A stretch of 64,000 nucleotides of DNA from positions 160,001 to 224,000 of the forward strand of contig CAWGYD010000008.1 in NCBI GenBank assembly GCA_963826785.1, given 5' to 3'. Shown here piece after piece: positions 1 through 64,000 of the stretch. Made by a program: the position numbers and the translations under genes. Each line of letters opens with the position of its first letter. Positions within the stretch are counted from its first letter, which is position 1. Source of the DNA: an uncultured delta proteobacterium (lineage in GTDB: Bacteria; Desulfobacterota; Desulfobacteria; Desulfobacterales; Desulfosalsimonadaceae). The notes under the pieces are model-generated. The model ran no database searches. It was not told the origin of the DNA and saw only the letters and a program-made list of their open reading frames with translations.

Positions 1-121
1 CTTAGCTTGCCGTGCCCCTTGAGTTTCTTGAAAACACTATTGAGTCGGTCACTTAAATTGTCAAACATGCGCTATCACAATCCTGAAACTAAATTCTTGA
101 TTTTAAAATTTAAAGAATGGT

Positions 122-1288
122 ATGTCAATAAAAAAACAGACACAGGCCGGGCACGGGCCCCCATCTCTTTTGGGCGGCCCCCCTCCCTTTTTCCGGATCC
201 GCACTTATATTTCGCCTATGCTACGTTCTCATACCCAAAAAAACAACATCCTGGACATGGACCGGGAGCATATCGCAAAATGGTGCGAAACCAGCGGCAT
301 CAAACCCTACCGGACCGCGCAGATCCTGCGCTGGCTCTATGCCCGGGGTGCTGTTTGCTTTGACAACATGACCGATTTGTCCAAACAGATCCGGCACCAG
401 CTTTCAGAGCAGTTTGCACTGTCCTTTCCGAAAAAGATTAAAGAAGAAGTCTCGGTGGACGGCTCCCGCAAATTCCTGTTTGGCCTCTCTGACGAAAACC
501 ATATCGAAACCGTGCTGATCCCGGAAAAGGATCATTACACGCTGTGCATCTCCACCCAGGTGGGATGCGCCATGGGATGCCGCTTCTGCCTTACCGCTAA
601 AAACGGGCTGGTCCGCAACCTGACCCCGGGGGAGATCACCGGCCAGGTTTTGCAGGCGCAAAGAGAAATCACCGCGACTGACGGAGATAAAAGCCGGCTC
701 ACCAATATCGTTCTCATGGGCATGGGCGAACCGCTGGCCAATTACGATTCGGTCATTTCAGCCATCCGCATCATCACCGATCATGCAGACGGCATGGGTT
801 TTTCCACCCGGCGGGTCACTCTTTCCACATCGGGCCTGGTGCCCAGATTTTCCCAACTGGGGAAAGACACCCGCATCAGGCTGGCCATTTCATTGAATGC
901 CACCCAAAACACCACCCGGGACATGCTGATGCCCGTCAACAAGACCTGGCCCCTCGAAGCGCTCATCGATGCCTGCGCCGCCTATCCCCTGGCCCCCCGG
1001 GACAAGATCACCTTTGAATACATCCTGATTGCCGGGGTCAACGATTCGCCCGAAGACGCCCGCCGACTGGCAAAGCTCCTGGCGCCGGTCAAGGCCAAGA
1101 TCAACCTGATCCCCTTCAACGAACATCGTGCATCCGGGTTTAAGCGGCCGGACGAATCGGCCATTTTCTCCTTCCAGAAAATCCTGCACCAGAAAAACTA
1201 CACCGCCATCATCCGCCGCAGCAAGGGGCAGGACATATCGGCGGCCTGCGGCCAGCTCTCGGCAGGGCAAACAGTAACAAGTTCCTGA
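122..1288 (+). CDS. rlmN: 23S rRNA/tRNA m2A methyltransferase (radical SAM)
   Basis: CAMGCRFC SAM motif, MGMGEP and C-terminal AACGQL. The true start is probably further downstream (218 or 257). Confidence 0.95.
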   Translation: MSIKKQTQAGHGPPSLLGGPPPFFRIRTYISPMLRSHTQKNNILDMDREHIAKWCETSGIKPYRTAQILRWLYARGAVCFDNMTDLSKQIRHQLSEQFALSFPKKIKEEVSVDGSRKFLFGLSDENHIETVLIPEKDHYTLCISTQVGCAMGCRFCLTAKNGLVRNLTPGEITGQVLQAQREITATDGDKSRLTNIVLMGMGEPLANYDSVISAIRIITDHADGMGFSTRRVTLSTSGLVPRFSQLGKDTRIRLAISLNATQNTTRDMLMPVNKTWPLEALIDACAAYPLAPRDKITFEYILIAGVNDSPEDARRLAKLLAPVKAKINLIPFNEHRASGFKRPDESAIFSFQKILHQKNYTAIIRRSKGQDISAACGQLSAGQTVTSS

Positions 1289-1327
1289 TCTAATACGAAA
1301 ATAATCCCGGATACGAACCGGGGCGAT

Positions 1328-2323
1328 TCAAACGAACAGGTCCCGGATCATCGTGTGCGCAACCGGCATTACGGAGAGGACCGATTTTCCCTCCGGCTGA
1401 AACAGGAGGACCTCCACCGGCCGGCCGGCCGGCGCCTTGCTGTAGCCGGCGCAGATGGAGGCCGCCTGGCGGGTATCCTCGGCATCGGCATTGCCCGGCA
1501 CCAGTCCCGCGGGACCGGGTACATCCTTCATCCGGATCAATAGATCCATTTTCGGACGGTGGCAGGAAAAGATCTGCTCATTATCGTTCTTGTTGCGGCC
1601 CACCACCAGTTTGGCCCCATGGTCCAGCCGGAGATGCCGGCCGAACCCGAGCATGTTCAATTCCGCCACCGACCACTGTTCCTGATGGGTGAAATAGTCC
1701 TTAAGCCGCCTGGAATATTGAGGGTCCGTCAACAGGCACCCCCCGGCCGGGGCGGGGTATTCCCGGATCCCATAATGCCGGGCCATTTCCATCTGGGGTT
1801 TCCGGGACCTGCCCGAAAGATCACCCAGCCTATGGCGATCCACCAACCCGCTTTCTTCCATGGGCGTCATGGGAAGTTTTTTGGCGCTCAGCGGACGCAG
1901 AATATGCCCGTCAAAACCCGAATGCTTTTCCACATAGCGAAGCGACTGCCTGGTCTGGGACATGGGGCGCTGGCCCATGACCTCACCGGAAAACAAAAAA
2001 TCGCAGCCCAGTTCGGCCATCATTTCCCCGGCAGCCTTAAACATCAGGGCATGGCAGTCCATGCAGGGGTTCATATGCCTGCCATATCCGCAGGGCGGCC
2101 GGCGCAGCATGGGCAGGTATCGCTCCGTGAGGTCCACCACCTTCAGCGGGATTTCCGTCTGCAGCGAGGCTTTTTGCGCCTTGTCCGCAGAAAAAAACGG
2201 CGTCTCAAAGGCAATCCAGCAGACTTCGATTCCCTGATCTCTCAAAACGCATGCGGCCAGTATGCTGTCGAGTCCGCCCGAACACAACCCCAGGCCTTTT
2301 ACTTTTTTTCCGTCTGATTTCAT
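1328..2323 (-). CDS. ThiI/MnmA-like PP-loop tRNA thiolation protein
   Basis: SGGLDS PP-loop, NPCMDCH, GEVMGQRPMSQ and PAGGCLLT motifs. Confidence 0.8.
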   Translation of the reverse strand: MKSDGKKVKGLGLCSGGLDSILAACVLRDQGIEVCWIAFETPFFSADKAQKASLQTEIPLKVVDLTERYLPMLRRPPCGYGRHMNPCMDCHALMFKAAGEMMAELGCDFLFSGEVMGQRPMSQTRQSLRYVEKHSGFDGHILRPLSAKKLPMTPMEESGLVDRHRLGDLSGRSRKPQMEMARHYGIREYPAPAGGCLLTDPQYSRRLKDYFTHQEQWSVAELNMLGFGRHLRLDHGAKLVVGRNKNDNEQIFSCHRPKMDLLIRMKDVPGPAGLVPGNADAEDTRQAASICAGYSKAPAGRPVEVLLFQPEGKSVLSVMPVAHTMIRDLFV

Positions 2324-2399
2324 GTTATGCATGATGTCCGATTATATGAAGGCTTTGTCGCTTTTCAGTTTCAAGTTAAAACGCAATCCAGGTTCCTCA

Positions 2400-3044
2400 A
2401 TGAATGAATCGAAAAGAATTCAAAAAATCCGCCAGATACTAAAGACCGAGTACCCGGATGTCAAGACCCAGCTGAATTACCAATCCCCGTTTCAGCTGCT
2501 GGTGGCCACCATCCTGTCGGCCCAGTGCACGGACCGGCAGGTCAATGCCGTCACACCGGGGCTGTTTGAAAGCCTTGCCGGACCCGCAGATTTTGCCGAA
2601 GCGTCCATCGAGCAAATTGAAAATCTCATCCGCTCCACCGGATTTTTCCACAACAAGGCCAAAAACATTCAAAACTGCGCCAGGGCAATCGTGGCGCAGT
2701 ATGGCGGTACGGTGCCGGACACACTGGAGGAACTGGTCAAGCTGCCCGGGGTGGGCCGCAAAACCGCCAACGTGGTGCTGGGGGCCGCCTTTGGAAAACC
2801 GGGCATTGTGGTGGACACCCATGTGGCAAGAATTTCAGGGAGGCTGGCGCTGACATCGAACAAGGATCCGGTCAAAATCGAATTTGATCTCATGGAAATC
2901 ATCCCCCGACCCGAGCGCGATGATTTTTCCCTGCGATTGATCTATTTCGGCCGGGAAATCTGCACCGCCCGCAAACCCAAATGCCCGAAATGCTTTTTGA
3001 TTCAGCTGTGCCCGTATCCGGATAAAACAGGGGATGTCAAATGA
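2400..3044 (+). CDS. nth: endonuclease III
   Basis: LSAQCTD, HhH LPGVGRKTA, VDTH and C-terminal CTARKPKCPKCFLIQLC Fe-S motif. Confidence 0.95.
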   Translation: MNESKRIQKIRQILKTEYPDVKTQLNYQSPFQLLVATILSAQCTDRQVNAVTPGLFESLAGPADFAEASIEQIENLIRSTGFFHNKAKNIQNCARAIVAQYGGTVPDTLEELVKLPGVGRKTANVVLGAAFGKPGIVVDTHVARISGRLALTSNKDPVKIEFDLMEIIPRPERDDFSLRLIYFGREICTARKPKCPKCFLIQLCPYPDKTGDVK

Positions 3045-3907
3045 AGGCTTCCCGCCCGCTTCTGGGCGCACACCTGTCCATCGCCGGCGGCCTGCACCGG
3101 GCAATCGGGTCGGCATCGGCCCTTGGGTGCAATGTCCTGCAGATATTTACCAAAAATGCCAGCACCTGGCGTGAAAAGCAGCTGGCCGAAAATGAAATCG
3201 AAACCTTTCAAAAGGCCCGGAAGGAGGCGGGTATTTCCTGTGTTGCGTCACACACCTCCTACCTGATCAACATCGCCGGACCGGATGAGAAAAAATCTGC
3301 CATGTCCTTTGCGGCACTCAAGCAGGAACTGATCCGGTGCAGCCAGCTGGGGCTCGACCATGCCATCCTGCATCCCGGGTCCCACATGGGCGCGGGTGAA
3401 GATGAGGGAATCCAGCATGCGGCCGATATGCTCAACCGGCTATTTGAACAAACCAGTGGAATCGCCACCCGGCTGCTGCTGGAAACCACCGCCGGCCAGG
3501 GAGATTGCGTGGGGCATGCCTTGGGTCAGCTGGCGGATATCGTAAACCGGGTGGCGGATCAGAATCGGGTGGGCATCTGCCTGGACACCTGCCACATCTT
3601 TGCCGCAGGATACGATATCTCAACAGAAGAAGGTTATGACCGGACCATGGCGGAATTTGAGCGGCTTATCGGGTTTGACCGGCTTTTTGCCATCCATGTC
3701 AATGATTCCAAGCGAGAATGCGGATCACGGGTGGACCGGCATGAACACATCGGCAAGGGCCGCATCGGTCTGCCGGGGTTTAAACTGATCATGAACGATG
3801 CCCGGCTGCGCCCCATTCCCAAAATTCTCGAGACCCCGAAACGCGAGGCCGGCCGGGACGCTGACCCGGTTAACCTCAATAGGCTCAGAGCACTTTTAAC
3901 TGCCTGA
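3041..3907 (+). CDS. nfo: endonuclease IV (AP endonuclease)
   Basis: GAHLSIAGG, LLETTAGQG, DTCH, HVNDSK and DRHEHIG motifs; ATGA overlap with nth. Confidence 0.95.
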   Translation: MKASRPLLGAHLSIAGGLHRAIGSASALGCNVLQIFTKNASTWREKQLAENEIETFQKARKEAGISCVASHTSYLINIAGPDEKKSAMSFAALKQELIRCSQLGLDHAILHPGSHMGAGEDEGIQHAADMLNRLFEQTSGIATRLLLETTAGQGDCVGHALGQLADIVNRVADQNRVGICLDTCHIFAAGYDISTEEGYDRTMAEFERLIGFDRLFAIHVNDSKRECGSRVDRHEHIGKGRIGLPGFKLIMNDARLRPIPKILETPKREAGRDADPVNLNRLRALLTA

Positions 3908-3925
3908 TGTGCTTTGTGTCAGAAA

Positions 3926-4414
3926 CTAATTTTCCCTCCGGCCGGCCAGCGTCTCATAGGCTAACTGGATTTCCACGAATTTCTTTTTGGCCAGCTGCTG
4001 GAAATCCTCCCCCAGGTGGGTGACCTTATCGGGGTGGTATTTCTGAACCGCCTTGCGGTAAGCGGCATGAATTTCCTTTTCCGATGCCCCGGGCCGGACC
4101 CCCAGTATCGCATAGGGGTCTTTGGGGGGCGCGTTCCGGTATGCGGAGGCATTTTCAGCGCCATTTTCAGGCCCATTGGATTGCCGTTCCCGCTGCTGAC
4201 GGTTGTCCGCAGGCCGGGAATTGAACAGATAGTTTTTCAGCAGGGTGACAAACCGGGGCAGCCGCCGGTATTTCAAATAATAAATCAGCAGCGCCATCAG
4301 CAGCGTATCATCGAGCCATCCGGTGATGGGGATCACATCCGGCAGGAGGTCAATGGGGCTGATCACGTAGATCAATACAAAAATAACAGCCGCAATTATC
4401 CACAAAATATTCAT
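3926..4414 (-). CDS. DUF1232 (YkvA)-like membrane domain fused to a DnaJ J-domain
   Basis: SPIDLLPDVIPITGWLDD at the N-terminus; DPYAILG...YHPDK J-domain at the C-terminus. Confidence 0.85.
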   Translation of the reverse strand: MNILWIIAAVIFVLIYVISPIDLLPDVIPITGWLDDTLLMALLIYYLKYRRLPRFVTLLKNYLFNSRPADNRQQRERQSNGPENGAENASAYRNAPPKDPYAILGVRPGASEKEIHAAYRKAVQKYHPDKVTHLGEDFQQLAKKKFVEIQLAYETLAGRREN

Positions 4415-4425
4415 GTTTTACCCGT

Positions 4426-4893
4426 TCATGTACGCAGGGTGGCGGTCAGCCGGAGCGGATGGATCAGCAGGGACAACGCATCGATAATGGAGGTGCAGAC
4501 TACATCAGCCGAAAGCAGGGTTTCCATTGAAGCCCCCTCCCCCAGAATGACCCCGATTCCCAGTGCCGATTCCTTGAGCATCAGGGAGTCGTTTCGGCCG
4601 TTGCCGATGCTGACCGTCCGGTCTGCGCCGATCTGTCGGATATAAGCCAGTTTTCCCGCCTGCTGGTCCGCCTGGGGCAGGATGGTCAGTTCACAGTCGA
4701 TCCCCGAAAGCCCCGCTTTTGCCTTGCCGAATGTATCGGCGGTAACCACGTGAAGCCTGATCTGATCCGAAAGTAATATCAGCATTTCCCTCACATCCGA
4801 AATCAGGGTGCCGTCAATGGCCAGGGTGCCGTTATAATCCATCACCAGATGGTCAAGCACCAGTTCCCCCCGGCCCGGAATTGAAATATTCAT
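4426..4893 (-). CDS. HAD-family soluble P-type-ATPase-like hydrolase
   Basis: DYNGTLAIDG, TADTFG and GNGRND motifs. Confidence 0.85.
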   Translation of the reverse strand: MNISIPGRGELVLDHLVMDYNGTLAIDGTLISDVREMLILLSDQIRLHVVTADTFGKAKAGLSGIDCELTILPQADQQAGKLAYIRQIGADRTVSIGNGRNDSLMLKESALGIGVILGEGASMETLLSADVVCTSIIDALSLLIHPLRLTATLRT

Positions 4894-5257
4894 CGCAAAC
4901 TCCCGTTTTGCAACTTCATCGCCCAATCAATAGAATCACTTGCCGCCTGGCCCGGAAAATCCGGTAGCCCCTGTTTTTCCGCGCGTCATTAAATCCAATC
5001 CGGCGCATTTTCATCCGGGCATTACCTTAATTTTTACCATTTTACCGTATTTTCGCCAACTCAGATGTATAAAACAACTTCGGTAAAGATCAAGTTGAAT
5101 CGCAATATTTACCTTGAGGAAGCAGAAATGCTCGACAAAAATCGCCTCAAGATCGGATCGCCCGAATCAAATTGAAAAGCATCAGCTGTATTGCTATACT
5201 TTGAATTTTCAGATTTTGTCCTGACAAAAAACCTCTGACCTGAGGGATTGCAACTGC

Positions 5258-7231
5258 ATGATCGGCGTGGACACCGGCGGGACGTTTACCGATTTTATCT
5301 ACCGGGAAGGTGGTGGAAAATGGCGGGTGGAAAAGATTCTTTCCACTCCCCATAACCCGGCATCGGCGGTCATCGAGGGGATTTCAAGGATTGCGGGGGG
5401 AAAACAGCCCCTGCGCGTCATCCACGGGTCCACGGTGGCCACCAACGCCATCCTCGAGAAAAAGGGGGCGAAAACGGCCCTGCTGACCAACCGGGGATTC
5501 GAAGATATCCTGGTCATCGGCCGCCAGAACAGAACCCGGCTCTATGATCTTTTTTACCAAAAGAGCCCGCCGCTGGTTAAAGACCGATACAGAATCGGCA
5601 TTCCCGGCCGCATGGACTGCACCGGAACTGAAATCACCCCTCTTGATCCATCCGCCCTGGCCGAGGCGATCCGGTTTCTGGCCGGTGAAGGAGTCCAATC
5701 CGTGGCGGTCTGCTTTCTCTTTTCGTTTTTAAATCCTTTGCACGAGCAGGGCGTCAAGCAGGCCCTCTCCACCCTTGGCATTCCCATATCGCTGTCCTGT
5801 GAGATCCTGCCGGAATTCAGGGAATTCGAACGGACGTCCACCACCGTCATCAACGCCTATGTCGCGCCGAAAATGTCGGGCTACATCCGTGAAATGAAAA
5901 AGCGGATCGCCGGTGGAAGCCTTCGCATCATGCAGTCCAACGGCGGAAGCATTTCCGCTGAAACCGCAGCGAACCAGCCGGTCCGCACCATCCTCTCCGG
6001 CCCGGCCGGCGGGGTGGTGGGCGCCCGCGCAGTTGCGCGATTTGCCGGGTATGACCGCATCATCACCTTTGACATGGGCGGCACCTCCACAGATGTCGCA
6101 TTGATCGACAAAGCGCTGCCGATTACCACGGAATCGATGATTGGAGATTATCCGGTAAAAGTCCCCATGATCGACATCCACACGGTGGGGGCGGGTGGCG
6201 GCTCCATTGCCGGAATCGATGCGGGCGGTGCGCTCCGGGTGGGGCCGGAGAGTGCGGGCGCGGATCCGGGGCCGGCCTGCTATGGAAAAGGCGACCGGAT
6301 CACGGTGACCGATGCCCACTTGTTTCTCGGAAGGCTCTTGCCCGATCATTTCCTGGGAGGCCGCCTCCGGCTGGCCAAGGACCGCGTCGAACCGCTCCTG
6401 CACCGGATGGCGCAAAAAGCGCACATGCCGGCGATGCAACTCGCAGAGGGTATCGTGACGGTGGCCAACACGGCCATGGAACGCGCGCTTCGGGTCATTT
6501 CCGTGGAGAAAGGGTACGATCCGTCCGAGTTTGCCCTTTTCTCATTCGGGGGGGCAGGCGGCCTGCATGCCGCCGACCTGGCCCGCCAGCTTCATATTCC
6601 GGAAGTGATTGTTCCGAATAACCCGGGAATCCTTTCCGCCATGGGCATGCTGATGGCCGATATCATCCGGGATTATTCCAAAACGATTGCCGAACAGGAC
6701 CGCATGGCCGGCCCGGGCAGCCTGGCGGACCTGTTTGGCCCCATGGAAAAGCAGGCTGAAGCGGATATGGCCGAAGAAGGGTTTGCCCCAAAAGGGGTGC
6801 GGCTGGAGAAATACGTGGATATTCGCTACCGGGGGCAGTCGTACGAACTCATGGTGCCCTTCGACCCAACCGTCATGGACCGGTTTCATCGCCGCCACGA
6901 GCAGATCTACGGGTTTTCAAGCCCGGAAAAGCCGGTGGAGGTGATTAGTCTGAGGCTTCGGGCCATCGGAACACCCGAGAAAATCGAAATTACAAAAAGC
7001 CAGATGAAAAGGACAGGGTTTCCGGAAGCGGCGGTAATCGCGCAACAGGAGATCATCTTCGACGGAAAACCGGCCACCACCCCCGTCCTGGACAGACAGC
7101 GGATGATCAGCGGTCAGCACTTTAGCGGCCCGGCCGTTATCGTGGAATATTCCGCCACCCTATGGGTGCCCCCCTTCTGCGATGGCCGGGTGGATGAATA
7201 TGGAAACATCATACTGGCCGTCACCCGATGA
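5258..7231 (+). CDS. hydantoinase/oxoprolinase A subunit
   Basis: DTGGTFTD, HGSTVATNA, SGPAGG, DMGGTSTD and GAGGGSIA motifs. Confidence 0.92.
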   Translation: MIGVDTGGTFTDFIYREGGGKWRVEKILSTPHNPASAVIEGISRIAGGKQPLRVIHGSTVATNAILEKKGAKTALLTNRGFEDILVIGRQNRTRLYDLFYQKSPPLVKDRYRIGIPGRMDCTGTEITPLDPSALAEAIRFLAGEGVQSVAVCFLFSFLNPLHEQGVKQALSTLGIPISLSCEILPEFREFERTSTTVINAYVAPKMSGYIREMKKRIAGGSLRIMQSNGGSISAETAANQPVRTILSGPAGGVVGARAVARFAGYDRIITFDMGGTSTDVALIDKALPITTESMIGDYPVKVPMIDIHTVGAGGGSIAGIDAGGALRVGPESAGADPGPACYGKGDRITVTDAHLFLGRLLPDHFLGGRLRLAKDRVEPLLHRMAQKAHMPAMQLAEGIVTVANTAMERALRVISVEKGYDPSEFALFSFGGAGGLHAADLARQLHIPEVIVPNNPGILSAMGMLMADIIRDYSKTIAEQDRMAGPGSLADLFGPMEKQAEADMAEEGFAPKGVRLEKYVDIRYRGQSYELMVPFDPTVMDRFHRRHEQIYGFSSPEKPVEVISLRLRAIGTPEKIEITKSQMKRTGFPEAAVIAQQEIIFDGKPATTPVLDRQRMISGQHFSGPAVIVEYSATLWVPPFCDGRVDEYGNIILAVTR

Positions 7232-7332
7232 GGGACACCGGACGGATTTAGTCCGTTACATCCGAGATGATGCATAGCGGCAAAGGGTGGACGACCTCAC
7301 GGCCGAAGCGCCTGGGAATGCGAATGGCGGAA

Positions 7333-7623
7333 TCAGAACCCGCCCAGCGGCCTGAGAAACGTGTACCGGGCCGGTTCCACCATAAAACGGTGGTAGGCTT
7401 CGGGCACATTGTCCCCCAGTATCGAAAACGGCAGGGACACGACAAAGGATGCAGTCCCGATGGCCAGCGAGGCAATGCCCAGGGGCCTTACGATGGTAAA
7501 ATCATAGATCATGGCGCCGGCATTGTGCTCCGGACCATAAACCTGCGCAGATGCGGTGCTAAACGGGACCAGAACAAATGATACGGCGATGAAAAATAAC
7601 ATCCATTTCCTGAACCTGATCAT
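7333..7623 (-). CDS. small exported/membrane hypothetical protein
   Basis: GGAGG RBS, signal peptide ending ASA-Q, hydrophobic segment and RPLG motifs. Confidence 0.7.
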   Translation of the reverse strand: MIRFRKWMLFFIAVSFVLVPFSTASAQVYGPEHNAGAMIYDFTIVRPLGIASLAIGTASFVVSLPFSILGDNVPEAYHRFMVEPARYTFLRPLGGF

Positions 7624-7751
7624 ACCTGCCTCCTTCTCCCGAATGTTCTTGTGGTTAACCGACATTGCTGAATTCTGTCTTAAAATATGTTTAAAATGCC
7701 CGTATGTCAACGATCAATCGCATATTTGCCATCATCTCCTGATAAACATGT

Positions 7752-8159
7752 ATGCGGAGAAAATTTGAAGAAAAGAGGACGACCTTGATCAACTGCCGCC
7801 GCCTCGTACGGATCTCCGCGCGTATCGGATTTCCGGTTCTGCTTTGCCTCTCTTTCTACCTGAGTGTTTCCATGCCCGATGAGCAGTCGCTTATCGCTTC
7901 CCTGTGGGATAAATTCAGCCACGCGGCCGGTTATTTCACGCTGGTCCTGATGCTGGACTTCGCCTATCGGCCAGCATTGCACATAGGGGCCAAATCATCT
8001 GCCATCCTGGCCTACAGCATCGGGATCGAGTGCATTCAATTTTTTATCCCCTACCGCGAGTTCAGCCTGCTGGACATCCTGGCCAACGCCACCGGCATCG
8101 GAATCTTTTTAATTCTGCGAATCCTGGCGAAGTACACAATACCGTCTTTTCCTGAATAG
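7752..8159 (+). CDS. VanZ family membrane protein
   Basis: DKFSHAAGY and IECIQFFIPYREFSLLDILAN motifs. Confidence 0.85.
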   Translation: MRRKFEEKRTTLINCRRLVRISARIGFPVLLCLSFYLSVSMPDEQSLIASLWDKFSHAAGYFTLVLMLDFAYRPALHIGAKSSAILAYSIGIECIQFFIPYREFSLLDILANATGIGIFLILRILAKYTIPSFPE

Positions 8160-8167
8160 AAGCGGCA

Positions 8168-9814
8168 TCACAGCCCCTCATCAAACCCGGGGGGAAGCCC
8201 GTCCTCAGGATTTTTCACATCACCGGGAGTTTCGAATTCCCCTCCTGTCCCCGGCGTTTCTTTGGGGCGCAACCGAAGCTGGTATCCCCGAAGGGCACCC
8301 TCGGCTTCGTAGGATTCCCCTTTGTCCAGCCGCAGGGCGTTCATGGGGGTGACCACGATGGCCGCCTCGTGTATGACCGGGCAGAAATGCTCACAGTACC
8401 CGCAGCCCGCACACCGGTCTTCATTCACATGGGGGACGGGATAGGGAAGCTCAGGGCGTTTTTCGAACTCCACCGCATCATAGGGGCAGACCTCGTCGCA
8501 TACCATGCAGCCCTTTTTGTGCTCCCAGGCCAGGCATTTCTGCCGGGCAATCACCGCGGTGCCGGTCCGGGCCCAGACGCGTTCCAGGGCGCCAAGCGGG
8601 TTGATGGCGCCGGTGGGGCAGACCGAGCCGCATACCGTGCACCGGGGATCGCAGTACTTGCGCCGGGGAGTGACGGCCGGGCTGAACATGCCCAGAAATC
8701 CGGCCGTAAACCATACCGGCTGCAAGGTGTTGGTGGGGCACGCGGACATGCATTCCCCGCAGCGCACGCACCGGTCCAGAAAACCGGGTTCGGGAAGCGC
8801 CCCGGGGGGTCGGATCAGGCGGGCGGCGCGGACGTTTCCTTCGGCGTTTTCGTCGGCCACCGCCGTCAAACCGGTCATGCCAACCGCTGCGGTCCCGGCA
8901 CCGGCAAGTGCCGCCAGGAGGACGCGCCGGCGCTCCGCAGATACCGGTGCCCGCCTGCATGCGTCCTGTCCCCGGGCAAAAGAAATCGCCTGCTTGGGGC
9001 ACTTCTTTTCGCATTGGCGGCAGACGATGCATTCGCCGTGCCGGGTGGTCTCCGGCCCTTCCGGATCAATGGCTCCCATGGGGCAGATGCGGCTGCACAG
9101 CCCGCACTGGTTGCATTTTTCATCGACCTGCCGCCGGAATACCGGCTTTTTAGACAACAGGGAGAGCATGGCGCCGGAAGGGCATACATAGCGGCACCAG
9201 AAGCGGGGGGAAAGCCGAACGGCCGCAAATACCATCACAAATACGCCCAGGATGAAAAACTGGGTGGCAAACCGGTGCGGTTCGATTTCCAAAAACATCA
9301 GCGGCCGGAAATCGAGCCAGTCGGCTGCCGGCCGGACCAGGCCGACGGCCCTGTCGGAAAAAAGCCGAACCACCGGATAGACCACCATCCCGTAAAAACG
9401 GGTGATCAGTGACAGGGGGGCAAGCCAGAAGACCATGCCCACGCCCATCAGCGCAGCACCCGCAAAACCGGCCAGCAAATAGATTTTCAGGGTGGGAGAA
9501 ACCCCATGAGCGGCGCGCGACCCGGATTTGCGCGCAAGCTTCGCGTCGGACAGGTCGATGGTGGTGCCCATGGGGCAGATATACCCGCAGAAGATCCGCC
9601 CAAACAAAGGGGTGACAGCCAAAACGAACAGGGCGGCGATAAAAATCCACTCAAATGTCCGGGCGGCCAGAAAGGTCAGACCGACTAAAGCCGGGTCCAT
9701 GGCCAGGAACAGTTCCGGCAATTTCATGCGGGCGGCGGCGGCCAGAAGAACGAGGAAGATAAACAGGCAAATCAACTGCGCCCAGCGGCGAAAAGAAATC
9801 CGAAAAAAAATCAT
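8168..9814 (-). CDS. membrane polyferredoxin (NapH-like plus NapG/MauM-like domains)
   Basis: GRIFCGYICP and FWCRYVCP motifs, several CxxCxxCxxxCP motifs and RPPGA; ATGA overlap with the upstream gene. Confidence 0.88.
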   Translation of the reverse strand: MIFFRISFRRWAQLICLFIFLVLLAAAARMKLPELFLAMDPALVGLTFLAARTFEWIFIAALFVLAVTPLFGRIFCGYICPMGTTIDLSDAKLARKSGSRAAHGVSPTLKIYLLAGFAGAALMGVGMVFWLAPLSLITRFYGMVVYPVVRLFSDRAVGLVRPAADWLDFRPLMFLEIEPHRFATQFFILGVFVMVFAAVRLSPRFWCRYVCPSGAMLSLLSKKPVFRRQVDEKCNQCGLCSRICPMGAIDPEGPETTRHGECIVCRQCEKKCPKQAISFARGQDACRRAPVSAERRRVLLAALAGAGTAAVGMTGLTAVADENAEGNVRAARLIRPPGALPEPGFLDRCVRCGECMSACPTNTLQPVWFTAGFLGMFSPAVTPRRKYCDPRCTVCGSVCPTGAINPLGALERVWARTGTAVIARQKCLAWEHKKGCMVCDEVCPYDAVEFEKRPELPYPVPHVNEDRCAGCGYCEHFCPVIHEAAIVVTPMNALRLDKGESYEAEGALRGYQLRLRPKETPGTGGEFETPGDVKNPEDGLPPGFDEGL

Positions 9815-10731
9815 AGGGTGACGCGTTTGACCTTTAGATTTTCGATGTCCATCCGCCCCAGGCCCCGCTGATGGGCGTACCGGATATGCTTGATCTGGTC
9901 GGGCCGGTATTTCTTGCCATACCATTCAAATGCGGATACCGCATAGGCGTCTGCCGCCACCATGTCCGTGGAAGCGATCACCGTGTCCGGTTTGAGCACT
10001 GTGCCCGGCCCGCCCGGTCCGCCCGTCGACAAAACCCGGGTGGCGTCGATCACCACCAGGTCGGGTTTGAGAAGCGAGGCCAGGTCCACGATGGATTCAC
10101 TGAGGTCCAGACGGTGCAGGGTCCGCCGATCGGAGATCAGGCCCATCATCCCTTTCATGGAAAGGCTCACCCCGGCAGAGGAATGGGATTTGGCCACCGG
10201 AGCGGCAATCAGAACATCTGCGGACAGCACGTCCTTCATCACGTCCGTCTTTTTGAGCTTACGGGCACCCGGGATTTCTTTTTCGGCAAACATGGCCGGG
10301 GTGGTGATCATGTGCACCATGCCGTCGTCCACGGAACGGCAGGCGGTTTCGATGCCCGACATTTCCAGGCATCGCTCGGCCGGCGCCAGGGGGTTGTCCA
10401 GCACCAGCACCCGGGATGCTCCCGCTTCCCGGCACATGGCCGCCAGGGTCTGGACCACCAGGGGATGGGTGTTGGACGCGCGCTCCGGCCCCACCGGAAA
10501 GCTCATGTTGGGTTTAATCACCACGCGGCTGCCTTTTTTGACGAATTTTTCCATTCCGCCCATCAGCGATACGGCCGCGCGAACCGCCCCCGCGGGATCG
10601 CCCTTGACCACGGCCAGATCGGGGGTCCCTTCAGCCAGCGTCAAAGAAGGCAGAAAAAGGGAGGCCCCGGCCACCCAGGCCATGGACTTTACCTGGAGCT
10701 TCAAAAATTCTCTTCTATCCAATGCTTTCAT
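9811..10731 (-). CDS. Tat-exported DUF362 domain protein
   Basis: DRREFLK Tat signal; VVIKPN, THP, KSHS and SMKGMMG motifs. Confidence 0.88.
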   Translation of the reverse strand: MKALDRREFLKLQVKSMAWVAGASLFLPSLTLAEGTPDLAVVKGDPAGAVRAAVSLMGGMEKFVKKGSRVVIKPNMSFPVGPERASNTHPLVVQTLAAMCREAGASRVLVLDNPLAPAERCLEMSGIETACRSVDDGMVHMITTPAMFAEKEIPGARKLKKTDVMKDVLSADVLIAAPVAKSHSSAGVSLSMKGMMGLISDRRTLHRLDLSESIVDLASLLKPDLVVIDATRVLSTGGPGGPGTVLKPDTVIASTDMVAADAYAVSAFEWYGKKYRPDQIKHIRYAHQRGLGRMDIENLKVKRVTL

Positions 10732-10937
10732 GCGCTCATCCTTCCATCCTCTCATGGTGAAAAGGGGACAATCAGTTTACATCATTTAACATGTAATTGG
10801 CATTTGAAAAAGTCCGGATTGATCTTCGCAAGTTAACCACGGCGATTTCGAATTTCAATGCCGGCACTTCAGCCTTGACGCGCTGCAATCCGCATAGGCA
10901 TAATAGATTTGTCAAGCAGGCTTCACGGCGTTTTCAG

Positions 10938-12512
10938 ATGGGAAAACTGATGAAATTTGACCCCATACTTCTTGAAATCTATAAACATCTCTATTCCTCC
11001 GTTGCCGAGGAAATGGGAGTGGTGCTCCGACGAACCAGCTACTCCACCAATATCAAGGAGCGGCGGGATTTTTCCTGCGCCCTTTTCGGCCCGGACGGGG
11101 CCATGGTGGCCCAGGCGGCCCATATTCCGGTGCACCTGGGGTCCATGCCCCTGTCCGTCCGTTCGGCCATCGACGCGCAGTCGTTGAACGACGGCGACAT
11201 GGTCATGCTCAACGACCCCTTTTCCGGGGGCACCCATCTGCCGGATATCACCCTGGTGGCCCCGGTTTTCTCAAACGGCGAAGGCCCCCTGTTCTACACG
11301 GCATGCAGGGCTCACCACGCGGATATCGGCGGGATGAGTTCGGGCTCCATGCCGCTTTCCACCTCCATCTTCCAGGAGGGGCTGATCATACCGCCGGTCA
11401 AGATCGTGGAGAATCACCGCATTTTACCCCAGGTGCTCAGCCTGATCCTCGCCAATGTGCGGACGCCCATGGAACGGGAAGGCGATCTCACCGCACAATT
11501 GATGGCCAATCGCACCGGCATCCGCCGCCTCAATGAAATCATCACCGGCCGCGGCCTTAAACAGGTGCATGCCTATGCCGACCACCTGATCCGGTATTCG
11601 GAAACCCTCATGCGCCGGCGGATCGGGGCCATCCCCGACGGCGTCTATGAATTCGAGGATATGCTGGAGGACGACGGATGCGGTACGGCCGGCATCTTTA
11701 TCCGCGTGCGCCTGACCATACGAGAAGATACCGCCCAGGTGGATTTTTCCGAATCCGATGACCAGGTCAGGGGAAACATCAATGCCGTGCGGGCCGTTAC
11801 CCTGTCTGCGGTGCTTTACGTCTTCCGGTCTTTGATTTCGGATTCGATTCCCACCAACTCGGGGTGCCTGGCCCCCATCGGGCTGAAAACCCGGCCGGGG
11901 TCCATCGTGGACGCGCAGTTTCCGGCCGCCGTGGCCGCGGGGAACGTGGAAACCGCCCAGCGGATCGTGGATGTGCTGCTGGGCGCCCTGTCTTCAGCCA
12001 TCCCCGGGGAGATTCCGGCCGCGAGCCAGGGCACCATGAACAACATCACCATCGGCGGCATCCACCCGCAAACCCATACCCCTTATACCTATTATGAAAC
12101 CATCGGCGGCGGCATGGGCGCTTCCCGCAGGGGGGACGGGGAATCGGCCGTTCACTCCCATATGACCAACACACTAAATACGCCGGTGGAAGCCCTGGAA
12201 TTTGCCTATCCCTTTCAGATCACCCGGTATGCCGTCCGTAAAGATTCCGGGGGTGCCGGACACCACGCGGGCGGCGACGGGATCATCCGGGATATCCGAC
12301 TTACAGGGGAAGCGGACGTCACGGTCCTGTCGGAGCGGCGAAGCGCGTCCCCTTACGGGCTGTGCGGTGGGGAATCGGGCCTTCCGGGAGAAAACCGCAT
12401 TCTGCGCAACGGCAAAATGATCATAAAACCCGGCAAATTCAGCCAGGCCTGCCGAAGCGGGGACGAAATCCGGATCAATACCCCCGGCGGCGGCGGATAC
12501 GGCAGAAAATGA
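10938..12512 (+). CDS. hydantoinase B/oxoprolinase subunit
   Basis: NIKERRDFSC, HIPVHLG, NDPFSGGTHLPD, HHADIGG and TPGGGGYG motifs. Confidence 0.93.
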   Translation: MGKLMKFDPILLEIYKHLYSSVAEEMGVVLRRTSYSTNIKERRDFSCALFGPDGAMVAQAAHIPVHLGSMPLSVRSAIDAQSLNDGDMVMLNDPFSGGTHLPDITLVAPVFSNGEGPLFYTACRAHHADIGGMSSGSMPLSTSIFQEGLIIPPVKIVENHRILPQVLSLILANVRTPMEREGDLTAQLMANRTGIRRLNEIITGRGLKQVHAYADHLIRYSETLMRRRIGAIPDGVYEFEDMLEDDGCGTAGIFIRVRLTIREDTAQVDFSESDDQVRGNINAVRAVTLSAVLYVFRSLISDSIPTNSGCLAPIGLKTRPGSIVDAQFPAAVAAGNVETAQRIVDVLLGALSSAIPGEIPAASQGTMNNITIGGIHPQTHTPYTYYETIGGGMGASRRGDGESAVHSHMTNTLNTPVEALEFAYPFQITRYAVRKDSGGAGHHAGGDGIIRDIRLTGEADVTVLSERRSASPYGLCGGESGLPGENRILRNGKMIIKPGKFSQACRSGDEIRINTPGGGGYGRK

Positions 12513-13606
12513 GCACGCCCATTGCCATCGTGGGCGGCAATATCGCCGGCCTGTCATCGGCCTACCACCTGGCCCGACGCGGATGTCCGGTCAGGATATT
12601 TGAACCGCGGGTCTGGGACAAACCCTGCGGAGGGGCGGTTTCCATCGAATTTGCCCGGTATCTCATGCAAGAGCTCGGTTTGTGCCTGAATGCCGCCGCT
12701 TTTCCGCCGCTGCCGGTCAGGCTTTCCTTTAACAGCGGCCGGCATGTGGACAGCCGGGGGTTTTTCGTTATCATCGACCGCCATGATCTTCAGAAACAGC
12801 TCATGGAAAAGTTGTCCCAGCAGCCCGGAATCGAGATTATTGCGCAAAGGGCGCCGCTTTCCGCACCCGGCCTGTTTTCCGCCCAGAACATCCTGGCCGC
12901 CGGGTACGGCGGATTTACCCGCAGGGTTCTGGGGGACCAGTGGCATCACCGTGAGTATTCCCATGTGGTCAAATACGGCGGTCCCATCCATGAACCCCTG
13001 CCCCGCCGGCATTTGATCGTCTTTGACAGCCGCATCAAGGGGTACGGATGGGTCTTCATCGAACCGGGAAACCGTTTCAATGCCGGCATGGGCGGGATGG
13101 TGGACCGCAAGGTCCTGGATGAAAAATTTAAGCGGTTTCTTTGCTTCATCAACGTCCGTTTCGGTTATAAAATCGAGCTTTCCGATCAGCCGCCCATGCG
13201 TTGGAAGGTTCCCATGTCCGTCAGGGTCTGGGACCGCCCCGTCGCGTTTACCCATAATGATAAAACGTTTATCGGGACGGGCGATGCGCTGGGGCTGGCC
13301 CACCCGGTCATCGCCGCCGGCATCGAACCGGCCTGGCTGTCGGGATGGCTCGCGGGGGAAAGCCTCGACCCAAAAACTACGCGGATCGACATTTCCCGAT
13401 ATTGCATGCTGCTGGAGCAGAGCCTGCGGAGGACCTGCCGGAAAAAAAGCGACCTGCTCATGGCGGCCATCGTCCGGACCCCCTGGTTTCCCCTGCAGGA
13501 GGAAATGGCCTATCTGCTGCTGAAACTTTCCTGGAAGCGCGTCCTTAAAAACCTTTCGGTCCGCCCCTGGTTTAAGCCGGCTGACATCGATTTAAATTCA
13601 TGTTAG
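12509..13606 (+). CDS. FAD-dependent oxidoreductase (geranylgeranyl-reductase-like)
   Basis: IVGGNIAG Rossmann start, KPCGG, GYGWVF and GDA motifs; ATGA overlap with the B subunit. Confidence 0.8.
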   Translation: MSTPIAIVGGNIAGLSSAYHLARRGCPVRIFEPRVWDKPCGGAVSIEFARYLMQELGLCLNAAAFPPLPVRLSFNSGRHVDSRGFFVIIDRHDLQKQLMEKLSQQPGIEIIAQRAPLSAPGLFSAQNILAAGYGGFTRRVLGDQWHHREYSHVVKYGGPIHEPLPRRHLIVFDSRIKGYGWVFIEPGNRFNAGMGGMVDRKVLDEKFKRFLCFINVRFGYKIELSDQPPMRWKVPMSVRVWDRPVAFTHNDKTFIGTGDALGLAHPVIAAGIEPAWLSGWLAGESLDPKTTRIDISRYCMLLEQSLRRTCRKKSDLLMAAIVRTPWFPLQEEMAYLLLKLSWKRVLKNLSVRPWFKPADIDLNSC

Positions 13607-13630
13607 ATCAGACAAAGGATAAACTTTTAG

Positions 13631-15382
13631 ATGAAAACCCCGATTGCCCGACAACTGATGCAGGTGGCCCTGGGACGGGAGGTAGCCGACCTGGTCATCA
13701 CCGGCGGCCGGCTCTTAAACGTGTTTACCGGCGAACTGCTGGACGATATGGCGGTGGCCGTCAAGGGCGAGCGGATTGCCTGGGTGGGCAAAAACTACCC
13801 GGAGGCACTCTGCGGCGCTGCCCGGATCATTGATGCGAAAGGCCGGGTGCTGGTTCCCGGTTTTATCGACGGCCACACCCACATCGCCTGGATGGCCGCT
13901 CCCGAGGCCTTCCTGAAGGTCGCCATGACCGGCGGCACCACCACCATCATCACCGAAGTGTTCGAACCCTACCCGGTCTGCGGTCTTGCGGGCATCATCG
14001 ACCTGCTCGATGCCCTGGCGGACCAGCCGGTGAAATGCTATGCCACCGCACCGGCCATGGTCTCCATCAGTCCGCGCACCAAGGGAATGGCCGCAGCCGA
14101 CCTGGATGTCCTGCTGGCCCGGGACGATATCGTGGGCATGGGGGAAGCTTACTGGCAGGGCGTGCTGCAGGATGTGGACATCTACCTGCCGGCTTTTGAG
14201 CGCACCCGGGCCGCCGGCAAAACCCTGGAAGGGCATACGGCCGGGGCAAACGAAAAAAACCTCAACGCCTATGCGGCCCTGGGCGTTTCCTCCTGCCATG
14301 AACCCATCCAGGCCGGCGAGGTCATCGACCGCCTGCGCCTGGGCTTTCACGTGATGATCCGGGAAGGAAGCGTTCGCCGGGAACTGGAAGCGGTTTCTAA
14401 AATTTGCGGCACCGGGATCGATTTCAGGCGCATGATCCTGGTGTCCGACGGCCTGTCTCCCGACGCACTGCTCTCCTGCGGATATATGGAATACATCGTT
14501 CAAAAGGCCATCGACCTGGGGTTTCCCCCCGCCGAAGCCATCCGCATGGCCACGCTCAACGTGGCAGAGCATTTCCGCCTGGACGACCGCATCGGCGCCA
14601 TCGCCCCGGGCCGGTATGCGGATATCCTTATCATACCTGACCTTACAACCATTTCCCCCGAGATGGTGATCAGCAGCGGCCGGGTCATCGCCCAACAGGG
14701 CAAACGCCTGATCGATCCCCGGCCCCACGCGTTCAGCGATCAAAGCCGGTCCAGCATCCGTTTGCCCGGATACAGCAAAGCAGCCGATTTTTCCATCAAA
14801 ATCGATAGCGGGAAGGCACGGCAGAGGGTCCGGGTGATGGAGTTGGCCACACCCCTGGTGACCCGGGAACGCCAGGTGGAACTGCCGGTGGATTGCGGCG
14901 AAATCAAAGCGGATCGCTCCCTCGATCTCCTGAAGATTGCCGCCATCGACCGGGCCATTGGCCCCGGAGACCAGTTTGTGGGACTGATCACCGGTTTTGG
15001 CCTTGCATCAGGGGCCGTGGCCTACAGCGCCACCTGGGATTCCGCCGACATCATCGTCATCGGTGCAGATGATGCAGACATGGCCCTTGCCGTAAACCGC
15101 CTGGCGGATCTCCAGGGAGGAGCGGTGGTGGCTGAGCGCGGCGAAATCATCGCCGAACTTCCCCTGCCCGTTTTCGGGGTCGTTTCCAATGCGCCGGTGG
15201 AGGCGATCCTTCGCCAGGCAAATGCCGTCGGCCGGGCCCTTTCAGAAAGGGGAGTACCGCTTCCCGATCCCCTGCTGACCATGGGAACGCTCACCAGCGC
15301 GGCCATCCCGTTTTTCCGGATCTGCGAGGAGGGGCTGGTGAATTTAAAAGACGGCAGGGTGGTGGGTCTGTTCGTGGATTAA
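13631..15382 (+). CDS. ade: adenine deaminase
   Basis: PGFIDGHTH, EGH, CHE, IREGS, SDG and GAIAPGRYAD motifs. Confidence 0.85.
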   Translation: MKTPIARQLMQVALGREVADLVITGGRLLNVFTGELLDDMAVAVKGERIAWVGKNYPEALCGAARIIDAKGRVLVPGFIDGHTHIAWMAAPEAFLKVAMTGGTTTIITEVFEPYPVCGLAGIIDLLDALADQPVKCYATAPAMVSISPRTKGMAAADLDVLLARDDIVGMGEAYWQGVLQDVDIYLPAFERTRAAGKTLEGHTAGANEKNLNAYAALGVSSCHEPIQAGEVIDRLRLGFHVMIREGSVRRELEAVSKICGTGIDFRRMILVSDGLSPDALLSCGYMEYIVQKAIDLGFPPAEAIRMATLNVAEHFRLDDRIGAIAPGRYADILIIPDLTTISPEMVISSGRVIAQQGKRLIDPRPHAFSDQSRSSIRLPGYSKAADFSIKIDSGKARQRVRVMELATPLVTRERQVELPVDCGEIKADRSLDLLKIAAIDRAIGPGDQFVGLITGFGLASGAVAYSATWDSADIIVIGADDADMALAVNRLADLQGGAVVAERGEIIAELPLPVFGVVSNAPVEAILRQANAVGRALSERGVPLPDPLLTMGTLTSAAIPFFRICEEGLVNLKDGRVVGLFVD

Positions 15383-15446
15383 ACCCATCGCATGGACCGT
15401 CTGCATTCCTCACCTGCACGTGCACGGATTTTTTTCGAATTGCCGG

Positions 15447-16214
15447 CTAAGCGAACTCCAGATCCGCCAGATAGGGGAAGTGGTCCGACGGGTAGCGGCC
15501 GTTGAAACAGTCGCGGATGATCTTGGCATTTTTAATTTCAAACCGCCAGTCCGCCAGGATCCAATCCATCCGGGACAGCCGGGGGATCCCTTCAAACCCG
15601 TGGTGGGTGAATCCCTGGCCGCCCTCCTGCCCGCCGAGCGACTGCCAGGTGTCGCACAGCCGGGTCTGTGAGTTATTGAGCACCGCGTGCACTTCTGATT
15701 CCGGGGAATCATTGAAGTCTCCCATGAGGATGACCGGGGATTCCTGACGGCCCACCCATGCGGCGATGATTTTCGCCTGCTCGTACCGGGCTTTGCGGCC
15801 CAGGTGATCCAGGTGGGTGACCGCGGCGATCATTTTCCGATAACTGCCCGCCACCCGCAGTACGGCATAACTCAGCATGCGCGGAAATGCGCTGTCCCAG
15901 TCCTTGCTCATGTGCACGTCCGGCGTTTTGGACAGCCAGAAATCCCGGCCCCCCTGAACATCGTACCCGCTCTTCCGGAAAAACAGGGTGGGGCACTGAA
16001 TCACGGGGTCCGGCAATCTTCCCGGCATTACCGGTTCGTATGCCGGCAGGGCATCGCGCAGGTAGGTCAGCTGGGGCCATTTGCCTTCCTGGGTGCCCAG
16101 TATGTCCGGCGCATAGGTGTTGATGACCCGGACCACCATCTCGCGGCGGTGGATCCAGGCATTGTCTCCGTCGGTATCATTTTCAAACCGGAGATTAAAC
16201 GTCATCATCCGCAT
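15447..16214 (-). CDS. endonuclease/exonuclease/phosphatase family protein
   Basis: MTFNLR, GTQE, THLDH, GDFN and PSDH motifs. Confidence 0.9.
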   Translation of the reverse strand: MRMMTFNLRFENDTDGDNAWIHRREMVVRVINTYAPDILGTQEGKWPQLTYLRDALPAYEPVMPGRLPDPVIQCPTLFFRKSGYDVQGGRDFWLSKTPDVHMSKDWDSAFPRMLSYAVLRVAGSYRKMIAAVTHLDHLGRKARYEQAKIIAAWVGRQESPVILMGDFNDSPESEVHAVLNNSQTRLCDTWQSLGGQEGGQGFTHHGFEGIPRLSRMDWILADWRFEIKNAKIIRDCFNGRYPSDHFPYLADLEFA

Positions 16215-16448
16215 GATTTGACCTGCCTTGAGTTTTTTTTTTGATGTCTTTACAAACGAAAAAAAATGTGCCGTGCTGCCTAAACTCGCAAATTTGAAGC
16301 CGATTGACAAGGCCCTTTGTCCAAAAAAGAATTGCGGGCGGGTCAATCGTCGTATACATTTGTTCAAAGCGCCATTTCTAAAAAAGACAACGCGTTCTCA
16401 CATCAATAAAGCTTAAATGCCGGAAAAAAACCGTTTTCAAATAAACCC

Positions 16449-17273
16449 ATGCCGATCCCATCGCCAGCAACGCGGTTTATTCGCAGAATGTCGATTCGGT
16501 TTATCAACACCGACGCCGGAAGGGCTTTTCTTCCGTTCCTGACCCGGTGTCTCATCCTCTTTTATCAAGCCCGGGAAGCAAGAGCCCGATTGGCTGACGA
16601 AATTATTTACCGGCTTCCGCCCCTCAAACGCTTCTTCTCCACCCGAAACCCCGCCGTCCGATACTTGAATCTTCTTTTAAACACAATTTTAGAAGCGCTC
16701 CTGCTCATCGCCGCAACCGCGCTTCTGTCCATTGCCCTGCTGCACCTGGCCAAGATGATGTGGCTGCTGTACATGCAAACCCCAATGGGCAGGCAATTCC
16801 TGATTTCATTTCACGAGAAGGCCAACACCTTCAATGAAATTCTGCTGGGCATGGACCTGTGGGTCTTCGGGGCGGATCTGACCTTTTCCGCTTTTATGAT
16901 TTGCCTGTTCTTCTGCTCGATCAGTTACTTTCTGCACCTGTATCGATATTTTTTCTACTCCCTGGGATTTTTCAAGCAGCTGCTGTTCTGGGGTATGCCC
17001 CTGTCCGCGGCAGTGGCGTTCTATATTTCTTGGCAATACGGGATTTCACCCTGGACGGACCTGATGGTCCTCACCGCGATTCCCACCTGCTGTGTCTTGT
17101 TCGCCTGTTTCCGCTATGCCCGGCGCCTGCTCATGGAAGCCGGAGAATTGTTGGAATGGGTGATCGGCCTCATTGAAAATGCCGCCCGCAGGCTGATGGG
17201 AGTCACCCGGAATCCCCCCCGGAACATCCGGTTGATGATGGACCAAATGATCCGTTTACTCAAAAAAATGTGA
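16449..17273 (+). CDS. hypothetical membrane protein
   Basis: 274-aa ORF with about four hydrophobic segments; start uncertain. Confidence 0.6.
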   Translation: MPIPSPATRFIRRMSIRFINTDAGRAFLPFLTRCLILFYQAREARARLADEIIYRLPPLKRFFSTRNPAVRYLNLLLNTILEALLLIAATALLSIALLHLAKMMWLLYMQTPMGRQFLISFHEKANTFNEILLGMDLWVFGADLTFSAFMICLFFCSISYFLHLYRYFFYSLGFFKQLLFWGMPLSAAVAFYISWQYGISPWTDLMVLTAIPTCCVLFACFRYARRLLMEAGELLEWVIGLIENAARRLMGVTRNPPRNIRLMMDQMIRLLKKM

Positions 17274-17428
17274 TGCGGCTCCTTTTGCCCGACTCTGTTT
17301 CTTTTTCCCTGTCCCTTGTAATCGGAAATGATTTTCGGTATGGCTGTGGGAATCTGCGCGTCACCCCTTTTTGAATCGGAGGCACAATGGAATGTAAAAC
17401 AAATTTATAACCGAACCGGGAAAACAAA

Positions 17429-18220
17429 ATGTCAGAATTTGTAAAAGTGGTTTGCCACGATGAAATCACAGAGGTTTCCTTCAACTGCCCGGAAACGTTT
17501 AATGCCTTTGATCTGGACATGATCACCGCCATGGCCGACCACCTCACCCGGCTTTCCGTCGACCCTGCGGTTCGAGGCGTCATGATTGCCGGTCTTCCCC
17601 GGGCCTTCTGCACCGGCGGGAACCTGAAATGGGTGAAGGGCTATTCTCCCGGGGACCCGGGCGCTTCCTTTCACACCCTGGCGGCCCAGTTGCACCGGGC
17701 GGTGGTGGAGATCCGGCGCATGGAAAAGCCGGTGGCCGCAGCGCTGACCGGAATCTCAGCCGGTGCCGGGTTTTCCCTGGCCCTGGCCTGCGACTTCCGG
17801 GTGATGGAAAAATCCGCCGTGCTGAGACAGGCATATACCTCAAATGGACTTTGCATCGATGGCGGCGGCACCTTCATGCTGCCCCGACTGGTGGGGCTGG
17901 CAAGATCCCTTGAAATTTCCACGTTCGATGAGCCCATTAGCGCAGAAAAAGCGCTCGAGTGGGGACTTGCCACAAAACTGGCCGAAGACGGAAAAGGAAA
18001 GGAAGCCGCCATCGACCTTCTCCGGAAGGCGGCGGGAGGGTCTTTAAACGCTTTTGCCGAAGCCAAGCGGCTGTTTAACGATTCTTTTTCAAACAGTCTC
18101 GAATTCCAGCTGGAACTGGAAAGAAAAGGTTTGTCCGCCTGCGGCCGGCACCCGGACGGCCGGGAAGGGATCAGCGCCTTCATGGAAAAAAGAAAACCCG
18201 ATTTTAAGAAATCAACGTAA
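17429..18220 (+). CDS. enoyl-CoA hydratase/isomerase family protein
   Basis: AFCTGG, AGAGFSLALACD and EGISAFMEKRKP motifs. Confidence 0.92.
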   Translation: MSEFVKVVCHDEITEVSFNCPETFNAFDLDMITAMADHLTRLSVDPAVRGVMIAGLPRAFCTGGNLKWVKGYSPGDPGASFHTLAAQLHRAVVEIRRMEKPVAAALTGISAGAGFSLALACDFRVMEKSAVLRQAYTSNGLCIDGGGTFMLPRLVGLARSLEISTFDEPISAEKALEWGLATKLAEDGKGKEAAIDLLRKAAGGSLNAFAEAKRLFNDSFSNSLEFQLELERKGLSACGRHPDGREGISAFMEKRKPDFKKST

Positions 18221-18228
18221 AGGATGAC

Positions 18229-19209
18229 ATGACAAACACCACCATTGCAGAAATTACCCAAAAAATCATCGACAACCCTGATTCCCCGCTTACCATGGAG
18301 GAGGCCGGCTCCCTGGTCGCCCTCGCCTCCAGCCATTTCACGGACCTGCTGAACGGCGCCCACCGGATTACCCGGGCGAACAAGGGCCGGGATGTCTTTA
18401 CCTGCACCATTTTAAACGCCAAATCGGGCCAGTGCTCCCAGAACTGCGCTTTCTGCGCCCAGTCCGCGCATCATCACACCCATGTGCGGACCTATCCACT
18501 GATGACATCTGAAGAGATGCTCGACAGCGCCCTTCGGATGGACGAGATCGGCGCCACCCAGTTTTCCATGGTGACCAGCGGATACCGGCTGGCGGATGCG
18601 GAAATCGATACCATCTGCGAAACCACCGCCAAAATTAAAAACCGGACCGGACTCTCCGTCTGCTGCTCCCTGGGGATGCTCTTGCCGGAGCAGGCCCGGC
18701 GGCTGGCCCAAAGCGGCATCACCTGCTACCACCACAACCTGGAAAGCGCCCAAAGCCATTATCCGGCCATCTGCACCACCCATGACTACAAAGAGCATTT
18801 CGAGACCATCGCCACCGCAAGGGAAGCGGGCCTGCGGGTCTGCGCCGGGTGCATCCTGGGGCTGGGAGAAACCTGGGAGCAGCGCATCGAACTGGCATTC
18901 TGCCTCAAAAAGCTAAAGATCGACCGGGTGCCGATTAATTTTTTAAACCCGATTGCCGGCACCAAAATGGAGCACCGCCCGCTTCTTCCCCCCCTGGAAG
19001 CCCTGGCCTGCATCGCCCTGTTCCGGTTTGTCCTGCCCGCAGCCGACATCACCATCTGCGGCGGACGGGAAAAAACCCTGGGTGATTTTCAATCCTTTTT
19101 GTTCATGGCCGGCGCCAACGGACTGATGATCGGAAATTACCTGACCACCGCCGGAAGAGACCTGCAGATGGATTTGGATATGATTCAAAACTGGCAGTCG
19201 ATCGGCTGA
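18229..19209 (+). CDS. bioB: biotin synthase
   Basis: NAKSGQCSQNCAFCAQS, YHHNLES, VPINFL and GNYLTT motifs. Confidence 0.95.
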   Translation: MTNTTIAEITQKIIDNPDSPLTMEEAGSLVALASSHFTDLLNGAHRITRANKGRDVFTCTILNAKSGQCSQNCAFCAQSAHHHTHVRTYPLMTSEEMLDSALRMDEIGATQFSMVTSGYRLADAEIDTICETTAKIKNRTGLSVCCSLGMLLPEQARRLAQSGITCYHHNLESAQSHYPAICTTHDYKEHFETIATAREAGLRVCAGCILGLGETWEQRIELAFCLKKLKIDRVPINFLNPIAGTKMEHRPLLPPLEALACIALFRFVLPAADITICGGREKTLGDFQSFLFMAGANGLMIGNYLTTAGRDLQMDLDMIQNWQSIG

Positions 19210-19427
19210 TCCTTAAAACGCCTCGCCCCGTTACGCGGTGTTTTTTTAAACATCTGGCGAGTGAATTTCCTTACAAGCCGATCCGGACGGGCTTTCCCCC
19301 GGGGTTTTTTCCTTTAAAAAAATCCGCCCCCATCCGGATTGCGAAATGACTTCCGGTGAATATACTGTTTTTTTATCCTGTTCAGGATTTGAGATCTTCA
19401 TTTTAACTCACCGGGGGATAAAAACAG

Positions 19428-21206
19428 ATGCCCAAATACAAGCATATTCTGCTGGTTTATCCGGAGGTGCCCAACAACACCTACTGGAGCTTCACCTATG
19501 CCTTGAAATTCATCCGCAAAAAAAGTTCCATGCCGCCGCTGGGCCTGATCACGGTGGCCGCCCTGATCCCCGCCGGTTACGATCTGAAACTGGTGGACAT
19601 GAATATCGAACCGCTCCAGGACCCAGATATAAAATGGGCGGACGCGGTCTTTATTTCAGCCATGATGATTCAGCAGCCGAGCATGGCATCGGTCATTTCC
19701 AGATGCAGGGAGATGGGCAAAAAGGTGGTGGCCGGCGGACCCATCGCCAATTCCAGCCATGACGAGATCACCGGCGTGGACCATTTCGTGCGAGGAGAAG
19801 TCGAACATTTTCTGCCCGGGGTGCTGGATGACCTGGAAAACGAAGCCGCCCCCCATCTTTATCCCCCGCCGCCCCGTCCGGACATCACCCATAGCGCGCC
19901 CCCCCGCTTCGATCTGCTGAACATGGACGCGTATGCCTCCATGTCGGTCCAGTATTCCCGGGGCTGCCCCTTTCACTGCGAGTTCTGCGACATCTGGCCC
20001 GTGTACGGCAACCGGCCCCGGCTCAAATCCGCCGGCACGCTCATCGCCGAACTGGACACACTTTACCGGCTCGGCTGGCGGGGTCCGGTATTCATCGTGG
20101 ACGACAACTTTATCGGCAACAAGAAAGCGGTGAAAGATCAGCTTCTGCCCGCGCTGAAACAATGGCAGCAGGATCACGGGCATCCGTTCAAGTTTTTCAC
20201 CGAGGCGAGCATCAATATGGCCGATGATGAAGACCTGTTGACGGCCATGCGGGAATCGGGCTTCAACGAGGTGTTCATCGGCATTGAAACCCCGGATGAG
20301 GACGGGCTGAAAGAAACCGGAAAAACGCAGAATCTGAAAAGCGACCTGGGCCGCTCCATCCGCACCATTCAGCAGCACGGCATTGAAGTGATGGCCGGAT
20401 TCATCATCGGGTTCGACAATGACAAGGAAGATATTTTCGCGCGGCAGATCGCCTTTATTCAGAACAACGGCATCCCCAAAGCCATGATCGGCCTGTTAAA
20501 CGCCCTGCCCGGCACGCGCCTGTATCAGCGGCTGCAAAAAGAAAACCGCATCTTAACCGCTTCTGCGGGAAACAACACCCACAATCTGTCCACCAATTTC
20601 ATCACCCGCATGGATGACCGAAAACTGCGCGACGGTTACAAAACGATTCTGGCCCACATCTACGACTTTCGGTTGAAAAACTATTTTGAACGGTGCAACC
20701 GCATGCTTGACAGCATCGAGCACCGGGATTTTTTCCAGCGACAGATCCGCTTTCCCGAAATATCGGCTTTTCTGACATCCCTTCTTCGTCAGCCCTTTAC
20801 CCCCTACGGGGCTCAATACCTGAAATTTTTATGCCGGAACCTGTTCAAACACCGGGATGTGTTCGCTGAAGTGGTCACGCTGGGCATTGTGGGGCATCAT
20901 TTCCATACCATCACCCACGAGACCCTCAAAGTGGAGAAAATTTCCACCGTGCTGGATGAAAAATACCGCTATTTTAATGAACTGACCGCCCGGTATTCCC
21001 AGGCGATTATGGACAATTCCATGGACAATATCGCATCGGTGGCCAAACTCTGGGCGAAGCGGGGCCGGCTGTTGAAACAGATGCGGCACAAAATTGAAAA
21101 AATAGATATCGATTTCAGGCAGGACCTGGTGCACAAGTATCTTACCCTGTCGGCCCAGATGCGGGAGGCGCTGAATCGTTTCGAGCAGAAGGCGTTAAGA
21201 TGCTGA
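19428..21206 (+). CDS. B12-binding radical SAM protein (DUF4070-type)
   Basis: PPLGLITVAA, GGP, SRGCPFHCEFC, DDNF and GIET motifs. Confidence 0.88.
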   Translation: MPKYKHILLVYPEVPNNTYWSFTYALKFIRKKSSMPPLGLITVAALIPAGYDLKLVDMNIEPLQDPDIKWADAVFISAMMIQQPSMASVISRCREMGKKVVAGGPIANSSHDEITGVDHFVRGEVEHFLPGVLDDLENEAAPHLYPPPPRPDITHSAPPRFDLLNMDAYASMSVQYSRGCPFHCEFCDIWPVYGNRPRLKSAGTLIAELDTLYRLGWRGPVFIVDDNFIGNKKAVKDQLLPALKQWQQDHGHPFKFFTEASINMADDEDLLTAMRESGFNEVFIGIETPDEDGLKETGKTQNLKSDLGRSIRTIQQHGIEVMAGFIIGFDNDKEDIFARQIAFIQNNGIPKAMIGLLNALPGTRLYQRLQKENRILTASAGNNTHNLSTNFITRMDDRKLRDGYKTILAHIYDFRLKNYFERCNRMLDSIEHRDFFQRQIRFPEISAFLTSLLRQPFTPYGAQYLKFLCRNLFKHRDVFAEVVTLGIVGHHFHTITHETLKVEKISTVLDEKYRYFNELTARYSQAIMDNSMDNIASVAKLWAKRGRLLKQMRHKIEKIDIDFRQDLVHKYLTLSAQMREALNRFEQKALRC

Positions 21207-21482
21207 GGGATTTTTTTCCGCTGCGGACTGTTTCTCTGCCTGCAGCCGCTGGAGAAACTGTTTTTCGAGATCGTCGATGATCATCGCCATGATATCGCGC
21301 TCCCGCACCGGGCCCGAGTCGTTCCACCCGTTTTTAAATGCCATCTGTTTTTTATCCCTGAACTCCCACAGGGTGGCGGCCAGATCCCTGGCGGCAAACA
21401 TTTTCTGCAGGATATGCCGCTCATGGGGGGTCAAATCCGTCTCCGTATCGACCCTCCGGCTGTTTGAAAGCGAAATGATCAT
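21195..21482 (-). CDS. hypothetical protein
   Basis: 95-aa ORF with ATGA overlap to the upstream YwbE-like gene. Confidence 0.7.
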   Translation of the reverse strand: MIISLSNSRRVDTETDLTPHERHILQKMFAARDLAATLWEFRDKKQMAFKNGWNDSGPVRERDIMAMIIDDLEKQFLQRLQAEKQSAAEKNPSAS

Positions 21483-21697
21483 TTCAAGATCTCCTTGACC
21501 CGGCCGACCCGGCCGTCTTCCAGGCGGACTTTGATGCCATGGGGATGGGAAGGAGACCGGGTGAGGATATCCTTTACCGTTCCTTCGGTAAGCGCGCCTG
21601 AGCGCTGGTCCTGCTTCTGCACAATCTTTACCCGCAGGCCGGTCTGTATTTCATTACGATTGGCGCCCCCCGGACGCCAATGGCCGCTTTCTTCCAT
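21479..21697 (-). CDS. YwbE (DUF2196) family protein
   Basis: KQDQRSG...HPHGIKVRLEDGRVGRVKEI signature. Confidence 0.9.
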   Translation of the reverse strand: MEESGHWRPGGANRNEIQTGLRVKIVQKQDQRSGALTEGTVKDILTRSPSHPHGIKVRLEDGRVGRVKEILK

Positions 21698-21854
21698 TGG
21701 ATCTCCCGTAAAAATACGTTGGCTGTTCGCCTGATGCCACCTGAGTGCGTATAGTGTTTATCCAAGACATCTCCGTTTGTCAAAAAATAATCGGCCACGC
21801 AAATGCAGGACGGCGGGTAAACCCGTTTTAGATGCCCGGAAGGAAAACTTGAAA

Positions 21855-23279
21855 ATGGTTAACGTACGGCTCACAACGATTGCCGCAATCCTGATGGGTA
21901 TTGCTGCCGTCGCCATGGCGCAGCCGTCTGCCCAATGGGTGGCCCGATACAACGGGGCGGAAAACAGCGAGGACTTCGCAGGCGCCATGACCATGGACGG
22001 CGCCGGAAATATCTATGTGACGGGAGACAGCTACAGCGAAGGATCATTTTCCGATTACGCCACTGCAAAATATGACAGCCAGGGAAATCAACTGTGGTCG
22101 GCCCGGTATAACGGGTCGGACCGCCGGTGGGGCGACCACGCTGCCGCCATTGCGGTGGATGACGAGGGAAATGTCCTTGTCACCGGGTCTTCCATGGGGA
22201 TGGGGACCGGTTTTGATTACGCCACCATCAAGTATGACAAATCCGGAAACGAACTCTGGACGGCACGATACAACTCCCCGGTCAATGAATGGGACCGGGC
22301 CGAAGCCATCGCCGTTGATGCTTCCGGAAATGTCTATGTGACCGGATACAGCCCTCGCCTGAAAACCGGATACGATTACGCCACCATTAAATATGATGCA
22401 AACGGACGGATGGCCTGGGTGACCCGCTACGACCACGGCGGATTTGACCAGGCCAAGGCACTGGCCCTGGATGCGGCCGGGGATATCTGCGTCACCGGAA
22501 CCAGCCGGGATGCCGATACCGGCCTCGATTTCGCAACGGTAAAATATGATACGGACGGACGGCAGCTCTGGTCGGCACGCTACAATTCCGCTTACGGCGC
22601 AGACGACCAGGCAAATGCCATGATCATCGACGCCGGCGGCCATATCTATGTGACCGGTTACAGCCGGGGCGCGCATTCGGGAGACGATTATCTCACTCTC
22701 AAATACGATGCTTCGGGAAGTCTGCTGTGGGCCGCCCGATACAACGGACCGTCCAATGCCGAAGACCACGCCGAAGCCCTGGCGGTGGATATGGATGGCC
22801 GGCTCTGTGTCACCGGCTACAGCCGGGGAAAAGACGGGACCATCTGCTATACCACAGTGAAATACGATTCAGACGGGAGCCAGCTCTGGGTCAACACCTA
22901 TGATGCGCCCATCAACCTGTGGGATCATGCCGAAGCCCTGGCCGTCGATCCTGCCGGAAACGCCTACGTGGCCGTGGTCGGCAGGGGGGCGGACTCCAGT
23001 TATGATTACGTCACCCTGGGATACGACAGCGACGGCATTGAAATGTGGAGGGCCCGATACAATGGGCCGGACCGGTTTTTCGCCGACCATGCCCGGGCCA
23101 TCCGGGTCGATGATGATGGTAATATTTACGTCCTGGGGCATTCCTGGGGGGTCCGGACTTTAAATGACTACACCCTGGTGAAGTATTCACCCGGAAAAGA
23201 TTCCATGGCCGCCTCGGGGCCGTCCCCGGCAACCCAGGCAAGTGGGCCTTTCCCGAAGGTATCGGCTTCTGTTCCATGA
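21855..23279 (+). CDS. secreted SBBP/beta-propeller repeat protein
   Basis: Signal peptide ending AMA-Q; seven repeats of the type A(V)DxxGNxYVTGxS...DYxTxKYDxxGxxxW. Confidence 0.88.
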   Translation: MVNVRLTTIAAILMGIAAVAMAQPSAQWVARYNGAENSEDFAGAMTMDGAGNIYVTGDSYSEGSFSDYATAKYDSQGNQLWSARYNGSDRRWGDHAAAIAVDDEGNVLVTGSSMGMGTGFDYATIKYDKSGNELWTARYNSPVNEWDRAEAIAVDASGNVYVTGYSPRLKTGYDYATIKYDANGRMAWVTRYDHGGFDQAKALALDAAGDICVTGTSRDADTGLDFATVKYDTDGRQLWSARYNSAYGADDQANAMIIDAGGHIYVTGYSRGAHSGDDYLTLKYDASGSLLWAARYNGPSNAEDHAEALAVDMDGRLCVTGYSRGKDGTICYTTVKYDSDGSQLWVNTYDAPINLWDHAEALAVDPAGNAYVAVVGRGADSSYDYVTLGYDSDGIEMWRARYNGPDRFFADHARAIRVDDDGNIYVLGHSWGVRTLNDYTLVKYSPGKDSMAASGPSPATQASGPFPKVSASVP

Positions 23280-23367
23280 TCCCATGATCAGATCAGATCA
23301 GATCAGACATCCCCGATTGCCCCTCCCCGCCCGGGCCCGCAGGCACATTTCCACCCAAAATTATTGC

Positions 23368-23396
23368 TTGACTTTCGGATAGCACGAGCGTAATTT
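23368..23396 (+). promoter_or_regulatory. putative sigma70 promoter of the acyl-CoA dehydrogenase pair
   Basis: TTGACT-N17-TAATTT, 52 bp upstream of ATG 23448. Confidence 0.55.
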
Positions 23397-23447
23397 TCCA
23401 TCAATCGTTGGAAGCATCTATTTGATATCATCAGGAGGCGCGTTGAA

Positions 23448-24602
23448 ATGGATTTTACACTCGACAAATCTCAAAAGGAGATCCAAAGAGCCGCCTGGGA
23501 ATTTGCCAGGGGTCTGTTTGACAAGGAAAAGATCATCGACTGGTCCAAAACCCAGGAATTTCCCAAAGCCATACTGAAAAAAGCCGGGGAACTCGGGTTT
23601 ATCGGTATCCACTTCCCCGAAAGCGTGGACGGCGGCGGCATGGGCCTGCTGGAATATGCCCTGGTGGCCGAAACCCTGTGCCGAAGGGATTCCAGCCTGG
23701 GTTCTGCCCTCTTGTTTGCCGCCTATGGGTCCGAGTGCCTCCTGCGATTTGGGAGCGAGGAGATGAAAACCCGGTTTCTTCCCCCCCTGGTGGAGGGTGA
23801 GACCATCTGCACCGGCGCATTCATGGAAGCCGACCAGGGATATGATCTTCGGAAGATGAACACCACCGCCGTAAAGGAAAACAGCGAATGGATCATCTCC
23901 GGTGAAAAGGGGTTTGTCCCCTTTGGTGAAAGTGCGAATTTTTTTGTGGTGCTTTGCACGACAAACCCGAAAGCCGATCCGCCCGCATCCGGCATGTCCC
24001 TTTTCCTGGTGGAATCGGACCGCCCGGGGGTGTCTGCCGTCGATGCCGGGGAAAAACTGGGGGGCCGGCTCATCCCCTTTTCAAACGTGTCCTTTGACTG
24101 CGTCAGGGTCCCGGCGCAGAACCTCATCGGCTCGGAATCGGCGGGCTATGACCAGGTCAAGCGGTTTCTGGCCGAAAACCGCATCCAGATTGCCGCCATG
24201 GCCCTCGGAACGGCCCAGGGGGCCTATGACCGCGCCCTGGACTATGTCAAGCAGCGGGAGCAGTTCGGCAAGAAGCTGGCCCAGTTCCAGATCACCCGCC
24301 ACAAGATTGCGGACATGGCCGCCCGGATCGAAACCGCCCGGCTGCTGACCTATCATGCGGCCTGGAAATTCGACCACCATCAGATCGACGACCAGAGTGC
24401 CTCCATGGCCAAGCTCGTCGCCGCCCAGACCGCCATGGCGGTCACCGACGAAGCCATCCAGCTCATGGGCGGGTATGGATACATGACCGAATACGAAGTG
24501 GAGCACTTCTACCGGGATGCCAAGCAGGCCGAAATTTTTCAGGGCACACCGGCGGTCCAGAAAGATATCATCTCGGATGAAATTTTCGCCAAACTGAAAT
24601 AA
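23448..24602 (+). CDS. acyl-CoA dehydrogenase
   Basis: R.QFGK and IQLMGGYGY..EY.VE motifs; EIFQGT where most family members have E-G-T. Confidence 0.93.
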   Translation: MDFTLDKSQKEIQRAAWEFARGLFDKEKIIDWSKTQEFPKAILKKAGELGFIGIHFPESVDGGGMGLLEYALVAETLCRRDSSLGSALLFAAYGSECLLRFGSEEMKTRFLPPLVEGETICTGAFMEADQGYDLRKMNTTAVKENSEWIISGEKGFVPFGESANFFVVLCTTNPKADPPASGMSLFLVESDRPGVSAVDAGEKLGGRLIPFSNVSFDCVRVPAQNLIGSESAGYDQVKRFLAENRIQIAAMALGTAQGAYDRALDYVKQREQFGKKLAQFQITRHKIADMAARIETARLLTYHAAWKFDHHQIDDQSASMAKLVAAQTAMAVTDEAIQLMGGYGYMTEYEVEHFYRDAKQAEIFQGTPAVQKDIISDEIFAKLK

Positions 24603-24653
24603 TACCCGCAGACGGCCGTGATCGCGCCGCGGCATCGAAAACAGGAGATCATC

Positions 24654-25799
24654 ATGAACATACTGCCTTATACCCAGGAACATCATGAATATCGGGAACG
24701 CCTGCGGGCCTTCCTGGCCGCTGAAGTCACCCCCCGGGTGGGCCAGTGGGAAAAAGACCACATCGTTCCCAAGGACATGTGGCGCCGCATGGGCCGGGAA
24801 GGGTTTCTGTGCACCTGGGTGCCGAAGGAATACGGCGGCATGGGCGGCGATTTCCTCTATTCGGTGGTGACCACCGAGGAAATGGCCAGGACCAACCACA
24901 CCGGGCTTGCCGCCATGCTCCACAGCGACGTGGTAGTCCCCTACATCGGGGCCTTCGGGTCCGAGGAGCAGAAAAAAAAGTATCTTCCCGGGTGCGTCTC
25001 CGGGGACATCATCACCGCCATCGCCATGACCGAACCGGATGCGGGCAGCGACCTGGCCGGGATGCAGGCCACCGCCGAAGTCGACGGAGATGAATTTATC
25101 ATCAACGGCTCCAAGACCTTCATCTCCAACGGCATCAACGCCGACCTGGTGATCGTGGCCGCCAAGACCCCCGAGGAATCCAATCCGTACAAGGCCCTTT
25201 CCCTGTTTGTGGTGGAAGACGGCAATCCCGGGCTCAAGCGGGGCCGCCACCTGGACAAGATGGGATTTCACAGCCAGGACACCGCCGAACTGTTCTTCTC
25301 CAACTGCCGCATCCCCCGTGAAAATGTGCTGGGCCAGCAGGGCATGGGATTCATGATGCTCATGGAAAAGCTCCAGCAGGAGCGTCTGATGTGCGCCATC
25401 GGCGCCCAGGCCGCATCCGAACTCATCGTGGAGTGGACCGTCGACTACTGCAAAACACACCATGACGCCCTGGGGAAACCGCTATCCAAGTCCCAGGCCA
25501 CCCATTTCGCCCTGGTGGAGATGCTCACGGAGGTAAAACTCGGTCGGGCGTTTATCGACAAGCTGACCGTGGAGCACGCCGCCGGGGAAAGCATCATCGT
25601 GGAGACCTCCATGGCCAAATACTGGACCACGGACCAGGCCAAGAAACTGGCCAGCCGGTGCCTGGACCTGTTCGGCGACGCGGGCCTGACGGAAAACTGC
25701 CCGCTGGCCCGGGCCCTGCGCGACGTTCGGGTCATGTCCATCTTTGCCGGCACCAACGAGGTGATGAAGGGAATCGCCGCCAAGTTCATGGGGCTGTGA
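24654..25799 (+). CDS. acyl-CoA dehydrogenase (long-chain type)
   Basis: AMTEPDAGSD, GSKTFISNG, QERL and IFAGTNE motifs. Confidence 0.93.
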   Translation: MNILPYTQEHHEYRERLRAFLAAEVTPRVGQWEKDHIVPKDMWRRMGREGFLCTWVPKEYGGMGGDFLYSVVTTEEMARTNHTGLAAMLHSDVVVPYIGAFGSEEQKKKYLPGCVSGDIITAIAMTEPDAGSDLAGMQATAEVDGDEFIINGSKTFISNGINADLVIVAAKTPEESNPYKALSLFVVEDGNPGLKRGRHLDKMGFHSQDTAELFFSNCRIPRENVLGQQGMGFMMLMEKLQQERLMCAIGAQAASELIVEWTVDYCKTHHDALGKPLSKSQATHFALVEMLTEVKLGRAFIDKLTVEHAAGESIIVETSMAKYWTTDQAKKLASRCLDLFGDAGLTENCPLARALRDVRVMSIFAGTNEVMKGIAAKFMGL

Positions 25800-25830
25800 A
25801 AGGGTCGCCCGGAAATGGCGGCAGGACGCG

Positions 25831-26739
25831 CTACTTGATTTTCGCGTAAACCCTGCGGATGGCATCGGCAATGGCCGCGGGTTCCTCTTCCTGGATAAAA
25901 TGCCCCGCTTCAGTTTCCGTTACGCCGGCCTGCGGCAGCGCCTCTGTCGTGCGCTTCAACAGCCGGCCCAGAACAGGGTCTTTCTTTCCCCACACGATTT
26001 CCACCGGGCCGGAAAACGATTTCACGAAGGCGAAGCATTTTCCAAGGGGTTCAACCGAGGGGTGTGCAAGGGAATCGGGGACCATCCGGGCCAGGGCCAG
26101 GGGCGCGGCATTGTCCCGGATTCTGCGCAGGGGATACCGGTAGGCCCTGGCCGCCGCGCCGGAAATGCTTGACGGGTCCCCCTGGGCTTTGTGAAGCGCG
26201 ATCTGGGGAAAACTAAATCCCCGGAACAAGATGGTGCTGATCACCGGCATCTGGCTGAGCCGGTGAAAAAAGGTGGGTTTAAAGCCCGGCTTCGGCGGGC
26301 CGATGGCCGTATTGAGCACCACCATCCCTTTGGCCATATTGGGCCGGTCGGAGAGCGCGCGCAATCCAATGGGGCCGCCCCAGTCCTGCCCCACAAATAT
26401 CAGGGAATCGATTCCCAGCTGGTCGATGAACGATCTGAGCCAGGCGGCATGATTTTCCAGGGTGTGGATGCGCATGTCGGCCGGCTTGTCCGAAAACCCC
26501 AGCCCGATCAGGTCCGGCGCAATGCACCGGAAGCCTTCTTCAGCCAGGTTCCGCATAACGTGCCGGTACAAAAATCCCCAGGTGGGATTGCCGTGCAGCA
26601 TCAGCACCGGATACCCTTTTCCGGATTCCGTCACGTGCATGAACCGGTCTTCGCCCACCCGGATTCGGTACCGGGCATGCCCCAGGGGCAGCATCTGTGC
26701 AATCCATTCCGGCATGGCCGGCGCCGTGAGCTTGTTCAT
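25831..26739 (-). CDS. alpha/beta hydrolase, haloalkane-dehalogenase-like
   Basis: HGNPTW, APDLIGLG.SDKP, QDWGG nucleophile motif and GHFIQEE. Confidence 0.88.
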   Translation of the reverse strand: MNKLTAPAMPEWIAQMLPLGHARYRIRVGEDRFMHVTESGKGYPVLMLHGNPTWGFLYRHVMRNLAEEGFRCIAPDLIGLGFSDKPADMRIHTLENHAAWLRSFIDQLGIDSLIFVGQDWGGPIGLRALSDRPNMAKGMVVLNTAIGPPKPGFKPTFFHRLSQMPVISTILFRGFSFPQIALHKAQGDPSSISGAAARAYRYPLRRIRDNAAPLALARMVPDSLAHPSVEPLGKCFAFVKSFSGPVEIVWGKKDPVLGRLLKRTTEALPQAGVTETEAGHFIQEEEPAAIADAIRRVYAKIK

Positions 26740-26944
26740 CCCCTCACCCCCCTGAGATCGTTATCGCGTTTTTTTCGGATATAAATGTAAGCGGCTTTTT
26801 GAAAAATTGCCACCCGCATCTTCCTGCCGGCCGCAATGGTTCTTGATCTTCGGGCCAATAGAAAATACATTTATGAGAAACTCAGTCCCATTGTATGATA
26901 CGGTTTCATTCTTTTAGGTCTTGAATCCATGCGCGTAAACATGA

Positions 26945-28555
26945 ATGAAAATGACTAAACCCGGACCCAGCGCTGAGACGATGGCAAACTGGCGGATCAG
27001 CGATCTGATCGACCTGGAATATTTTCTGCCCGGGGACGAAACCGGGGCGGATGCCGCTTCCGGACCGGATATTTCCCGGGACAGGGAAATTTATCTCTCC
27101 TATGCAAAGGCCCATCAGCCGCCGTTTCCCCGCCGGGACCTGCTCAGGTACTGGCTGGAGGCCAGACGGGGAAAAACGCACGCACCGGGCCGGGAGGCCG
27201 AACTGCCCGGCGCGGCATTTGACGAATCGTGGCGGGTCGCGCGCGTACTGGTCATCATTTCAGCCCTGTTCTTCGGCGCATCCCTCTCCTGGTCCGTGCT
27301 GTCCTACAGCGGCCATGAGCCCATCAACATTTTCACCTGCCTGTGGATCTTCATCGTTCCCCAGATCGCCCTGCTCTCTTTTCTGGCCATAACCGTGCTC
27401 CTGCACCAGGTCGGCATCATCGGGTCCTTCAAGAGCATGTACCCCCTGCTCTCCGCCCTGGTCCGGAGGATGGCCGCCCGCATGCGCAATACCGGACAAG
27501 ACGCCTTGTCCGCATCCCGCCGCAGCCGCATCTCCGGTGTCGCCGGGCTGATCGGCAAACAAAAAACCCTCTATGGATCGGTGTTTCTCTGGCCGGTGTT
27601 CATCCTGGCGCAGCTGTTCGGCCTCTGCTTCAACATCGGCCTTCTGGCGGCCACGCTGTTGAAGCTCACCATCACCGACCTGGCATTCGGGTGGCAGTCC
27701 ACCCTGCAGTTGGCCCCGGAGAGCGTCTACGAACTGGTCCATGCCATATCATTTCCATGGGTGTGGTTTGCCCCGCCCCCCATCGGGCATCCCACGCTTT
27801 CGCAGATCGCCGGGAGCAAGATGGTGCTCAAGGAAGGCATCGTCGGCCTGACCACGGCCAACCTGGTCTCCTGGTGGCCGTTTCTGTGTTTTGCCATCCT
27901 CTTTTACGGTTTTCTGCCGCGCCTGACGCTTTTGCTCATCGGCATGTGGCGCAGAAAAGCCGCCCTGGACCGGATCGATTTTTCCCACAGCGCATGCGAT
28001 CGGCTGATCCAGCACATGCAGACGCCGCGGGTGAATACGTCCAGCCGGATATTCTCGTCTGAGCCCGGGTTCTCCCCTGCGCCTGCTGCCGCACCGAAAC
28101 CGCCTGCCGAGGATTCGGCCGCGGTCCGGGCGGAAGGCGGCACCGCCCTGGTGGTGCTGCCGGAGGATATAGACGATAAATGCGATCCGAACCTGTTGTC
28201 CGAGCGCCTCGGCCAGATCCTGGGCCTGCGGGTGGAGAAAAAGATCCGTTCGGAGATGGATCCCGCGCAGGACCGGCAGGCGATGCAAACTTTAATTTCA
28301 GGGAGCAAAAACGCTGATCTTCGCGTGGTGGTGCTCCAGGAAGCCTGGCAGCCGCCCATCAGGGAAACACTGGAATGGATCAGGGCGCTGCGCGGCGCAG
28401 TCAATGATCATACCGGCATGATCATTGCCCTGATCGGCAAACCCGCCGGACAGGAGATATTTACCACCCCGGACGACACCGACCGGGTCATCTGGAACCA
28501 GGCGGTCAACGGCATGGGCGATCCGTATATCCGGGTGGAAAACCTGGGCGGATAA
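26945..28555 (+). CDS. DUF2868-like membrane protein
   Basis: Several TM segments; FGWQSTL, WWPF and YGFLPR motifs. Confidence 0.75.
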   Translation: MKMTKPGPSAETMANWRISDLIDLEYFLPGDETGADAASGPDISRDREIYLSYAKAHQPPFPRRDLLRYWLEARRGKTHAPGREAELPGAAFDESWRVARVLVIISALFFGASLSWSVLSYSGHEPINIFTCLWIFIVPQIALLSFLAITVLLHQVGIIGSFKSMYPLLSALVRRMAARMRNTGQDALSASRRSRISGVAGLIGKQKTLYGSVFLWPVFILAQLFGLCFNIGLLAATLLKLTITDLAFGWQSTLQLAPESVYELVHAISFPWVWFAPPPIGHPTLSQIAGSKMVLKEGIVGLTTANLVSWWPFLCFAILFYGFLPRLTLLLIGMWRRKAALDRIDFSHSACDRLIQHMQTPRVNTSSRIFSSEPGFSPAPAAAPKPPAEDSAAVRAEGGTALVVLPEDIDDKCDPNLLSERLGQILGLRVEKKIRSEMDPAQDRQAMQTLISGSKNADLRVVVLQEAWQPPIRETLEWIRALRGAVNDHTGMIIALIGKPAGQEIFTTPDDTDRVIWNQAVNGMGDPYIRVENLGG

Positions 28556-28585
28556 CAAGGTCGTCAATTTGAGATAAGGTTTATC

Positions 28586-30010
28586 ATGGAAACGACATCC
28601 CCCGCATTTGCCATTCTCGGGCATCCCAACGAGGGAAAGTCCTCGGTGGTCTCCACGCTGGCCGAGGATGACCGGGTCCCCATCAGCCCCACGCCGGGGG
28701 AGACCCGGAAATGCCACGAATACCCGGTCACGGTGGACGGCCATGAAATCCTGCGGTTCGTCGACACCCCGGGTTTCCAGCAGCCCCGCCGGACCCATCA
28801 GTGGATGACCGCCTATACCGGGGAAAATTCCCGCATGATCGCCGATTTCATTTCAGCCCATGTAACTGATCCCCAGTTTTCAGACGAGTGCGAACTAATG
28901 ACCCCCCTGGCGGCCGGCGCCGGGATCATTTACGTGGTGGATGGATCACGCCCCCTGCGCCGGACCGACATCATGGAAATGGATATCCTGAGGCTGACCG
29001 GTCTGCCCCGCATGGCGGTCATCAACACCAAGGAACAAAACCGGGTCGATTTTATCGACGCGTGGAAAACCGAAGCCCGCAAGCATTTCAACATCATCCG
29101 GGTCTTTGATGCCCACCGGGCCACCTATGCCGAGCGGATCGACCTGATGGAAAGCCTCAAAATGATCGACCCGGACTGGCAGCCGGCCCTGACCCGGGCC
29201 ATAGAGGCCTTCCAGAAGGACTGGCAGCAGCGCCTCAACGACACCGCCGTCACCATCATCCTGCTGCTCCAACAGGCGCAAAAGGCTTCAGTGTCCAAAA
29301 CCTGCGAAACCCAGGAGGAGATTGAAGAGATAAAAGATCAGCTCCAGGAAAAATACCAGCAGGAAATCCATCAGATCGAAAAAGCCGCGCACAGGCGAAT
29401 CCGCAAGCGGTTCAAGCACAACATCTTCAACTACGACCTGCCCCCCCACTCCATCCTGAAGGAGGACCTGTTTTCAAGGGCCTCCTGGCGGGTGCTGGGA
29501 CTGAAACAGTGGCAACTGGCCGCGGCCGCCGGCGCCGGCGGCGGTGCGCTGGGCGCGCAGATCGACCTGGCCCTGGCCGGGCACACCCTGGGTCTGTTCA
29601 CGGCCATTGGCGGCGCCATCGGGGCGGGTTCCGCTCTGCTGGGCGCCCGGCAGGCAGCGGGTACGAAAATCGTGGGAATGCCGCTGGGCCGGTACAAGGT
29701 CCGGGTGGGCCCCATGCAGAATCAGCAGATGCTGTTCATCCTGCTGGACCGCGCCCTGATCTATGTTTCCCACGTGATCAACTGGGCCCACAGCCGCCGG
29801 GAGCAGTCCGGTCCGCCACAGGCGGCGGAAGGCGCCAAGGCGGGCTACACATCGAAAATGGATGCCTCCCAAAAACAGCTGCTGGCGTCCTTCTTCAAAT
29901 CCCTTCAAAAAGACGATCCCGTTCGGGTCGAATCTCTGCGCTCCCGTGTGGAAGCCCTGCTCACCGACCAGCTCAACCAGATCTCCCGTCAAAAAGCGCC
30001 CGTGGAATAG
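28586..30010 (+). CDS. GTPase with DUF3482-like C-terminal domain
   Basis: GHPNEGKSS, PGET, DTPG and NTKE motifs; Gly/Ala-rich hydrophobic hairpin. Confidence 0.82.
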   Translation: METTSPAFAILGHPNEGKSSVVSTLAEDDRVPISPTPGETRKCHEYPVTVDGHEILRFVDTPGFQQPRRTHQWMTAYTGENSRMIADFISAHVTDPQFSDECELMTPLAAGAGIIYVVDGSRPLRRTDIMEMDILRLTGLPRMAVINTKEQNRVDFIDAWKTEARKHFNIIRVFDAHRATYAERIDLMESLKMIDPDWQPALTRAIEAFQKDWQQRLNDTAVTIILLLQQAQKASVSKTCETQEEIEEIKDQLQEKYQQEIHQIEKAAHRRIRKRFKHNIFNYDLPPHSILKEDLFSRASWRVLGLKQWQLAAAAGAGGGALGAQIDLALAGHTLGLFTAIGGAIGAGSALLGARQAAGTKIVGMPLGRYKVRVGPMQNQQMLFILLDRALIYVSHVINWAHSRREQSGPPQAAEGAKAGYTSKMDASQKQLLASFFKSLQKDDPVRVESLRSRVEALLTDQLNQISRQKAPVE

Positions 30011-30085
30011 TTTGTATTTGATTCCAGGCCCAATTTCTTCTAAACAGTAGAAATTGTGCACCGATTCACATTCAGTGGAGGTTTT

Positions 30086-31768
30086 ATGGAAGACGTTTCC
30101 CTGGCCGACCAGTCCCGGCTGGCCATCCGCACCTTCAAGACCATCGCGGATGCGGCCCTGCTGAGGGGATATTACCGCATGGGCGGTCGGACCGGCAGCA
30201 CCCTCGAGTCCGCCCTGCGCATCTTAAGCCCTGAAATATACGGTTCCATGAACGAACCCCGCTCCATCGAGTTAAAGGGGCTGGAATATGTCATCGACCG
30301 GCTTCCTAAAGGAATCGAATCCTGCCACCGCATCGTGATGACCGCCCACGAGGATTACCGGGGGGCCGCCTTTGAAAAGATCATGCCCCTGTCGCGCCGC
30401 CGGGTGTCCTACCGGATCAGCCCCACGGAAATGAGTTTTGCCATCACCCGCGGCCAGAGTGAAATCTATGACATTCTCACCCACATCACCTTCCTGTATA
30501 TCGAGGCCAAAAAGATCCAGAACAAGATGCGTGATGATTACGGCCAGATCACGGTGGAATGGCAGATGTTCGAAAAGAACCTTCCCTGTGTGGAAAACAT
30601 GTGCTCCCAGGAACTGGACCAGACCCTGTGGAACTTAAGCCTGCTTCTGGGACGGACTTTTGACGAAACCAAGGCCACCTTCGCCTACCTGGAAAAAAAC
30701 CGGACTGAAAAGGACAGCAACAACGGGCTGTTTAACATTATCTACAGCCTGGCCAGACTGGTGGATGAGGAAAAGGACAAGGAAAAAGCGGTCACCGTCC
30801 ATTTCACGCCGTCTTTGAGCAACCTGATCTTAAACCGCATCTATGCCCGGCAGTGGGCTGCGGCCATCAAGGAAAAACTCTTTTCACTGGGGCTCCAGGA
30901 CCGCCCCCTGCACATCTTCAGCGCCAACCTGCACAGCACGGTAAACCTGCTCTACGGATATGCGGCGGTGAAAGCCGACAAACCCTCGGCGGATCAGCAG
31001 GACCTTTATGAATTCATCCGCCAGCTGCGGGAAAACAGCCTGGATGTCCTTGAAGTTGCGGAAGAAAACGGGTGCTGCATGATCCATGATGAAAGCGGCT
31101 CCCAGATCGAATGCCAACTCATCGACACCCTGCCCCTGGCAAAAATCCCCCTTCACCCCGCCCTGAATATCGAAAAGGATACGGTGAAAGCCGAAAAGCC
31201 GGTGATCCTGGTGATGGATTACGCCTTCGGCGAGCAGGCGTTTGAACTGATGGACGAACTGCTCTATCCCTGGCCGGTCAACGGCGGCAAGCAGGCGCTG
31301 AATACCCGCTCCATTTCCATCATCGGCAAGGCGGGCATCCTGCCGGGGGAAAAGGGCGACATCATGCTGGCCACCGCCCACGTGCTGGAAGGCACTCCCC
31401 ATAATTACATCATCGACAATGACCTGACCGAGTCGGATTTCGACGACAGCGTGGGGGTGTTCACCGGCCCCCTGATCACCGTTTTGGGAACATCGCTCCA
31501 GAACCGGCACGTTTTGCAGAAATTCCAGCTCTCCACCTGGAAGGCCGTGGGCCTGGAAATGGAAGGGGGCCATTACCAGCGGGCCATCAACGCGGCCATC
31601 ATCCGCGGCCATGTCTCCAAGGATATTAAAATCCGCTACGCCTATTACGCCTCGGACAACCCCTTGAAGAGCGGCCAGACGCTGGCCTCGGGAAGCATGG
31701 GACTCGAGGGGATCAAGCCGACCTATCTGATCAGCAAACTGATCCTGGAAAAAATCTTGCACGCGTGA
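30086..31768 (+). CDS. conserved hypothetical protein (DUF6909-like) with a nucleoside-phosphorylase-like C-terminus
   Basis: GGAGG RBS; DYAFGEQA, GKAG, GDIM, GLEMEG and SDNPL motifs. Confidence 0.7.
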   Translation: MEDVSLADQSRLAIRTFKTIADAALLRGYYRMGGRTGSTLESALRILSPEIYGSMNEPRSIELKGLEYVIDRLPKGIESCHRIVMTAHEDYRGAAFEKIMPLSRRRVSYRISPTEMSFAITRGQSEIYDILTHITFLYIEAKKIQNKMRDDYGQITVEWQMFEKNLPCVENMCSQELDQTLWNLSLLLGRTFDETKATFAYLEKNRTEKDSNNGLFNIIYSLARLVDEEKDKEKAVTVHFTPSLSNLILNRIYARQWAAAIKEKLFSLGLQDRPLHIFSANLHSTVNLLYGYAAVKADKPSADQQDLYEFIRQLRENSLDVLEVAEENGCCMIHDESGSQIECQLIDTLPLAKIPLHPALNIEKDTVKAEKPVILVMDYAFGEQAFELMDELLYPWPVNGGKQALNTRSISIIGKAGILPGEKGDIMLATAHVLEGTPHNYIIDNDLTESDFDDSVGVFTGPLITVLGTSLQNRHVLQKFQLSTWKAVGLEMEGGHYQRAINAAIIRGHVSKDIKIRYAYYASDNPLKSGQTLASGSMGLEGIKPTYLISKLILEKILHA

Positions 31769-31998
31769 GTATCAGGACAAGATAGACATGAAAAAATTCA
31801 GTTGATCGGGTGATGATAGGACCAGTTGCCAATTTTGCCATGAATTCAGAAACCTATTTATTCAATTGAAATAGATTGATCCTTTGGCCGCATTCAACGG
31901 CCCCATCCTTTGTCTTGACACCCATCCGCATTTCCCCCTATATTCGCACTGCTTTTCAGGTTTGCTTCCCATTCAGTTATGCCAGCAAGGATTTATCC

Positions 31999-33117
31999 AT
32001 GAAGAAATTTTTCACATCCTTTATCATTGTGCCGTTCATGCTGATGTCCATGTTTTTTTCTTCAGACGCATACGGCATCTCCGTCATATCCAAGAATCCC
32101 TATCTCGGCGCCGTGGTGGTGGATGCGGCCACCGGCAGGGTTCTTTTCGAGGACAACGCCGATGTTCGCGCATACCCGGCCAGCATGATCAAGCTCATGG
32201 ATCTGCTGATCATCCTCGAGGCGGTTCAGTACGGGCATTTGACCTTAAACGACCAGGTGACCGTCACCGCCAAGTCCGCCCGGATCGGCGGCTCCCAGGT
32301 GTATCTGAAAGAGCACGAAGTCTTCACGGTGGATGAACTCTTAAACGCGCTGATCATCCAGTCCGCAAATGATGCGGCCACTGCGCTCGCCCTTCATTAC
32401 GCCGGCACCACCGCGGCGTTCGTGGATCTCATGAACAAGCGGGCACAGGAACTGGGCATGAAGGACACGGAGTTTCATTCGGTGCACGGGCTGCCTCCCG
32501 GAAAAGGCGACAGCCCGGATATCGCCACCCCGCGCGACATGGCCCTCCTCTGCCGTGAAGTGCTCAAGCACCCCGAAGCGCTGAAATACACTTCCACCAA
32601 GGTCTGCGAATTCCGGCCGGACGCGGAGCAGCCCTTCATCATGCGCACCCACAACCACCTGCTGGCCAGTTTCGAGGGATGCGACGGGCTGAAAACCGGA
32701 TACTTCTCCGCCGGTGGCTATTCCATCGCGGCCACCGCCCAGAAGAACGGTCTGCGCGCCATTGCCGTGGTCATGGGCAGTAAGGACTACAAGACACGGG
32801 ACCGCAACGCCCGGGAAATCCTTTCCAAGGGCCTGATGGAAATGCTCATGGCATCCACGCCGGCAGCTCCGGCCGTTGAAGCGAAAACCGCCCCGGAAGC
32901 CCGGATCACTACCGCCTCGAGCACGGCGCAGGAGGAGGTGGATGAAGCAATTTTTGAAGAGGGCTCAGCGCCGGAAACGCCGGAAAGCGATGTCATCACC
33001 ATCACCATCAAAAAGAGCAACATCAAAATGACCCTGGGGCTGGCCGGCGGCATTTTCCTCCTGTTTGGCCTCTTTTTCCATTTCAAGAACAACAGGCGCA
33101 GAAGAAGAAAATACTGA
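31999..33117 (+). CDS. D-alanyl-D-alanine carboxypeptidase (peptidase S11)
   Basis: SMIK, SAN and KTG motifs, signal peptide and C-terminal TM anchor. Confidence 0.92.
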   Translation: MKKFFTSFIIVPFMLMSMFFSSDAYGISVISKNPYLGAVVVDAATGRVLFEDNADVRAYPASMIKLMDLLIILEAVQYGHLTLNDQVTVTAKSARIGGSQVYLKEHEVFTVDELLNALIIQSANDAATALALHYAGTTAAFVDLMNKRAQELGMKDTEFHSVHGLPPGKGDSPDIATPRDMALLCREVLKHPEALKYTSTKVCEFRPDAEQPFIMRTHNHLLASFEGCDGLKTGYFSAGGYSIAATAQKNGLRAIAVVMGSKDYKTRDRNAREILSKGLMEMLMASTPAAPAVEAKTAPEARITTASSTAQEEVDEAIFEEGSAPETPESDVITITIKKSNIKMTLGLAGGIFLLFGLFFHFKNNRRRRRKY

Positions 33118-33361
33118 TCCCTGCCCGTTTGCTGCGGGTATGCGGACACACGATGAAAATCCCGCATACCCGCCCGTTTCCCTCACCTGCTCCGTATCTG
33201 CCCCATATCCTGAATTGACATTTTCGACGATTTCTGCCATCGTCCATTAAGTCCATCCCTCCCGTTCTCCGTTCTTTTTTCGAACAGATGATTCGGTCCT
33301 TTGAGAACGACCCGACGGCAGGGAGTATTTCCGATCCCCCCTTTGTACAAGGTTTTTGCAA

Positions 33362-34538
33362 TTGGCTGATGAAGGATACGATGAACTGATCACCCGGGTC
33401 AGGAAGCTCGAAGAAGAATTATCCGATTGCCGGCGCGATTATGAAGATCTTCAGGAAAACGGGAATACAAGCGCTTCGGGATGCGGATATCAAATACCGA
33501 ATCGTCGCCGAGAACACCTATGACTGGGAATGGTGGCGTGACCCGAAGGGCGACTTCATCTATATTTCCCCTTCCTGCGAGCGGATTACCCACCACCCCG
33601 CAGCGGAATTTTTCAATGATCCGGACCTGCTTTACAACATCATCCATCCGGATGACAAATCCGCCTTTTTCAAACATCACATCAGTATCGAACAGCAGCT
33701 TTTTTCCGGCGAGATCGAATTCCGGATTGTTCGACCGGACGGCACTTTCAGGTGGATTGGACATGCCTGCCAACCCGTATTCGACCGCAAGGGCAGGTTT
33801 ATGGGACGCAGGGGCAGCAACCGGGATATTACGGATCGAAAAAGGGCGGAAGAGAAGCTGAAGGAATCCCAAAACCAGCTTCGCCATCTTTCCTCCCGGC
33901 TGCTGACGGCCCAGGAAACAGAGCGGAGACGGATTTCGAGGGAACTCCACGATGACCTGGGCGGCGCGCTGTCTTTGCTGAAACTTCGCTGCAGCCTCAT
34001 CGAAAAGAAGCTGGCAATCGGCCTTCGGGAAGAATGCCGGCAGAATCTTGCGTTTATCGATCAGATCATCGACAGTGTGCATCGCCTCTCCCGGGATTTG
34101 AGCCCGTCCATCATCGAAGATCTCGGCCTTATGCCCGCTATCCGCTGGCTGGTCGACAATTTCGCCACGCATCACCAGATCAAAGTCATATACGATATCT
34201 CCGATGTCGGTTCACTGCTGGCAAAAGAGGACCATGTTCACGTGTACCGGATCTTCCAGGAGGTCCTGACCAATCTCGGCAAGCATGCCCGGGCGAAAAC
34301 GGTGATCGTCAAAATTTCAGAAAACGATGAAGCCGTCTCTTTCTGCGTGGAAGACGACGGCGTGGGCTTCGATATGGAGGCGGTCTCCATGCGGCCAATT
34401 TCGGAAAAAGGACTGGGATTGGCCACCATGGATGAGCGGGCGAGGATGCTCGGCGGCTCGCTTGAGATTTCCAGCCCCGAAGGAAAGGGCACCCGGATGA
34501 CGCTTCGCATTCCCAGGAAAAAGGATCGCCACGGTTGA
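33362..34538 (+). CDS. PAS/PAC sensor histidine kinase (HisKA_3), apparent frameshift near 33460
   Basis: ERRRISRELHDDLG, DDGVGF and GLGL motifs. An N-terminal coiled coil (YDELITRVRKLEEEL) is encoded in another frame from TTG 33362. Confidence 0.88.
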
Positions 34539-35176
34539 AAGTTTATCAGATTGTCATCGCAGATGATCATGCCCTGTTCCGGCACGGCTTGAAAGGGCTT
34601 TTAGACGGGGCCTCCGATCTGCAGGTCATCGGTGAGGCCGGAGATGGTTTTGAACTGATCCGCTTGCTGAAATCAAGTAAGAACAGCCCCAACCTGATCA
34701 TCCTCGATATCTCCATGCCGAACCTGCGGGGAATTGAAGCGATCCAGGAGATCAAGACGCTTCACCCGACGACCAAGATCATGATCGTCACCATGCACAG
34801 CGACAAGGAATATCTTTTCGAAGCACTGGCCGCCGGCATCGACGGGTACTTTCTGAAAAAGGATGCCGGCGATGAACTCTTGTCGGCAATTGACAAAATT
34901 CGGAAAGGCAAAGTCTATATATCCCCCCAGCTGTCATTTTCACTGGAGGACGGTTGGAATCAGATGCGGCAGGTGATGAAAAAATCGGTAGTGACCCCCA
35001 GGGAAAAAGAGGTCCTCAAGATGATTGCCGAAGGAAGAGCCAACAAGGAAATCGCCGATCTGATGTTTATCAGCGTCCATACGGTCGAGCGGCACCGCGC
35101 CAATATCATGAAAAAACTGGATCTGAAAAATACGGCCGATCTGGTGAAGTACGCCATCCAGAAAGGATACGTCTGA
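34535..35176 (+). CDS. NarL/LuxR family response regulator
   Basis: ADDH, LDISMP, and HTH TPREKEVL...TVERHRANIM.KL. Confidence 0.95.
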   Translation: MKVYQIVIADDHALFRHGLKGLLDGASDLQVIGEAGDGFELIRLLKSSKNSPNLIILDISMPNLRGIEAIQEIKTLHPTTKIMIVTMHSDKEYLFEALAAGIDGYFLKKDAGDELLSAIDKIRKGKVYISPQLSFSLEDGWNQMRQVMKKSVVTPREKEVLKMIAEGRANKEIADLMFISVHTVERHRANIMKKLDLKNTADLVKYAIQKGYV

Positions 35177-35363
35177 TCCGGTGAAAGCCTCTTTCTTAAA
35201 ATATCACCATCGAGTGATATGCTGTTTCAGACACGGTCCCGCTGATGCACGTACATAGTTTCTACCATATCGCCTGCATGGCTCATGTGGTGAATTAATA
35301 TAACCAAATCAGCCATATAGATCAATGGTCGATACATTAACCCAGCGTTTCCCGGGAGATGAA

Positions 35364-35792
35364 GTGGCCGAAAAAACCCCGTTTCGAATCGTGATTGCCG
35401 ATGACCACGCGATGTTTCGCCACGGCATGAAGTGGATTCTTGAAAAAGAATGCCGGGCGGAGGTGATCGGAGAGGCATCCGACGGCCAGGAATGCCTCGA
35501 TCTGCTGGATCGCCTCCAGCCCTCGCCCCATCTGGTCATCCTCGATATTTCCATGCCGAGGATGGGCGGAATCGAGGCGGCTGTCCGCATCAGGAAAACC
35601 CAACCGGAGATCAAGATCCTGATCCTGAGCATGCACAAAGAGCGTGCATACGTGGAAAAAGCCCTGGATTCAGGGGCGGACGGATATCTTCTCAAAACGG
35701 ATACGGGCGATGAAATGGCCCATGCCGTCAAAACGCTTCAGCAGGGAAAAATCTACATTTCCCCATCCATTCCCTTTCCGCCCAAATCCTGA
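35364..35792 (+). CDS. receiver-only response regulator (NarL-type receiver)
   Basis: ADDH, LDISMP, SMH and GYLLK; ends shortly after YISP with no HTH. GTG start chosen from the GGAG RBS and alignment to the 40908 paralogue. Confidence 0.85.
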   Translation: MAEKTPFRIVIADDHAMFRHGMKWILEKECRAEVIGEASDGQECLDLLDRLQPSPHLVILDISMPRMGGIEAAVRIRKTQPEIKILILSMHKERAYVEKALDSGADGYLLKTDTGDEMAHAVKTLQQGKIYISPSIPFPPKS

Positions 35793-36202
35793 CTTCACGG
35801 TGCTTAAATCCAATCAGGCACTCCGTGCCGCCGCCGTTTCAAAATCCCATTATCAAGCCAATTTTTCGGCCTGCGCCTTTGTCCCGAACCTGATCCGGTG
35901 TTTTTTCAAACCCCTCCTACATACATTTAACCATATCAAAATAGTCGATTCATCGGATTGTTCTGATACCCCGTTCTGCCGCATATTCATCTCACGATCA
36001 TCGTTATCATAAAGCCATAAGATTTGTTTTCATCCGGCCGGCGCCATTCGCGGCCTGTTAGCGGATTGAACAGGGAGGGCAGGTCCGGGATTCATCAACA
36101 ATTATTTGGAGAAGGAGGCGATCCGGTCAAAAAAATGTTCCAGGCGCATTTACTCACTTTTAAAAAAATTGAATTGAATTTTAAAAAATAGGAAGGTCAC
36201 GC

Positions 36203-39200
36203 ATGCAAAAGGTCAAATTATCAAGTTATTTTTTGGTTTTGGCTTTTGCTGTTTTTGCCTTGGCCCTGGGCGTCGACCAGGCCGGTGCGAAAAAAGCATT
36301 GAACGACAATACGAATCTCACAGACAAGGCCCTTAAACATCACGGGAAGGTCACCACAACAGAACAAAAGACCGCTGCCGCCACGTTCCAGATGCAATAT
36401 CAGCCCGCTTTAATGGCCGGGGCCGCCGCTCCGGCAGCCCCGGATCCAGGCGGTATTCCGCATTATTTCGGTCCCTATCCAAACTGGGCCAACAGCCCCA
36501 TGCCCACGGGCGCGGTCGGCAGCGTCACCTTGATTGATCCGGGCGCCGGTTATACCGCCCCGATCGTTACCATTACCGATCTTTACGATTCCGCGGGGGC
36601 AGATGGCGCCACGGCAGCAGCCGTTATTGATCCGGTCTCCGGCGCGATTACCGATATTGTTCTTTTAAGCGGCGGCGCCGGCTATACCGCCCCCATCGTT
36701 ACCATTACTGACGACACCGGCGCGGGCGCTTCCGCCGCGGCCGCATTGGATCTGACAAGCCTCACCGGAGGCATCCGGAAATTCATGGACGCCCTGCCCG
36801 GCCTGACATCTTCCCAAGCCAACCTGCTCGGACAGTACATCCCCGTCGCAGTCGCCGATACCACATCATATTCTGCAGGCGGCGCCGGCTATACATCAGC
36901 ACCGACGGTGGCCATCACCGATGCCACCGGCACCGGTGCGACCGCCATCGCGACTTTGAACGGCGATAAAGTGATCAGTGTCGAAGTCACCAATGCCGGC
37001 AGCAACTATTCTCAAAACCCGCTGGTCGTCTTTTCCGGCGGCGGCGCCGCATCCCAGGCCGTGGCCATTGCCACCGTGGATCCCACAACCAAAACCGTTA
37101 CCGATGTGACCCTGACCGGCGCCGACTACTATGAAATCGGGGTCGTCGATTTTAACGAAAAGATGCATACGGACCTGCCGCCCACGCGAATCCGGGGATA
37201 TGTGCAGATAGCCACGCCAGTGGTGCCGGGTTCCCACATTGCGCTGACCGACCCGAACGGCAATCCCGTAACGCTGCCCGACGGATCGCAGGCATATGCC
37301 GTGGATAATCCCCACTACATGGGGCCGGTCATCGTCTCCAGGCGCAACGTGCCGGTGCGGGTGAAATTTTACAACCTGCTCCCCACGGGTGCCGGCGGCA
37401 ACCTGTTCCTTCCGGTGGACAAGACGGCCATGGGGGCGGGAACAGGCCCCCTCGGCGGAACTGAGACGTACACCGAAAATCGCACCGTCAGCCATCTGCA
37501 TGGCAACAACGGCGTCTGGATCAGCGATGGCACCCCCAACCAGTGGATCACGCCGGCCGGCGAGTCCACTTCTTATCCCAAGGGTGTGAGCGTGCGGAAC
37601 GTTCCCGATATGCCCGATCCCGGCGATGGTGCGGTAACACTGTATTACACCAACGCGCAGAGCGCCCGCCTGGAGTTCTACCACGACCATGCACTGGCCA
37701 TCACCCGCCTCAACGTCTATGCCGGTGAAGCCGCACCCTACCTGATCACCGATGACGTCGAGGAAGATCTCATCAACGGCACCAACTACACCGGCGTCAA
37801 CCCCGGCGGACTCAACGTGCTGCCCGACATCGGCATTCCCCTGGTCATTCAGGACAAGGGATTTGTGGATGCAAGCACAATTTCCTATCAGGACCCCACC
37901 TGGAACTCGGGCACCACCGCCCCGGCCCCCAATACCGGCGACCTCTGGTACCCGCATGTCTACATGCCGGCCCAGAATCCGTGGGACCCGTCCGGAATCA
38001 ATGCGTTCGGCCGCTGGCATTACGCCCCCTGGTTCTGGCCGCCTGCAACGGATCTGATGTATCTGCCGGTGGATAACGAGTATTATGACCCGATCAATGC
38101 GCCCTGGGAGCCGCCGCAGCGGCCCGCCACCCCCAATCCGTCCATGGTGGGCGAGGCCTTCATGGATACCGCGGTGGTCAACGGCACCGCCTACCCGTAC
38201 ATGGAAGTGGAGCCCGAAAGCTTACCGTTTCCGCATCCTGAGCATTGCCAACGACCGGTTTTTCAACCTGCAGTTTTATGTGGCCGATCCCGCCGTGACC
38301 ACCGCCGACGGACGGACCCATACCGAAGTCAAAACGATTCCCTCCGCGGGGATGACAGGTCTCCCGGCTGACTGGGCGGCCGGCGTGCCCGATCCGACCA
38401 CCAAGGGCCCGGACTGGATTCAGATCGGCACCGAAGGCGGCTTTATCCCGGCCCCGGTGGTGATCCCCTCACAGCCCATCACCTGGAACATGGACCAGAC
38501 CGCATTTAACTTCGGCAATATGGATCAGCATTCGCTTCTTGCTGGGACCGGCTGAGCGGGCGGATGTCATCGTGGACTTCTCCCAGTTTGCCGGAAAGAC
38601 GATCATCCTTTACAATGATGCGCCCGCGGCTTTCCCCGCATACGACGCGCACTATGACTATTTCACCGGGGACCCGGACAACACCGATATCGGCGGCGCC
38701 CCGACCACCCAGGCCGGATTCGGCCCCAATACCCGCACCCTTATGCAGATCAGGGTCGGCACCGATGTGACCACGCCCACTGCAGATGTGACGCTTGCCA
38801 ACCTGCAGACCGTGTTTGCCAAGACTGCGGCGAAGCAGGGGGTTTTTGAGGCGTCCCAGGACCCCATCATCATGCCCCAGGCGGATTACAACACCGCGTA
38901 CAATGCGAGTTTCCCCAGCAGCCCGACAACGGCTTATGTGCAGCTCAGCAATTTCCAGAAAAGCTTTCAGCCGATCGATTCATTCGGCAATTTTTTGAGC
39001 CCGGTGACGCTTCCCCTGCAGGCTAAAGCCATCCAGGATGAAATGGGGGAGGCTTACGACAATGAATATGGACGGATGAGCGGGATGCTCGGGCTGGAAC
39101 TGCCGGTGACGAACTCCACTACCCAGCAGTTCATGCTCTATCCATTCATGTCCCCGCCCGTCGACCTCATCAAGGGTTCGATGTACGCCGACCCCGTCGG

Positions 39201-40689
39201 TTCGTTAGCGGACGGCACCCAGATCTGGAAAATCACCCACAACGGGGTGGACACCCACGTAATCCACACCCATCTGTTCAACGTGCAGATGGTCAACCGG
39301 GTCGCATGGGACGGTGCACTCATTCCGCCCGATGCCAACGAGCTGGGCTGGAAGGAAAGCTTCCGGGTCAATCCGCTGGAGCACACCATCGTTGCCCTGC
39401 GGCCCCTGCTGCCCAATGCGCCTTTCCAGGTTCCCAACAGCATCCGTATGATCGATCCGACCAAACCGGATGGATACATGCTGATGGGGCCGCCCACGGG
39501 ATTCATGGATCCGCTGGGCAACCCGGTGACCGTCATGAACCACCTGGTCAATTACGGATATGAATACATGGAGCACTGCCACCTGCTGGCCCATGAAGAA
39601 ATGGACATGATGCATGCCATTTCCATCAGCGGCCCGCCGACGGCGCCTTCCGACCTGAGCGCCGCCCTGGTTCGGCAACGGCAAAAAACGCCGGGTCGAC
39701 CTGGCATGGCTGGACAATTCGGTCAATGAAACGGCGTTCGTGATGGAGCGGGCCACCAGCATTGCCGGTCCCTGGGCCGTCTTGGCGACCCTCTCCACAG
39801 ATGGAAACGCGATGGGTCCGATGTTGTATCCGGATGCCATCGGAAACACCAACTTAACCTTCTATTACCGGGTGAAAGCCATCAACGTGGTCGGTGATTC
39901 CGACACTCTCGGTTTCCCCACCATCAATAGCGAATCCGCTTATACTGCACCGGTCAGTTTTTCATCGGCATATCCCGATGAAATCGGCGTTTTTCAAAAT
40001 GGTACATGGTATTTAGACAAAAATGGAAACGGTGTATTCGACAGCGGAGTGGATGCCATGTTCCATTTCGGAATAGCCGGAGACATGCCGATCGCAGGCG
40101 ACTGGAACGGTGACGGATATGACGAAGTAGGCGTCAAACGCGGCAACAGGTGGTATCTGGATTATAATGGCAACGGTACATGGGATGCCGGTGATGTCAC
40201 TATCCCCCGTTTCGGCTTGGCTTCTGATGTTCCCATCGTGGGCGACTGGAACGGTGACGGAAAAGACGATATCGGCGTCAAACGCGGCAACAGGTGGTTC
40301 CTGGATTACAACAACACAGGCGCCTGGGATACCGGCGATATTACCTATAACAACTTCGGGCTGTCTTCTGATCTACCTGTCGCGGGCGATTGGAATGCCG
40401 ACGGGTATGACGAAATCGGCGTCAAACGCGAACCAGGTGGTACCTGGATTACAATGGCACCGGTGCCTGGGATGCCGGTGATGTCACCTATAACAACTTC
40501 GGGCTGTATTCTGATCTACCTGTTGCAGGCGATTGGAATGCCGACGGGTATGACGAAATCGGGGTGAAGCGCGGAAGCAAATGGTTCATGGACTACAATG
40601 GCACAGGGGCCTGGGACTCCGGCGATATCACCTATGCCAGCTTCGGACTGGCTTCTGACCTGCCTGTCGTCAGTAAATGGGCACCCTGA
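36203..40689 (+). CDS. large secreted multicopper oxidase with FN3-like domain and GDWNGDG repeats; four apparent frameshifts
   Basis: Signal peptide; HLHG, YHDH, HVIHTHL and HCHLLAHEEMDMM copper motifs across ORFs 36203, 38085, 38539 and 39740. Frame changes near 38220, 38540, 39675 and 40430. Confidence 0.85.
39975..40680 (+). repeat. ~132-bp coding tandem repeat (about 5 units, FG-GAP-like)
   Basis: Recurring GGCGA(C/T)TGGAA(C/T)G..GACGG and 'cctataacaacttcgggctgt', translating as W(Y/F)LDYN...FG...GDWN.DG.D.IGV. Confidence 0.85.
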
Positions 40690-40907
40690 TAGAAATAGCA
40701 CGGGGGGGTGTGGAGACGCGCCCTCCGGATTCAACTTTATTATAGTTTTCCTCCAGCGGGAACGACTGTAAATGATATATCGTTCCCATATACCCACCGG
40801 GTTCCGACTGGCATGCAGCCAGCCGGAACCCGATGGGGAAAAATTAAAATGACCGTCAAATCGAACTCTCATCTACATCAACCATACCAGGAATCACTAA
40901 AAAGAAG

Positions 40908-41336
40908 ATGGCCAGACAAAAGCCTTACCGCGTTGTGATTGCCGATGATCATGCCATGTTTCGCCAAGATCTGAAATGCATTCTCATCATGGAATGCGAA
41001 GTCGAGGTCGTGGGCGAGGCCTGCGACGGCCAGGAATGCCTTGATCTTCTGGAAGGAATGGACGCTCTTCCCCAATTGGTGATTCTGGACATATCGATGC
41101 CCAGACTCGGCGGCATCGAAACCGCAGCCTCCATCAAGACCGCCCATCCGGAAATCAAGGTGCTAATCCTGAGCATGCACCAAGAAAGCGCCTATGTGGA
41201 AAAAGCATTTTCCTCCGGGGCAAACGGATACCTTCTCAAAAAGGATTCCGGTCCGGAAATAGCGCATGCCGTGGAAAAAATCCGGCAGGGCCAGAATTAT
41301 CTTTCCCCCTCCATTTTTCCTTCTCCGTATTCCTGA
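40908..41336 (+). CDS. receiver-only response regulator (paralogue of 35364)
   Basis: VIADDHAMFR, DGQECLDLL, LDISMPR.GGIE and AYVEKA are shared with 35364; no HTH. Confidence 0.88.
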   Translation: MARQKPYRVVIADDHAMFRQDLKCILIMECEVEVVGEACDGQECLDLLEGMDALPQLVILDISMPRLGGIETAASIKTAHPEIKVLILSMHQESAYVEKAFSSGANGYLLKKDSGPEIAHAVEKIRQGQNYLSPSIFPSPYS

Positions 41337-41396
41337 CGATCCCGTCTGAGCCTGTCTGCATCTGACTTAAAAAGTGATGATGGAATAGGCCTTCAT

Positions 41397-42602
41397 TTAT
41401 TCAAACAACGGCAGATATTTCCCGTACCCTTCCTTCTCCAGATCGGATTTGGGGACAAACCGCAGGGCCGCCGAGTTGAGGCAGTAGCGCAGGCCGGTGG
41501 GCTCGGGGCCGTCATTGAACACGTGCCCCAGATGGGAGTCGGCATGCCTGCTGCGGACTTCGGTTCGGATCATGAAAAAACCCCAGTCCTTTTTTTCAAC
41601 GATATTGTCCGGTTCCAGGGGACGGGTGAAGCTGGGCCAGCCCGTGCCGGACTCGAACTTGTCCTTTGAGCTGAACAGCGGCTCACCCGAGACGATATCC
41701 ACATAGATGCCATCTTCGTGGTTGTCCCAGTAGGCGTTTTTAAACGGGGGCTCAGTCCCCTCTTCCTGGGTCACCTTGTACTGCAGCGGGGTGAGCATCT
41801 CTTTGAGTTTTTCATCATCCGGCTTCTGATAGTTGCTCATGGAGATATTTTCCATATCTGCGGATGCGGCCATATTTTCACCCGGCATGTTCATGCCCAT
41901 CTCCGCAGTGCCGGTTTTTTCCATTGAATCGTTTCTCATCGTTTTTCCGTGCTCCATTTTCATCGGTTCATCGCCCCATGCTTTTTCCAGAAACTGGTCC
42001 CGGCCCGAATTCCACCGGTAGAACTTATAACGGATGGGGTTCTTTTTATAGTAGTCCTGATGGTATTCCTCGGCCGGGTAAAACGGCCCCAGGGGCAGGA
42101 TCTCGGTGACGATGGGTTTGTCGAACACACCGGATGCGGCCAACTCCTTTTTGGAGGCTTCGGCCAGCTGATGCTGATGATCATCGGCATACCAGATGAC
42201 GCTGCGGTATTGAGATCCCCGGTCCACGAACTGCCCCCCCGCGTCCGTGGGGTCGACATGCCGCCAGAAGACATCGAGCAGCTGTTGGTATGAGATCTTT
42301 TCCGGGTCATAATAGACCTTGACCGATTCCACATGCCCGGTCCCGCCGGCGGAAACCTCCTCATAGGAAGGGTTTTCCACATGGCCGCCGGTATAGCCGG
42401 AAATCACTTCAATCACACCATCGGCTTTCTCAAAATCCGACTCGGTGCACCAGAAACACCCGCCGGCAAAAACAGCCGTCCGGGCATTTTCCAGGCCTTT
42501 TTGACTGTCGGAAATTTCCGAAGCATGCGTGCCGGTCCAACCGGAATATCCGAAAAATAAAACCGCCACCATAATGATGATGATAAGCAAGGACTTGTTC
42601 AT
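41397..42602 (-). CDS. msrAB: exported peptide methionine sulfoxide reductase MsrA-MsrB fusion
   Basis: GGCFWC and AEEYHQDYY (MsrA), Met-rich linker, [14 protein letters not shown] and RYCLNS (MsrB); N-terminal signal. Confidence 0.95.
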
Positions 42603-42760
42603 AAAACACCTCCTCTGGTTCTGATCGCAAAATTAACTTCTTTTTAATAAAGGTAAGACCGTTTGAACTAAAAATAAGGAGGCGATTTGAAGAAAGGTAA
42701 AAGGATAGACAAAAAAAACAGTCTGGTTATCCGGAATACTCCAGTCAGAATTCCGGATTC

Positions 42761-42848
42761 AAAGTCCCCCTTTGGAAAAGGGGGATTTAGGGGGATTTGG
42801 CGCCTCCCGGGAGAAATCCCCCCCGCCCCCCTTTTCAAAAGGTGGGAG
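42761..42848. repeat. REP-like palindromic element, family A
   Basis: AAAGTCCCCCTTTGGAAAAGGGGGATTTAGGGGGATTT...AAATCCCCCC; related copies at 49106 and 49177. Confidence 0.8.
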
Positions 42849-42893
42849 AAAAACGAATACTGGATTTTTCGGGATAACCAGAAAAAAACAGAT

Positions 42894-42936
42894 TTGACTT
42901 TAAAGAGTAACACCGTTACTGTAACAGTGTCGTTAA
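42894..42936 (+). promoter_or_regulatory. sigma70 promoter with overlapping palindromic operator (likely TetR site)
   Basis: TTGACT(42894)-N17-TACTGT(42917); palindrome AGTAAC-ACC-GTTACT at 42906-42920, followed by a second GTAACA half-site. Confidence 0.7.
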
Positions 42937-42963
42937 AGATAAACTTCTCACGGAAATCCGACC

Positions 42964-43633
42964 ATGCCCAAAACCCAGCGAAAGCCCGAAGAAATCGAAG
43001 CCGTAAAGGAGCAGATGCTGGATCATGCACTCGAGCTGATCGCCGAATCAGGATACAAAGGCTTCAGCATGCGCAAGCTCTCCGCCCGGCTGGGGATTGC
43101 GGCGAAAACCATTTACAATTATTATGTCAACAAGGATGAGATCTACCTGGTCATCCTGACCCGGGGATTCGAATACCCTTTACGACACCTGCCTGGCCGC
43201 CGGCCGCCCCGCAAAAAACCCCATGGACAGGATCGCCGCCATGAGCCGTGCATTCGTGGACTTCGGCATCGAACACGCAAACCTGTACAACCTGATGTTC
43301 ACCTGGCATGTGCCCAAGTTCAAGGATTACCTGGGCACGCCCATGGAAGGCGCCGCCCAGGTGGAACTGGAAACCGCACTGAAGCTTTCCGAACTGTTCA
43401 TTGACGCCATCAAGGCGTGCGGGCAGGGTTCGGCACCCCTGTCTGATGAGGACGCCCGCTTCCTGATGATCCAGATCTGGGTACAGGGGCACGGGTATGT
43501 GGCAGGTCTCAACAACACCCTGCTCGACTACATGCACGAAGCCCCGCTGACGATCAAGGACCGGCTGGTGGAATCCATGATGCAAAACATCAGGTCCGCT
43601 TTGAAGGCGAACTTTATAAGGAGCATTAGTTGA
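42964..43633 (+). CDS. TetR/AcrR family regulator, apparent +1 frameshift near 43177
   Basis: HTH GFSMRKLSARLGIAAKTIYNYY.NKDE; C-terminal W...HG domain in ORF 43223. Confidence 0.88.
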
Positions 43634-44544
43634 AAACCCCGCTCATACTCGAAATCAAGGGAAACTCGCTGGATGATGGACCGGGCATCCGATCGGTGGT
43701 CTTTTTCAAGGGATGTCCCCTCTCCTGCGTCTGGTGCCACAACCCGGAAAGCAAGAAAACGGATGCGGAGATCGGGTTTGAGGAGAAAGAATGCGTGGGG
43801 TGCAATACCTGTATGGAAACCTGTACGGAAAAGGCGCTTTCCCGAAATAACCCTTACTTCGTGGACCGCAGCCGCTGCAGCCTGTGTTTTGCCTGCACGG
43901 ACGCCTGCCCCTCCGGCGCATTGAGCCGCATCGGAAAATCCATGGGCGTCGATGAGATTGCGGCTCAAATCATCCGGGACAAGCCATTCTTCGATACCTC
44001 CGGCGGCGGGGTCACCTTTTCCGGAGGGGAACCCACGCTGTTCATGGAGTTTGCCGGGGAACTGGCCAAAACCCTCAGGCAAAGCCATGTCCGTGTCCTG
44101 CTGGAAACCTGCGGCCTTTTTGATTTCAGCAAATTCAAAGACTATCTTTATCCCTATCTGGATGAGATATACATCGACATCAAGCTGATGGATGACGCGC
44201 TTCACCGGCAGCACTGCGGTGCGGGCAATGCGGTCATCATGGACAATTTCAGAAAAATTCATGCCTTGTCGCAAAACGGCGGCATCCCGGTCACGCCCCG
44301 CACCCCCCTGATTCCCGGGATCACTGACACGACGGAAAACATGTCCGCCATTGCCGAATTCCTGATATCCTGCGGCGCCAAACAGGCCCGGCTGCTTCCC
44401 TATCATCCCCTGTGGCAGGAAAAAAACCGGAAGATCGGCATCGGCAGGACAAAAAATCAAGACCCGGCCATGGACCGCTGGCTGGACAACCAGGTGCTGG
44501 AGCAATGCCGGGCTGTTTTCATGGAAGCCGGGATTAAACTGTAA
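43630..44544 (+). CDS. glycyl-radical enzyme activating protein with ferredoxin-like insertion
   Basis: DGPGIR, GCPLSCVWCHNPES, two CxxCxxCxxxC motifs, SGGEP and LPYH. Confidence 0.95.
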   Translation: MKTPLILEIKGNSLDDGPGIRSVVFFKGCPLSCVWCHNPESKKTDAEIGFEEKECVGCNTCMETCTEKALSRNNPYFVDRSRCSLCFACTDACPSGALSRIGKSMGVDEIAAQIIRDKPFFDTSGGGVTFSGGEPTLFMEFAGELAKTLRQSHVRVLLETCGLFDFSKFKDYLYPYLDEIYIDIKLMDDALHRQHCGAGNAVIMDNFRKIHALSQNGGIPVTPRTPLIPGITDTTENMSAIAEFLISCGAKQARLLPYHPLWQEKNRKIGIGRTKNQDPAMDRWLDNQVLEQCRAVFMEAGIKL

Positions 44545-44549
44545 GGGAG

Positions 44550-44779
44550 AACACCCCCCTGCGCCCCCCTCAAGGGGGGATTACAATTTCCCATCTCGAG
44601 GGAGGATTAAAGCTACGATTTCCCCTCAAGGGAGGATTAAAGCTGCAATTTCCCCTCTCAAGGGGGGATTAAGCTACAATTCCCCTCTGAATTGGGGGGT
44701 TATGGTACTTACGCAATTCCCACCTCAAATGGGGGCGCACACAAACAATTCCCCCCTTGAGGGGGGTCAGGGGGGTGTT
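44550..44779. repeat. REP/MITE-like palindrome cluster, family B
   Basis: Terminal inverted repeats AACACCCCCCTG/CAGGGGGGTGTT enclosing about seven degenerate CCCCTC.AGGG.GG hairpins. Confidence 0.85.
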
Positions 44780-44844
44780 TGGACACAGAAAAAAAAACAT
44801 TCTTCCATTTTTTTAGAATCATCAACCATCAACGGAGGTGATTT

Positions 44845-47800
44845 ATGCTGCTCAAAACCGATCCCGCAACAAGTGTGACGAACGGCTCCCAAAGCAAGAC
44901 CCTGACCCATCTTTTGACCAAAACCCTGCTGCGGACCATGGCGGCCACCTTCAACCTCCGGCCCGGACTGAAGAAATACCTGAAAACCGATGCCGGCTGG
45001 TTCGACTTCACCGTGGGCATCCGCACGGAGAGCCGCTCGGTGGAGACGGCCATCCGGTTTCGCGGCGGCAAGGTCGGCATCCTTAAAGAACATCCCCGAT
45101 GACTGCGAGGTCTGCCTGATCTTTTCGTCGGACGGCGCCATCCGCAAACTGCTCTCGGCCACCCCCACCGAGCAGATCTTCATGATCATGAGAAGCGAGT
45201 TCCGGACGGTGGGGAACCAGTCCTATATGAACCTGTTTTTCTATTTCCTGTCGCTGCTGCTGCACAAGAAGCAGAAGAAGCTGATGCTAAAAGAGCGCGA
45301 CACGGATCAGAAAAACCTGTTGAAGGCATCGCCGAGCGCCCGGTCCGACCTGAGCAACGAACTCAAGCAGCGAAGCGCCTACCGCATGCAGGCGGAAAGC
45401 ATCGACCCGGGAGTCAGGTTCCTTCAAGACCCGTATCTTTCCGCCTATGCCATCGACGATTTCCCCAGGATCAAGGATTTCCTGGAGATCCATTTCACGG
45501 CCCGGGCCGAAGTCTGCCCGGAGCGGCCGAAGCTGATCACCGAATGGTACAAGAAAAACGGGTTTGAAAAAGACAGCCGCGGCAATGACTGGATTCCCGA
45601 ACTGCGCCAGGGGCATGCCTTCAAGTACCTGATGGAAAACCGCAAACCCATCATCGGGAAGAATGACCTCATCGCGGGCACCACCACCGCAAAGGATATC
45701 GGGGTGGTGGTATACCCGGACAGCCACGGCACCATGATCTGGAACGAACTGCTCACCGTCCCCCACCGGACCTTGAACCCCTATGATCTTTCCGAGGAAA
45801 CCGCCGATTTGCTCCACCGGGAGGTGTTTCCCTTCTTTATCCGCCGCAATTTCAAGGAATGGGTCCGGGACAACTATGATGCCCCGCTCTGCCAGGCCAT
45901 CGACGAACGGTTTGCCGTCTACTTCATCTGGAAGCAGGCGGCCCTGTCCCACACCATTCCCGATTTCCCCAAGATCATGGCCAAAGGTGCATCCGGCATC
46001 ATCGAAGAAATCAAGGGCCATTTGGCCAGACCGGGCCTGGATCCGAAGCAAAAGGCCACCCTGGAAGCCATGGTGCTCTGCCTGGAAGGGCTGATCGCCT
46101 ATGGTCGAAAAACCTGGCCGGGCAGGCGAAAGCCGATGCGGCAAAAGAAACAGACCCCGTGCGCCGGAAAGAACTGGAGCATCTGGCAAAAATCTGCGCG
46201 CAGGTGCCCGAGCACCCGGCCCGCACCCTGGACGAGGCGGTCAACGCCATGTGGATCACCTGGGTGGGGCTGCACATGGAAAACACCAATGCGGGGCTTT
46301 CCCTGGGCCGGCTGGACCAGTGGCTGCAGCCCTATTTCGCCGCGGACATGGAAAAAATCGACGATCCGGGCGAGCGCCAGGCCTTTATCAAGCATGCCAT
46401 TGAAATGGTGGCCTGCTTTTACATGCGCTGCACCGACCACCTGCCGCTGACCCCGGACCTGGCCAACTGGTACTTCGGGGGAAGCTCCTCGGACCAGGCC
46501 ATCACCCTGGGCGGGATCACCCCGGAAGGAAACGACGCGGTCTGCGATATGACCTACATCTTTTTGAAGGTCACGGAGATGCTCTCCATCCGGGACCCCA
46601 ACGTCAATGCCCGCTTCCATCCGGGGATCAACAGCGATGCCTACCTCAAACGCCTGTGCGAGGTCAATCTCATCACCGCGGCCACCCCTTCCCTGCACAA
46701 CGACAAGGCAATCATGGCATCGCTTGCAGAATTCAATTACGCCCCCGAGGACCTGCGCAACTGGTCGGCGACGGGGTGCGTGGAGCCCACCCTGTCAGGC
46801 CGGCACATCGGACATACCAATTTCCAGATGATGAACATGGTGGCGGCCGTGGAAATGGCGCTGCACAACGGCTATCATCCGCCCATGAACTGGAAGCTGG
46901 GGCCGGACACCGGCGAGATCGCAGATTTTGCCACATTCGATGATTTCTTCACCGCTTTTACCGAACAGTTCAAGTTCCTCATCGACCACTCCATCGCATA
47001 CAACAACATGCTGGGCCTTGCCCACCAGTACATCCGGCCCACACCGCTCCTCTCGTCGCTGATCGAGGATTGCATCTCCAAAGGCGCGGACGTGACGCAC
47101 GGCGGCGCACGGTACAACAGCTCCGGGGCGGCCTGCATCGGGCTCGCCGATGTGACCGACTCCATGATGGTGATCAAGAAATTGATTTATGATGAGAAGA
47201 AGATCGATTTTACCCGGCTGAAAAAAGCGGTGGACGAAAATTTCGAAAGCGACCCGGCACTGCATGCCATGGTGACCAAAAAAGTGCCGCTGTTCGGATC
47301 GGGAAGCGAAGAGGCCGTGGCCATGGCCGACCGGATCACCAAATTCGCCCACGACTATTACGGCAGCCACGTAAACTACCGGGGCGGGCCGTACACGGTG
47401 GGGTTCTGGTCCATGTCCAACCACGTCATCTATGGGACCTTGAGCTCCGCCCTCCCCTCGGGCAAGCTCTACGGGAAACCCTTCACCCCCGGACTCACCC
47501 CGGAGCCCCACGCATCGAGCAGCCTGCTGGACAATATCCGGGATGTGGCCCGGCTCAACCCCCAATACATCAACAACAACATCGCCTTTAACGTCAAGGT
47601 GGTCCCCGGCGGCGCCGACACCCGTGAAAACGTCATCGCCCGGATGTTCTCCTACACGAAGACCTTTTTCGACCTGGGGGGCATGCAGATGCAGATGAAC
47701 GTGGTCACCTCCGAGACGTTAAAAGACGCCATGGCCCACCCGGAAAACTACCGCAACCTCCTGGTGCGCATCTCCGGATACAACGCCTATTTCGTGACCT

Positions 47801-47853
47801 TAAACCGCGATCTGCAGATGGAGCTGATCGAGCGGGCGGAATACGGGTTGTAA
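44845..47853 (+). CDS. glycyl radical enzyme (PFL2/dehydratase-like) with N-terminal extension; two apparent frameshifts
   Basis: GGAGG RBS; SLGRLDQ, TLGG, Cys loop SATGCVEP, IGLADVTDS and Gly-radical motif LLVRISGYNAYF. Frame changes near 45086 and 46109. Confidence 0.92.
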
Positions 47854-47866
47854 AAGGGGGGAAAAA

Positions 47867-49087
47867 ATGGCCACGCTCGAATGCAACCGCAGGCACTTTC
47901 TGAAACTGACCGGCGCGGCGGCCGCCGCGGCGTTATTGCCGGCCTGCAGCCACAGCATGAAGCGGCTGGAGGGCGAGGCAAACGCCATGCCGTTGATCGA
48001 TGCCCCGCATGCAAGGGCCTCCGGGGCCTGGATCGCCAAAGATGCGGGGGATGCCGAGTCCTATCCGCTCTTCAAGCAGGCCCTCGAGGCGGCAACCGAT
48101 TTTTCCTGGCTCTCTCCGGGCGACCCGGTTTTTGTCAAGATCGCCATCAACTCGGCAAACCCCTATCCGGCCACCACCGACCCCTGGGCGCTTTCCTCCA
48201 CCATCCGGCTTCTTAAGGAAAAAGGGGCCGGCAAGATCATCGTCGGCGACTCCAGCGGGGTCGAATCGGTGCACTGGACCCGGGATAAACAGCGGGGATC
48301 ATCACGCGAGAACTGCGAAAAGGCCGGGCTCCTCAAGGTGATCAACGAAAACGGAGCCGAGGCGGTCTTCTTCGAGGAGGCGGGGTATGATGCCTTCATC
48401 CCCGTCTTGCCCCGGGGCGCCCACCACTGGAAAGAACCGCTCTGGATAACCAGGGCCGTGGCATCGGCCGCGCACATCGTCTACCTCCCCCGGGTCAGCT
48501 CCCATGTGATGGGCGACATCACTTCGGGGATGAAGATCGGCGTCGGGTTTTTGCGGGAAGACAGCCGGCGAATGTTTCATTCCGGCGGGGACGATTTTTA
48601 TGCCATGTACGAGGAGATCAACCACGTCCCGGAAATCGCGGACCGGCTCCGCCTCACCGTTTCCTCGGGGCGGAAAGTGCTGGCCACCTTCGGCCCGGAC
48701 GACGGGCATGTCACCGCCCCCGCGTTCGCCCCGGTGATCGCCTCCGAAGACCTGCTGTCCCATGAAATGGCCGCCTATGCCTGGCTGTGCTACAACCGCG
48801 AGTTTGAAACCTCCTTTTTCGACGCCGGGTTCACCGGCGGCCTGACCAAACGGCGCTCGTTCATCAACCGGGGGTTTGTCTGGTACATCTGGGACGAGGG
48901 CAGTTTCTTCGGCACCCCGGGGATTCCCCTTTATATCGCGGGAAACCTCTACGCCCACCCCTCGATTTTAAACGCGGCAAAGCGTCTGGGCGGCCGGCCT
49001 TCCCGAATCGATTTCGAATCGGTAAACGCCCCGGCAAAAGCATCAGAAATGGCCGCCTACATGCAGCGGCGGATAACGCAGGGTTAA
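47867..49087 (+). CDS. Tat-exported DUF362-like protein, possible lipoprotein
   Basis: NRRHFLK Tat motif, LPAC lipobox-like motif, VFVKIAIN, TTDP and SSHVMG. Confidence 0.8.
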   Translation: MATLECNRRHFLKLTGAAAAAALLPACSHSMKRLEGEANAMPLIDAPHARASGAWIAKDAGDAESYPLFKQALEAATDFSWLSPGDPVFVKIAINSANPYPATTDPWALSSTIRLLKEKGAGKIIVGDSSGVESVHWTRDKQRGSSRENCEKAGLLKVINENGAEAVFFEEAGYDAFIPVLPRGAHHWKEPLWITRAVASAAHIVYLPRVSSHVMGDITSGMKIGVGFLREDSRRMFHSGGDDFYAMYEEINHVPEIADRLRLTVSSGRKVLATFGPDDGHVTAPAFAPVIASEDLLSHEMAAYAWLCYNREFETSFFDAGFTGGLTKRRSFINRGFVWYIWDEGSFFGTPGIPLYIAGNLYAHPSILNAAKRLGGRPSRIDFESVNAPAKASEMAAYMQRRITQG

Positions 49088-49105
49088 AGTCGGAATCACC
49101 GCTTC

Positions 49106-49229
49106 AAGTCCCCCTTTTCAAAGCCACGCTCTTTGTAAGCCTGCCTCGGGTATCTGAAAATCGCGACAATCGCTTTAAAGTCCCCCTTTTTTTCAAAGGG
49201 GGATTTAGGGGGATTTAAAATGGTAATTA
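49106..49229. repeat. REP-like family A copies (partial at 49106; copy at 49177 interrupted by the IS)
   Basis: AAGTCCCCCTTTTCAAAG and AAAGTCCCCCTTTTTTTCAAAGGGGGATTTAGGGGGATTT; the matching AAATCCC arm resumes after the IS at 51124. Confidence 0.78.
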
Positions 49230-51117
49230 GTGTTTGAACGAAAACAATTTTAATCAATAAAAAGCGATGGCTATATATTTAGTATGGTATCAAGAATTTT
49301 AAAAAAATTGTCACTTATTCGATTTTTTCACTTGATTTTTATCTTGTACTAATTGTATAATATCCTGAATTTTTTATTTAAAATCTTATAATCCGGAATC
49401 CGGTGAAACGCTTCCAATCAAAAATCTTCAGGAAAAAATATGCGAAGAGTTATCGACCCCCAAATGAAAATCGGTGAAAAAGCAATCGCCAGCATCAAAT
49501 TTGATCTCCGCTGCCGGGACGAAATCCCCAAACTGCTTCGCGGGTTGCAGGCCATATACTGCAACCGGGAACTGCGCGAAAAGGTCTTCGCCGTTCTCAC
49601 TGAGATCATCCCGGATCATATCGATCCCAACAATGGCCGCAAGGGCATGGATCTGTGGAAAATATTCGTCCTGGGCACCCTGCGGCTCAACTGCGACTGG
49701 GATCATGATAAACTCCATGACATCGCCAATAATCACAAAACACTCCGGCAGATGCTCGGCCATGGCACAATGGATGCCGATTATCAGTATTCACTGCAAA
49801 CCCTCAAGGAGAATATCTCCTTGTTTACACCGGAGGTGTTGGACAAAATCAATCAGCTCGTTGTCCAGTACGGTCATCAGTTGGCCGGTAAAAAAAAAGA
49901 TCGAAAATTGGCCGGAAGCTGTGATTCTTTCGTCGTTGAAACCGATGTTCATTATCCAACTGATATTAATCTACTTTTTGATGCCATGCGAAAAATGATC
50001 ACGCTGATCATGCGTATCTGCGAACATATGGAGATTACTGATTGGCGCCAGGGCGAACACCATATTCGTAAAGCAAAAAAATTGTATCGAAAAGCCCAAC
50101 GGTTAAAACACTCCTCATCAAAAGATAAGACCAAAAAGGCCGAAAGGGCACAACTGATCATTGATGCTCACAATGAGTACATCAATCTGGCCCGCTTTTA
50201 TGTTGATAAAATTAGGCAATCGTTCACTTTATTGCTGACATCCAATATCCTCACCCAAATGAAAATAGCTGAAGTAAAAGATTATATGGTTCATGCCGAA
50301 AGGCAGATCGATCAGATCTGCAGAAGAGTTGTTCAAGGCGAAACGATCCCCCATCACGAAAAGGTGTTCTCACTCTTTGAGCAACACACCGAATGGATCA
50401 GCAAAGGCAAAGCCGGTGTTCCGGTGGAACTCGGTTTAAAGGTTTGCATTGTCAAAGATCAATACAATTTCATTTTGCATCATCATGTGATGCAAAATGA
50501 AACCGACGACAAAATCGTCGTTTCCATTATCAAAGAAACGCAGCGCAGATTTGCCGATTTTAAAAATTGCAGTTTCGACAAAGGTTTTCATAGCCCAAAC
50601 AATCAGAAAGAATTGGCAATTCTGCTGGACAGAGCCGTGCTTCCCAGAAAGGGGAGGCTTTCGGCTATTAATAAAGAAATCGAGAACTCCGAAGAATTTA
50701 AAAAAGCGAAAAGAAAGCATTCGGCAGTTGAATCCTCGATCAATGCACTGGGCAATCACGGACTGGACAGGTGCCGGGACCATGGCATTGAAGGTTTCAA
50801 ACGCTATGTCGCCTTGGCCGTTGTAGCACGCAATATTCAGCTCATCGGTCATATGTTACAACAAAAAGAAGTCACTCGGTTGCGCCGCCAGGAAAAGAGA
50901 GAACGAAAAGCAGCTTAAACAAGCGATATTTGAGGCACCGGCAGGATACCTGCGTTCAAAAATAAGAAATGGGCCGAAAATCATAGCTTTTTGCGATATT
51001 GAAAATAGTTTTGACCAATGCCGCTTGGATCTCATGCTGAATTTCCCCTAGCCGGCACAAAAATCCGGCGAAATTTTCTGCCGGAAAAATTAAAAATCCG
51101 GGTTTTCGTTCGGGCAC
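49230..51117 (+). mobile_element. complete insertion sequence (ISNCY/ISDol1-like)
   Basis: IRL GTGTTTGAACGAAAAC and IRR (reverse complement) GTGCCCGAACGAAAAC match at 13/16; direct repeat TAATTA at 49224-49229 and 51118-51123. Confidence 0.9.
49440..50918 (+). CDS. DDE transposase
   Basis: DSFVVETDVHYPTD, KGKAGVPVELG, SFDKGF and HSAVES.IN motifs. Confidence 0.93.
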   Translation: MRRVIDPQMKIGEKAIASIKFDLRCRDEIPKLLRGLQAIYCNRELREKVFAVLTEIIPDHIDPNNGRKGMDLWKIFVLGTLRLNCDWDHDKLHDIANNHKTLRQMLGHGTMDADYQYSLQTLKENISLFTPEVLDKINQLVVQYGHQLAGKKKDRKLAGSCDSFVVETDVHYPTDINLLFDAMRKMITLIMRICEHMEITDWRQGEHHIRKAKKLYRKAQRLKHSSSKDKTKKAERAQLIIDAHNEYINLARFYVDKIRQSFTLLLTSNILTQMKIAEVKDYMVHAERQIDQICRRVVQGETIPHHEKVFSLFEQHTEWISKGKAGVPVELGLKVCIVKDQYNFILHHHVMQNETDDKIVVSIIKETQRRFADFKNCSFDKGFHSPNNQKELAILLDRAVLPRKGRLSAINKEIENSEEFKKAKRKHSAVESSINALGNHGLDRCRDHGIEGFKRYVALAVVARNIQLIGHMLQQKEVTRLRRQEKRERKAA

Positions 51118-51136
51118 TAATTAAAATCCCTGATGT

Positions 51137-51754
51137 TTATCCGCCCATACGAATAAGCCCCACATATTTCCCCACGATCCTGACCTTCTTCCGCCCCCCG
51201 CCCTTCAATATGATCGGCGGGTAATCCTTGTTCGCCGAGTGCAGTTCAAGGACGCCCTTTTTCCGGCGGATTATTTTCAGCGTCGCCTCGGGCAGCATTT
51301 CATCCACAATGACTGCAGCAATGGCGCCGTTATCCACATCATCACGCGGTGCGATCACCGCCAGATCGCCCTCCTGGATATGCGCTTCGATCATGGAATC
51401 GCCAACCACCCGCACGGCAAAACAGGCCTCGTGGCCGTACAAAGCGGGATCAATGGGAAGATAAGCTTCAACATGATCAAAGACGCCGATGGGCGTTCCC
51501 GCTGCGATGCGCCCGGCCAGGGGAATGCATTTCGACTCCACAGCAACGGCTGTCGGCCGCCATGACCGTTTTTTACCGCGAATAGATTCAATAAACCCCT
51601 TCTCAATCAACACATGCAAGATCCGGTGCACCCCCGCGGGCCCCTTGAGCTCAAAATGCTCGCAGATCTCCCGCACGGTCGGGGCCATGCCGGTTTCCTG
51701 GTGGTGATGGAGAATGTATTCATATACACTCAACTGTCTGTCGGTTAATTTCAT
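51137..51754 (-). CDS. lexA: LexA repressor (205 aa)
   Basis: MKLTDRQ...PTVREI winged HTH, IAAG cleavage site, GDSM catalytic Ser and ATLK catalytic Lys. Confidence 0.93.
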   Translation of the reverse strand: MKLTDRQLSVYEYILHHHQETGMAPTVREICEHFELKGPAGVHRILHVLIEKGFIESIRGKKRSWRPTAVAVESKCIPLAGRIAAGTPIGVFDHVEAYLPIDPALYGHEACFAVRVVGDSMIEAHIQEGDLAVIAPRDDVDNGAIAAVIVDEMLPEATLKIIRRKKGVLELHSANKDYPPIILKGGGRKKVRIVGKYVGLIRMGG

Positions 51755-52203
51755 GAGATGCCTTTTACTCTCAGGCGCACACATTCCATGACCCGCAGCC
51801 CGGCCCCATACATGAGCTGCCCCATCAGCCAGCTCCTGCCGTCGAGTTGATTTAGAATTTCCCGGACTTCCGGTTTTGAATATACGACCGGCAGCCTTCT
51901 GGGCTTTTTCGCGCGGACCACGTCCTCTATCAGATTAAATTCCTGCTTCAACACTTCCCGGTACAAAAACAGCAGTGCATTGAAAGCCTGATTTTGCGTT
52001 GAGGCGGCAACTTTTCGATTTACCGCCAAATCAGTCAGAAATTGACTGATTTCCTTTTCGCCCATTTCTTTTGGGTGACGTTTATCATGATACAGAATAT
52101 ACCGCCTTATCCATCCGACATAGGTTTCCTCTGTTCTGATACTGTAGTGCTTCAAGCGAATGCGATTGCGTACCTGATCCAGAAGTTTTGGCGAATTTGA
52201 CAT
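51751..52203 (-). pseudogene. intI: integron integrase, C-terminally truncated (150 aa)
   Basis: KLLDQVR..IRLKHYS.RTE..Y, RHP.EMG, VAASTQNQA.NALLFLY, RLPVV and LMYGAGLR.MEC.RLRVK, then a stop. No HxxR or catalytic Tyr region. GAGG RBS. Confidence 0.92.
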
Positions 52204-52261
52204 AAAATACCTCTTTTGATGGATAAGTATAAGTGATATGATCAAACCAAAAATCAAAAAG

Positions 52262-52275
52262 TGAACATTTGTTCA
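52262..52275. promoter_or_regulatory. putative LexA (SOS) box
   Basis: TGAAC-ATTT-GTTCA palindrome (GAAC-N4-GTTC type), about 60 bp upstream of the intI ATG. Confidence 0.65.
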
Positions 52276-52285
52276 TATGGCTTAT

Positions 52286-52315
52286 AAGGTATCATATTGA
52301 AAAATGTGATATCAA
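52286..52315 (-). promoter_or_regulatory. putative Pint promoter
   Basis: Minus-strand TTGATA-N18-TACCTT with a TGn extension, just upstream of the palindrome. Confidence 0.4.
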
Positions 52316-52404
52316 GAACTTTTTCTTCATATAACCACTCTGAGGGGTGATATTGACCCAATTCGCTCGATATGAAGATTTCGTAAGCAAATTGGCTGTA
52401 AAAT

Positions 52405-52439
52405 AAAACAGCGATTAGTACATATATTTCTTGTTAGGG
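52405..52439 (+). other. attI site (core GTTAGGG at 52433)
   Basis: GTTRRRY-like core upstream of the divergent intI; complementary to CCCTAAC at the end of cassette 1. Confidence 0.7.
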
Positions 52440-52443
52440 CTCA

Positions 52444-52833
52444 ACGTTAAAAGAATCAACGTGTCAGAAATGCAAAGCAGCTCTGTTCGAAGACAACGCC
52501 GAGATTCGTCAGCCTTGTCCTGTTTGTGACTGTATGACCCGCTCCTCTGTTGAATCGCTGCACGATACGATTGTGGCTCTTGACCATATGCGCATGAAAG
52601 GAAGGCACGCTGATAATAAACGCCCCTATTTTGATGCTCGTACTGGCGCCAGCTATTACCGCAAGGACGGTGAATGCCATCTTTACCGACTTATCGACCG
52701 TGATAATGATCGTTACGTCGAGACGATAAAGCGCCTGAGCACTGGAGAAATCATTTATCACGTAGATGAACCGCTTTCAAAACACATCGGCCACGGCAGC
52801 GCGAAATCCTTAAACGAGTCGGTGGAGCCCTAA
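52444..52833 (+). CDS. cassette 1: zinc-ribbon hypothetical protein
   Basis: Open frame upstream of ATG 52534 encodes CQKC...CPVC; C-terminal DEPLSKHIGHGSAK; the stop codon lies within attC. Confidence 0.65.
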   Translation, partial: TLKESTCQKCKAALFEDNAEIRQPCPVCDCMTRSSVESLHDTIVALDHMRMKGRHADNKRPYFDARTGASYYRKDGECHLYRLIDRDNDRYVETIKRLSTGEIIYHVDEPLSKHIGHGSAKSLNESVEP

Positions 52834-52955
52834 CCAGAAAGCTCAAGGGGCAGCCAGGGCAGTCGGGTTTTGAAAATTTGGGGGAAATTGAACATTAACC
52901 ATCTTTAAGACAAGTCAGTGGAAGCCCTGGCCCCCATTGGCTGCCGCCGTTAGCA
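52827..52955 (+). other. attC site 1
   Basis: GCCCTAAC ... GCCAGGGC/GCCCTGGC inverted arms ... GTTAGCA. Confidence 0.75.
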
Positions 52956-53035
52956 AAGGTCTTTTCGGGTGCGCCCACAATTTGGCGTGAAAAGCAAGTT
53001 CCTATTGATTTGTTGGACTTCAAAAATCGGAGTAA

Positions 53036-53870
53036 ATGATGAAGTGTCCATTTTGTGCAGAAGAGATAAAAGACGAAGCAATAAAATGCAAACATTGCGG
53101 TGAGTGGTTAGAGGCCAAAGGCGCTCCACAGCAATCAAGGGCTTTTACAGACAGTTCAGTCCAAAATAAACCCCCAGTATTTGAAAAATCAATGAGATAT
53201 GGCGGCAATTCACAGCCTTTGTAGATATTGGCGAAACAATTGAGCAATCGGCAAACCTCCCAGAGAAGTATCTTCCTGAAGAGGTTTTTAAAAAAGAAAA
53301 AATCAATATACCAGACATAATGGAAGCCAAAATGCTCAAGACTAAAAACGGATGGATCCTGCTATACTCAAATCTTCTTTTTAAAGGTTGGGGTTTCTAC
53401 GATATGGTATTTACAAATAATAGAATCGTTTTAGTTGCAACAACACCACGAGAAAAGTTTAATAGTCCATCTGCTGGTATATTTGGCCTCTTTGGGATTA
53501 CGTTATCGGCGGCATTCAAGAAATACCAATAACTAACAAAGGATAAAAAAATTGATCTAAATATTATTGATCAGTTAATTGAAAATAGAGCAGCTATTTA
53601 TATAGAAGTTGACAACATTAAAAAAATGATTATTGCATAAGAAAATTTCTTTTGCGGAAGATTTTTTCGGCGAAAAGCATTTAGAGTGATTATTTCGGGC
53701 AATTTTAACTACAACAAAACGATTCGAATTGGTTTCCTCTGTTTTTTTTCAGAAGGCAACAAGATTAACGAAAGGAAAAAAATGATAGATCAAAATATTA
53801 ACTTCCAGACTATCTTGCGTCAGAGAAAGTGGATGCTGTTTCTGATATTGGAGATACTTTAGCAAAGTTT
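53036..53870 (+). pseudogene. cassette 2: decayed zinc-ribbon protein
   Basis: CPFCAEEI...KCKHCGEWL N-terminus, a frameshift near 53187, and in-frame TAA stops at 53530 and 53638; AT-rich. Confidence 0.7.
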
Positions 53871-53949
53871 TAGCGGTTTATGTGAAGAGAACTAATCTTA
53901 TATTAAGAAATTGAGAAAAATAGGTGACCCCATTCACGGAAATGATTAT

Positions 53950-54021
53950 GCCTAAGCAAATGCACACGGACGCCGGACTCCGCTGCGCTCCGTTTGCTGC
54001 CGGTGATTTGCAACGTTAGGG
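53950..54021 (+). other. attC site 2 (damaged R'' box)
   Basis: GCCTAA-GCAAATGCAC...GTGATTTGC-AACGTTAGGG. Confidence 0.78.
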
Positions 54022-54041
54022 ATCGAGAGAAAGGACATGAC

Positions 54042-54961
54042 ATGCCGCGCTACTGGGTCATGGCTCCCGTTGAGTCGAAGCCGTCAGGTCTGTTCGACGC
54101 AGTATGGCAATTCGACCGTGACCAGAACGTGATATCTATCGGCTGGAGCCAACTTGGCGATATCACGGGCATGACCAGTGAAGAATTGGCCCAGGCTGTC
54201 GCAGCATCATATCCAGACAAGCCGCCACAGACCAAGGGGCTATACACAAACATGTTGTGGGCGTTCTACCACGAGATGCTTCCCGGTGACTACGTGATAG
54301 CACGGCGCGGCCGGAAGACCCTTGCCGGTGTGGGCAGGTTCCCGGACCCGCCGCATACGCGCCGGGCCGGAACTCGCCCGTCAATCATCCGGGGTTCATC
54401 GACGTTGCTTGGCAAGAGCAGCCCCGTGACAAGACGTTTCCCACGATTGTCTTTCCCATGCATACACTGGCGGAGTTTTCGGGGGAGCAATTCCGCAGCA
54501 TTGTAGAGGGCTCTGGCCCTCCCATTGCCCCACCGGGTGACGAACCCGAAGTCGAAGACCCGAGCGAGTTCGTTCTGGAGAAATATCTTGAAGACTTCAT
54601 CGTCAGTAACTTCGCGACGATCTTCAAAGGACACTTGCGGATTTTCGAAGATGCGGAAGGGAACGACGGTCAGCAGTATGCGACCGACATCGGCCCCATC
54701 GACATACTGGCAGTCGATGCACAGTCCAAAGCATTAGTCGTGATTGAGCTGAAGAAGGGACGGCCCTCCGACAGAGTCGTCGGGCAGATCCTACGGTACA
54801 TGGGATGGGTGAAGAGGAATCTGTGTTCTAATGGACAGATGGTGAAGGGGTTGATCATCTGTCGTGACCACGATCCAAAACTGAGCTATGCCCTGGAAAT
54901 GACAAACAACATCGACGTGCGATACTACAATGTGTCGTTCAAATTGAGAGAGAATCCCTAA
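54042..54961 (+). CDS. cassette 3: NucS/DUF91-like PD-(D/E)XK endonuclease with N-terminal sensor-like domain; one frameshift near 54340
   Basis: EKYLEDF, IDILA, IELKKG and VGQILRYMGWV motifs; N-terminal YW...ISIGW...GDYVIA. Confidence 0.8.
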
Positions 54962-55044
54962 CCAGAGCGTGGAGCGCGACTTCGGGCTAGCCGCGCCGCT
55001 ACGCTCTGCGGCCAACCCGAAGCGGCTCACGCTCGACGTTATGC
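54954..55044 (+). other. attC site 3
   Basis: ATCCCTAAC (complement of the cassette start GTTAGGGAT), GAGCGTGGAGC/GCTCACGCTC arms with a bulged base, and GTTATGC. Confidence 0.9.
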
Positions 55045-55069
55045 TAACAAATTTTTACCAGAGGAATAA

Positions 55070-56296
55070 ATGGCAGCAGAAGTTCAGAGCACGATCAAAC
55101 CATTAATTATGCAATTTTTAAATGAGTTAATGAAGAATTATTGGGGACCTCTTTATCATCATATTAAAAATAATTCAGAGTTGATGCTCACAGTTCCAGG
55201 GTTTTTGTTAGATCTTGAGAAAATAATTGTATTTGTCGGAAGAACACATATCGCAGTAGAATATATAGGCTCTGAAGTGTTGCAAGAGCTCAAGTCATTA
55301 GGGGAACTCGAAGTGCAATATCATGATTATTCTGTAAAAGACTGTAATCTCCTTGAGCAAGTCATTGGTTTCGAATATGACTCGACTTCAAACGTTCGAA
55401 TGCAGCTAACACCTGTAAGTGTTGATTATCTTTTCCCGACCAACCGTGGGTGGGATAAACTTTCTGAATTGGGCTGGAATTTTGCAGCACAAAATAGCGT
55501 CATGGGATTCAATATACCTTGTCCAGAACCTATTCCAGGTAAGTTTCATAGAATTGTTAATGGAATGTTTTTTGACGCTGATGAATCGGGGTTGAAATCA
55601 AGGCATATTAAATGGTTAGACTTTTTTCCTATCCTGTTTGATGGGAGTGATACAGAGTTTGATACCATCTCTTTTAGCTTAGAAAAAATAAAAAATTTAG
55701 TAGAGCAAGATGCAAATTACCAATATCCACTTCCTGATGACTATAAGTTCAAACAACTACCAAAGATAAATCGTTTTTTAGAATTATGGGGAAATTCCAA
55801 TAGCACAGAAACGGATATCACTACTTTTTTGGCAAAAGAAGAGAATGAATTTATCCTAACCATGAAATTCGGGGCAAAAGAAATTTATCCTGAGTTGACC
55901 TGTGAATGGCAGAGCACTGAAAGGGATGACATAAGGCCAGATTTCTTTGTTGTGCAGCCAAATGGTTATGCTGACATCGTTGAATTCAAACTTCCCAATA
56001 TTAATAAAAATTTTATCGTTGGAAGTAAAAACAGGGAAACTTTTTCTGCATGGCTAAATTCATATATATCTCAGACGCGTGTTTATAGAACTTATTTCGA
56101 TGACCCGAATAATAGAAAATGGTTCGAAGATAAATATGGCTTTAAAGTTCACAACCCGCGCCGATGGCTTGTGGTAGGCCGCAGAAATGATTTTGACTCT
56201 GACATATGGAGGGAAATCATAGCAGATTATAAAGACATAGAGATATTAACTTTTGATGATTTAATCGATGGTGTAGTTGTTCAATTTTACAAGTAA
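55070..56296 (+). CDS. cassette 4: Shedu (DUF4263)-like nuclease
   Basis: C-terminal RPDFF...IVEFK.P, QTRVY (QxxxY), VVGRR and LTFDDL motifs; AT-rich; GAGG RBS. Confidence 0.8.
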   Translation: MAAEVQSTIKPLIMQFLNELMKNYWGPLYHHIKNNSELMLTVPGFLLDLEKIIVFVGRTHIAVEYIGSEVLQELKSLGELEVQYHDYSVKDCNLLEQVIGFEYDSTSNVRMQLTPVSVDYLFPTNRGWDKLSELGWNFAAQNSVMGFNIPCPEPIPGKFHRIVNGMFFDADESGLKSRHIKWLDFFPILFDGSDTEFDTISFSLEKIKNLVEQDANYQYPLPDDYKFKQLPKINRFLELWGNSNSTETDITTFLAKEENEFILTMKFGAKEIYPELTCEWQSTERDDIRPDFFVVQPNGYADIVEFKLPNINKNFIVGSKNRETFSAWLNSYISQTRVYRTYFDDPNNRKWFEDKYGFKVHNPRRWLVVGRRNDFDSDIWREIIADYKDIEILTFDDLIDGVVVQFYK

Positions 56297-56314
56297 TCAA
56301 TTTATAAATATTTT

Positions 56315-56402
56315 GCATAACCTGCGGCTCCACGCGACCGCGGGCCAGCGCAGTCATTTATCATAGGGCATAGGCGCGGTCGCGTGAGCCTATGCGTTGG
56401 CA
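56315..56402 (+). other. attC site 4
   Basis: GCATAAC, GGCTCCACGCGACCGCG/CGCGGTCGCGTGAGCC arms with a bulge, and GTTGGCA. Confidence 0.9.
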
Positions 56403-56445
56403 AGCAATCAATGATGACAACATGCATATAAAAAAGAGGCTGAAC

Positions 56446-57423
56446 ATGGATAATAATATACCGTTTCGCGACTTAGGGGATAAACTTCTTTCATTGCCTG
56501 AGCGTGGGGCTGTTACAAACTACGAGTTGGTTCACCTTTTGGAAACAAGTATGCCAAACGTGTCGAATGCATGGACGCATGTGGTTCCGGCACTGGCCAA
56601 GTATGCCAAGCATGAAGGTAAACGAAGCCTTTTGGGGCACGATAAAGGAGAGACTGCATATCGAGAATTGGAAGAGAAGCTTTATCTTGTGATTTTGGGT
56701 CTCTATGGAGATAATCTGCTATCTCAAGGAGCAAACATCAAGGAATGTCTATTGACCTTACTCCGTTCACTTGTCTCATTCAAAGAAGCTTATCCAAATT
56801 GGGGCGACGCCTATTCTGCTGGTTATAGGGTGTTCGTGGAAGGAAAAGATGAGATAAGTTCCATTTTGGATCGGCACCAATGTGCCGTGGAGGCCAAACT
56901 CTTCAAATTACGCAAGCCAGTTAAAGAATTATCCAGAAAGACACTTTTGGAAAAGGCTCAGGATGCTCCGATTTCGTTACGTATTTTAATGGATAGCTTA
57001 CAGAACAGACTTGAACGAGACTATCATCAGGTTCTCCTTCTGCGCAGATGGGATACTTTCTCGTTCGCTGGCACGGTTGCAGGTTGTGTTGGCCTTGCGT
57101 TACGGCTGCACTTTGACGTTCCTGAACGGGAAAGGACTTCTATTGAACTGGCGATGAGAGACGTGCTTCAAAAAAGGTTCCCAGAAGCTGAGCAGGTATA
57201 TGGGGATTGCAATAGATTTTTGACTGAGAGCCTTGCGGAGATCCCTCGAGCAGAACGCGGGAAACACTTATTCGTCCTGCTTGGGCTTTGGGTTTTTGCC
57301 ACCGTAGCCGACGGAGAGACGGTGGAGAAAGAAGAATGGATTGTGGGGCAAATAGCCGAAATGCTTCAGAATGAAACTATTGGATTTTGGAAACAACCTT
57401 ATCCATCTTATTCAGATGCATGA
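56446..57423 (+). CDS. cassette 5: hypothetical protein
   Basis: 325-aa ORF with GAGG RBS between attC4 and attC5; no recognisable motif. Confidence 0.8.
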   Translation: MDNNIPFRDLGDKLLSLPERGAVTNYELVHLLETSMPNVSNAWTHVVPALAKYAKHEGKRSLLGHDKGETAYRELEEKLYLVILGLYGDNLLSQGANIKECLLTLLRSLVSFKEAYPNWGDAYSAGYRVFVEGKDEISSILDRHQCAVEAKLFKLRKPVKELSRKTLLEKAQDAPISLRILMDSLQNRLERDYHQVLLLRRWDTFSFAGTVAGCVGLALRLHFDVPERERTSIELAMRDVLQKRFPEAEQVYGDCNRFLTESLAEIPRAERGKHLFVLLGLWVFATVADGETVEKEEWIVGQIAEMLQNETIGFWKQPYPSYSDA

Positions 57424-57426
57424 AAT

Positions 57427-57500
57427 GCCCAACAAGGCAAATTAACTCGGATGCAAACTCCGCTGCACTCCATTTGCACCGGTTATTTGCGACGTTATCA
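57427..57500 (+). other. attC site 5
   Basis: GCCCAAC, GCAAATTAAC/GTTATTTGC arms, TGCAAA/TTTGCA inner stem, and GTTATCA. Confidence 0.85.
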
Positions 57501-57547
57501 AAGAGGAATAGGCATGTAATCAAGTATATCTGAAAGTGAAAATCAGA

Positions 57548-57869
57548 TTGAAAATCTTGATTTCCGCATACGAACAGGCGGAGTTGATAAGGAAGCTGAT
57601 TGCCGGAAGAGTTGCCGTTTTCTCCAACATCCCTGTCCGTTTTAAAGGAAATCATGTTCATCAAGCAGACTGGCCGCGGGATTTTATACGGCAAGACAGG
57701 ATCGGGGGCCGATGATCACGGGGCTTTCGTCCTGGGATGGTTTGTCGGCTTCGTCATCAGCAATGACGATGCATATTCTTTCGCGTGCATTGCGGAAGGA
57801 GAAAATGTCATGGGCACGGACGTCCGCGGCATGGTTGAAATTATTCTGGAGAAACAGGGATTCCTGTAG
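57548..57869 (+). pseudogene. cassette 6: C-terminal remnant of a class D beta-lactamase-like gene
   Basis: ISAYEQAELIRKL (other frame), then LPFS, LYGKTG and GWFVGFV; no SxxK or SxV half. Confidence 0.75.
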
Positions 57870-57878
57870 CAGATCAAT

Positions 57879-57936
57879 GCCGAACAGGCCGGACGCATGC
57901 GACGGAATACAGCCGCGCGCGGCATTCCATTAGGTG
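57879..57936 (+). other. degenerate attC-like site 6
   Basis: GCCGAAC...CCATTAGGT at a gene boundary; weak arms and a mutated GTT core. Confidence 0.35.
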
Positions 57937-57946
57937 AGTTGACTTC

Positions 57947-59002
57947 ATGAAATTGCAAGATCTGGGTTTCGACCCTTGGTTTGAGCCATACATCAGCGAG
58001 CTGCAGCAGGCGGGGCGCGGCATTGCCCGCATATCGGCGGTTGACCGCGGGTCATACCGCATCAGAAATGAAGCCGCAGAAGTTTCGGCCGAACTCGCGG
58101 GGAGGCTTTCTTACCAGGCTGAAAGCCCCGCCGACCTGCCATGCGTCGGAGACTGGGTGACGGTGCAGTATTATAATGATGACACGGAGGCGATCATCCA
58201 CGGGGTGTTTCCGCGAAAGACGTTTCTTCGCCGCAAGACCGCCGGTCAGAATGTCGAGTTTCAGATGATTGCAGCCAACATCGACACGGCGTTTATCGTT
58301 CAGTCCTGCCATTTCGACTTCAATCCGCGGCGGATGGACCGCTACCTGGTGATGGCAGCCGATGGAAAAGTCGAGCCGATCGTCATCCTCACCAAGACGG
58401 ATTTGATCAGCCGTGAAGAACTGGAACAGAAGCTTGCCATCACCCGGTCAACCGCGATGACGGCCAGCGTCATTGCGCTGAGCAGCCTCAGCGGTGACGG
58501 GTTTGACGAGTTTAAGGGGATGCTCGCCCCGGGAAAGACCTATTGCCTGCTGGGTTCATCGGGCGTCGGGAAGACCACGCTCATCAACCGCCTGATCGGC
58601 CAGGATGCTTTTGACACAAAGGCCGTCAGCGCAACGGGAGAAGGCACCCACACGACGTCGCGCCGGCAGCTCATCGTACTTGGCCAGGGCGCCATGTTGG
58701 TGGATACGCCCGGAATGCGGGAACTGGGGCTTTTGGGCGCCGGAGACGGGGTCGATCAGGGCTTTGAAGATATTCTCCTGCTTTCCCAAAACTGCCGCTA
58801 TACCAATTGCAGCCATGAACACGCGTCCGGCTGTGCAGTGCAGGCTGCGGTAAAAAGCGGTGAATTGAATGAAGATCGTTACGCCAGCTACATGAAGCTC
58901 AAGAAGGAATCCGATTTTCACGAGATGTCTTACCTGGACAAACGCAAGAAGGACAAAGCATTCGGACGTTTCATTAAATCGGTCAAAAAGCAGATAAAAT
59001 AA
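57947..59002 (+). CDS. rsgA: ribosome small subunit-dependent GTPase A
   Basis: VGDWV, TKTD, GSSGVGKTT, HTT, DTPG and CRYTNCSH...GC motifs. Confidence 0.92.
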   Translation: MKLQDLGFDPWFEPYISELQQAGRGIARISAVDRGSYRIRNEAAEVSAELAGRLSYQAESPADLPCVGDWVTVQYYNDDTEAIIHGVFPRKTFLRRKTAGQNVEFQMIAANIDTAFIVQSCHFDFNPRRMDRYLVMAADGKVEPIVILTKTDLISREELEQKLAITRSTAMTASVIALSSLSGDGFDEFKGMLAPGKTYCLLGSSGVGKTTLINRLIGQDAFDTKAVSATGEGTHTTSRRQLIVLGQGAMLVDTPGMRELGLLGAGDGVDQGFEDILLLSQNCRYTNCSHEHASGCAVQAAVKSGELNEDRYASYMKLKKESDFHEMSYLDKRKKDKAFGRFIKSVKKQIK

Positions 59003-59106
59003 GGGATCGACCCTGATTTTGGCATGGGGGCATGCCTGGATGACTTTTAAGGACTTAACTTCGGCAATCAGAGTAAGCGACTTTTTTTTTGTTATCCGCA
59101 GGTCCG

Positions 59107-59466
59107 ACACCCCCCTTGGTCCCCCCTCGCAGGGGGGAATGGCATTCGTATTCCGCAAAGGTGGACAGTGATTCCCTTGGTTCCCTTGGCAGGGGGGAAT
59201 AAAAATGGCGGTCCCCCTGGAGGCGGGCGGTCGGACACCCCCCTGCGCCCCCCTCAAGGGGGGAATGAGGGAAGGGCTGCCCCCCTCGATCGCTTTTCTA
59301 TCCCCCCTCGATCGCTTTCTCTATCCCCCCTCGATCGCTTTTCTATCCCCCCTCGATCGCTTTTCTATCCTTCCTCGATCGCTTTTCTATCCTTCCTCGA
59401 TCGCTTTTATCCTTCCTCGAGAATACGCTTTCCAATTCCCCCCTCGAGGGGGGCCAGGGGGGTGTA
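59107..59466. repeat. REP/MITE-like family B cluster with an internal ~21-bp tandem repeat
   Basis: ACACCCCCCTGCGCCCCCCTCAAGGGGGGA identical to the 44551 copy; six CCTCGATCGCTTT-based units at 59281-59420; closing CAATTCCCCCCTCGAGGGGGGCCAGGGGGGTGT. Confidence 0.88.
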
Positions 59467-59600
59467 CTGGCGGCGGCCGTTAGGATTAAAAAGTTGTTTA
59501 CTGCAAAAGCACCGCGCAGCGGGGTGGAGCGCTTCTAAAAAAGCGCGGATCGGTAAATTCCATTATACGGACAGACGATCTTGCCCCATCACGGGTACCC

Positions 59601-59629
59601 TTGACACCCGCGCCTTCCCAGACTAAAGT
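59601..59629 (+). promoter_or_regulatory. putative sigma70 promoter of nhaA
   Basis: TTGACA-N17-TAAAGT. Confidence 0.6.
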
Positions 59630-59637
59630 ATAGGCTT

Positions 59638-61005
59638 ATGAGCGGCATAACGGATATCTATAAACTAATCGCATCGAAAGTAATGGGGCTGTTTTCGGAA
59701 CAGCTTTTAAAGCCTGCCCAGCGGTTTTTCTCCCATGAGGCCATGAGCAGTGTCCTGCTGCTGGCTGCCGCAACTGCAGCCATACTCCTTGCCAATTCCC
59801 AGTGGCGCACGGCCTACGAGCATCTCATCCACACGGAAATATCCTTTGGCCTGGGCACCATCCAAATCACCAAATCCCTGTTTCACTGGGTAAATGACGG
59901 GCTGATGGCCCTGTTCTTCTTCACGGTGGGACTGGAAATCAAGCGCGAGATGATGGTGGGTGAGCTCTCTTCATTCAGGCGGGCGATTTTCCCGGCTGTG
60001 GCCGCCATAGGGGGGATGATTGTCCCCGCCGTTATCTACGGGGCGTTTACCCACGGCACCCCGTACACCGACGGCTGGGGAATCCCGATGGCCACCGATA
60101 TCGCCTTTGCGCTCGGGGCGGTGGCGGTTTTCGGAAAGCGGCTTCCGGCCGGGCTGCGGGTCTTTCTTGCCGCATTCGCCATTGCCGACGACATGGGGGC
60201 GGTCATGGTGATCGCTCTTTTTTACACCAAGACCATTGTCTGGATGAACCTGCTGATCTGCATCGGGTTCATCGTGATTCTTGCCATCGTCAACCTGTTG
60301 TGGGTGCGCCATACGCTCATCTATGCGCTGCTGGGTCTCGGGGTGTGGATTTCGGTGCTCGGTTCCGGCGTACACCCCACGGTGGCCGGGGTGATCGTCT
60401 CTTTGTTCATCCCCGCCCGGGGCAAGCTCGATACCGACCTGTTCATTAAAAACATACGTAGCCATCTGGATGCCTTCGAATGCGAAGAGCAGAGCTGCGG
60501 CTTTTCCATCCTGCTCAACAACAATCACCTTAACGCGGTTCAGTCCATCGAGATTGATTGCCACAACGTGGAAACCCCCCTCCAGCGGCTCGAACACGCC
60601 CTCCACCCATGGGTGGCGTTTGTTATCCTTCCCCTGTTTGCCTTCTGTAATTCCGGGCTCGATTTTCACGGACTGAGTTTATCCGCAATGATCCTTCATC
60701 CGGTCACCCTGGGTGTGATTACCGGGCTGGTTGTCGGCAAGCCCATAGGGATCCTGCTGTTTGCCTTCCTGGCCGTCAAGACCGGCCTGGCCGCCCTGCC
60801 CCGCGGCATCCGGTGGGGGCACATCTTCGGCGCGTCCCTGCTGGGCGGCATCGGCTTTACCATGTCGCTGTTTATATCGGAACTTTCCTTTTCCGCCATC
60901 GAACTGCTGGATCATGCCAAATTCGGGATATTTGCCGGCTCCATTCTGGCGGCAACCCTCGGGATCGGCTATTTGTATTTCGAATCCGTCAGGGAAAGGA
61001 CATAA
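59638..61005 (+). CDS. nhaA: Na+/H+ antiporter NhaA
   Basis: WVNDGLM, GLEIKRE, PMATDIAF, AIADD, GKPIG and GIGFTMSLFI motifs. Confidence 0.95.
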   Translation: MSGITDIYKLIASKVMGLFSEQLLKPAQRFFSHEAMSSVLLLAAATAAILLANSQWRTAYEHLIHTEISFGLGTIQITKSLFHWVNDGLMALFFFTVGLEIKREMMVGELSSFRRAIFPAVAAIGGMIVPAVIYGAFTHGTPYTDGWGIPMATDIAFALGAVAVFGKRLPAGLRVFLAAFAIADDMGAVMVIALFYTKTIVWMNLLICIGFIVILAIVNLLWVRHTLIYALLGLGVWISVLGSGVHPTVAGVIVSLFIPARGKLDTDLFIKNIRSHLDAFECEEQSCGFSILLNNNHLNAVQSIEIDCHNVETPLQRLEHALHPWVAFVILPLFAFCNSGLDFHGLSLSAMILHPVTLGVITGLVVGKPIGILLFAFLAVKTGLAALPRGIRWGHIFGASLLGGIGFTMSLFISELSFSAIELLDHAKFGIFAGSILAATLGIGYLYFESVRERT

Positions 61006-61067
61006 AGCGGATTATACGGGTTTTTGGGGAGGATGCCGGTCCTTGCAGATCACAGCATGTGCCCCCT

Positions 61068-62147
61068 TTAGTTTCGTCCGTAAATATGGGGTCGTTTGAA
61101 GCGGAAAAAATCTTCCTTTTCCTCGAGTTCAATGGTTTTGGCTTCATCCTGGAAATATTTCGCCCTGAGCGCCTGGAGCTGTTCCTCCTGCTGCGCTCCT
61201 TCGAATTGAGATGCGATTGCTTCACGCTCCTGCATGTACTTCAAGCCGGTTTCCCATCGCCGGCTGCGATCCGCGTCCAGTACCTCCATGTTTTCAATTT
61301 CTTCTTCTGAAAACCCCATCTCCCTGCGGACCTGGTTGATTTTAAACTGGCGCTGCTCCGGGCTCAATGCGGTAAGTTCTTCCTGGACCGAATCGATGCT
61401 GAAAAAAACTTTGGCCAGCATGAAGTGCTGATCCAGTACATGGGCATCGGCTGAATTTTCATACGTCTGGCGAAGCGCATCCTGATACATATCGAGTTTC
61501 TCCTCGATGGTCATGTCCCGGGATTCACCCAGAACCGACATGATGTCCTGCATGGCCCCGGTTCTGGCTTCCGTGGCCAGAAGCTCTCCGGTCCATATTT
61601 CCTCCGCATCTTCGCCGAACAGCTCATGACGTTTTTCCCACAGGGCGTTTAATCGCTCCAGGGCGGTCATAGAGGCTAAAAACCCTTCATTATCTGCCAG
61701 CCAGCGCTCATATTCTTCCAACTTATCAATGGTTGCCATGATTTGATCGGCCAGATCCGGAAAAGCGCGCTTGAGAATCATATAGAATTTTGCCCTTCCA
61801 TCTTCTCCGGGGAATAAAGAGCTGACGTATTTTTTTACATCCAGAAGCGCGGCCTGGGTGCTGATGCTGGATATGGTTTTACCGTAATTTCGCTGCAGTT
61901 CCAGGACAAGCCGGTCTTCAATCGATGCATTGGGCATTTCCGGTTTCATCGGCGTTGTTTCCGCATCATCGTATCCAACAGGCAGCACCGGGGAAGCGGC
62001 CACCCGGGATGGGGTCGACTGGACAGGCATAATGGCGGTCATATCCTGCTCCGGTTCGGATAAGATGAAACAGGCCAAACCGATCACCATTGCCAATACG
62101 ATGCCAATGATCCCTGAGATGATTTTATTGCCGCGGCTGATCTTCAT
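61068..62147 (-). CDS. membrane-anchored helical protein, lipase-chaperone (Lif)-like
   Basis: N-terminal TM segment, Pro-rich linker, R.ELFGEDAE and RW....YMQERE...EQLQALRAKYF. Confidence 0.6.
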   Translation of the reverse strand: MKISRGNKIISGIIGIVLAMVIGLACFILSEPEQDMTAIMPVQSTPSRVAASPVLPVGYDDAETTPMKPEMPNASIEDRLVLELQRNYGKTISSISTQAALLDVKKYVSSLFPGEDGRAKFYMILKRAFPDLADQIMATIDKLEEYERWLADNEGFLASMTALERLNALWEKRHELFGEDAEEIWTGELLATEARTGAMQDIMSVLGESRDMTIEEKLDMYQDALRQTYENSADAHVLDQHFMLAKVFFSIDSVQEELTALSPEQRQFKINQVRREMGFSEEEIENMEVLDADRSRRWETGLKYMQEREAIASQFEGAQQEEQLQALRAKYFQDEAKTIELEEKEDFFRFKRPHIYGRN

Positions 62148-62256
62148 GTGCAACTCCGTGTATACTGCATTTTTTTTGCCGTTGACCCGATCCTGAGTAT
62201 TGAAACCCGTTTTTAGACAAATAGCCGGAGAACGATATTTCATCAATCATCAAATC

Positions 62257-62296
62257 AAAAAAAACCCTCATCCAAAAGGAGCTTTTTGGATGAGGG
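62257..62296 (-). terminator. rho-independent terminator
   Basis: 13-bp stem CCCTCATCCAAAA/TTTTGGATGAGGG followed by T8 on the minus strand. Confidence 0.8.
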
Positions 62297-62351
62297 CATG
62301 TTGCGCTTGTATTCGGGCGTTTTGGGGTGAAAATCGACGCCCCTGAAATAA

Positions 62352-63110
62352 TTAATAGGGCAAATATTTGAGTTTGGCCCAGATCAGGCCGGCAAGCTTT
62401 TTCGATCCCGAATCAGCCGGATGAACACCGTCGATAATGATATCGGAATTGACGATGCTGCTTCTCGGATCGATGAATACGCGATTATTGTTCGCGGCTG
62501 TGGCATTGGTGACGGCAGCCTTCAGCTTCAAATCGCCGTAATCGACTGCCGCGTTCAAGGTCGTGGAACCGATCAGACCGGTTTTGATGTGGTAGTATCC
62601 AAGAAAAAGGACATTTTTGACGCCGTCGCGCCCCATCTGGTTGATCAGATTGACCGTGTCCACATATACATCGTTGATCAAATTCTTACAGGAGGAGGAA
62701 AGGCCGGATTCCCACCAGTCTTTCTTGCAGTTGTAAGGATCAAACGCCATGGTTGCGGGGATCAGGATATCATTGCCGCCGCCATCCATGATGATGGTGT
62801 CGATGAGGCTGTACTGGCTTTTGGCTTTTGCATACTGGGCAGCGACATCAAAGGAGGTGAGGATATTGCTCCCTTTTATTTCCGCTCCGGAAGTTGCATA
62901 TCTGCGAAATGTTTTGCCCGCATAGCTGTGAAGATAATCACTGATTTTGCCCGACAATGCGAATATGGAATCCCCTATATTGACGATCTTATTGTTGCCG
63001 GCACTGGTGATATTGGGAACGCTTAAAAGACTGCAGGCCCCGAAGGCAACGGAAATAAACAGGCATAGCAAAATACTGGCGATCCTTGAATTCAATAGAA
63101 TCCTTTTCAT
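62352..63110 (-). CDS. SGNH/GDSL hydrolase lipoprotein
   Basis: FGAC lipobox; GDS, SGA, GGND and DGVHP blocks. Confidence 0.88.
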   Translation of the reverse strand: MKRILLNSRIASILLCLFISVAFGACSLLSVPNITSAGNNKIVNIGDSIFALSGKISDYLHSYAGKTFRRYATSGAEIKGSNILTSFDVAAQYAKAKSQYSLIDTIIMDGGGNDILIPATMAFDPYNCKKDWWESGLSSSCKNLINDVYVDTVNLINQMGRDGVKNVLFLGYYHIKTGLIGSTTLNAAVDYGDLKLKAAVTNATAANNNRVFIDPRSSIVNSDIIIDGVHPADSGSKKLAGLIWAKLKYLPY

Positions 63111-63464
63111 TTTTCCCCCTTTTGATTTTTTAGAATTGAATGACATGTTTTAAACCAGGAATCCCGTCTTTGTTCCGAAATGAATCACATGCTGCTTTTT
63201 CTTTACCTGATATCTGACATGAACCGCTTACAACCTTAAAATTCAGGTTTGTTCATGTAAACAATGTTTATAACTTTCTAAAAAAATATACAATCGGGTA
63301 AAACCTGATTTTGAAATTCGAAAAACCTGATGTCATCATATGATCATGAAAAAAACTGACTTTACGAGACCGTCAATTTTCACTATCAAGAACCTATTGT
63401 TAATGCGAAAATCAATTTTCGTGCGGTTCGTGCACGTTTTCAAAAAGCAGAGCAGAGGAGCGGG

Positions 63465-64000
63465 ATGAATCTGTTTCAAGTGGTGTCCGGACTGGTGAGT
63501 CTGGCGGCGGTGCTGGCCTATCTGAATCACCGGCTGCTGAAGCTTCCCATCACCATCGGGCTGATGCTGGGGGCGCTGGTGATTTCCCTTGCCATCATCG
63601 GACTGGGAAAGGTGGGCATTCACTTCGAGTATGTGGCCAAGGAGGTGATCGGCAGCATCAATTTTGACGAAACCGTCCTTCAGGGGATGCTCAGCTTCCT
63701 GCTGTTTGCCGGTGCACTGCACATCAACCTCGATGACCTGTCCCGACAGAAATGGGTGATCCTCCTGCTGGCCACATTCGGTGTTCTGGCCTCAACCTTC
63801 ATGGTGGGGTATGCGAGCTGGCTGGTGCTGGGGCTGCTGGGTGTGGATATCCCCCTGATATACTGTCTCCTGTTCGGCGCACTGATTTCACCCACCGACC
63901 CCATTGCCGTGCTGGCCATCATCAAGACCGTGGGCGCGCCCAAGGACCTGGAGACCACCATTGCCGGCGAATCCCTGTTCAATGACGGCATCGCCGTGGT
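63465..64000 (+). CDS. CPA1 (NhaP-type) sodium:proton antiporter, runs off the window
   Basis: Own translation: MNLFQVV...LKLPITIGLM...FLLFAGALH...FGALISPTDPIAVL...IAGESLFNDG; GAGGAG RBS. Confidence 0.9.
   Translation, partial: MNLFQVVSGLVSLAAVLAYLNHRLLKLPITIGLMLGALVISLAIIGLGKVGIHFEYVAKEVIGSINFDETVLQGMLSFLLFAGALHINLDDLSRQKWVILLLATFGVLASTFMVGYASWLVLGLLGVDIPLIYCLLFGALISPTDPIAVLAIIKTVGAPKDLETTIAGESLFNDGIAV

Follow-up and report, generated by a model that had tools for sequence, protein, structure and literature searches.

The window, a stretch of DNA of 64,000 nucleotides, carries a predicted TetR-repressed operon for a glycyl radical enzyme (GRE) that is fused to an SCP2 (sterol carrier protein-2) domain and whose family is widespread in anaerobic fat-degrading bacteria. 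Class profiles, structural models and active-site alignments support an eliminase-type enzyme, rather than a pyruvate formate-lyase (PFL) or a fumarate-adding enzyme, and we infer, on sound grounds, that its substrate is lipophilic. That this substrate is a sphingoid base or another long-chain amino alcohol is our tentative reading, to which we give a little under an even chance. What is new here is this lead on the substrate, obtained from reductase partners, residue Asp551 and co-occurrence with ceramidase.

Organization and regulation of the locus

All genes of the locus lie on the forward strand. A putative -35 hexamer of the operon promoter, TTGACT (42894..42899), stands at a conserved position before a putative TetR operator of 25 bp (42908..42932), which overlaps the promoter and was recognized by comparison of upstream regions. 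The tetR gene (42964..43633; TetR_N and TetR_C_33) is followed by a gene for a radical-SAM GRE-activating enzyme with extra ferredoxin clusters (43630..44544), which scored 277.9 bits with TIGR02494 (cut-off 174.35) and below every class-specific activase cut-off. The GRE gene (44845..47853; about 1,003 aa; PF02901 and PF01228) encodes the predicted lipid-binding SCP2 domain at the N-terminus (44899..45286), the candidate ammonium-binding residue Asp551, placed by alignments (46492..46494; residues are numbered as in the intact relative P0002), the catalytic Cys646 and Glu648 of the CXE motif, placed by homology (46777..46785; Cys codon 46777-46779), and the radical-bearing Gly979 of the RISGY motif in PF01228 (47776..47778). 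The last gene (47867..49087; PF04015 and PF10518) encodes a DUF362 protein with a Tat signal and a lipobox. A cluster of intergenic REP-like repeats (D1-D3 and I1; 44550..44779) was regarded as lying outside the system; the short core pattern of these repeats occurred 388 times genome-wide.

The four genes named in a preliminary description of this DNA were all located by coordinates and family profiles, the single-cysteine loop GCVEP and RISGY were confirmed, and the N-terminal motifs FTVGIRTE, AIRFRGGKV, DCEVCLIF and FRTVGN were present. In line with its statement that microcompartment genes are absent, no such family was found among the recurrent neighbours scanned (ORFs of at least 80-100 aa). 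In a survey of 160 related GRE loci from 65 lineages, an activase gene was present in at least 98 loci and the TetR cluster in 70.

The operator consists of two 11-bp half-sites, TAACRNYGTTA, with a 3-bp spacer, and was matched with at most four mismatches in 43 of 50 scored tetR upstream regions; a TTGAC-type hexamer preceded it in most of 51 such regions. A weight matrix whose training set excluded this genome found two sites scoring above the threshold of 19 in 4.4 Mb (this operator and G000 C3:168723) versus none in shuffled controls. A generic promoter scan did not list the TTGACT promoter and yielded 3 promoter-like sites, versus 3.1 expected by chance. The TetR protein would bind the predicted operator and repress the operon; the conserved operator over the promoter supports, by inference, the TetR control proposed earlier.

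In this copy the GRE is spread over three reading frames, with breaks near 45090 and 46105, the first of which splits the SCP2 domain, and tetR over two, with a break near 43175. The GRE pieces showed 72%, 76% and 86% identity to the intact relative (P0002/L102). The frameshifts are most likely assembly or sequencing errors: each frame change is a slip of one base within or next to a short run of A, C or T, and the broken tetR and GRE frames contain no in-frame stops and show dN/dS values of 0.11-0.21. Whatever the substrate, it is improbable that this copy has recently decayed into a pseudogene; an intact operon, mis-assembled, is the likelier state. The three frameshifts of tetR and the GRE, all within about 3-5 kb, do exceed the genome-wide rate (5 of 56 other genes tested in the assembly were split), but the nature of the slips, the intact operator and the same kind of breakage in a multicopper-oxidase-like gene 5 kb upstream all argue against decay.

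The DUF362 gene starts 13 bp after the GRE gene and is probably co-transcribed with it here. The preliminary description had presented its product as an exported partner of the GRE. As a conserved partner it was rejected: tblastn with the window protein (E<1e-3) gave no match in any of 80 related GRE loci (a set that excludes 80 metagenome loci), and seven close homologues in 40 relatives had no GRE, activase or TetR gene in their flanks of about 1.5 kb. A different DUF362 subfamily was seen in three loci, between activase and GRE in L029, close to the GRE in L037 and behind a fused pair of reductases in L224; a loose link to the GRE family is possible.

The N-terminal extension carries an SCP2 fold

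The extension of about 200 aa comprises an SCP2 domain (about residues 20-150) and a helical linker. A model of the closest intact homologous domains (pLDDT 86) aligned with human SCP2 over 109 residues in VIA-align (Z 11.3, rmsd 2.4), the top ten matches were all of SCP2 type, and Foldseek with the domain model gave an E value of 6e-6. This comparison bears out the SCP2-like pattern noted earlier as a real SCP2 fold. The Pfam profile SCP2 (PF02036) matched 34 of 71 family members at E<=1 (best 8e-5) and matched neither the window's own piece nor the first member. The domain is not encoded by a separate gene, as 111 of the 120 best homologues exceed 950 aa with the extension in the same ORF as the GRE. 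It is retained across the family, with a median identity among homologues of 53% versus 77% for the barrel.

The GRE resembles eliminases but falls outside the characterised classes

The full-length GRE model (pTM 0.91) matched the PFL-like barrel of the GRE superfamily in Foldseek (E 1e-52) and superposed on propanediol, glycerol and choline lyases with TM scores of 0.91-0.93 at 27-29% identity. Gly979, Cys646 and Glu648 were invariant in all 111 homologues. Asp551 was Asp in 109 of the 111 and is replaced by Thr in locus L019 and in this genome's paralogue; the L019 GRE adjoins a fused reductase pair. Asp551 aligns with Phe395 of the choline lyase CutC, Tyr339 of glycerol dehydratase (GD) and Asp339-Phe340 of HypD; according to the consulted part of PMC8473560, CutC Phe395 and HypD Phe340 contact the charged nitrogen of the substrate. 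Thr659 is CutC-like (Thr502 position), Ala484-Gly485 replace GD His281-Ser282, and His371 and Asn660 occupy the positions of GD His164 and Asp447. The role of the CXE glutamate in 1,2-elimination by GREs is treated in PMC13450708 (section 5.6); the motif is common to GRE 1,2-eliminases and GRE isomerases.

Classes were assigned with NCBIfam cut-offs and by active-site alignment to characterised GREs, and the SCP2-fused family scored below all characterised GRE models. PFL was rejected on the single cysteine in place of a Cys-Cys pair and on the TIGR01255 score (104 bits vs 994), CutC on TIGR04394 (384 vs 1050) and on the changes of Asp216, Tyr208, Phe395 and Tyr506 to His371, Trp364, Asp551 and Met663. 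For glycerol/propanediol dehydratase, TIGR01774 gave 477 bits versus 678, and only His164 is retained from the set His164, His281, Ser282, Asp447, the aromatic residue 339 and Tyr640. Scores likewise excluded HypD (398 vs 1100), the sulfonate lyases HpsG (357 vs 1000) and HpfG (349 vs 1000), the E. coli PflD type (347 vs 1109) and the decarboxylases IAD (257 vs 1100) and HPAD (189 vs 1150). The fumarate-adding enzymes (BssA/MasD) lack, to our knowledge, the CXE glutamate; here Glu648 is present, the activase scored 186 versus 496 with TIGR04003, and BSS and MasD ranked low.

The earlier view that the enzyme belongs to no characterised class is therefore upheld by both approaches. Its proposal of new radical chemistry was overstated, since the residues indicate an established reaction, CXE 1,2-elimination, on a new kind of substrate. 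Nor is the enzyme atypical: the SCP2-fused GRE occurred in 32 of 151 related genomes (about a fifth), often in 2-4 copies. A literature search, with subscription journals mostly outside its coverage, found no paper on the SCP2-fused GRE family.

Gene neighbours and co-occurring genes

Besides TetR and activase, the most recurrent same-strand neighbours were a short-chain dehydrogenase/reductase (SDR) and an extended SDR, found in 28 of 160 loci and 16 of 65 lineages; both adjoin the GRE in 14 of the 32 GRE genomes, and neither is present at the window locus. The profiles were built from GRE neighbours, which makes the GRE/SDR co-occurrence partly circular. The only specific name among the 120 best homologues of the SDR was the automatic label '3-dehydrosphinganine reductase' (22 of 120), which was also the automatic name of its rank-2 Atlas cluster; no solved KDSR/Tsc10 structure was among the best 60 of 141 PDB matches of the SDR profile. 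The extended SDR was best matched by HpnA and 3-beta-HSD-like models (HpnA 131.7 vs cut-off 367.65).

A class III aminotransferase and DUF6206 lay nearby in 8 of 160 loci (4-5 lineages), and in L090 a 2-hydroxyacyl-CoA lyase, an aminotransferase and an amino-acid permease lie upstream of the GRE. DUF6206 is kinase-like by motif, had no PDB match and gave no profile match to APH kinase (probability 0.1). Its link to the GRE by genome was weak (13/32 GRE+ vs 11/119 GRE-; 8/18 vs 6/14 among genomes positive for the alkylsulfatase domain). Lipid-catabolic functions among neighbours and hosts included acyl-CoA ligase, thiolase, hydroxyacyl-CoA dehydrogenase, acyl-CoA dehydrogenase and aldehyde oxidoreductase. 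Little weight was placed on the neighbouring aldehyde oxidoreductase and acyl-CoA ligase genes, which mostly derive from a single syntenic clade that they share with housekeeping genes. The scan of recurrent neighbours identified no family specific to steroids or hopanoids.

Ceramidase (PF04734) was found in 14 of 32 GRE genomes versus 2 of 119 genomes without the GRE, counts that include kin and do not represent independent genomes. Among genomes positive for the alkylsulfatase domain the numbers were 10/18 versus 0/14, and in a second order 3/8 versus 0/113, one of the three being a broken fragment; with both orders pooled, 17 of 19 ceramidase-bearing genomes had the GRE. The lysoplasmalogenase YhhN, used as a control, showed no such link (7/32 vs 27/119; odds ratio 0.95), and the general lipid control Alkyl_sulf_C was also enriched (18/32 vs 14/119). 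In a set mostly of other lineages, just 9 of 50 GRE-bearing genomes had PF04734. No match to PF04734 was obtained in this genome (88% complete), and the 177 stretches searched, mainly GRE loci, held no ceramidase gene.

Proposed function and alternative substrates

We propose that the operon is a catabolic one, repressed by TetR, and that its cytoplasmic GRE would act as a 1,2-eliminase whose target is the polar head of a long-chain amino alcohol. This substrate would most likely be a sphingoid base freed from ceramide, namely sphinganine, sphingosine or phytosphingosine. The SCP2 domain would take up the alkyl tail and present the head group to the barrel, where Cys646 would abstract the carbinol hydrogen, Glu648 would deprotonate the hydroxyl and the neighbouring group would depart. 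In the preferred variant the C2 ammonium, held by Asp551, Asn660 and His371, would be lost to give a 3-hydroxy fatty aldehyde, which could enter beta-oxidation by way of aldehyde oxidoreductase and acyl-CoA ligase. In a second variant, dehydration of phytosphingosine at its C3/C4 diol would yield 3-ketosphinganine, which belongs to the class of substrates used by the family of the neighbouring reductase. The pair of partner reductases might interconvert 3-oxo and 3-hydroxy forms or epimers.

The sphingoid-base reading is favoured because of the SCP2 fold, the eliminase scaffold and the active site with Asp551, and because of the SDR neighbours labelled 3-dehydrosphinganine reductase, the ceramidase co-occurrence with an unlinked YhhN control and the amine-handling genes nearby. 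Weighing against it are the lack of PF04734 in this genome and of reductases at this locus, the low count in other lineages (9/50), the enrichment of Alkyl_sulf_C, the absence of ceramidase genes from the stretches searched, the automatic origin of the reductase name and the change of Asp551 to Thr in L019 and the paralogue. Asp551 might just as well serve to protonate a departing alkoxide or water.

An eliminase for nitrogen-free lipids is an unlikely alternative, yet one to be weighed. Such an enzyme would be a 1-O-alkylglycerol ether lyase or dehydratase or a long-chain 1,2-diol dehydratase, yielding fatty alcohol and hydroxyacetone, or 3-alkoxypropanal, and its reductases would epimerise the carbinol or reduce the product. 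The best structural matches are indeed propanediol and glycerol dehydratases, His371 corresponds to GD His164, the loss of His281/Ser282 makes room for a chain, and GREs that cleave ether C-O bonds are known (YbiW and PflD; PMC13450708 section 5.7). GD Asp447 and Tyr339, however, are replaced by Asn660 and Asp551, and the partner SDR bears the sphinganine label. Single loci have YhhN (L040) or phospholipase A1 (L023/L034) near the GRE, but by genome it is ceramidase, not YhhN, that accompanies the enzyme.

The SCP2 fold would also suit a lipid, polycyclic or not, that carries a polyol or amino-polyol moiety, such as a bacteriohopanepolyol side chain, a steroid diol, a dihydroxy fatty acid or a surfactant head group. 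The matches of the extended SDR to HpnA and 3-beta-HSD-like models and an MMPL transporter that adjoins the GRE in one lineage (L072) point the same way, but the HpnA score lay far under its cut-off and the neighbours scanned offered no steroid- or hopanoid-specific family, and we consider such a substrate quite unlikely. Very improbable is a small polar substrate with a structural, membrane-tethering or vestigial SCP2 domain. The lower conservation of the SCP2 region relative to the barrel would fit this, as would the fact that every characterised eliminase in the 2026 GRE review (PMC13450708) acts on small polar molecules; the retention of the domain across the family and the lipid-catabolic hosts and neighbours do not.

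More broadly, the family might represent the missing oxygen-free entry to sphingolipid breakdown, a glycyl-radical sphingoid-base ammonia-lyase/dehydratase with its own lipid-carrier domain in sulfate reducers, syntrophs, spirochaetes and actinobacteria, a possibility that leans to the doubtful side. If true, CutC would be joined by a second C-N 1,2-eliminase, and a membrane lipid would for the first time be the substrate of a GRE eliminase. The hosts would use the enzyme in sediments and digesters, and its paralogues would be adapted to different long-chain bases. Sphingolipid synthesis occurs in anoxic waters, according to the consulted part of PMC11334938, and our literature search found no paper on anaerobic sphingolipid breakdown. 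The SCP2-GRE family points to a common, undescribed anaerobic route that attacks lipid head groups; oxygen-free cleavage of ether lipids would be equally important for the turnover of lipid biomarkers. The question is directly testable, since one host, Desulfatibacillum alkenivorans DSM 16219 (L034), is in culture, the operator is defined and the list of substrates is short.

Comparison with known systems

CutC (PDB 9F3W, 5FAU), the sole known C-N 1,2-eliminase (PMC13450708 section 5.6.2), was the best PDB match by sequence (E 1.8e-110) and shares the CXE loop, Thr at the Thr502 position and small residues at the beta-strand Thr-Gly position. The present GRE differs in having His at Asp216, Asp at Phe395, Met at Tyr506 and Trp at Tyr208, in its fusion to SCP2 and in having no microcompartment family identified among its neighbours. 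The B12-independent glycerol dehydratase (1R8W) and propanediol dehydratase (5I2G, 9RCO) were the best structural matches (TM 0.91-0.93 by target). The equivalents of His164, Cys433 and Glu435 are conserved, whereas identity is 27-28%, His281/Ser282 are Ala/Gly, Tyr339 is Asp, Asp447 is Asn, Tyr640 is Trp, and the GRE has about 200 extra N-terminal residues. With HypD (6VXC) it shares the equivalents of His160, Cys and Glu and an acidic residue at the Asp339/Phe340 amine site, but the strand of HypD Asp278 reads Asn-Ala-Gly. PFL2/PflD of Archaeoglobus fulgidus (2F3O), whose function is also debated (PMC13450708 section 7), was a near-equal best match by sequence (E 4.9e-110; 29% identity); it has no SCP2 domain and its strand residues differ.

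Among SCP2-domain proteins, the alkylsulfatases SdsA1/Pisa1/YjcS, UbiJ and MFE-2 also join a lipid carrier of this fold to a catalytic domain. The text of the 2026 GRE review (PMC13450708) does not mention SCP2 (0 occurrences). The proposed GRE would, like the route through sphingosine kinase and sphingosine-1-phosphate lyase, feed fatty aldehyde into beta-oxidation, but by radical elimination. In that route the C-C bond is cleaved in a PLP- and ATP-dependent manner.

Operon structure and reading frames

The four genes named in the preliminary description were recovered at the positions claimed: tetR (window 42964-43633), the gene for the glycyl radical enzyme (GRE) activase (43630-44544), the GRE gene (44845-47853) and a DUF362 gene with a Tat signal (47867-49087). 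Both motifs ascribed to the GRE, GCVEP and RISGY, are present, but the GRE is not a single ORF in this assembly, being spread over three reading frames; tetR occupies two. Against P0002, an intact relative from locus L102 that provides the residue numbering, the GRE pieces covered residues 1-87, 74-424 and 421-1003 with identities of 72, 76 and 86%, respectively. The pieces contained no stops and showed dN/dS of 0.11-0.21. Split genes made up 8 of 59 entries, three of them being this GRE, so that 5 of 56 other genes tested in this assembly were also split; similar frame slips were seen in the large multicopper-oxidase-like gene with repeat domains upstream of the operon (36203-40567; four ORFs with apparent frameshifts, labelled by eye). 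Sequencing error is very probably the cause of the frame breaks in the GRE gene and tetR.

Intergenic clusters of REP-like repeats were observed at 42758-42845, 44550-44779 and 49102-49216, and the short core of the repeat occurs 388 times in the genome. Features labelled by eye were a transposase directly 3' of the operon (49440-50918), a region of low GC that contains a LexA-like gene, an integrase fragment and restriction/defence-like genes (51137-57423) and, on the minus strand, a second Tat-type DUF362-like gene (9811-10776) followed by a membrane 4Fe-4S-type gene (8168-9925).

The N-terminal domain

The predicted full-length model (pLDDT 88.6, pTM 0.91) showed an alpha/beta domain spanning residues 22-163 and, after it, a linker. 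When a domain model built from 71 homologues (pLDDT 86) was compared with 48,161 chains, SCP2 proteins took ranks 1-10 (best Z 11.3, rmsd 2.4, 109 aligned residues), and Foldseek also returned SCP2 matches (best E 6e-6), which bears out the SCP2-like extension proposed earlier. Sequence support was weak but concordant: Pfam SCP2 matched 34 of the 71 domain homologues, and three of four PDB matches were SCP2 proteins, at an E of about 0.5. Among the long proteins matched by the domain profile, 24 of 26 run on into a GRE core. Judged from its fold, the domain may bind lipid. Together, the parts make up what reads as an eliminase-type GRE with a lipid-carrier domain in a putatively inducible operon.

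Distribution and paralogues of the SCP2-GRE family

With the C-terminal part of the GRE as query, 2,187 matches were obtained among 8,000 scored; of the best 120, 111 exceeded 950 aa in length, with 72-86% identity across the query region. Members occur in named hosts such as Desulfatibacillum, Desulfosudis, Smithella, Spirochaetota, Actinomycetota and Chloroflexota. In a sample of 151 genomes from the class of the window, the N-terminal profile matched 42; ten with matches in ORFs of 156-229 aa were excluded and 32 were counted as SCP2-GRE genomes, many of them carrying two to four copies.

This genome carries five GRE genes of nearly full length plus one fragment. A second, intact SCP2-GRE (G000 C1:533920-536960, minus strand; L008:7918-10959) is 55% identical and differs in site residues (Thr at 551, Gly at 660); activase, TetR and operator were all absent within the 19 kb examined, and this copy perhaps acts on a different substrate or step. 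Another uncharacterised GRE of 793 aa lies in an operon on contig C4 (L009:1730-12543) with, labelled by eye, an extended short-chain dehydrogenase/reductase (SDR), an SDR, CoA-transferase-like subunits, a PrpD-like gene, an acyl-CoA-dehydrogenase-like gene and a small, possibly SCP2-like gene.

A divergent subfamily (L190, L191, L192, L195, L196 and L197) shares 48-50% identity with the core and retains His371, Asp551, Thr659 and Asn660; no activase was evident alongside. Three of these loci have enoyl-CoA hydratase- and acyl-CoA dehydrogenase-like genes nearby; L196 additionally has an aldehyde oxidoreductase and an acyl-CoA ligase-like gene. At L055 and L066 the SCP2-GRE genes form tandem pairs with differing site residues. 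The full-length homologues P0184 and P0213, which have apparently lost both the Cys and the Gly loop, are possible pseudo-enzyme subunits.

Gene neighbourhoods

Across 160 related loci, which group into 65 lineages at 80% identity, TetR, activase and GRE made up the core, with both orders represented. The DUF362 gene does lie at this locus, but it is not a partner kept with the GRE: none of the 80 genome loci tested contained a homologue, and no GRE lay in the short flanks of seven close homologues in relatives. The recurrent extra genes were a classical and an extended SDR, occurring alone, as a pair or as a fusion, at 28 of the 160 loci (16 of 65 lineages). In the class sample they adjoin the GRE in 14 of 32 GRE genomes, with TetR-GRE-activase-extended SDR-SDR as a frequent order. 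The only specific name among homologues of the classical SDR was 3-dehydrosphinganine reductase (KDSR; 22 of 120); the 60 best of 141 matches in a PDB profile search with this SDR included no KDSR structure. The extended SDR is not exclusive to the family, since at L225 (G071:C53) it and a different GRE, one lacking SCP2, are divergently arranged.

Rarer than the SDRs was a class III aminotransferase with DUF6206 (8 of 160 loci). DUF6206 genes paired with the aminotransferase were located at L019:3765-4682, L066:2729-3718 and G000 C9:79588-80517; their motifs (a Gly-rich loop, Lys, D-x4-N and a later Asp) appear kinase-like. In G105, where no SCP2-GRE was detected, the same SDR has as neighbours a related aminotransferase (41% identity) and an APH-family kinase. 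At L090, a 2-hydroxyacyl-CoA lyase, Zn-dehydrogenase, aminotransferase and amino-acid permease are found near the GRE; mammalian HACL2 serves phytosphingosine breakdown. A single operon at L224 (G013:C109:392-6933) combines a split transketolase, a possibly SCP2-like gene, a TetR of the same family, a fused reductase pair and DUF362, with no GRE in its contig.

Putative operator

A conserved 25-bp element, TAACRNYGTTA-N3-TAACRNYGTTA, lies upstream of the tetR genes, immediately 3' of a TTGAC hexamer, and was present at up to four mismatches in 43 of 50 upstream regions scored. A weight matrix trained on other loci gave two strong sites in this genome, one at window 42908-42932 and the other ahead of a paralogous tetR; shuffled sequence yielded no site above score 16. 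Four of five other genomes searched gave matches to the element, and zero-mismatch ones lay at GRE or tetR operons, but a reversed-pattern control also matched at up to three mismatches. The second operon with this putative operator (L201; G000 C3:168723-172192) encodes the paralogous TetR, a frameshifted acetoacetate-decarboxylase-like/extended-SDR fusion and an adjoining SDR.

Genome-level co-occurrence

In the class sample, the KDSR-like SDR was found in 22 of 32 GRE genomes versus 4 of 119 without GRE, and the extended SDR in 20 of 32 versus 6 of 119, figures that are partly circular because GRE neighbours were the source of both profiles. Ceramidase PF04734 occurred in 14 of 32 versus 2 of 119, and the SCP2-type domain of alkylsulfatases in 18 of 32 versus 14 of 119. 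Within the 32 genomes that carry the latter domain, ceramidase was confined to those with GRE (10 of 18 versus 0 of 14). Of the two genomes with ceramidase but no GRE, one (G135) has activase and both reductases at a contig start, which may mean that the contig break removed its GRE. The comparison was repeated in a second order, with 121 genomes around the Smithella genome of L049. Eight of these had the GRE domain; ceramidase was present in 3 of 8, one as a broken fragment, versus 0 of 113, and the SDR in 5 of 8 versus 8 of 113. Counting against the ceramidase link, the ceramidase was present in just 9 of 50 additional GRE genomes (50 of 80 loci searched), and none was found in this genome. 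In all these counts, related genomes are not independent.

Active site and substrate

Reference residue numbers were counted along pairwise alignments with B12-independent glycerol dehydratase (GD), choline trimethylamine-lyase (CutC) and hydroxyproline dehydratase (HypD). In P0002, Cys646 and Glu648 form the GCVEP loop site. His371 aligned with GD His164 and CutC Asp216, Ala484-Gly485 with GD His281-Ser282, Asp551 with GD Tyr339, CutC Phe395 and HypD Asp339-Phe340, Thr659 with CutC Thr502, Asn660 with GD Asp447, Met663 with CutC Tyr506 and Trp856 with GD Tyr640. None of these residues varied among 111 homologues apart from Asp551, which was kept in 109 of the 111. The designation of the reference residues as active-site residues follows in part PMC13450708 (sections 4.3, 5.6, 5.7 and 7), PMC7077986 and PMC8473560. 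Phe395 and Phe340 are described in PMC8473560 as making cation-pi contacts to the substrate nitrogen; Asp551, at their position, would suit a primary ammonium.

The best-fitting substrate, tentatively, is a sphingoid base or a comparable long-chain amino alcohol, given the reductase label, the nesting of ceramidase, the amine-handling neighbours and Asp551. An alkylglycerol ether or long-chain diol is rather unlikely; lysoplasmalogenase YhhN, used as a control, was found in 7 of 32 GRE genomes versus 27 of 119 without GRE. A polycyclic or other lipid is improbable, and a small polar molecule more improbable still. With a sphingoid base, the preferred step would be deamination at C2 to a 3-hydroxy aldehyde; alternatively, phytosphingosine might be dehydrated to 3-ketosphinganine. 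The L201 operon is a candidate for a retro-aldol step on the GRE product.

Comparison with known glycyl radical enzymes

The text of a 2026 GRE review (PMC13450708) mentions neither SCP2 nor any lipid substrate, and nothing on the SCP2-GRE family was found in the mainly open-access literature searched. As the preliminary description had anticipated, no characterised GRE class was matched, P0002 scoring under every NCBIfam cut-off for such classes. The solved structures closest to it are those of CutC, A. fulgidus PFL2, propanediol and glycerol dehydratases and HypD, with 27-29% identity.

Follow-up and report, generated by a model that had tools for sequence, protein, structure and literature searches.

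A predicted intI-lexA operon with a truncated integron integrase in an uncultured member of the Desulfobacterales

Integrons are known in which the integrase gene is repressed by LexA, such as those carrying the class 1 IntI1 and the Vibrio IntIA, and these combine an intI/attI/attC platform with a palindromic LexA-type operator of the form CTGT-N8-ACAG on which the LexA of the host acts in trans (PMC3108266, PMC8946536). The parts of PMC8946536 and PMC8876359 available here describe this control in trans and mention no lexA gene in cis. In the accessible part of PMC3108266, 15 motifs were sought from -100 to +50, and only the CTGT-N8-ACAG type was found at integrase promoters; its supplements may list some of the integrases treated below. 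The same paper did not settle the control of integrons in hosts with a LexA that recognises another motif, and reported that 43-46% of integrases are inactive and that inactivation correlates with loss of the LexA box. Integrase activity has been described as costly, with the cost relieved by inactivation (PMC3510236). A different operator, CGAAC-N4-GTTCG, is the Gram-positive SOS box of Bacillus subtilis and Staphylococcus aureus (PMC9578287, Table 1), and duplication of lexA with divergence of its motif has also been described (PMC8565304).

In this study, a stretch of 64,000 nucleotides from an uncultured delta proteobacterium (the window) was analysed, in which a truncated integron integrase gene is followed directly by lexA. 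The locus is quite probably an autoregulated, damage-inducible intI-lexA operon whose integrase is dead in this genome. It resembles the IntI1 and Vibrio IntIA integrons in its platform and in its palindromic LexA-type operator, but here lexA lies in cis and overlaps intI, and the operator is GAAC-N4-GTTC (compare PMC3108266, PMC8946536). This core is shared with the Gram-positive SOS box, as had been claimed in a preliminary description of this DNA, whereas the flanks are mostly T/A instead of C/G, the host is of Desulfobacterales type and no regulon beyond the operon was found. As in the lexA-imuA-imuB-dnaE2 cassettes (PMC9578287), LexA is encoded in the operon that is predicted to be its target, but the partner here is intI, upstream of lexA, and no same-strand dnaE2 was found after it. 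As with lambda CI and SXT SetR (PMC9578287), the element would encode its own damage-sensing switch, although this switch is a true LexA on an integron and not a phage or ICE repressor. Dead integrases beside retained cassette arrays have been described (PMC3510236, PMC3108266); those found here are mostly inactivated by large internal deletions ending shortly ahead of the downstream lexA, and, in contrast to the dead integrases associated with box loss in PMC3108266, they keep both the box and lexA. No intI-lexA operon was found in the literature searched, largely outside subscription journals, in keeping with the earlier suggestion of an undescribed system. The deletion series, an integrase-led control and a lexA-dnaE2 sister group are added here.

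The locus has a gene for an integron-type tyrosine recombinase, an attI site beside the 5' end of intI and an attC-bounded cassette array (Table 1), which together identify it as an integron; two attC hairpins were found by script and three by eye and folding. The integrase fragment matches positions 1-143 of the 315 in TIGR02249 (E 1.5e-57; being truncated, it falls short of the whole-protein cut-off) and carries the SAM-like domain PF13495, and its best PDB match is 2a3v, aligned over residues 6-147 of 320. The complete catalytic set of an integron integrase is R-K-H-R-H-Y; only the first Arg, presumably R137, is left in the fragment, and the full set is present in seven relatives. LexA scores 149.5 bits against TIGR00498 (cut-off 110.95), and its N-terminal winged helix (PF01726) and S24 peptidase domain (PF00717) are both over cut-off. 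The Ala-Gly cleavage site, the Ser and the Lys are retained in 32 of 33 aligned LexAs of the group defined below. E. coli LexA is the top PDB match of the DNA-binding domain, a match that is uninformative on box type, and recA is present in the genome. The preliminary description, made from the letters of the DNA, had reported a 150-aa integrase ending in LRVKGIS and a stop, an ATGA shared with lexA at 51751-51754, an AAAGG ribosome-binding-like site in the last intI codons, an intact LexA, the absence of the catalytic HxxR/Tyr region and a TGAAC-N4-GTTCA palindrome ahead of intI. All of these were recovered, with AAAGG 6 nt ahead of the lexA ATG and 58 nt between the upstream palindrome and the intI ATG. 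Further along, positions 57600-57869 hold a C-terminal fragment similar to class D beta-lactamase/BlaR1, far below family cut-offs, at what looks like a decayed array end. G/C-rich palindromes and short repeats lie at 59025-59480, downstream of rsgA, and similar elements match several contigs.

Table 1. Features of the intI-lexA locus and its cassette array (positions in the window)
Feature	Position	Strand	Remarks
ISNCY element	49243..51113	+	ends ~23 nt after the lexA stop; 97.5% copy in the C5 cassette array
lexA, 205 aa	51137..51754	-	A85-G86 cleavage site, S120/K160 intact; integron-linked LexA group
Deletion junction	51745..51765	-	weak RBS-like AAAGG (51765-51761), ATGA overlap (51754-51751), ancestral in-frame stop at 51747-51745
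Truncated integron integrase, 150 aa	51751..52203	-	SAM-like N-terminal domain and presumed first catalytic Arg (R137); deleted beyond ~codon 148
Palindromic operator, predicted LexA box TGAAC-N4-GTTCA	52262..52275	.	10 nt downstream of the predicted -10
Predicted intI-lexA promoter	52286..52315	-	TTGATA, 18 nt, extended -10 TG-n-TACCTT; deduced from conservation across 12 aligned promoters
Predicted cassette promoter Pc, weak	52325..52353	+	back to back with the intI promoter; relatives closer to consensus
attI-like site	52415..52439	+	core GTTAGGG 52433-52439; conservation in 12 aligned promoters ends at GTT
attC 1	52828..52954	+	picked by eye, long hairpin; CCCTAAC complementary to the attI core
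attC 2	53950..54021	+	found by script
Cassette 3: NucS/PDC-S02-like nuclease gene, frameshift-split	54042..54961	+	
attC 3	54956..55044	+	found by script
Cassette 4: intact Shedu (SduA) anti-phage nuclease homologue	55070..56296	+	E 2.4e-206
attC 4	56315..56401	+	picked by eye
attC 5	57427..57499	+	picked by eye; matches attC 2 at 90% over 21 nt

LexA was searched in 61 relatives, in 401 genomes of the class and 401 of the phylum and in two collections, with four duplicate loci removed. In Desulfobacterales-type genomes, 32 loci have an intI sequence immediately ahead of lexA (31 found by tblastn, and a short remnant at L070), so the adjacency is not unique to the window. The integrase is full-length with all five motif checks passed at seven of these loci, cut by contig ends at three and broken at 22. 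In the intact and C-terminally intact members nearest to the window, intI overlaps the start of lexA by 10-13 nt, and in a more distant subgroup the end of intI falls anywhere from 123 nt before to 4 nt past that start. In a quick LexA tree of 110 rows, from quick searches, with moderate supports and with rows below 150 aa left out, all 31 tblastn cases fall in one group of 39 rows (SH-aLRT 84; the group), nested in a group of 45 rows (SH-aLRT 94). Among the best 30 IntI matches in 401 genomes, the top ten are all followed by this LexA (the copy at L128 is broken); for matches 11-30, 18 have no LexA in the flanking DNA covered, L133, a member of the IntI group, has none either, and L134 has an unrelated LexA. 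The twenty linked IntIs cluster with L133 in a single group (SH-aLRT 92), whose subgroups resemble those of the LexA tree, and the IntI and LexA groups are associated across at least six families, with downstream neighbours that vary among genera. Since kin are not independent, these counts show one inherited unit and not many origins. The conserved pairing, the parallel subgroups and the conserved box support the earlier idea of an integron with its own LexA in one operon-like unit. A metagenome scan gave one close relative among 21 loci (L155, where the intI end overlaps lexA at a contig edge), and no close plasmid-borne copy was found in a plasmid collection, in which all 148 matching records were below 60% identity (best rows ~36%). 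At L061 (G167), a MITE-like insertion of ~150 nt, bounded by terminal inverted repeats and accompanied by a short target duplication, lies just before lexA.

The palindrome of the window reads TGAACAAATGTTCA. Mononucleotide shuffling of the upstream 250 nt, repeated 20000 times, gave its GAAC-N4-GTTC core in 0.22% of cases. Of the 25 group integrases for which 150 nt or more of upstream DNA is available, 19 have the exact core within 300 nt upstream, vs 0 of 55 other integrases, a comparison in which many controls offer only ~200 nt and some group boxes lie 180-240 nt upstream. The other six group promoters comprise three one-mismatch variants and three with none. With a matrix built from 26 sites, the window site among them, the window box scores 27.3 bits and the next best site in the genome 17.9. 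A strict consensus promoter scan returned 0 sites. The same box is found 26-27 nt before the start of seven of the ten nearest solo LexAs, and eight of the ten are then followed by a dnaE-type polymerase gene. That the box is shared with the solo lexA lineage is the best indirect evidence that it is the operator of this LexA, and the comparison suggests that the integron lexA derives from a lexA-dnaE2 operon, a direction that is put forward as a proposal. Neither imuB nor dnaE2 was found on the same strand after the group lexA genes in the DNA examined, and the ISNCY element follows lexA in the window. The E. coli-type CTGT-N8-ACAG was absent from -100 to +50 of the intI start; an exact copy lies ~200 nt upstream, at 52396-52411, between the predicted Pc and attI, at one of 27 group loci.

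Gene order, overlap, box conservation, co-inheritance, LexA residues and varied junctions are best explained by a model in which a LexA dimer would bind TGAAC-N4-GTTCA just past the -10 and block a promoter shared by both co-transcribed genes. RecA filaments would then trigger self-cleavage of LexA at A85-G86, giving a pulse of integrase together with new repressor that resets the switch. The unit may have arisen when an integron platform was wired into a lexA(-dnaE2) promoter, and a platform wired into its own lexA promoter would be independent of the other LexA of the host. The intI-lexA lineage is thus a possible answer to the question of control in hosts whose LexA reads another motif, as the integron would bring along its repressor and its own operator. 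An unrepressed integrase would be costly, so that alleles losing lexA first would tend to be purged and those losing intI first tolerated, leaving many with a dead intI and a whole lexA. In the window, the 150-aa product would be a relic, and because the catalytic half of the integrase is deleted, the cassette array is probably frozen, barring another integrase that acts in trans.

The deletion in the window runs from ~codon 148 to the lexA start, keeping the ancestral frame and removing the native RBS region. The window LexA begins Met-Lys, a start that converts an ancestral intI Trp codon into TGA, and the older stop persists at +8 to +10. Since intI and lexA ancestrally overlapped by 10 nt and Met-Glu is the start of 28 of the 30 closest LexA homologues, the TGA/ATGA overlap is a derived change and cannot be taken as a conserved design. 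AAAGG coincides with a Gly at a position where 89 of 97 homologues have Asp. Its pairing energy, calculated against an assumed anti-Shine-Dalgarno sequence, is -5.5 kcal/mol, vs -6.6 to -9.1 kcal/mol at most native-type junctions, and this weaker site makes translation of lexA in the window uncertain; folding of the junction RNA is unremarkable (z 0.45). Of the earlier suggestion that a deletion froze the array while keeping lexA expressed, the loss of the catalytic half and the intact lexA are thus borne out, and expression is left uncertain by the RBS-like site. The same truncation point does not recur: the 15 internal deletions have 15 different junctions, and judged from these junctions the truncation in the window is a local loss, private to this genome, and not a design.

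The 15 internal intI deletions (L059 and L094 counted as one; the junctions of the window, L007 and L070 read partly by eye) form a natural series in one genetic context, at least 15 independent events, that bears on the cost of an unrepressed integrase and on the order of gene loss. Their 5' ends are spread over codons 0-200, their 3' ends all lie at codons 285-320, and all stop within ~110 nt of the lexA start; such clustering of the 3' ends has a probability of ~4e-8 given the deletion lengths and uniform placement. As a lexA-led tally favours finding intact lexA, an integrase-led search with the IntI N-terminus was run, giving 101 matches in 86 of 401 genomes; 40 further loci (the short-framed matches not yet covered and 13 long-framed) were placed on the tree, and the remaining long-framed ones were counted as intact. 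Late deletion ends were seen at 9 of 10 group loci vs 3 of 17 other integrons (Fisher p 0.0008), and broken intI at 12 of 21 group loci vs 29 of 76 others, a difference that is not significant (Fisher p 0.14). In a length-limited protein search, 18 of 119 database proteins have an internal deletion with a C-terminal tail. The deletion reaches codon 281 or beyond in 11 of the 13 products of group type and in all five of other type; four proteins have one common microhomology junction between two similar Gly-Lys-Gly stretches. The late ends in all five others and this common junction indicate that a general hot spot accounts for some of the bias. The deletion ends hint at selection to spare lexA. 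Cutting by IntI at GTT was considered as the cause of the deletions and dropped, with ~3 of 15 junctions fitting by eye.

Such selection would be expected if LexA stayed useful after the death of the integrase, through a second job in shielding the back-to-back cassette promoter (e.g. of Shedu) or in repressing sister platforms in trans, with deletions selected to kill the integrase and keep lexA translated. This alternative is tentative, the less favoured of the two accounts, and it draws on the late ends of all 15 deletions and on the control above. It also draws on L206, the only deletion in the group to extend beyond the gene, which joins the same downstream sequence as L128, where lexA is already broken. 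The window deletion fits it in keeping the ancestral frame and in two departures from the consensus, Asp to Gly, which makes AAAGG, and Glu to Lys, which makes ATGA. Against it stand the late ends among the other integrons with their common Gly-Lys-Gly junction, the polar nonsense intI alleles L062 and L068 that retain an intact lexA, and the failure to find a second target, the box being unique in the genome. A comparison of the lexA genes of L059 and L094 after their deletion shows nine synonymous and three non-synonymous codons, but is confounded because the dead intI stub has the same skew. Both loci belong to bin G361, which holds three platform copies: L059 and L094 with the same intI deletion and a whole lexA, and L128 with a whole intI and a broken lexA. 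With three copies in one bin, repression in trans is possible.

The autoregulated operon accounts for the balance of losses in a simpler way. Twenty-two dead intI genes accompany lexA (21 of them intact), vs two intact intI genes without a working lexA, and in a simple model this asymmetry follows because losing the repressor first is costly, so that a second job of LexA is not required. Decay of lexA itself was seen at five loci: it is broken at L128 beside an intact intI, absent at L133, changed from Ser to Ala at L070 and 5'-truncated at L008 and L086. A more far-reaching and somewhat more speculative version of the second-job idea is that these are self-domesticating integrons of sulfate reducers, which took their SOS switch from a lexA-dnaE2 operon, and in which selection would delete the catalytic half of the integrase up to lexA and keep LexA translated since it protects expression of the frozen array (here Shedu) or polices sister platforms. 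If this is true, LexA would be an array-maintenance factor after integrase loss.

The preliminary description had also considered that the retained N-terminal half acts as an att-site binder, that is, a selected, catalytically dead protein that locks the array or competes with integrases. It would gain from the 11 of 15 deletions that keep at least 96 codons, the whole SAM-like domain, and from the fragments themselves, whose pairwise dN/dS is low (0.04-0.12) and whose profile scores resemble those of intact proteins (164 bits for the window, 150-169 for intact ones), with no sign of decay. These dN/dS values mostly reflect the time before each deletion, however, and the undecayed fragments fit recent deletions as well as function; the dN/dS of the window's own fragment is saturated against its nearest relatives. 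Four of the 15 deletions keep at most 53 codons (two lack the N-terminus and two keep ~50), the integrase of L036 is frameshifted within the domain, no junction is common to two genomes, and integrons without lexA often carry comparable N-terminal stubs (17 deletions). Beyond this genome, the 150-aa form itself is known from just one near-identical contig. An att-site binder is therefore improbable.

The autoregulated operon may also be set against the reading that lexA is the ordinary SOS repressor of the host with an integron adjacent by chance, the palindrome binding another regulator (e.g. of TetR type) or nothing. Dyads like TGAAC-N4-GTTCA resemble operators of other families too. An orphan copy of the promoter and attI on contig C1 (826245-826481, L003; 80% identical; it has two or more attC cassettes but neither intI nor lexA) carries a symmetric variant of the box, in which GAAC is changed to GACC in both halves and the palindrome is retained (11.5 bits). 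Other LexA types, 29-33% identical to that of the window, follow a full-length intI at L183 (G140), L184 (G055) and L234 (G279), which suggests separate intI-lexA links and shows that such adjacency can arise repeatedly. Chance adjacency is nonetheless doubtful, since the box tracks the LexA lineage both with and without intI, no box was found in the upstream DNA of recA that was examined, and the IntI and LexA groups co-travel across at least six families while their downstream neighbours differ among genera. Outside the operon, the next best sites in the genome do not precede recognisable SOS genes, degenerate sites aside, and neither do the remaining exact box matches in five other genomes.

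The genome is 87.8% complete, with Desulfobacterales and Desulfobacteraceae MAGs as its closest named relatives, and holds two LexA-domain genes, the second of which, on C1, heads a DUF72-imuB-dnaE2 cassette. Cassettes of the lexA-imuA-imuB-dnaE2 kind carry a dedicated second LexA. The recognition helix and conserved upstream motif of the C1 LexA are unlike those of the window LexA. The only other integron integrase of the genome (C5:189231-190159, L001) lies outside the lexA group and is broken in the assembly where HxxR is expected; it is followed by cassette-like genes, namely a split methyltransferase gene, a toxin-antitoxin-like pair and the ISNCY copy. A second lexA is thus present, as had been thought worth looking for, and no intact integrase was found in the genome. 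Many of the C5 frameshifts may be long-read errors.

Although frameshifts are frequent elsewhere in the genome, as in the C5 integron region, an assembly error at the junction is very improbable, given that the ancestral frame is kept, that 14 comparable deletions occur in other genomes, and that a second contig of 10,117 bp from the protein collection, which may come from the same sample, encodes a 150-aa protein (P0124) with two substitutions and the identical C-terminal end, which argues against a one-off mis-assembly. A LexA (P0003) on a contig of the same length has the same Met-Lys start.

Two further observations concern lexA genes outside the group. A conserved repeat-like motif, TTTACATTGACATTTACA, lies upstream of most of 14 genes of the lexA-DUF72-imuB-dnaE2 type (L002, L042-L055) and may be an uncharacterised LexA operator. 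In Planctomycetota MAGs (L011-L014, L017), lexA is preceded by one to three GAAC-N4-GTTC boxes.
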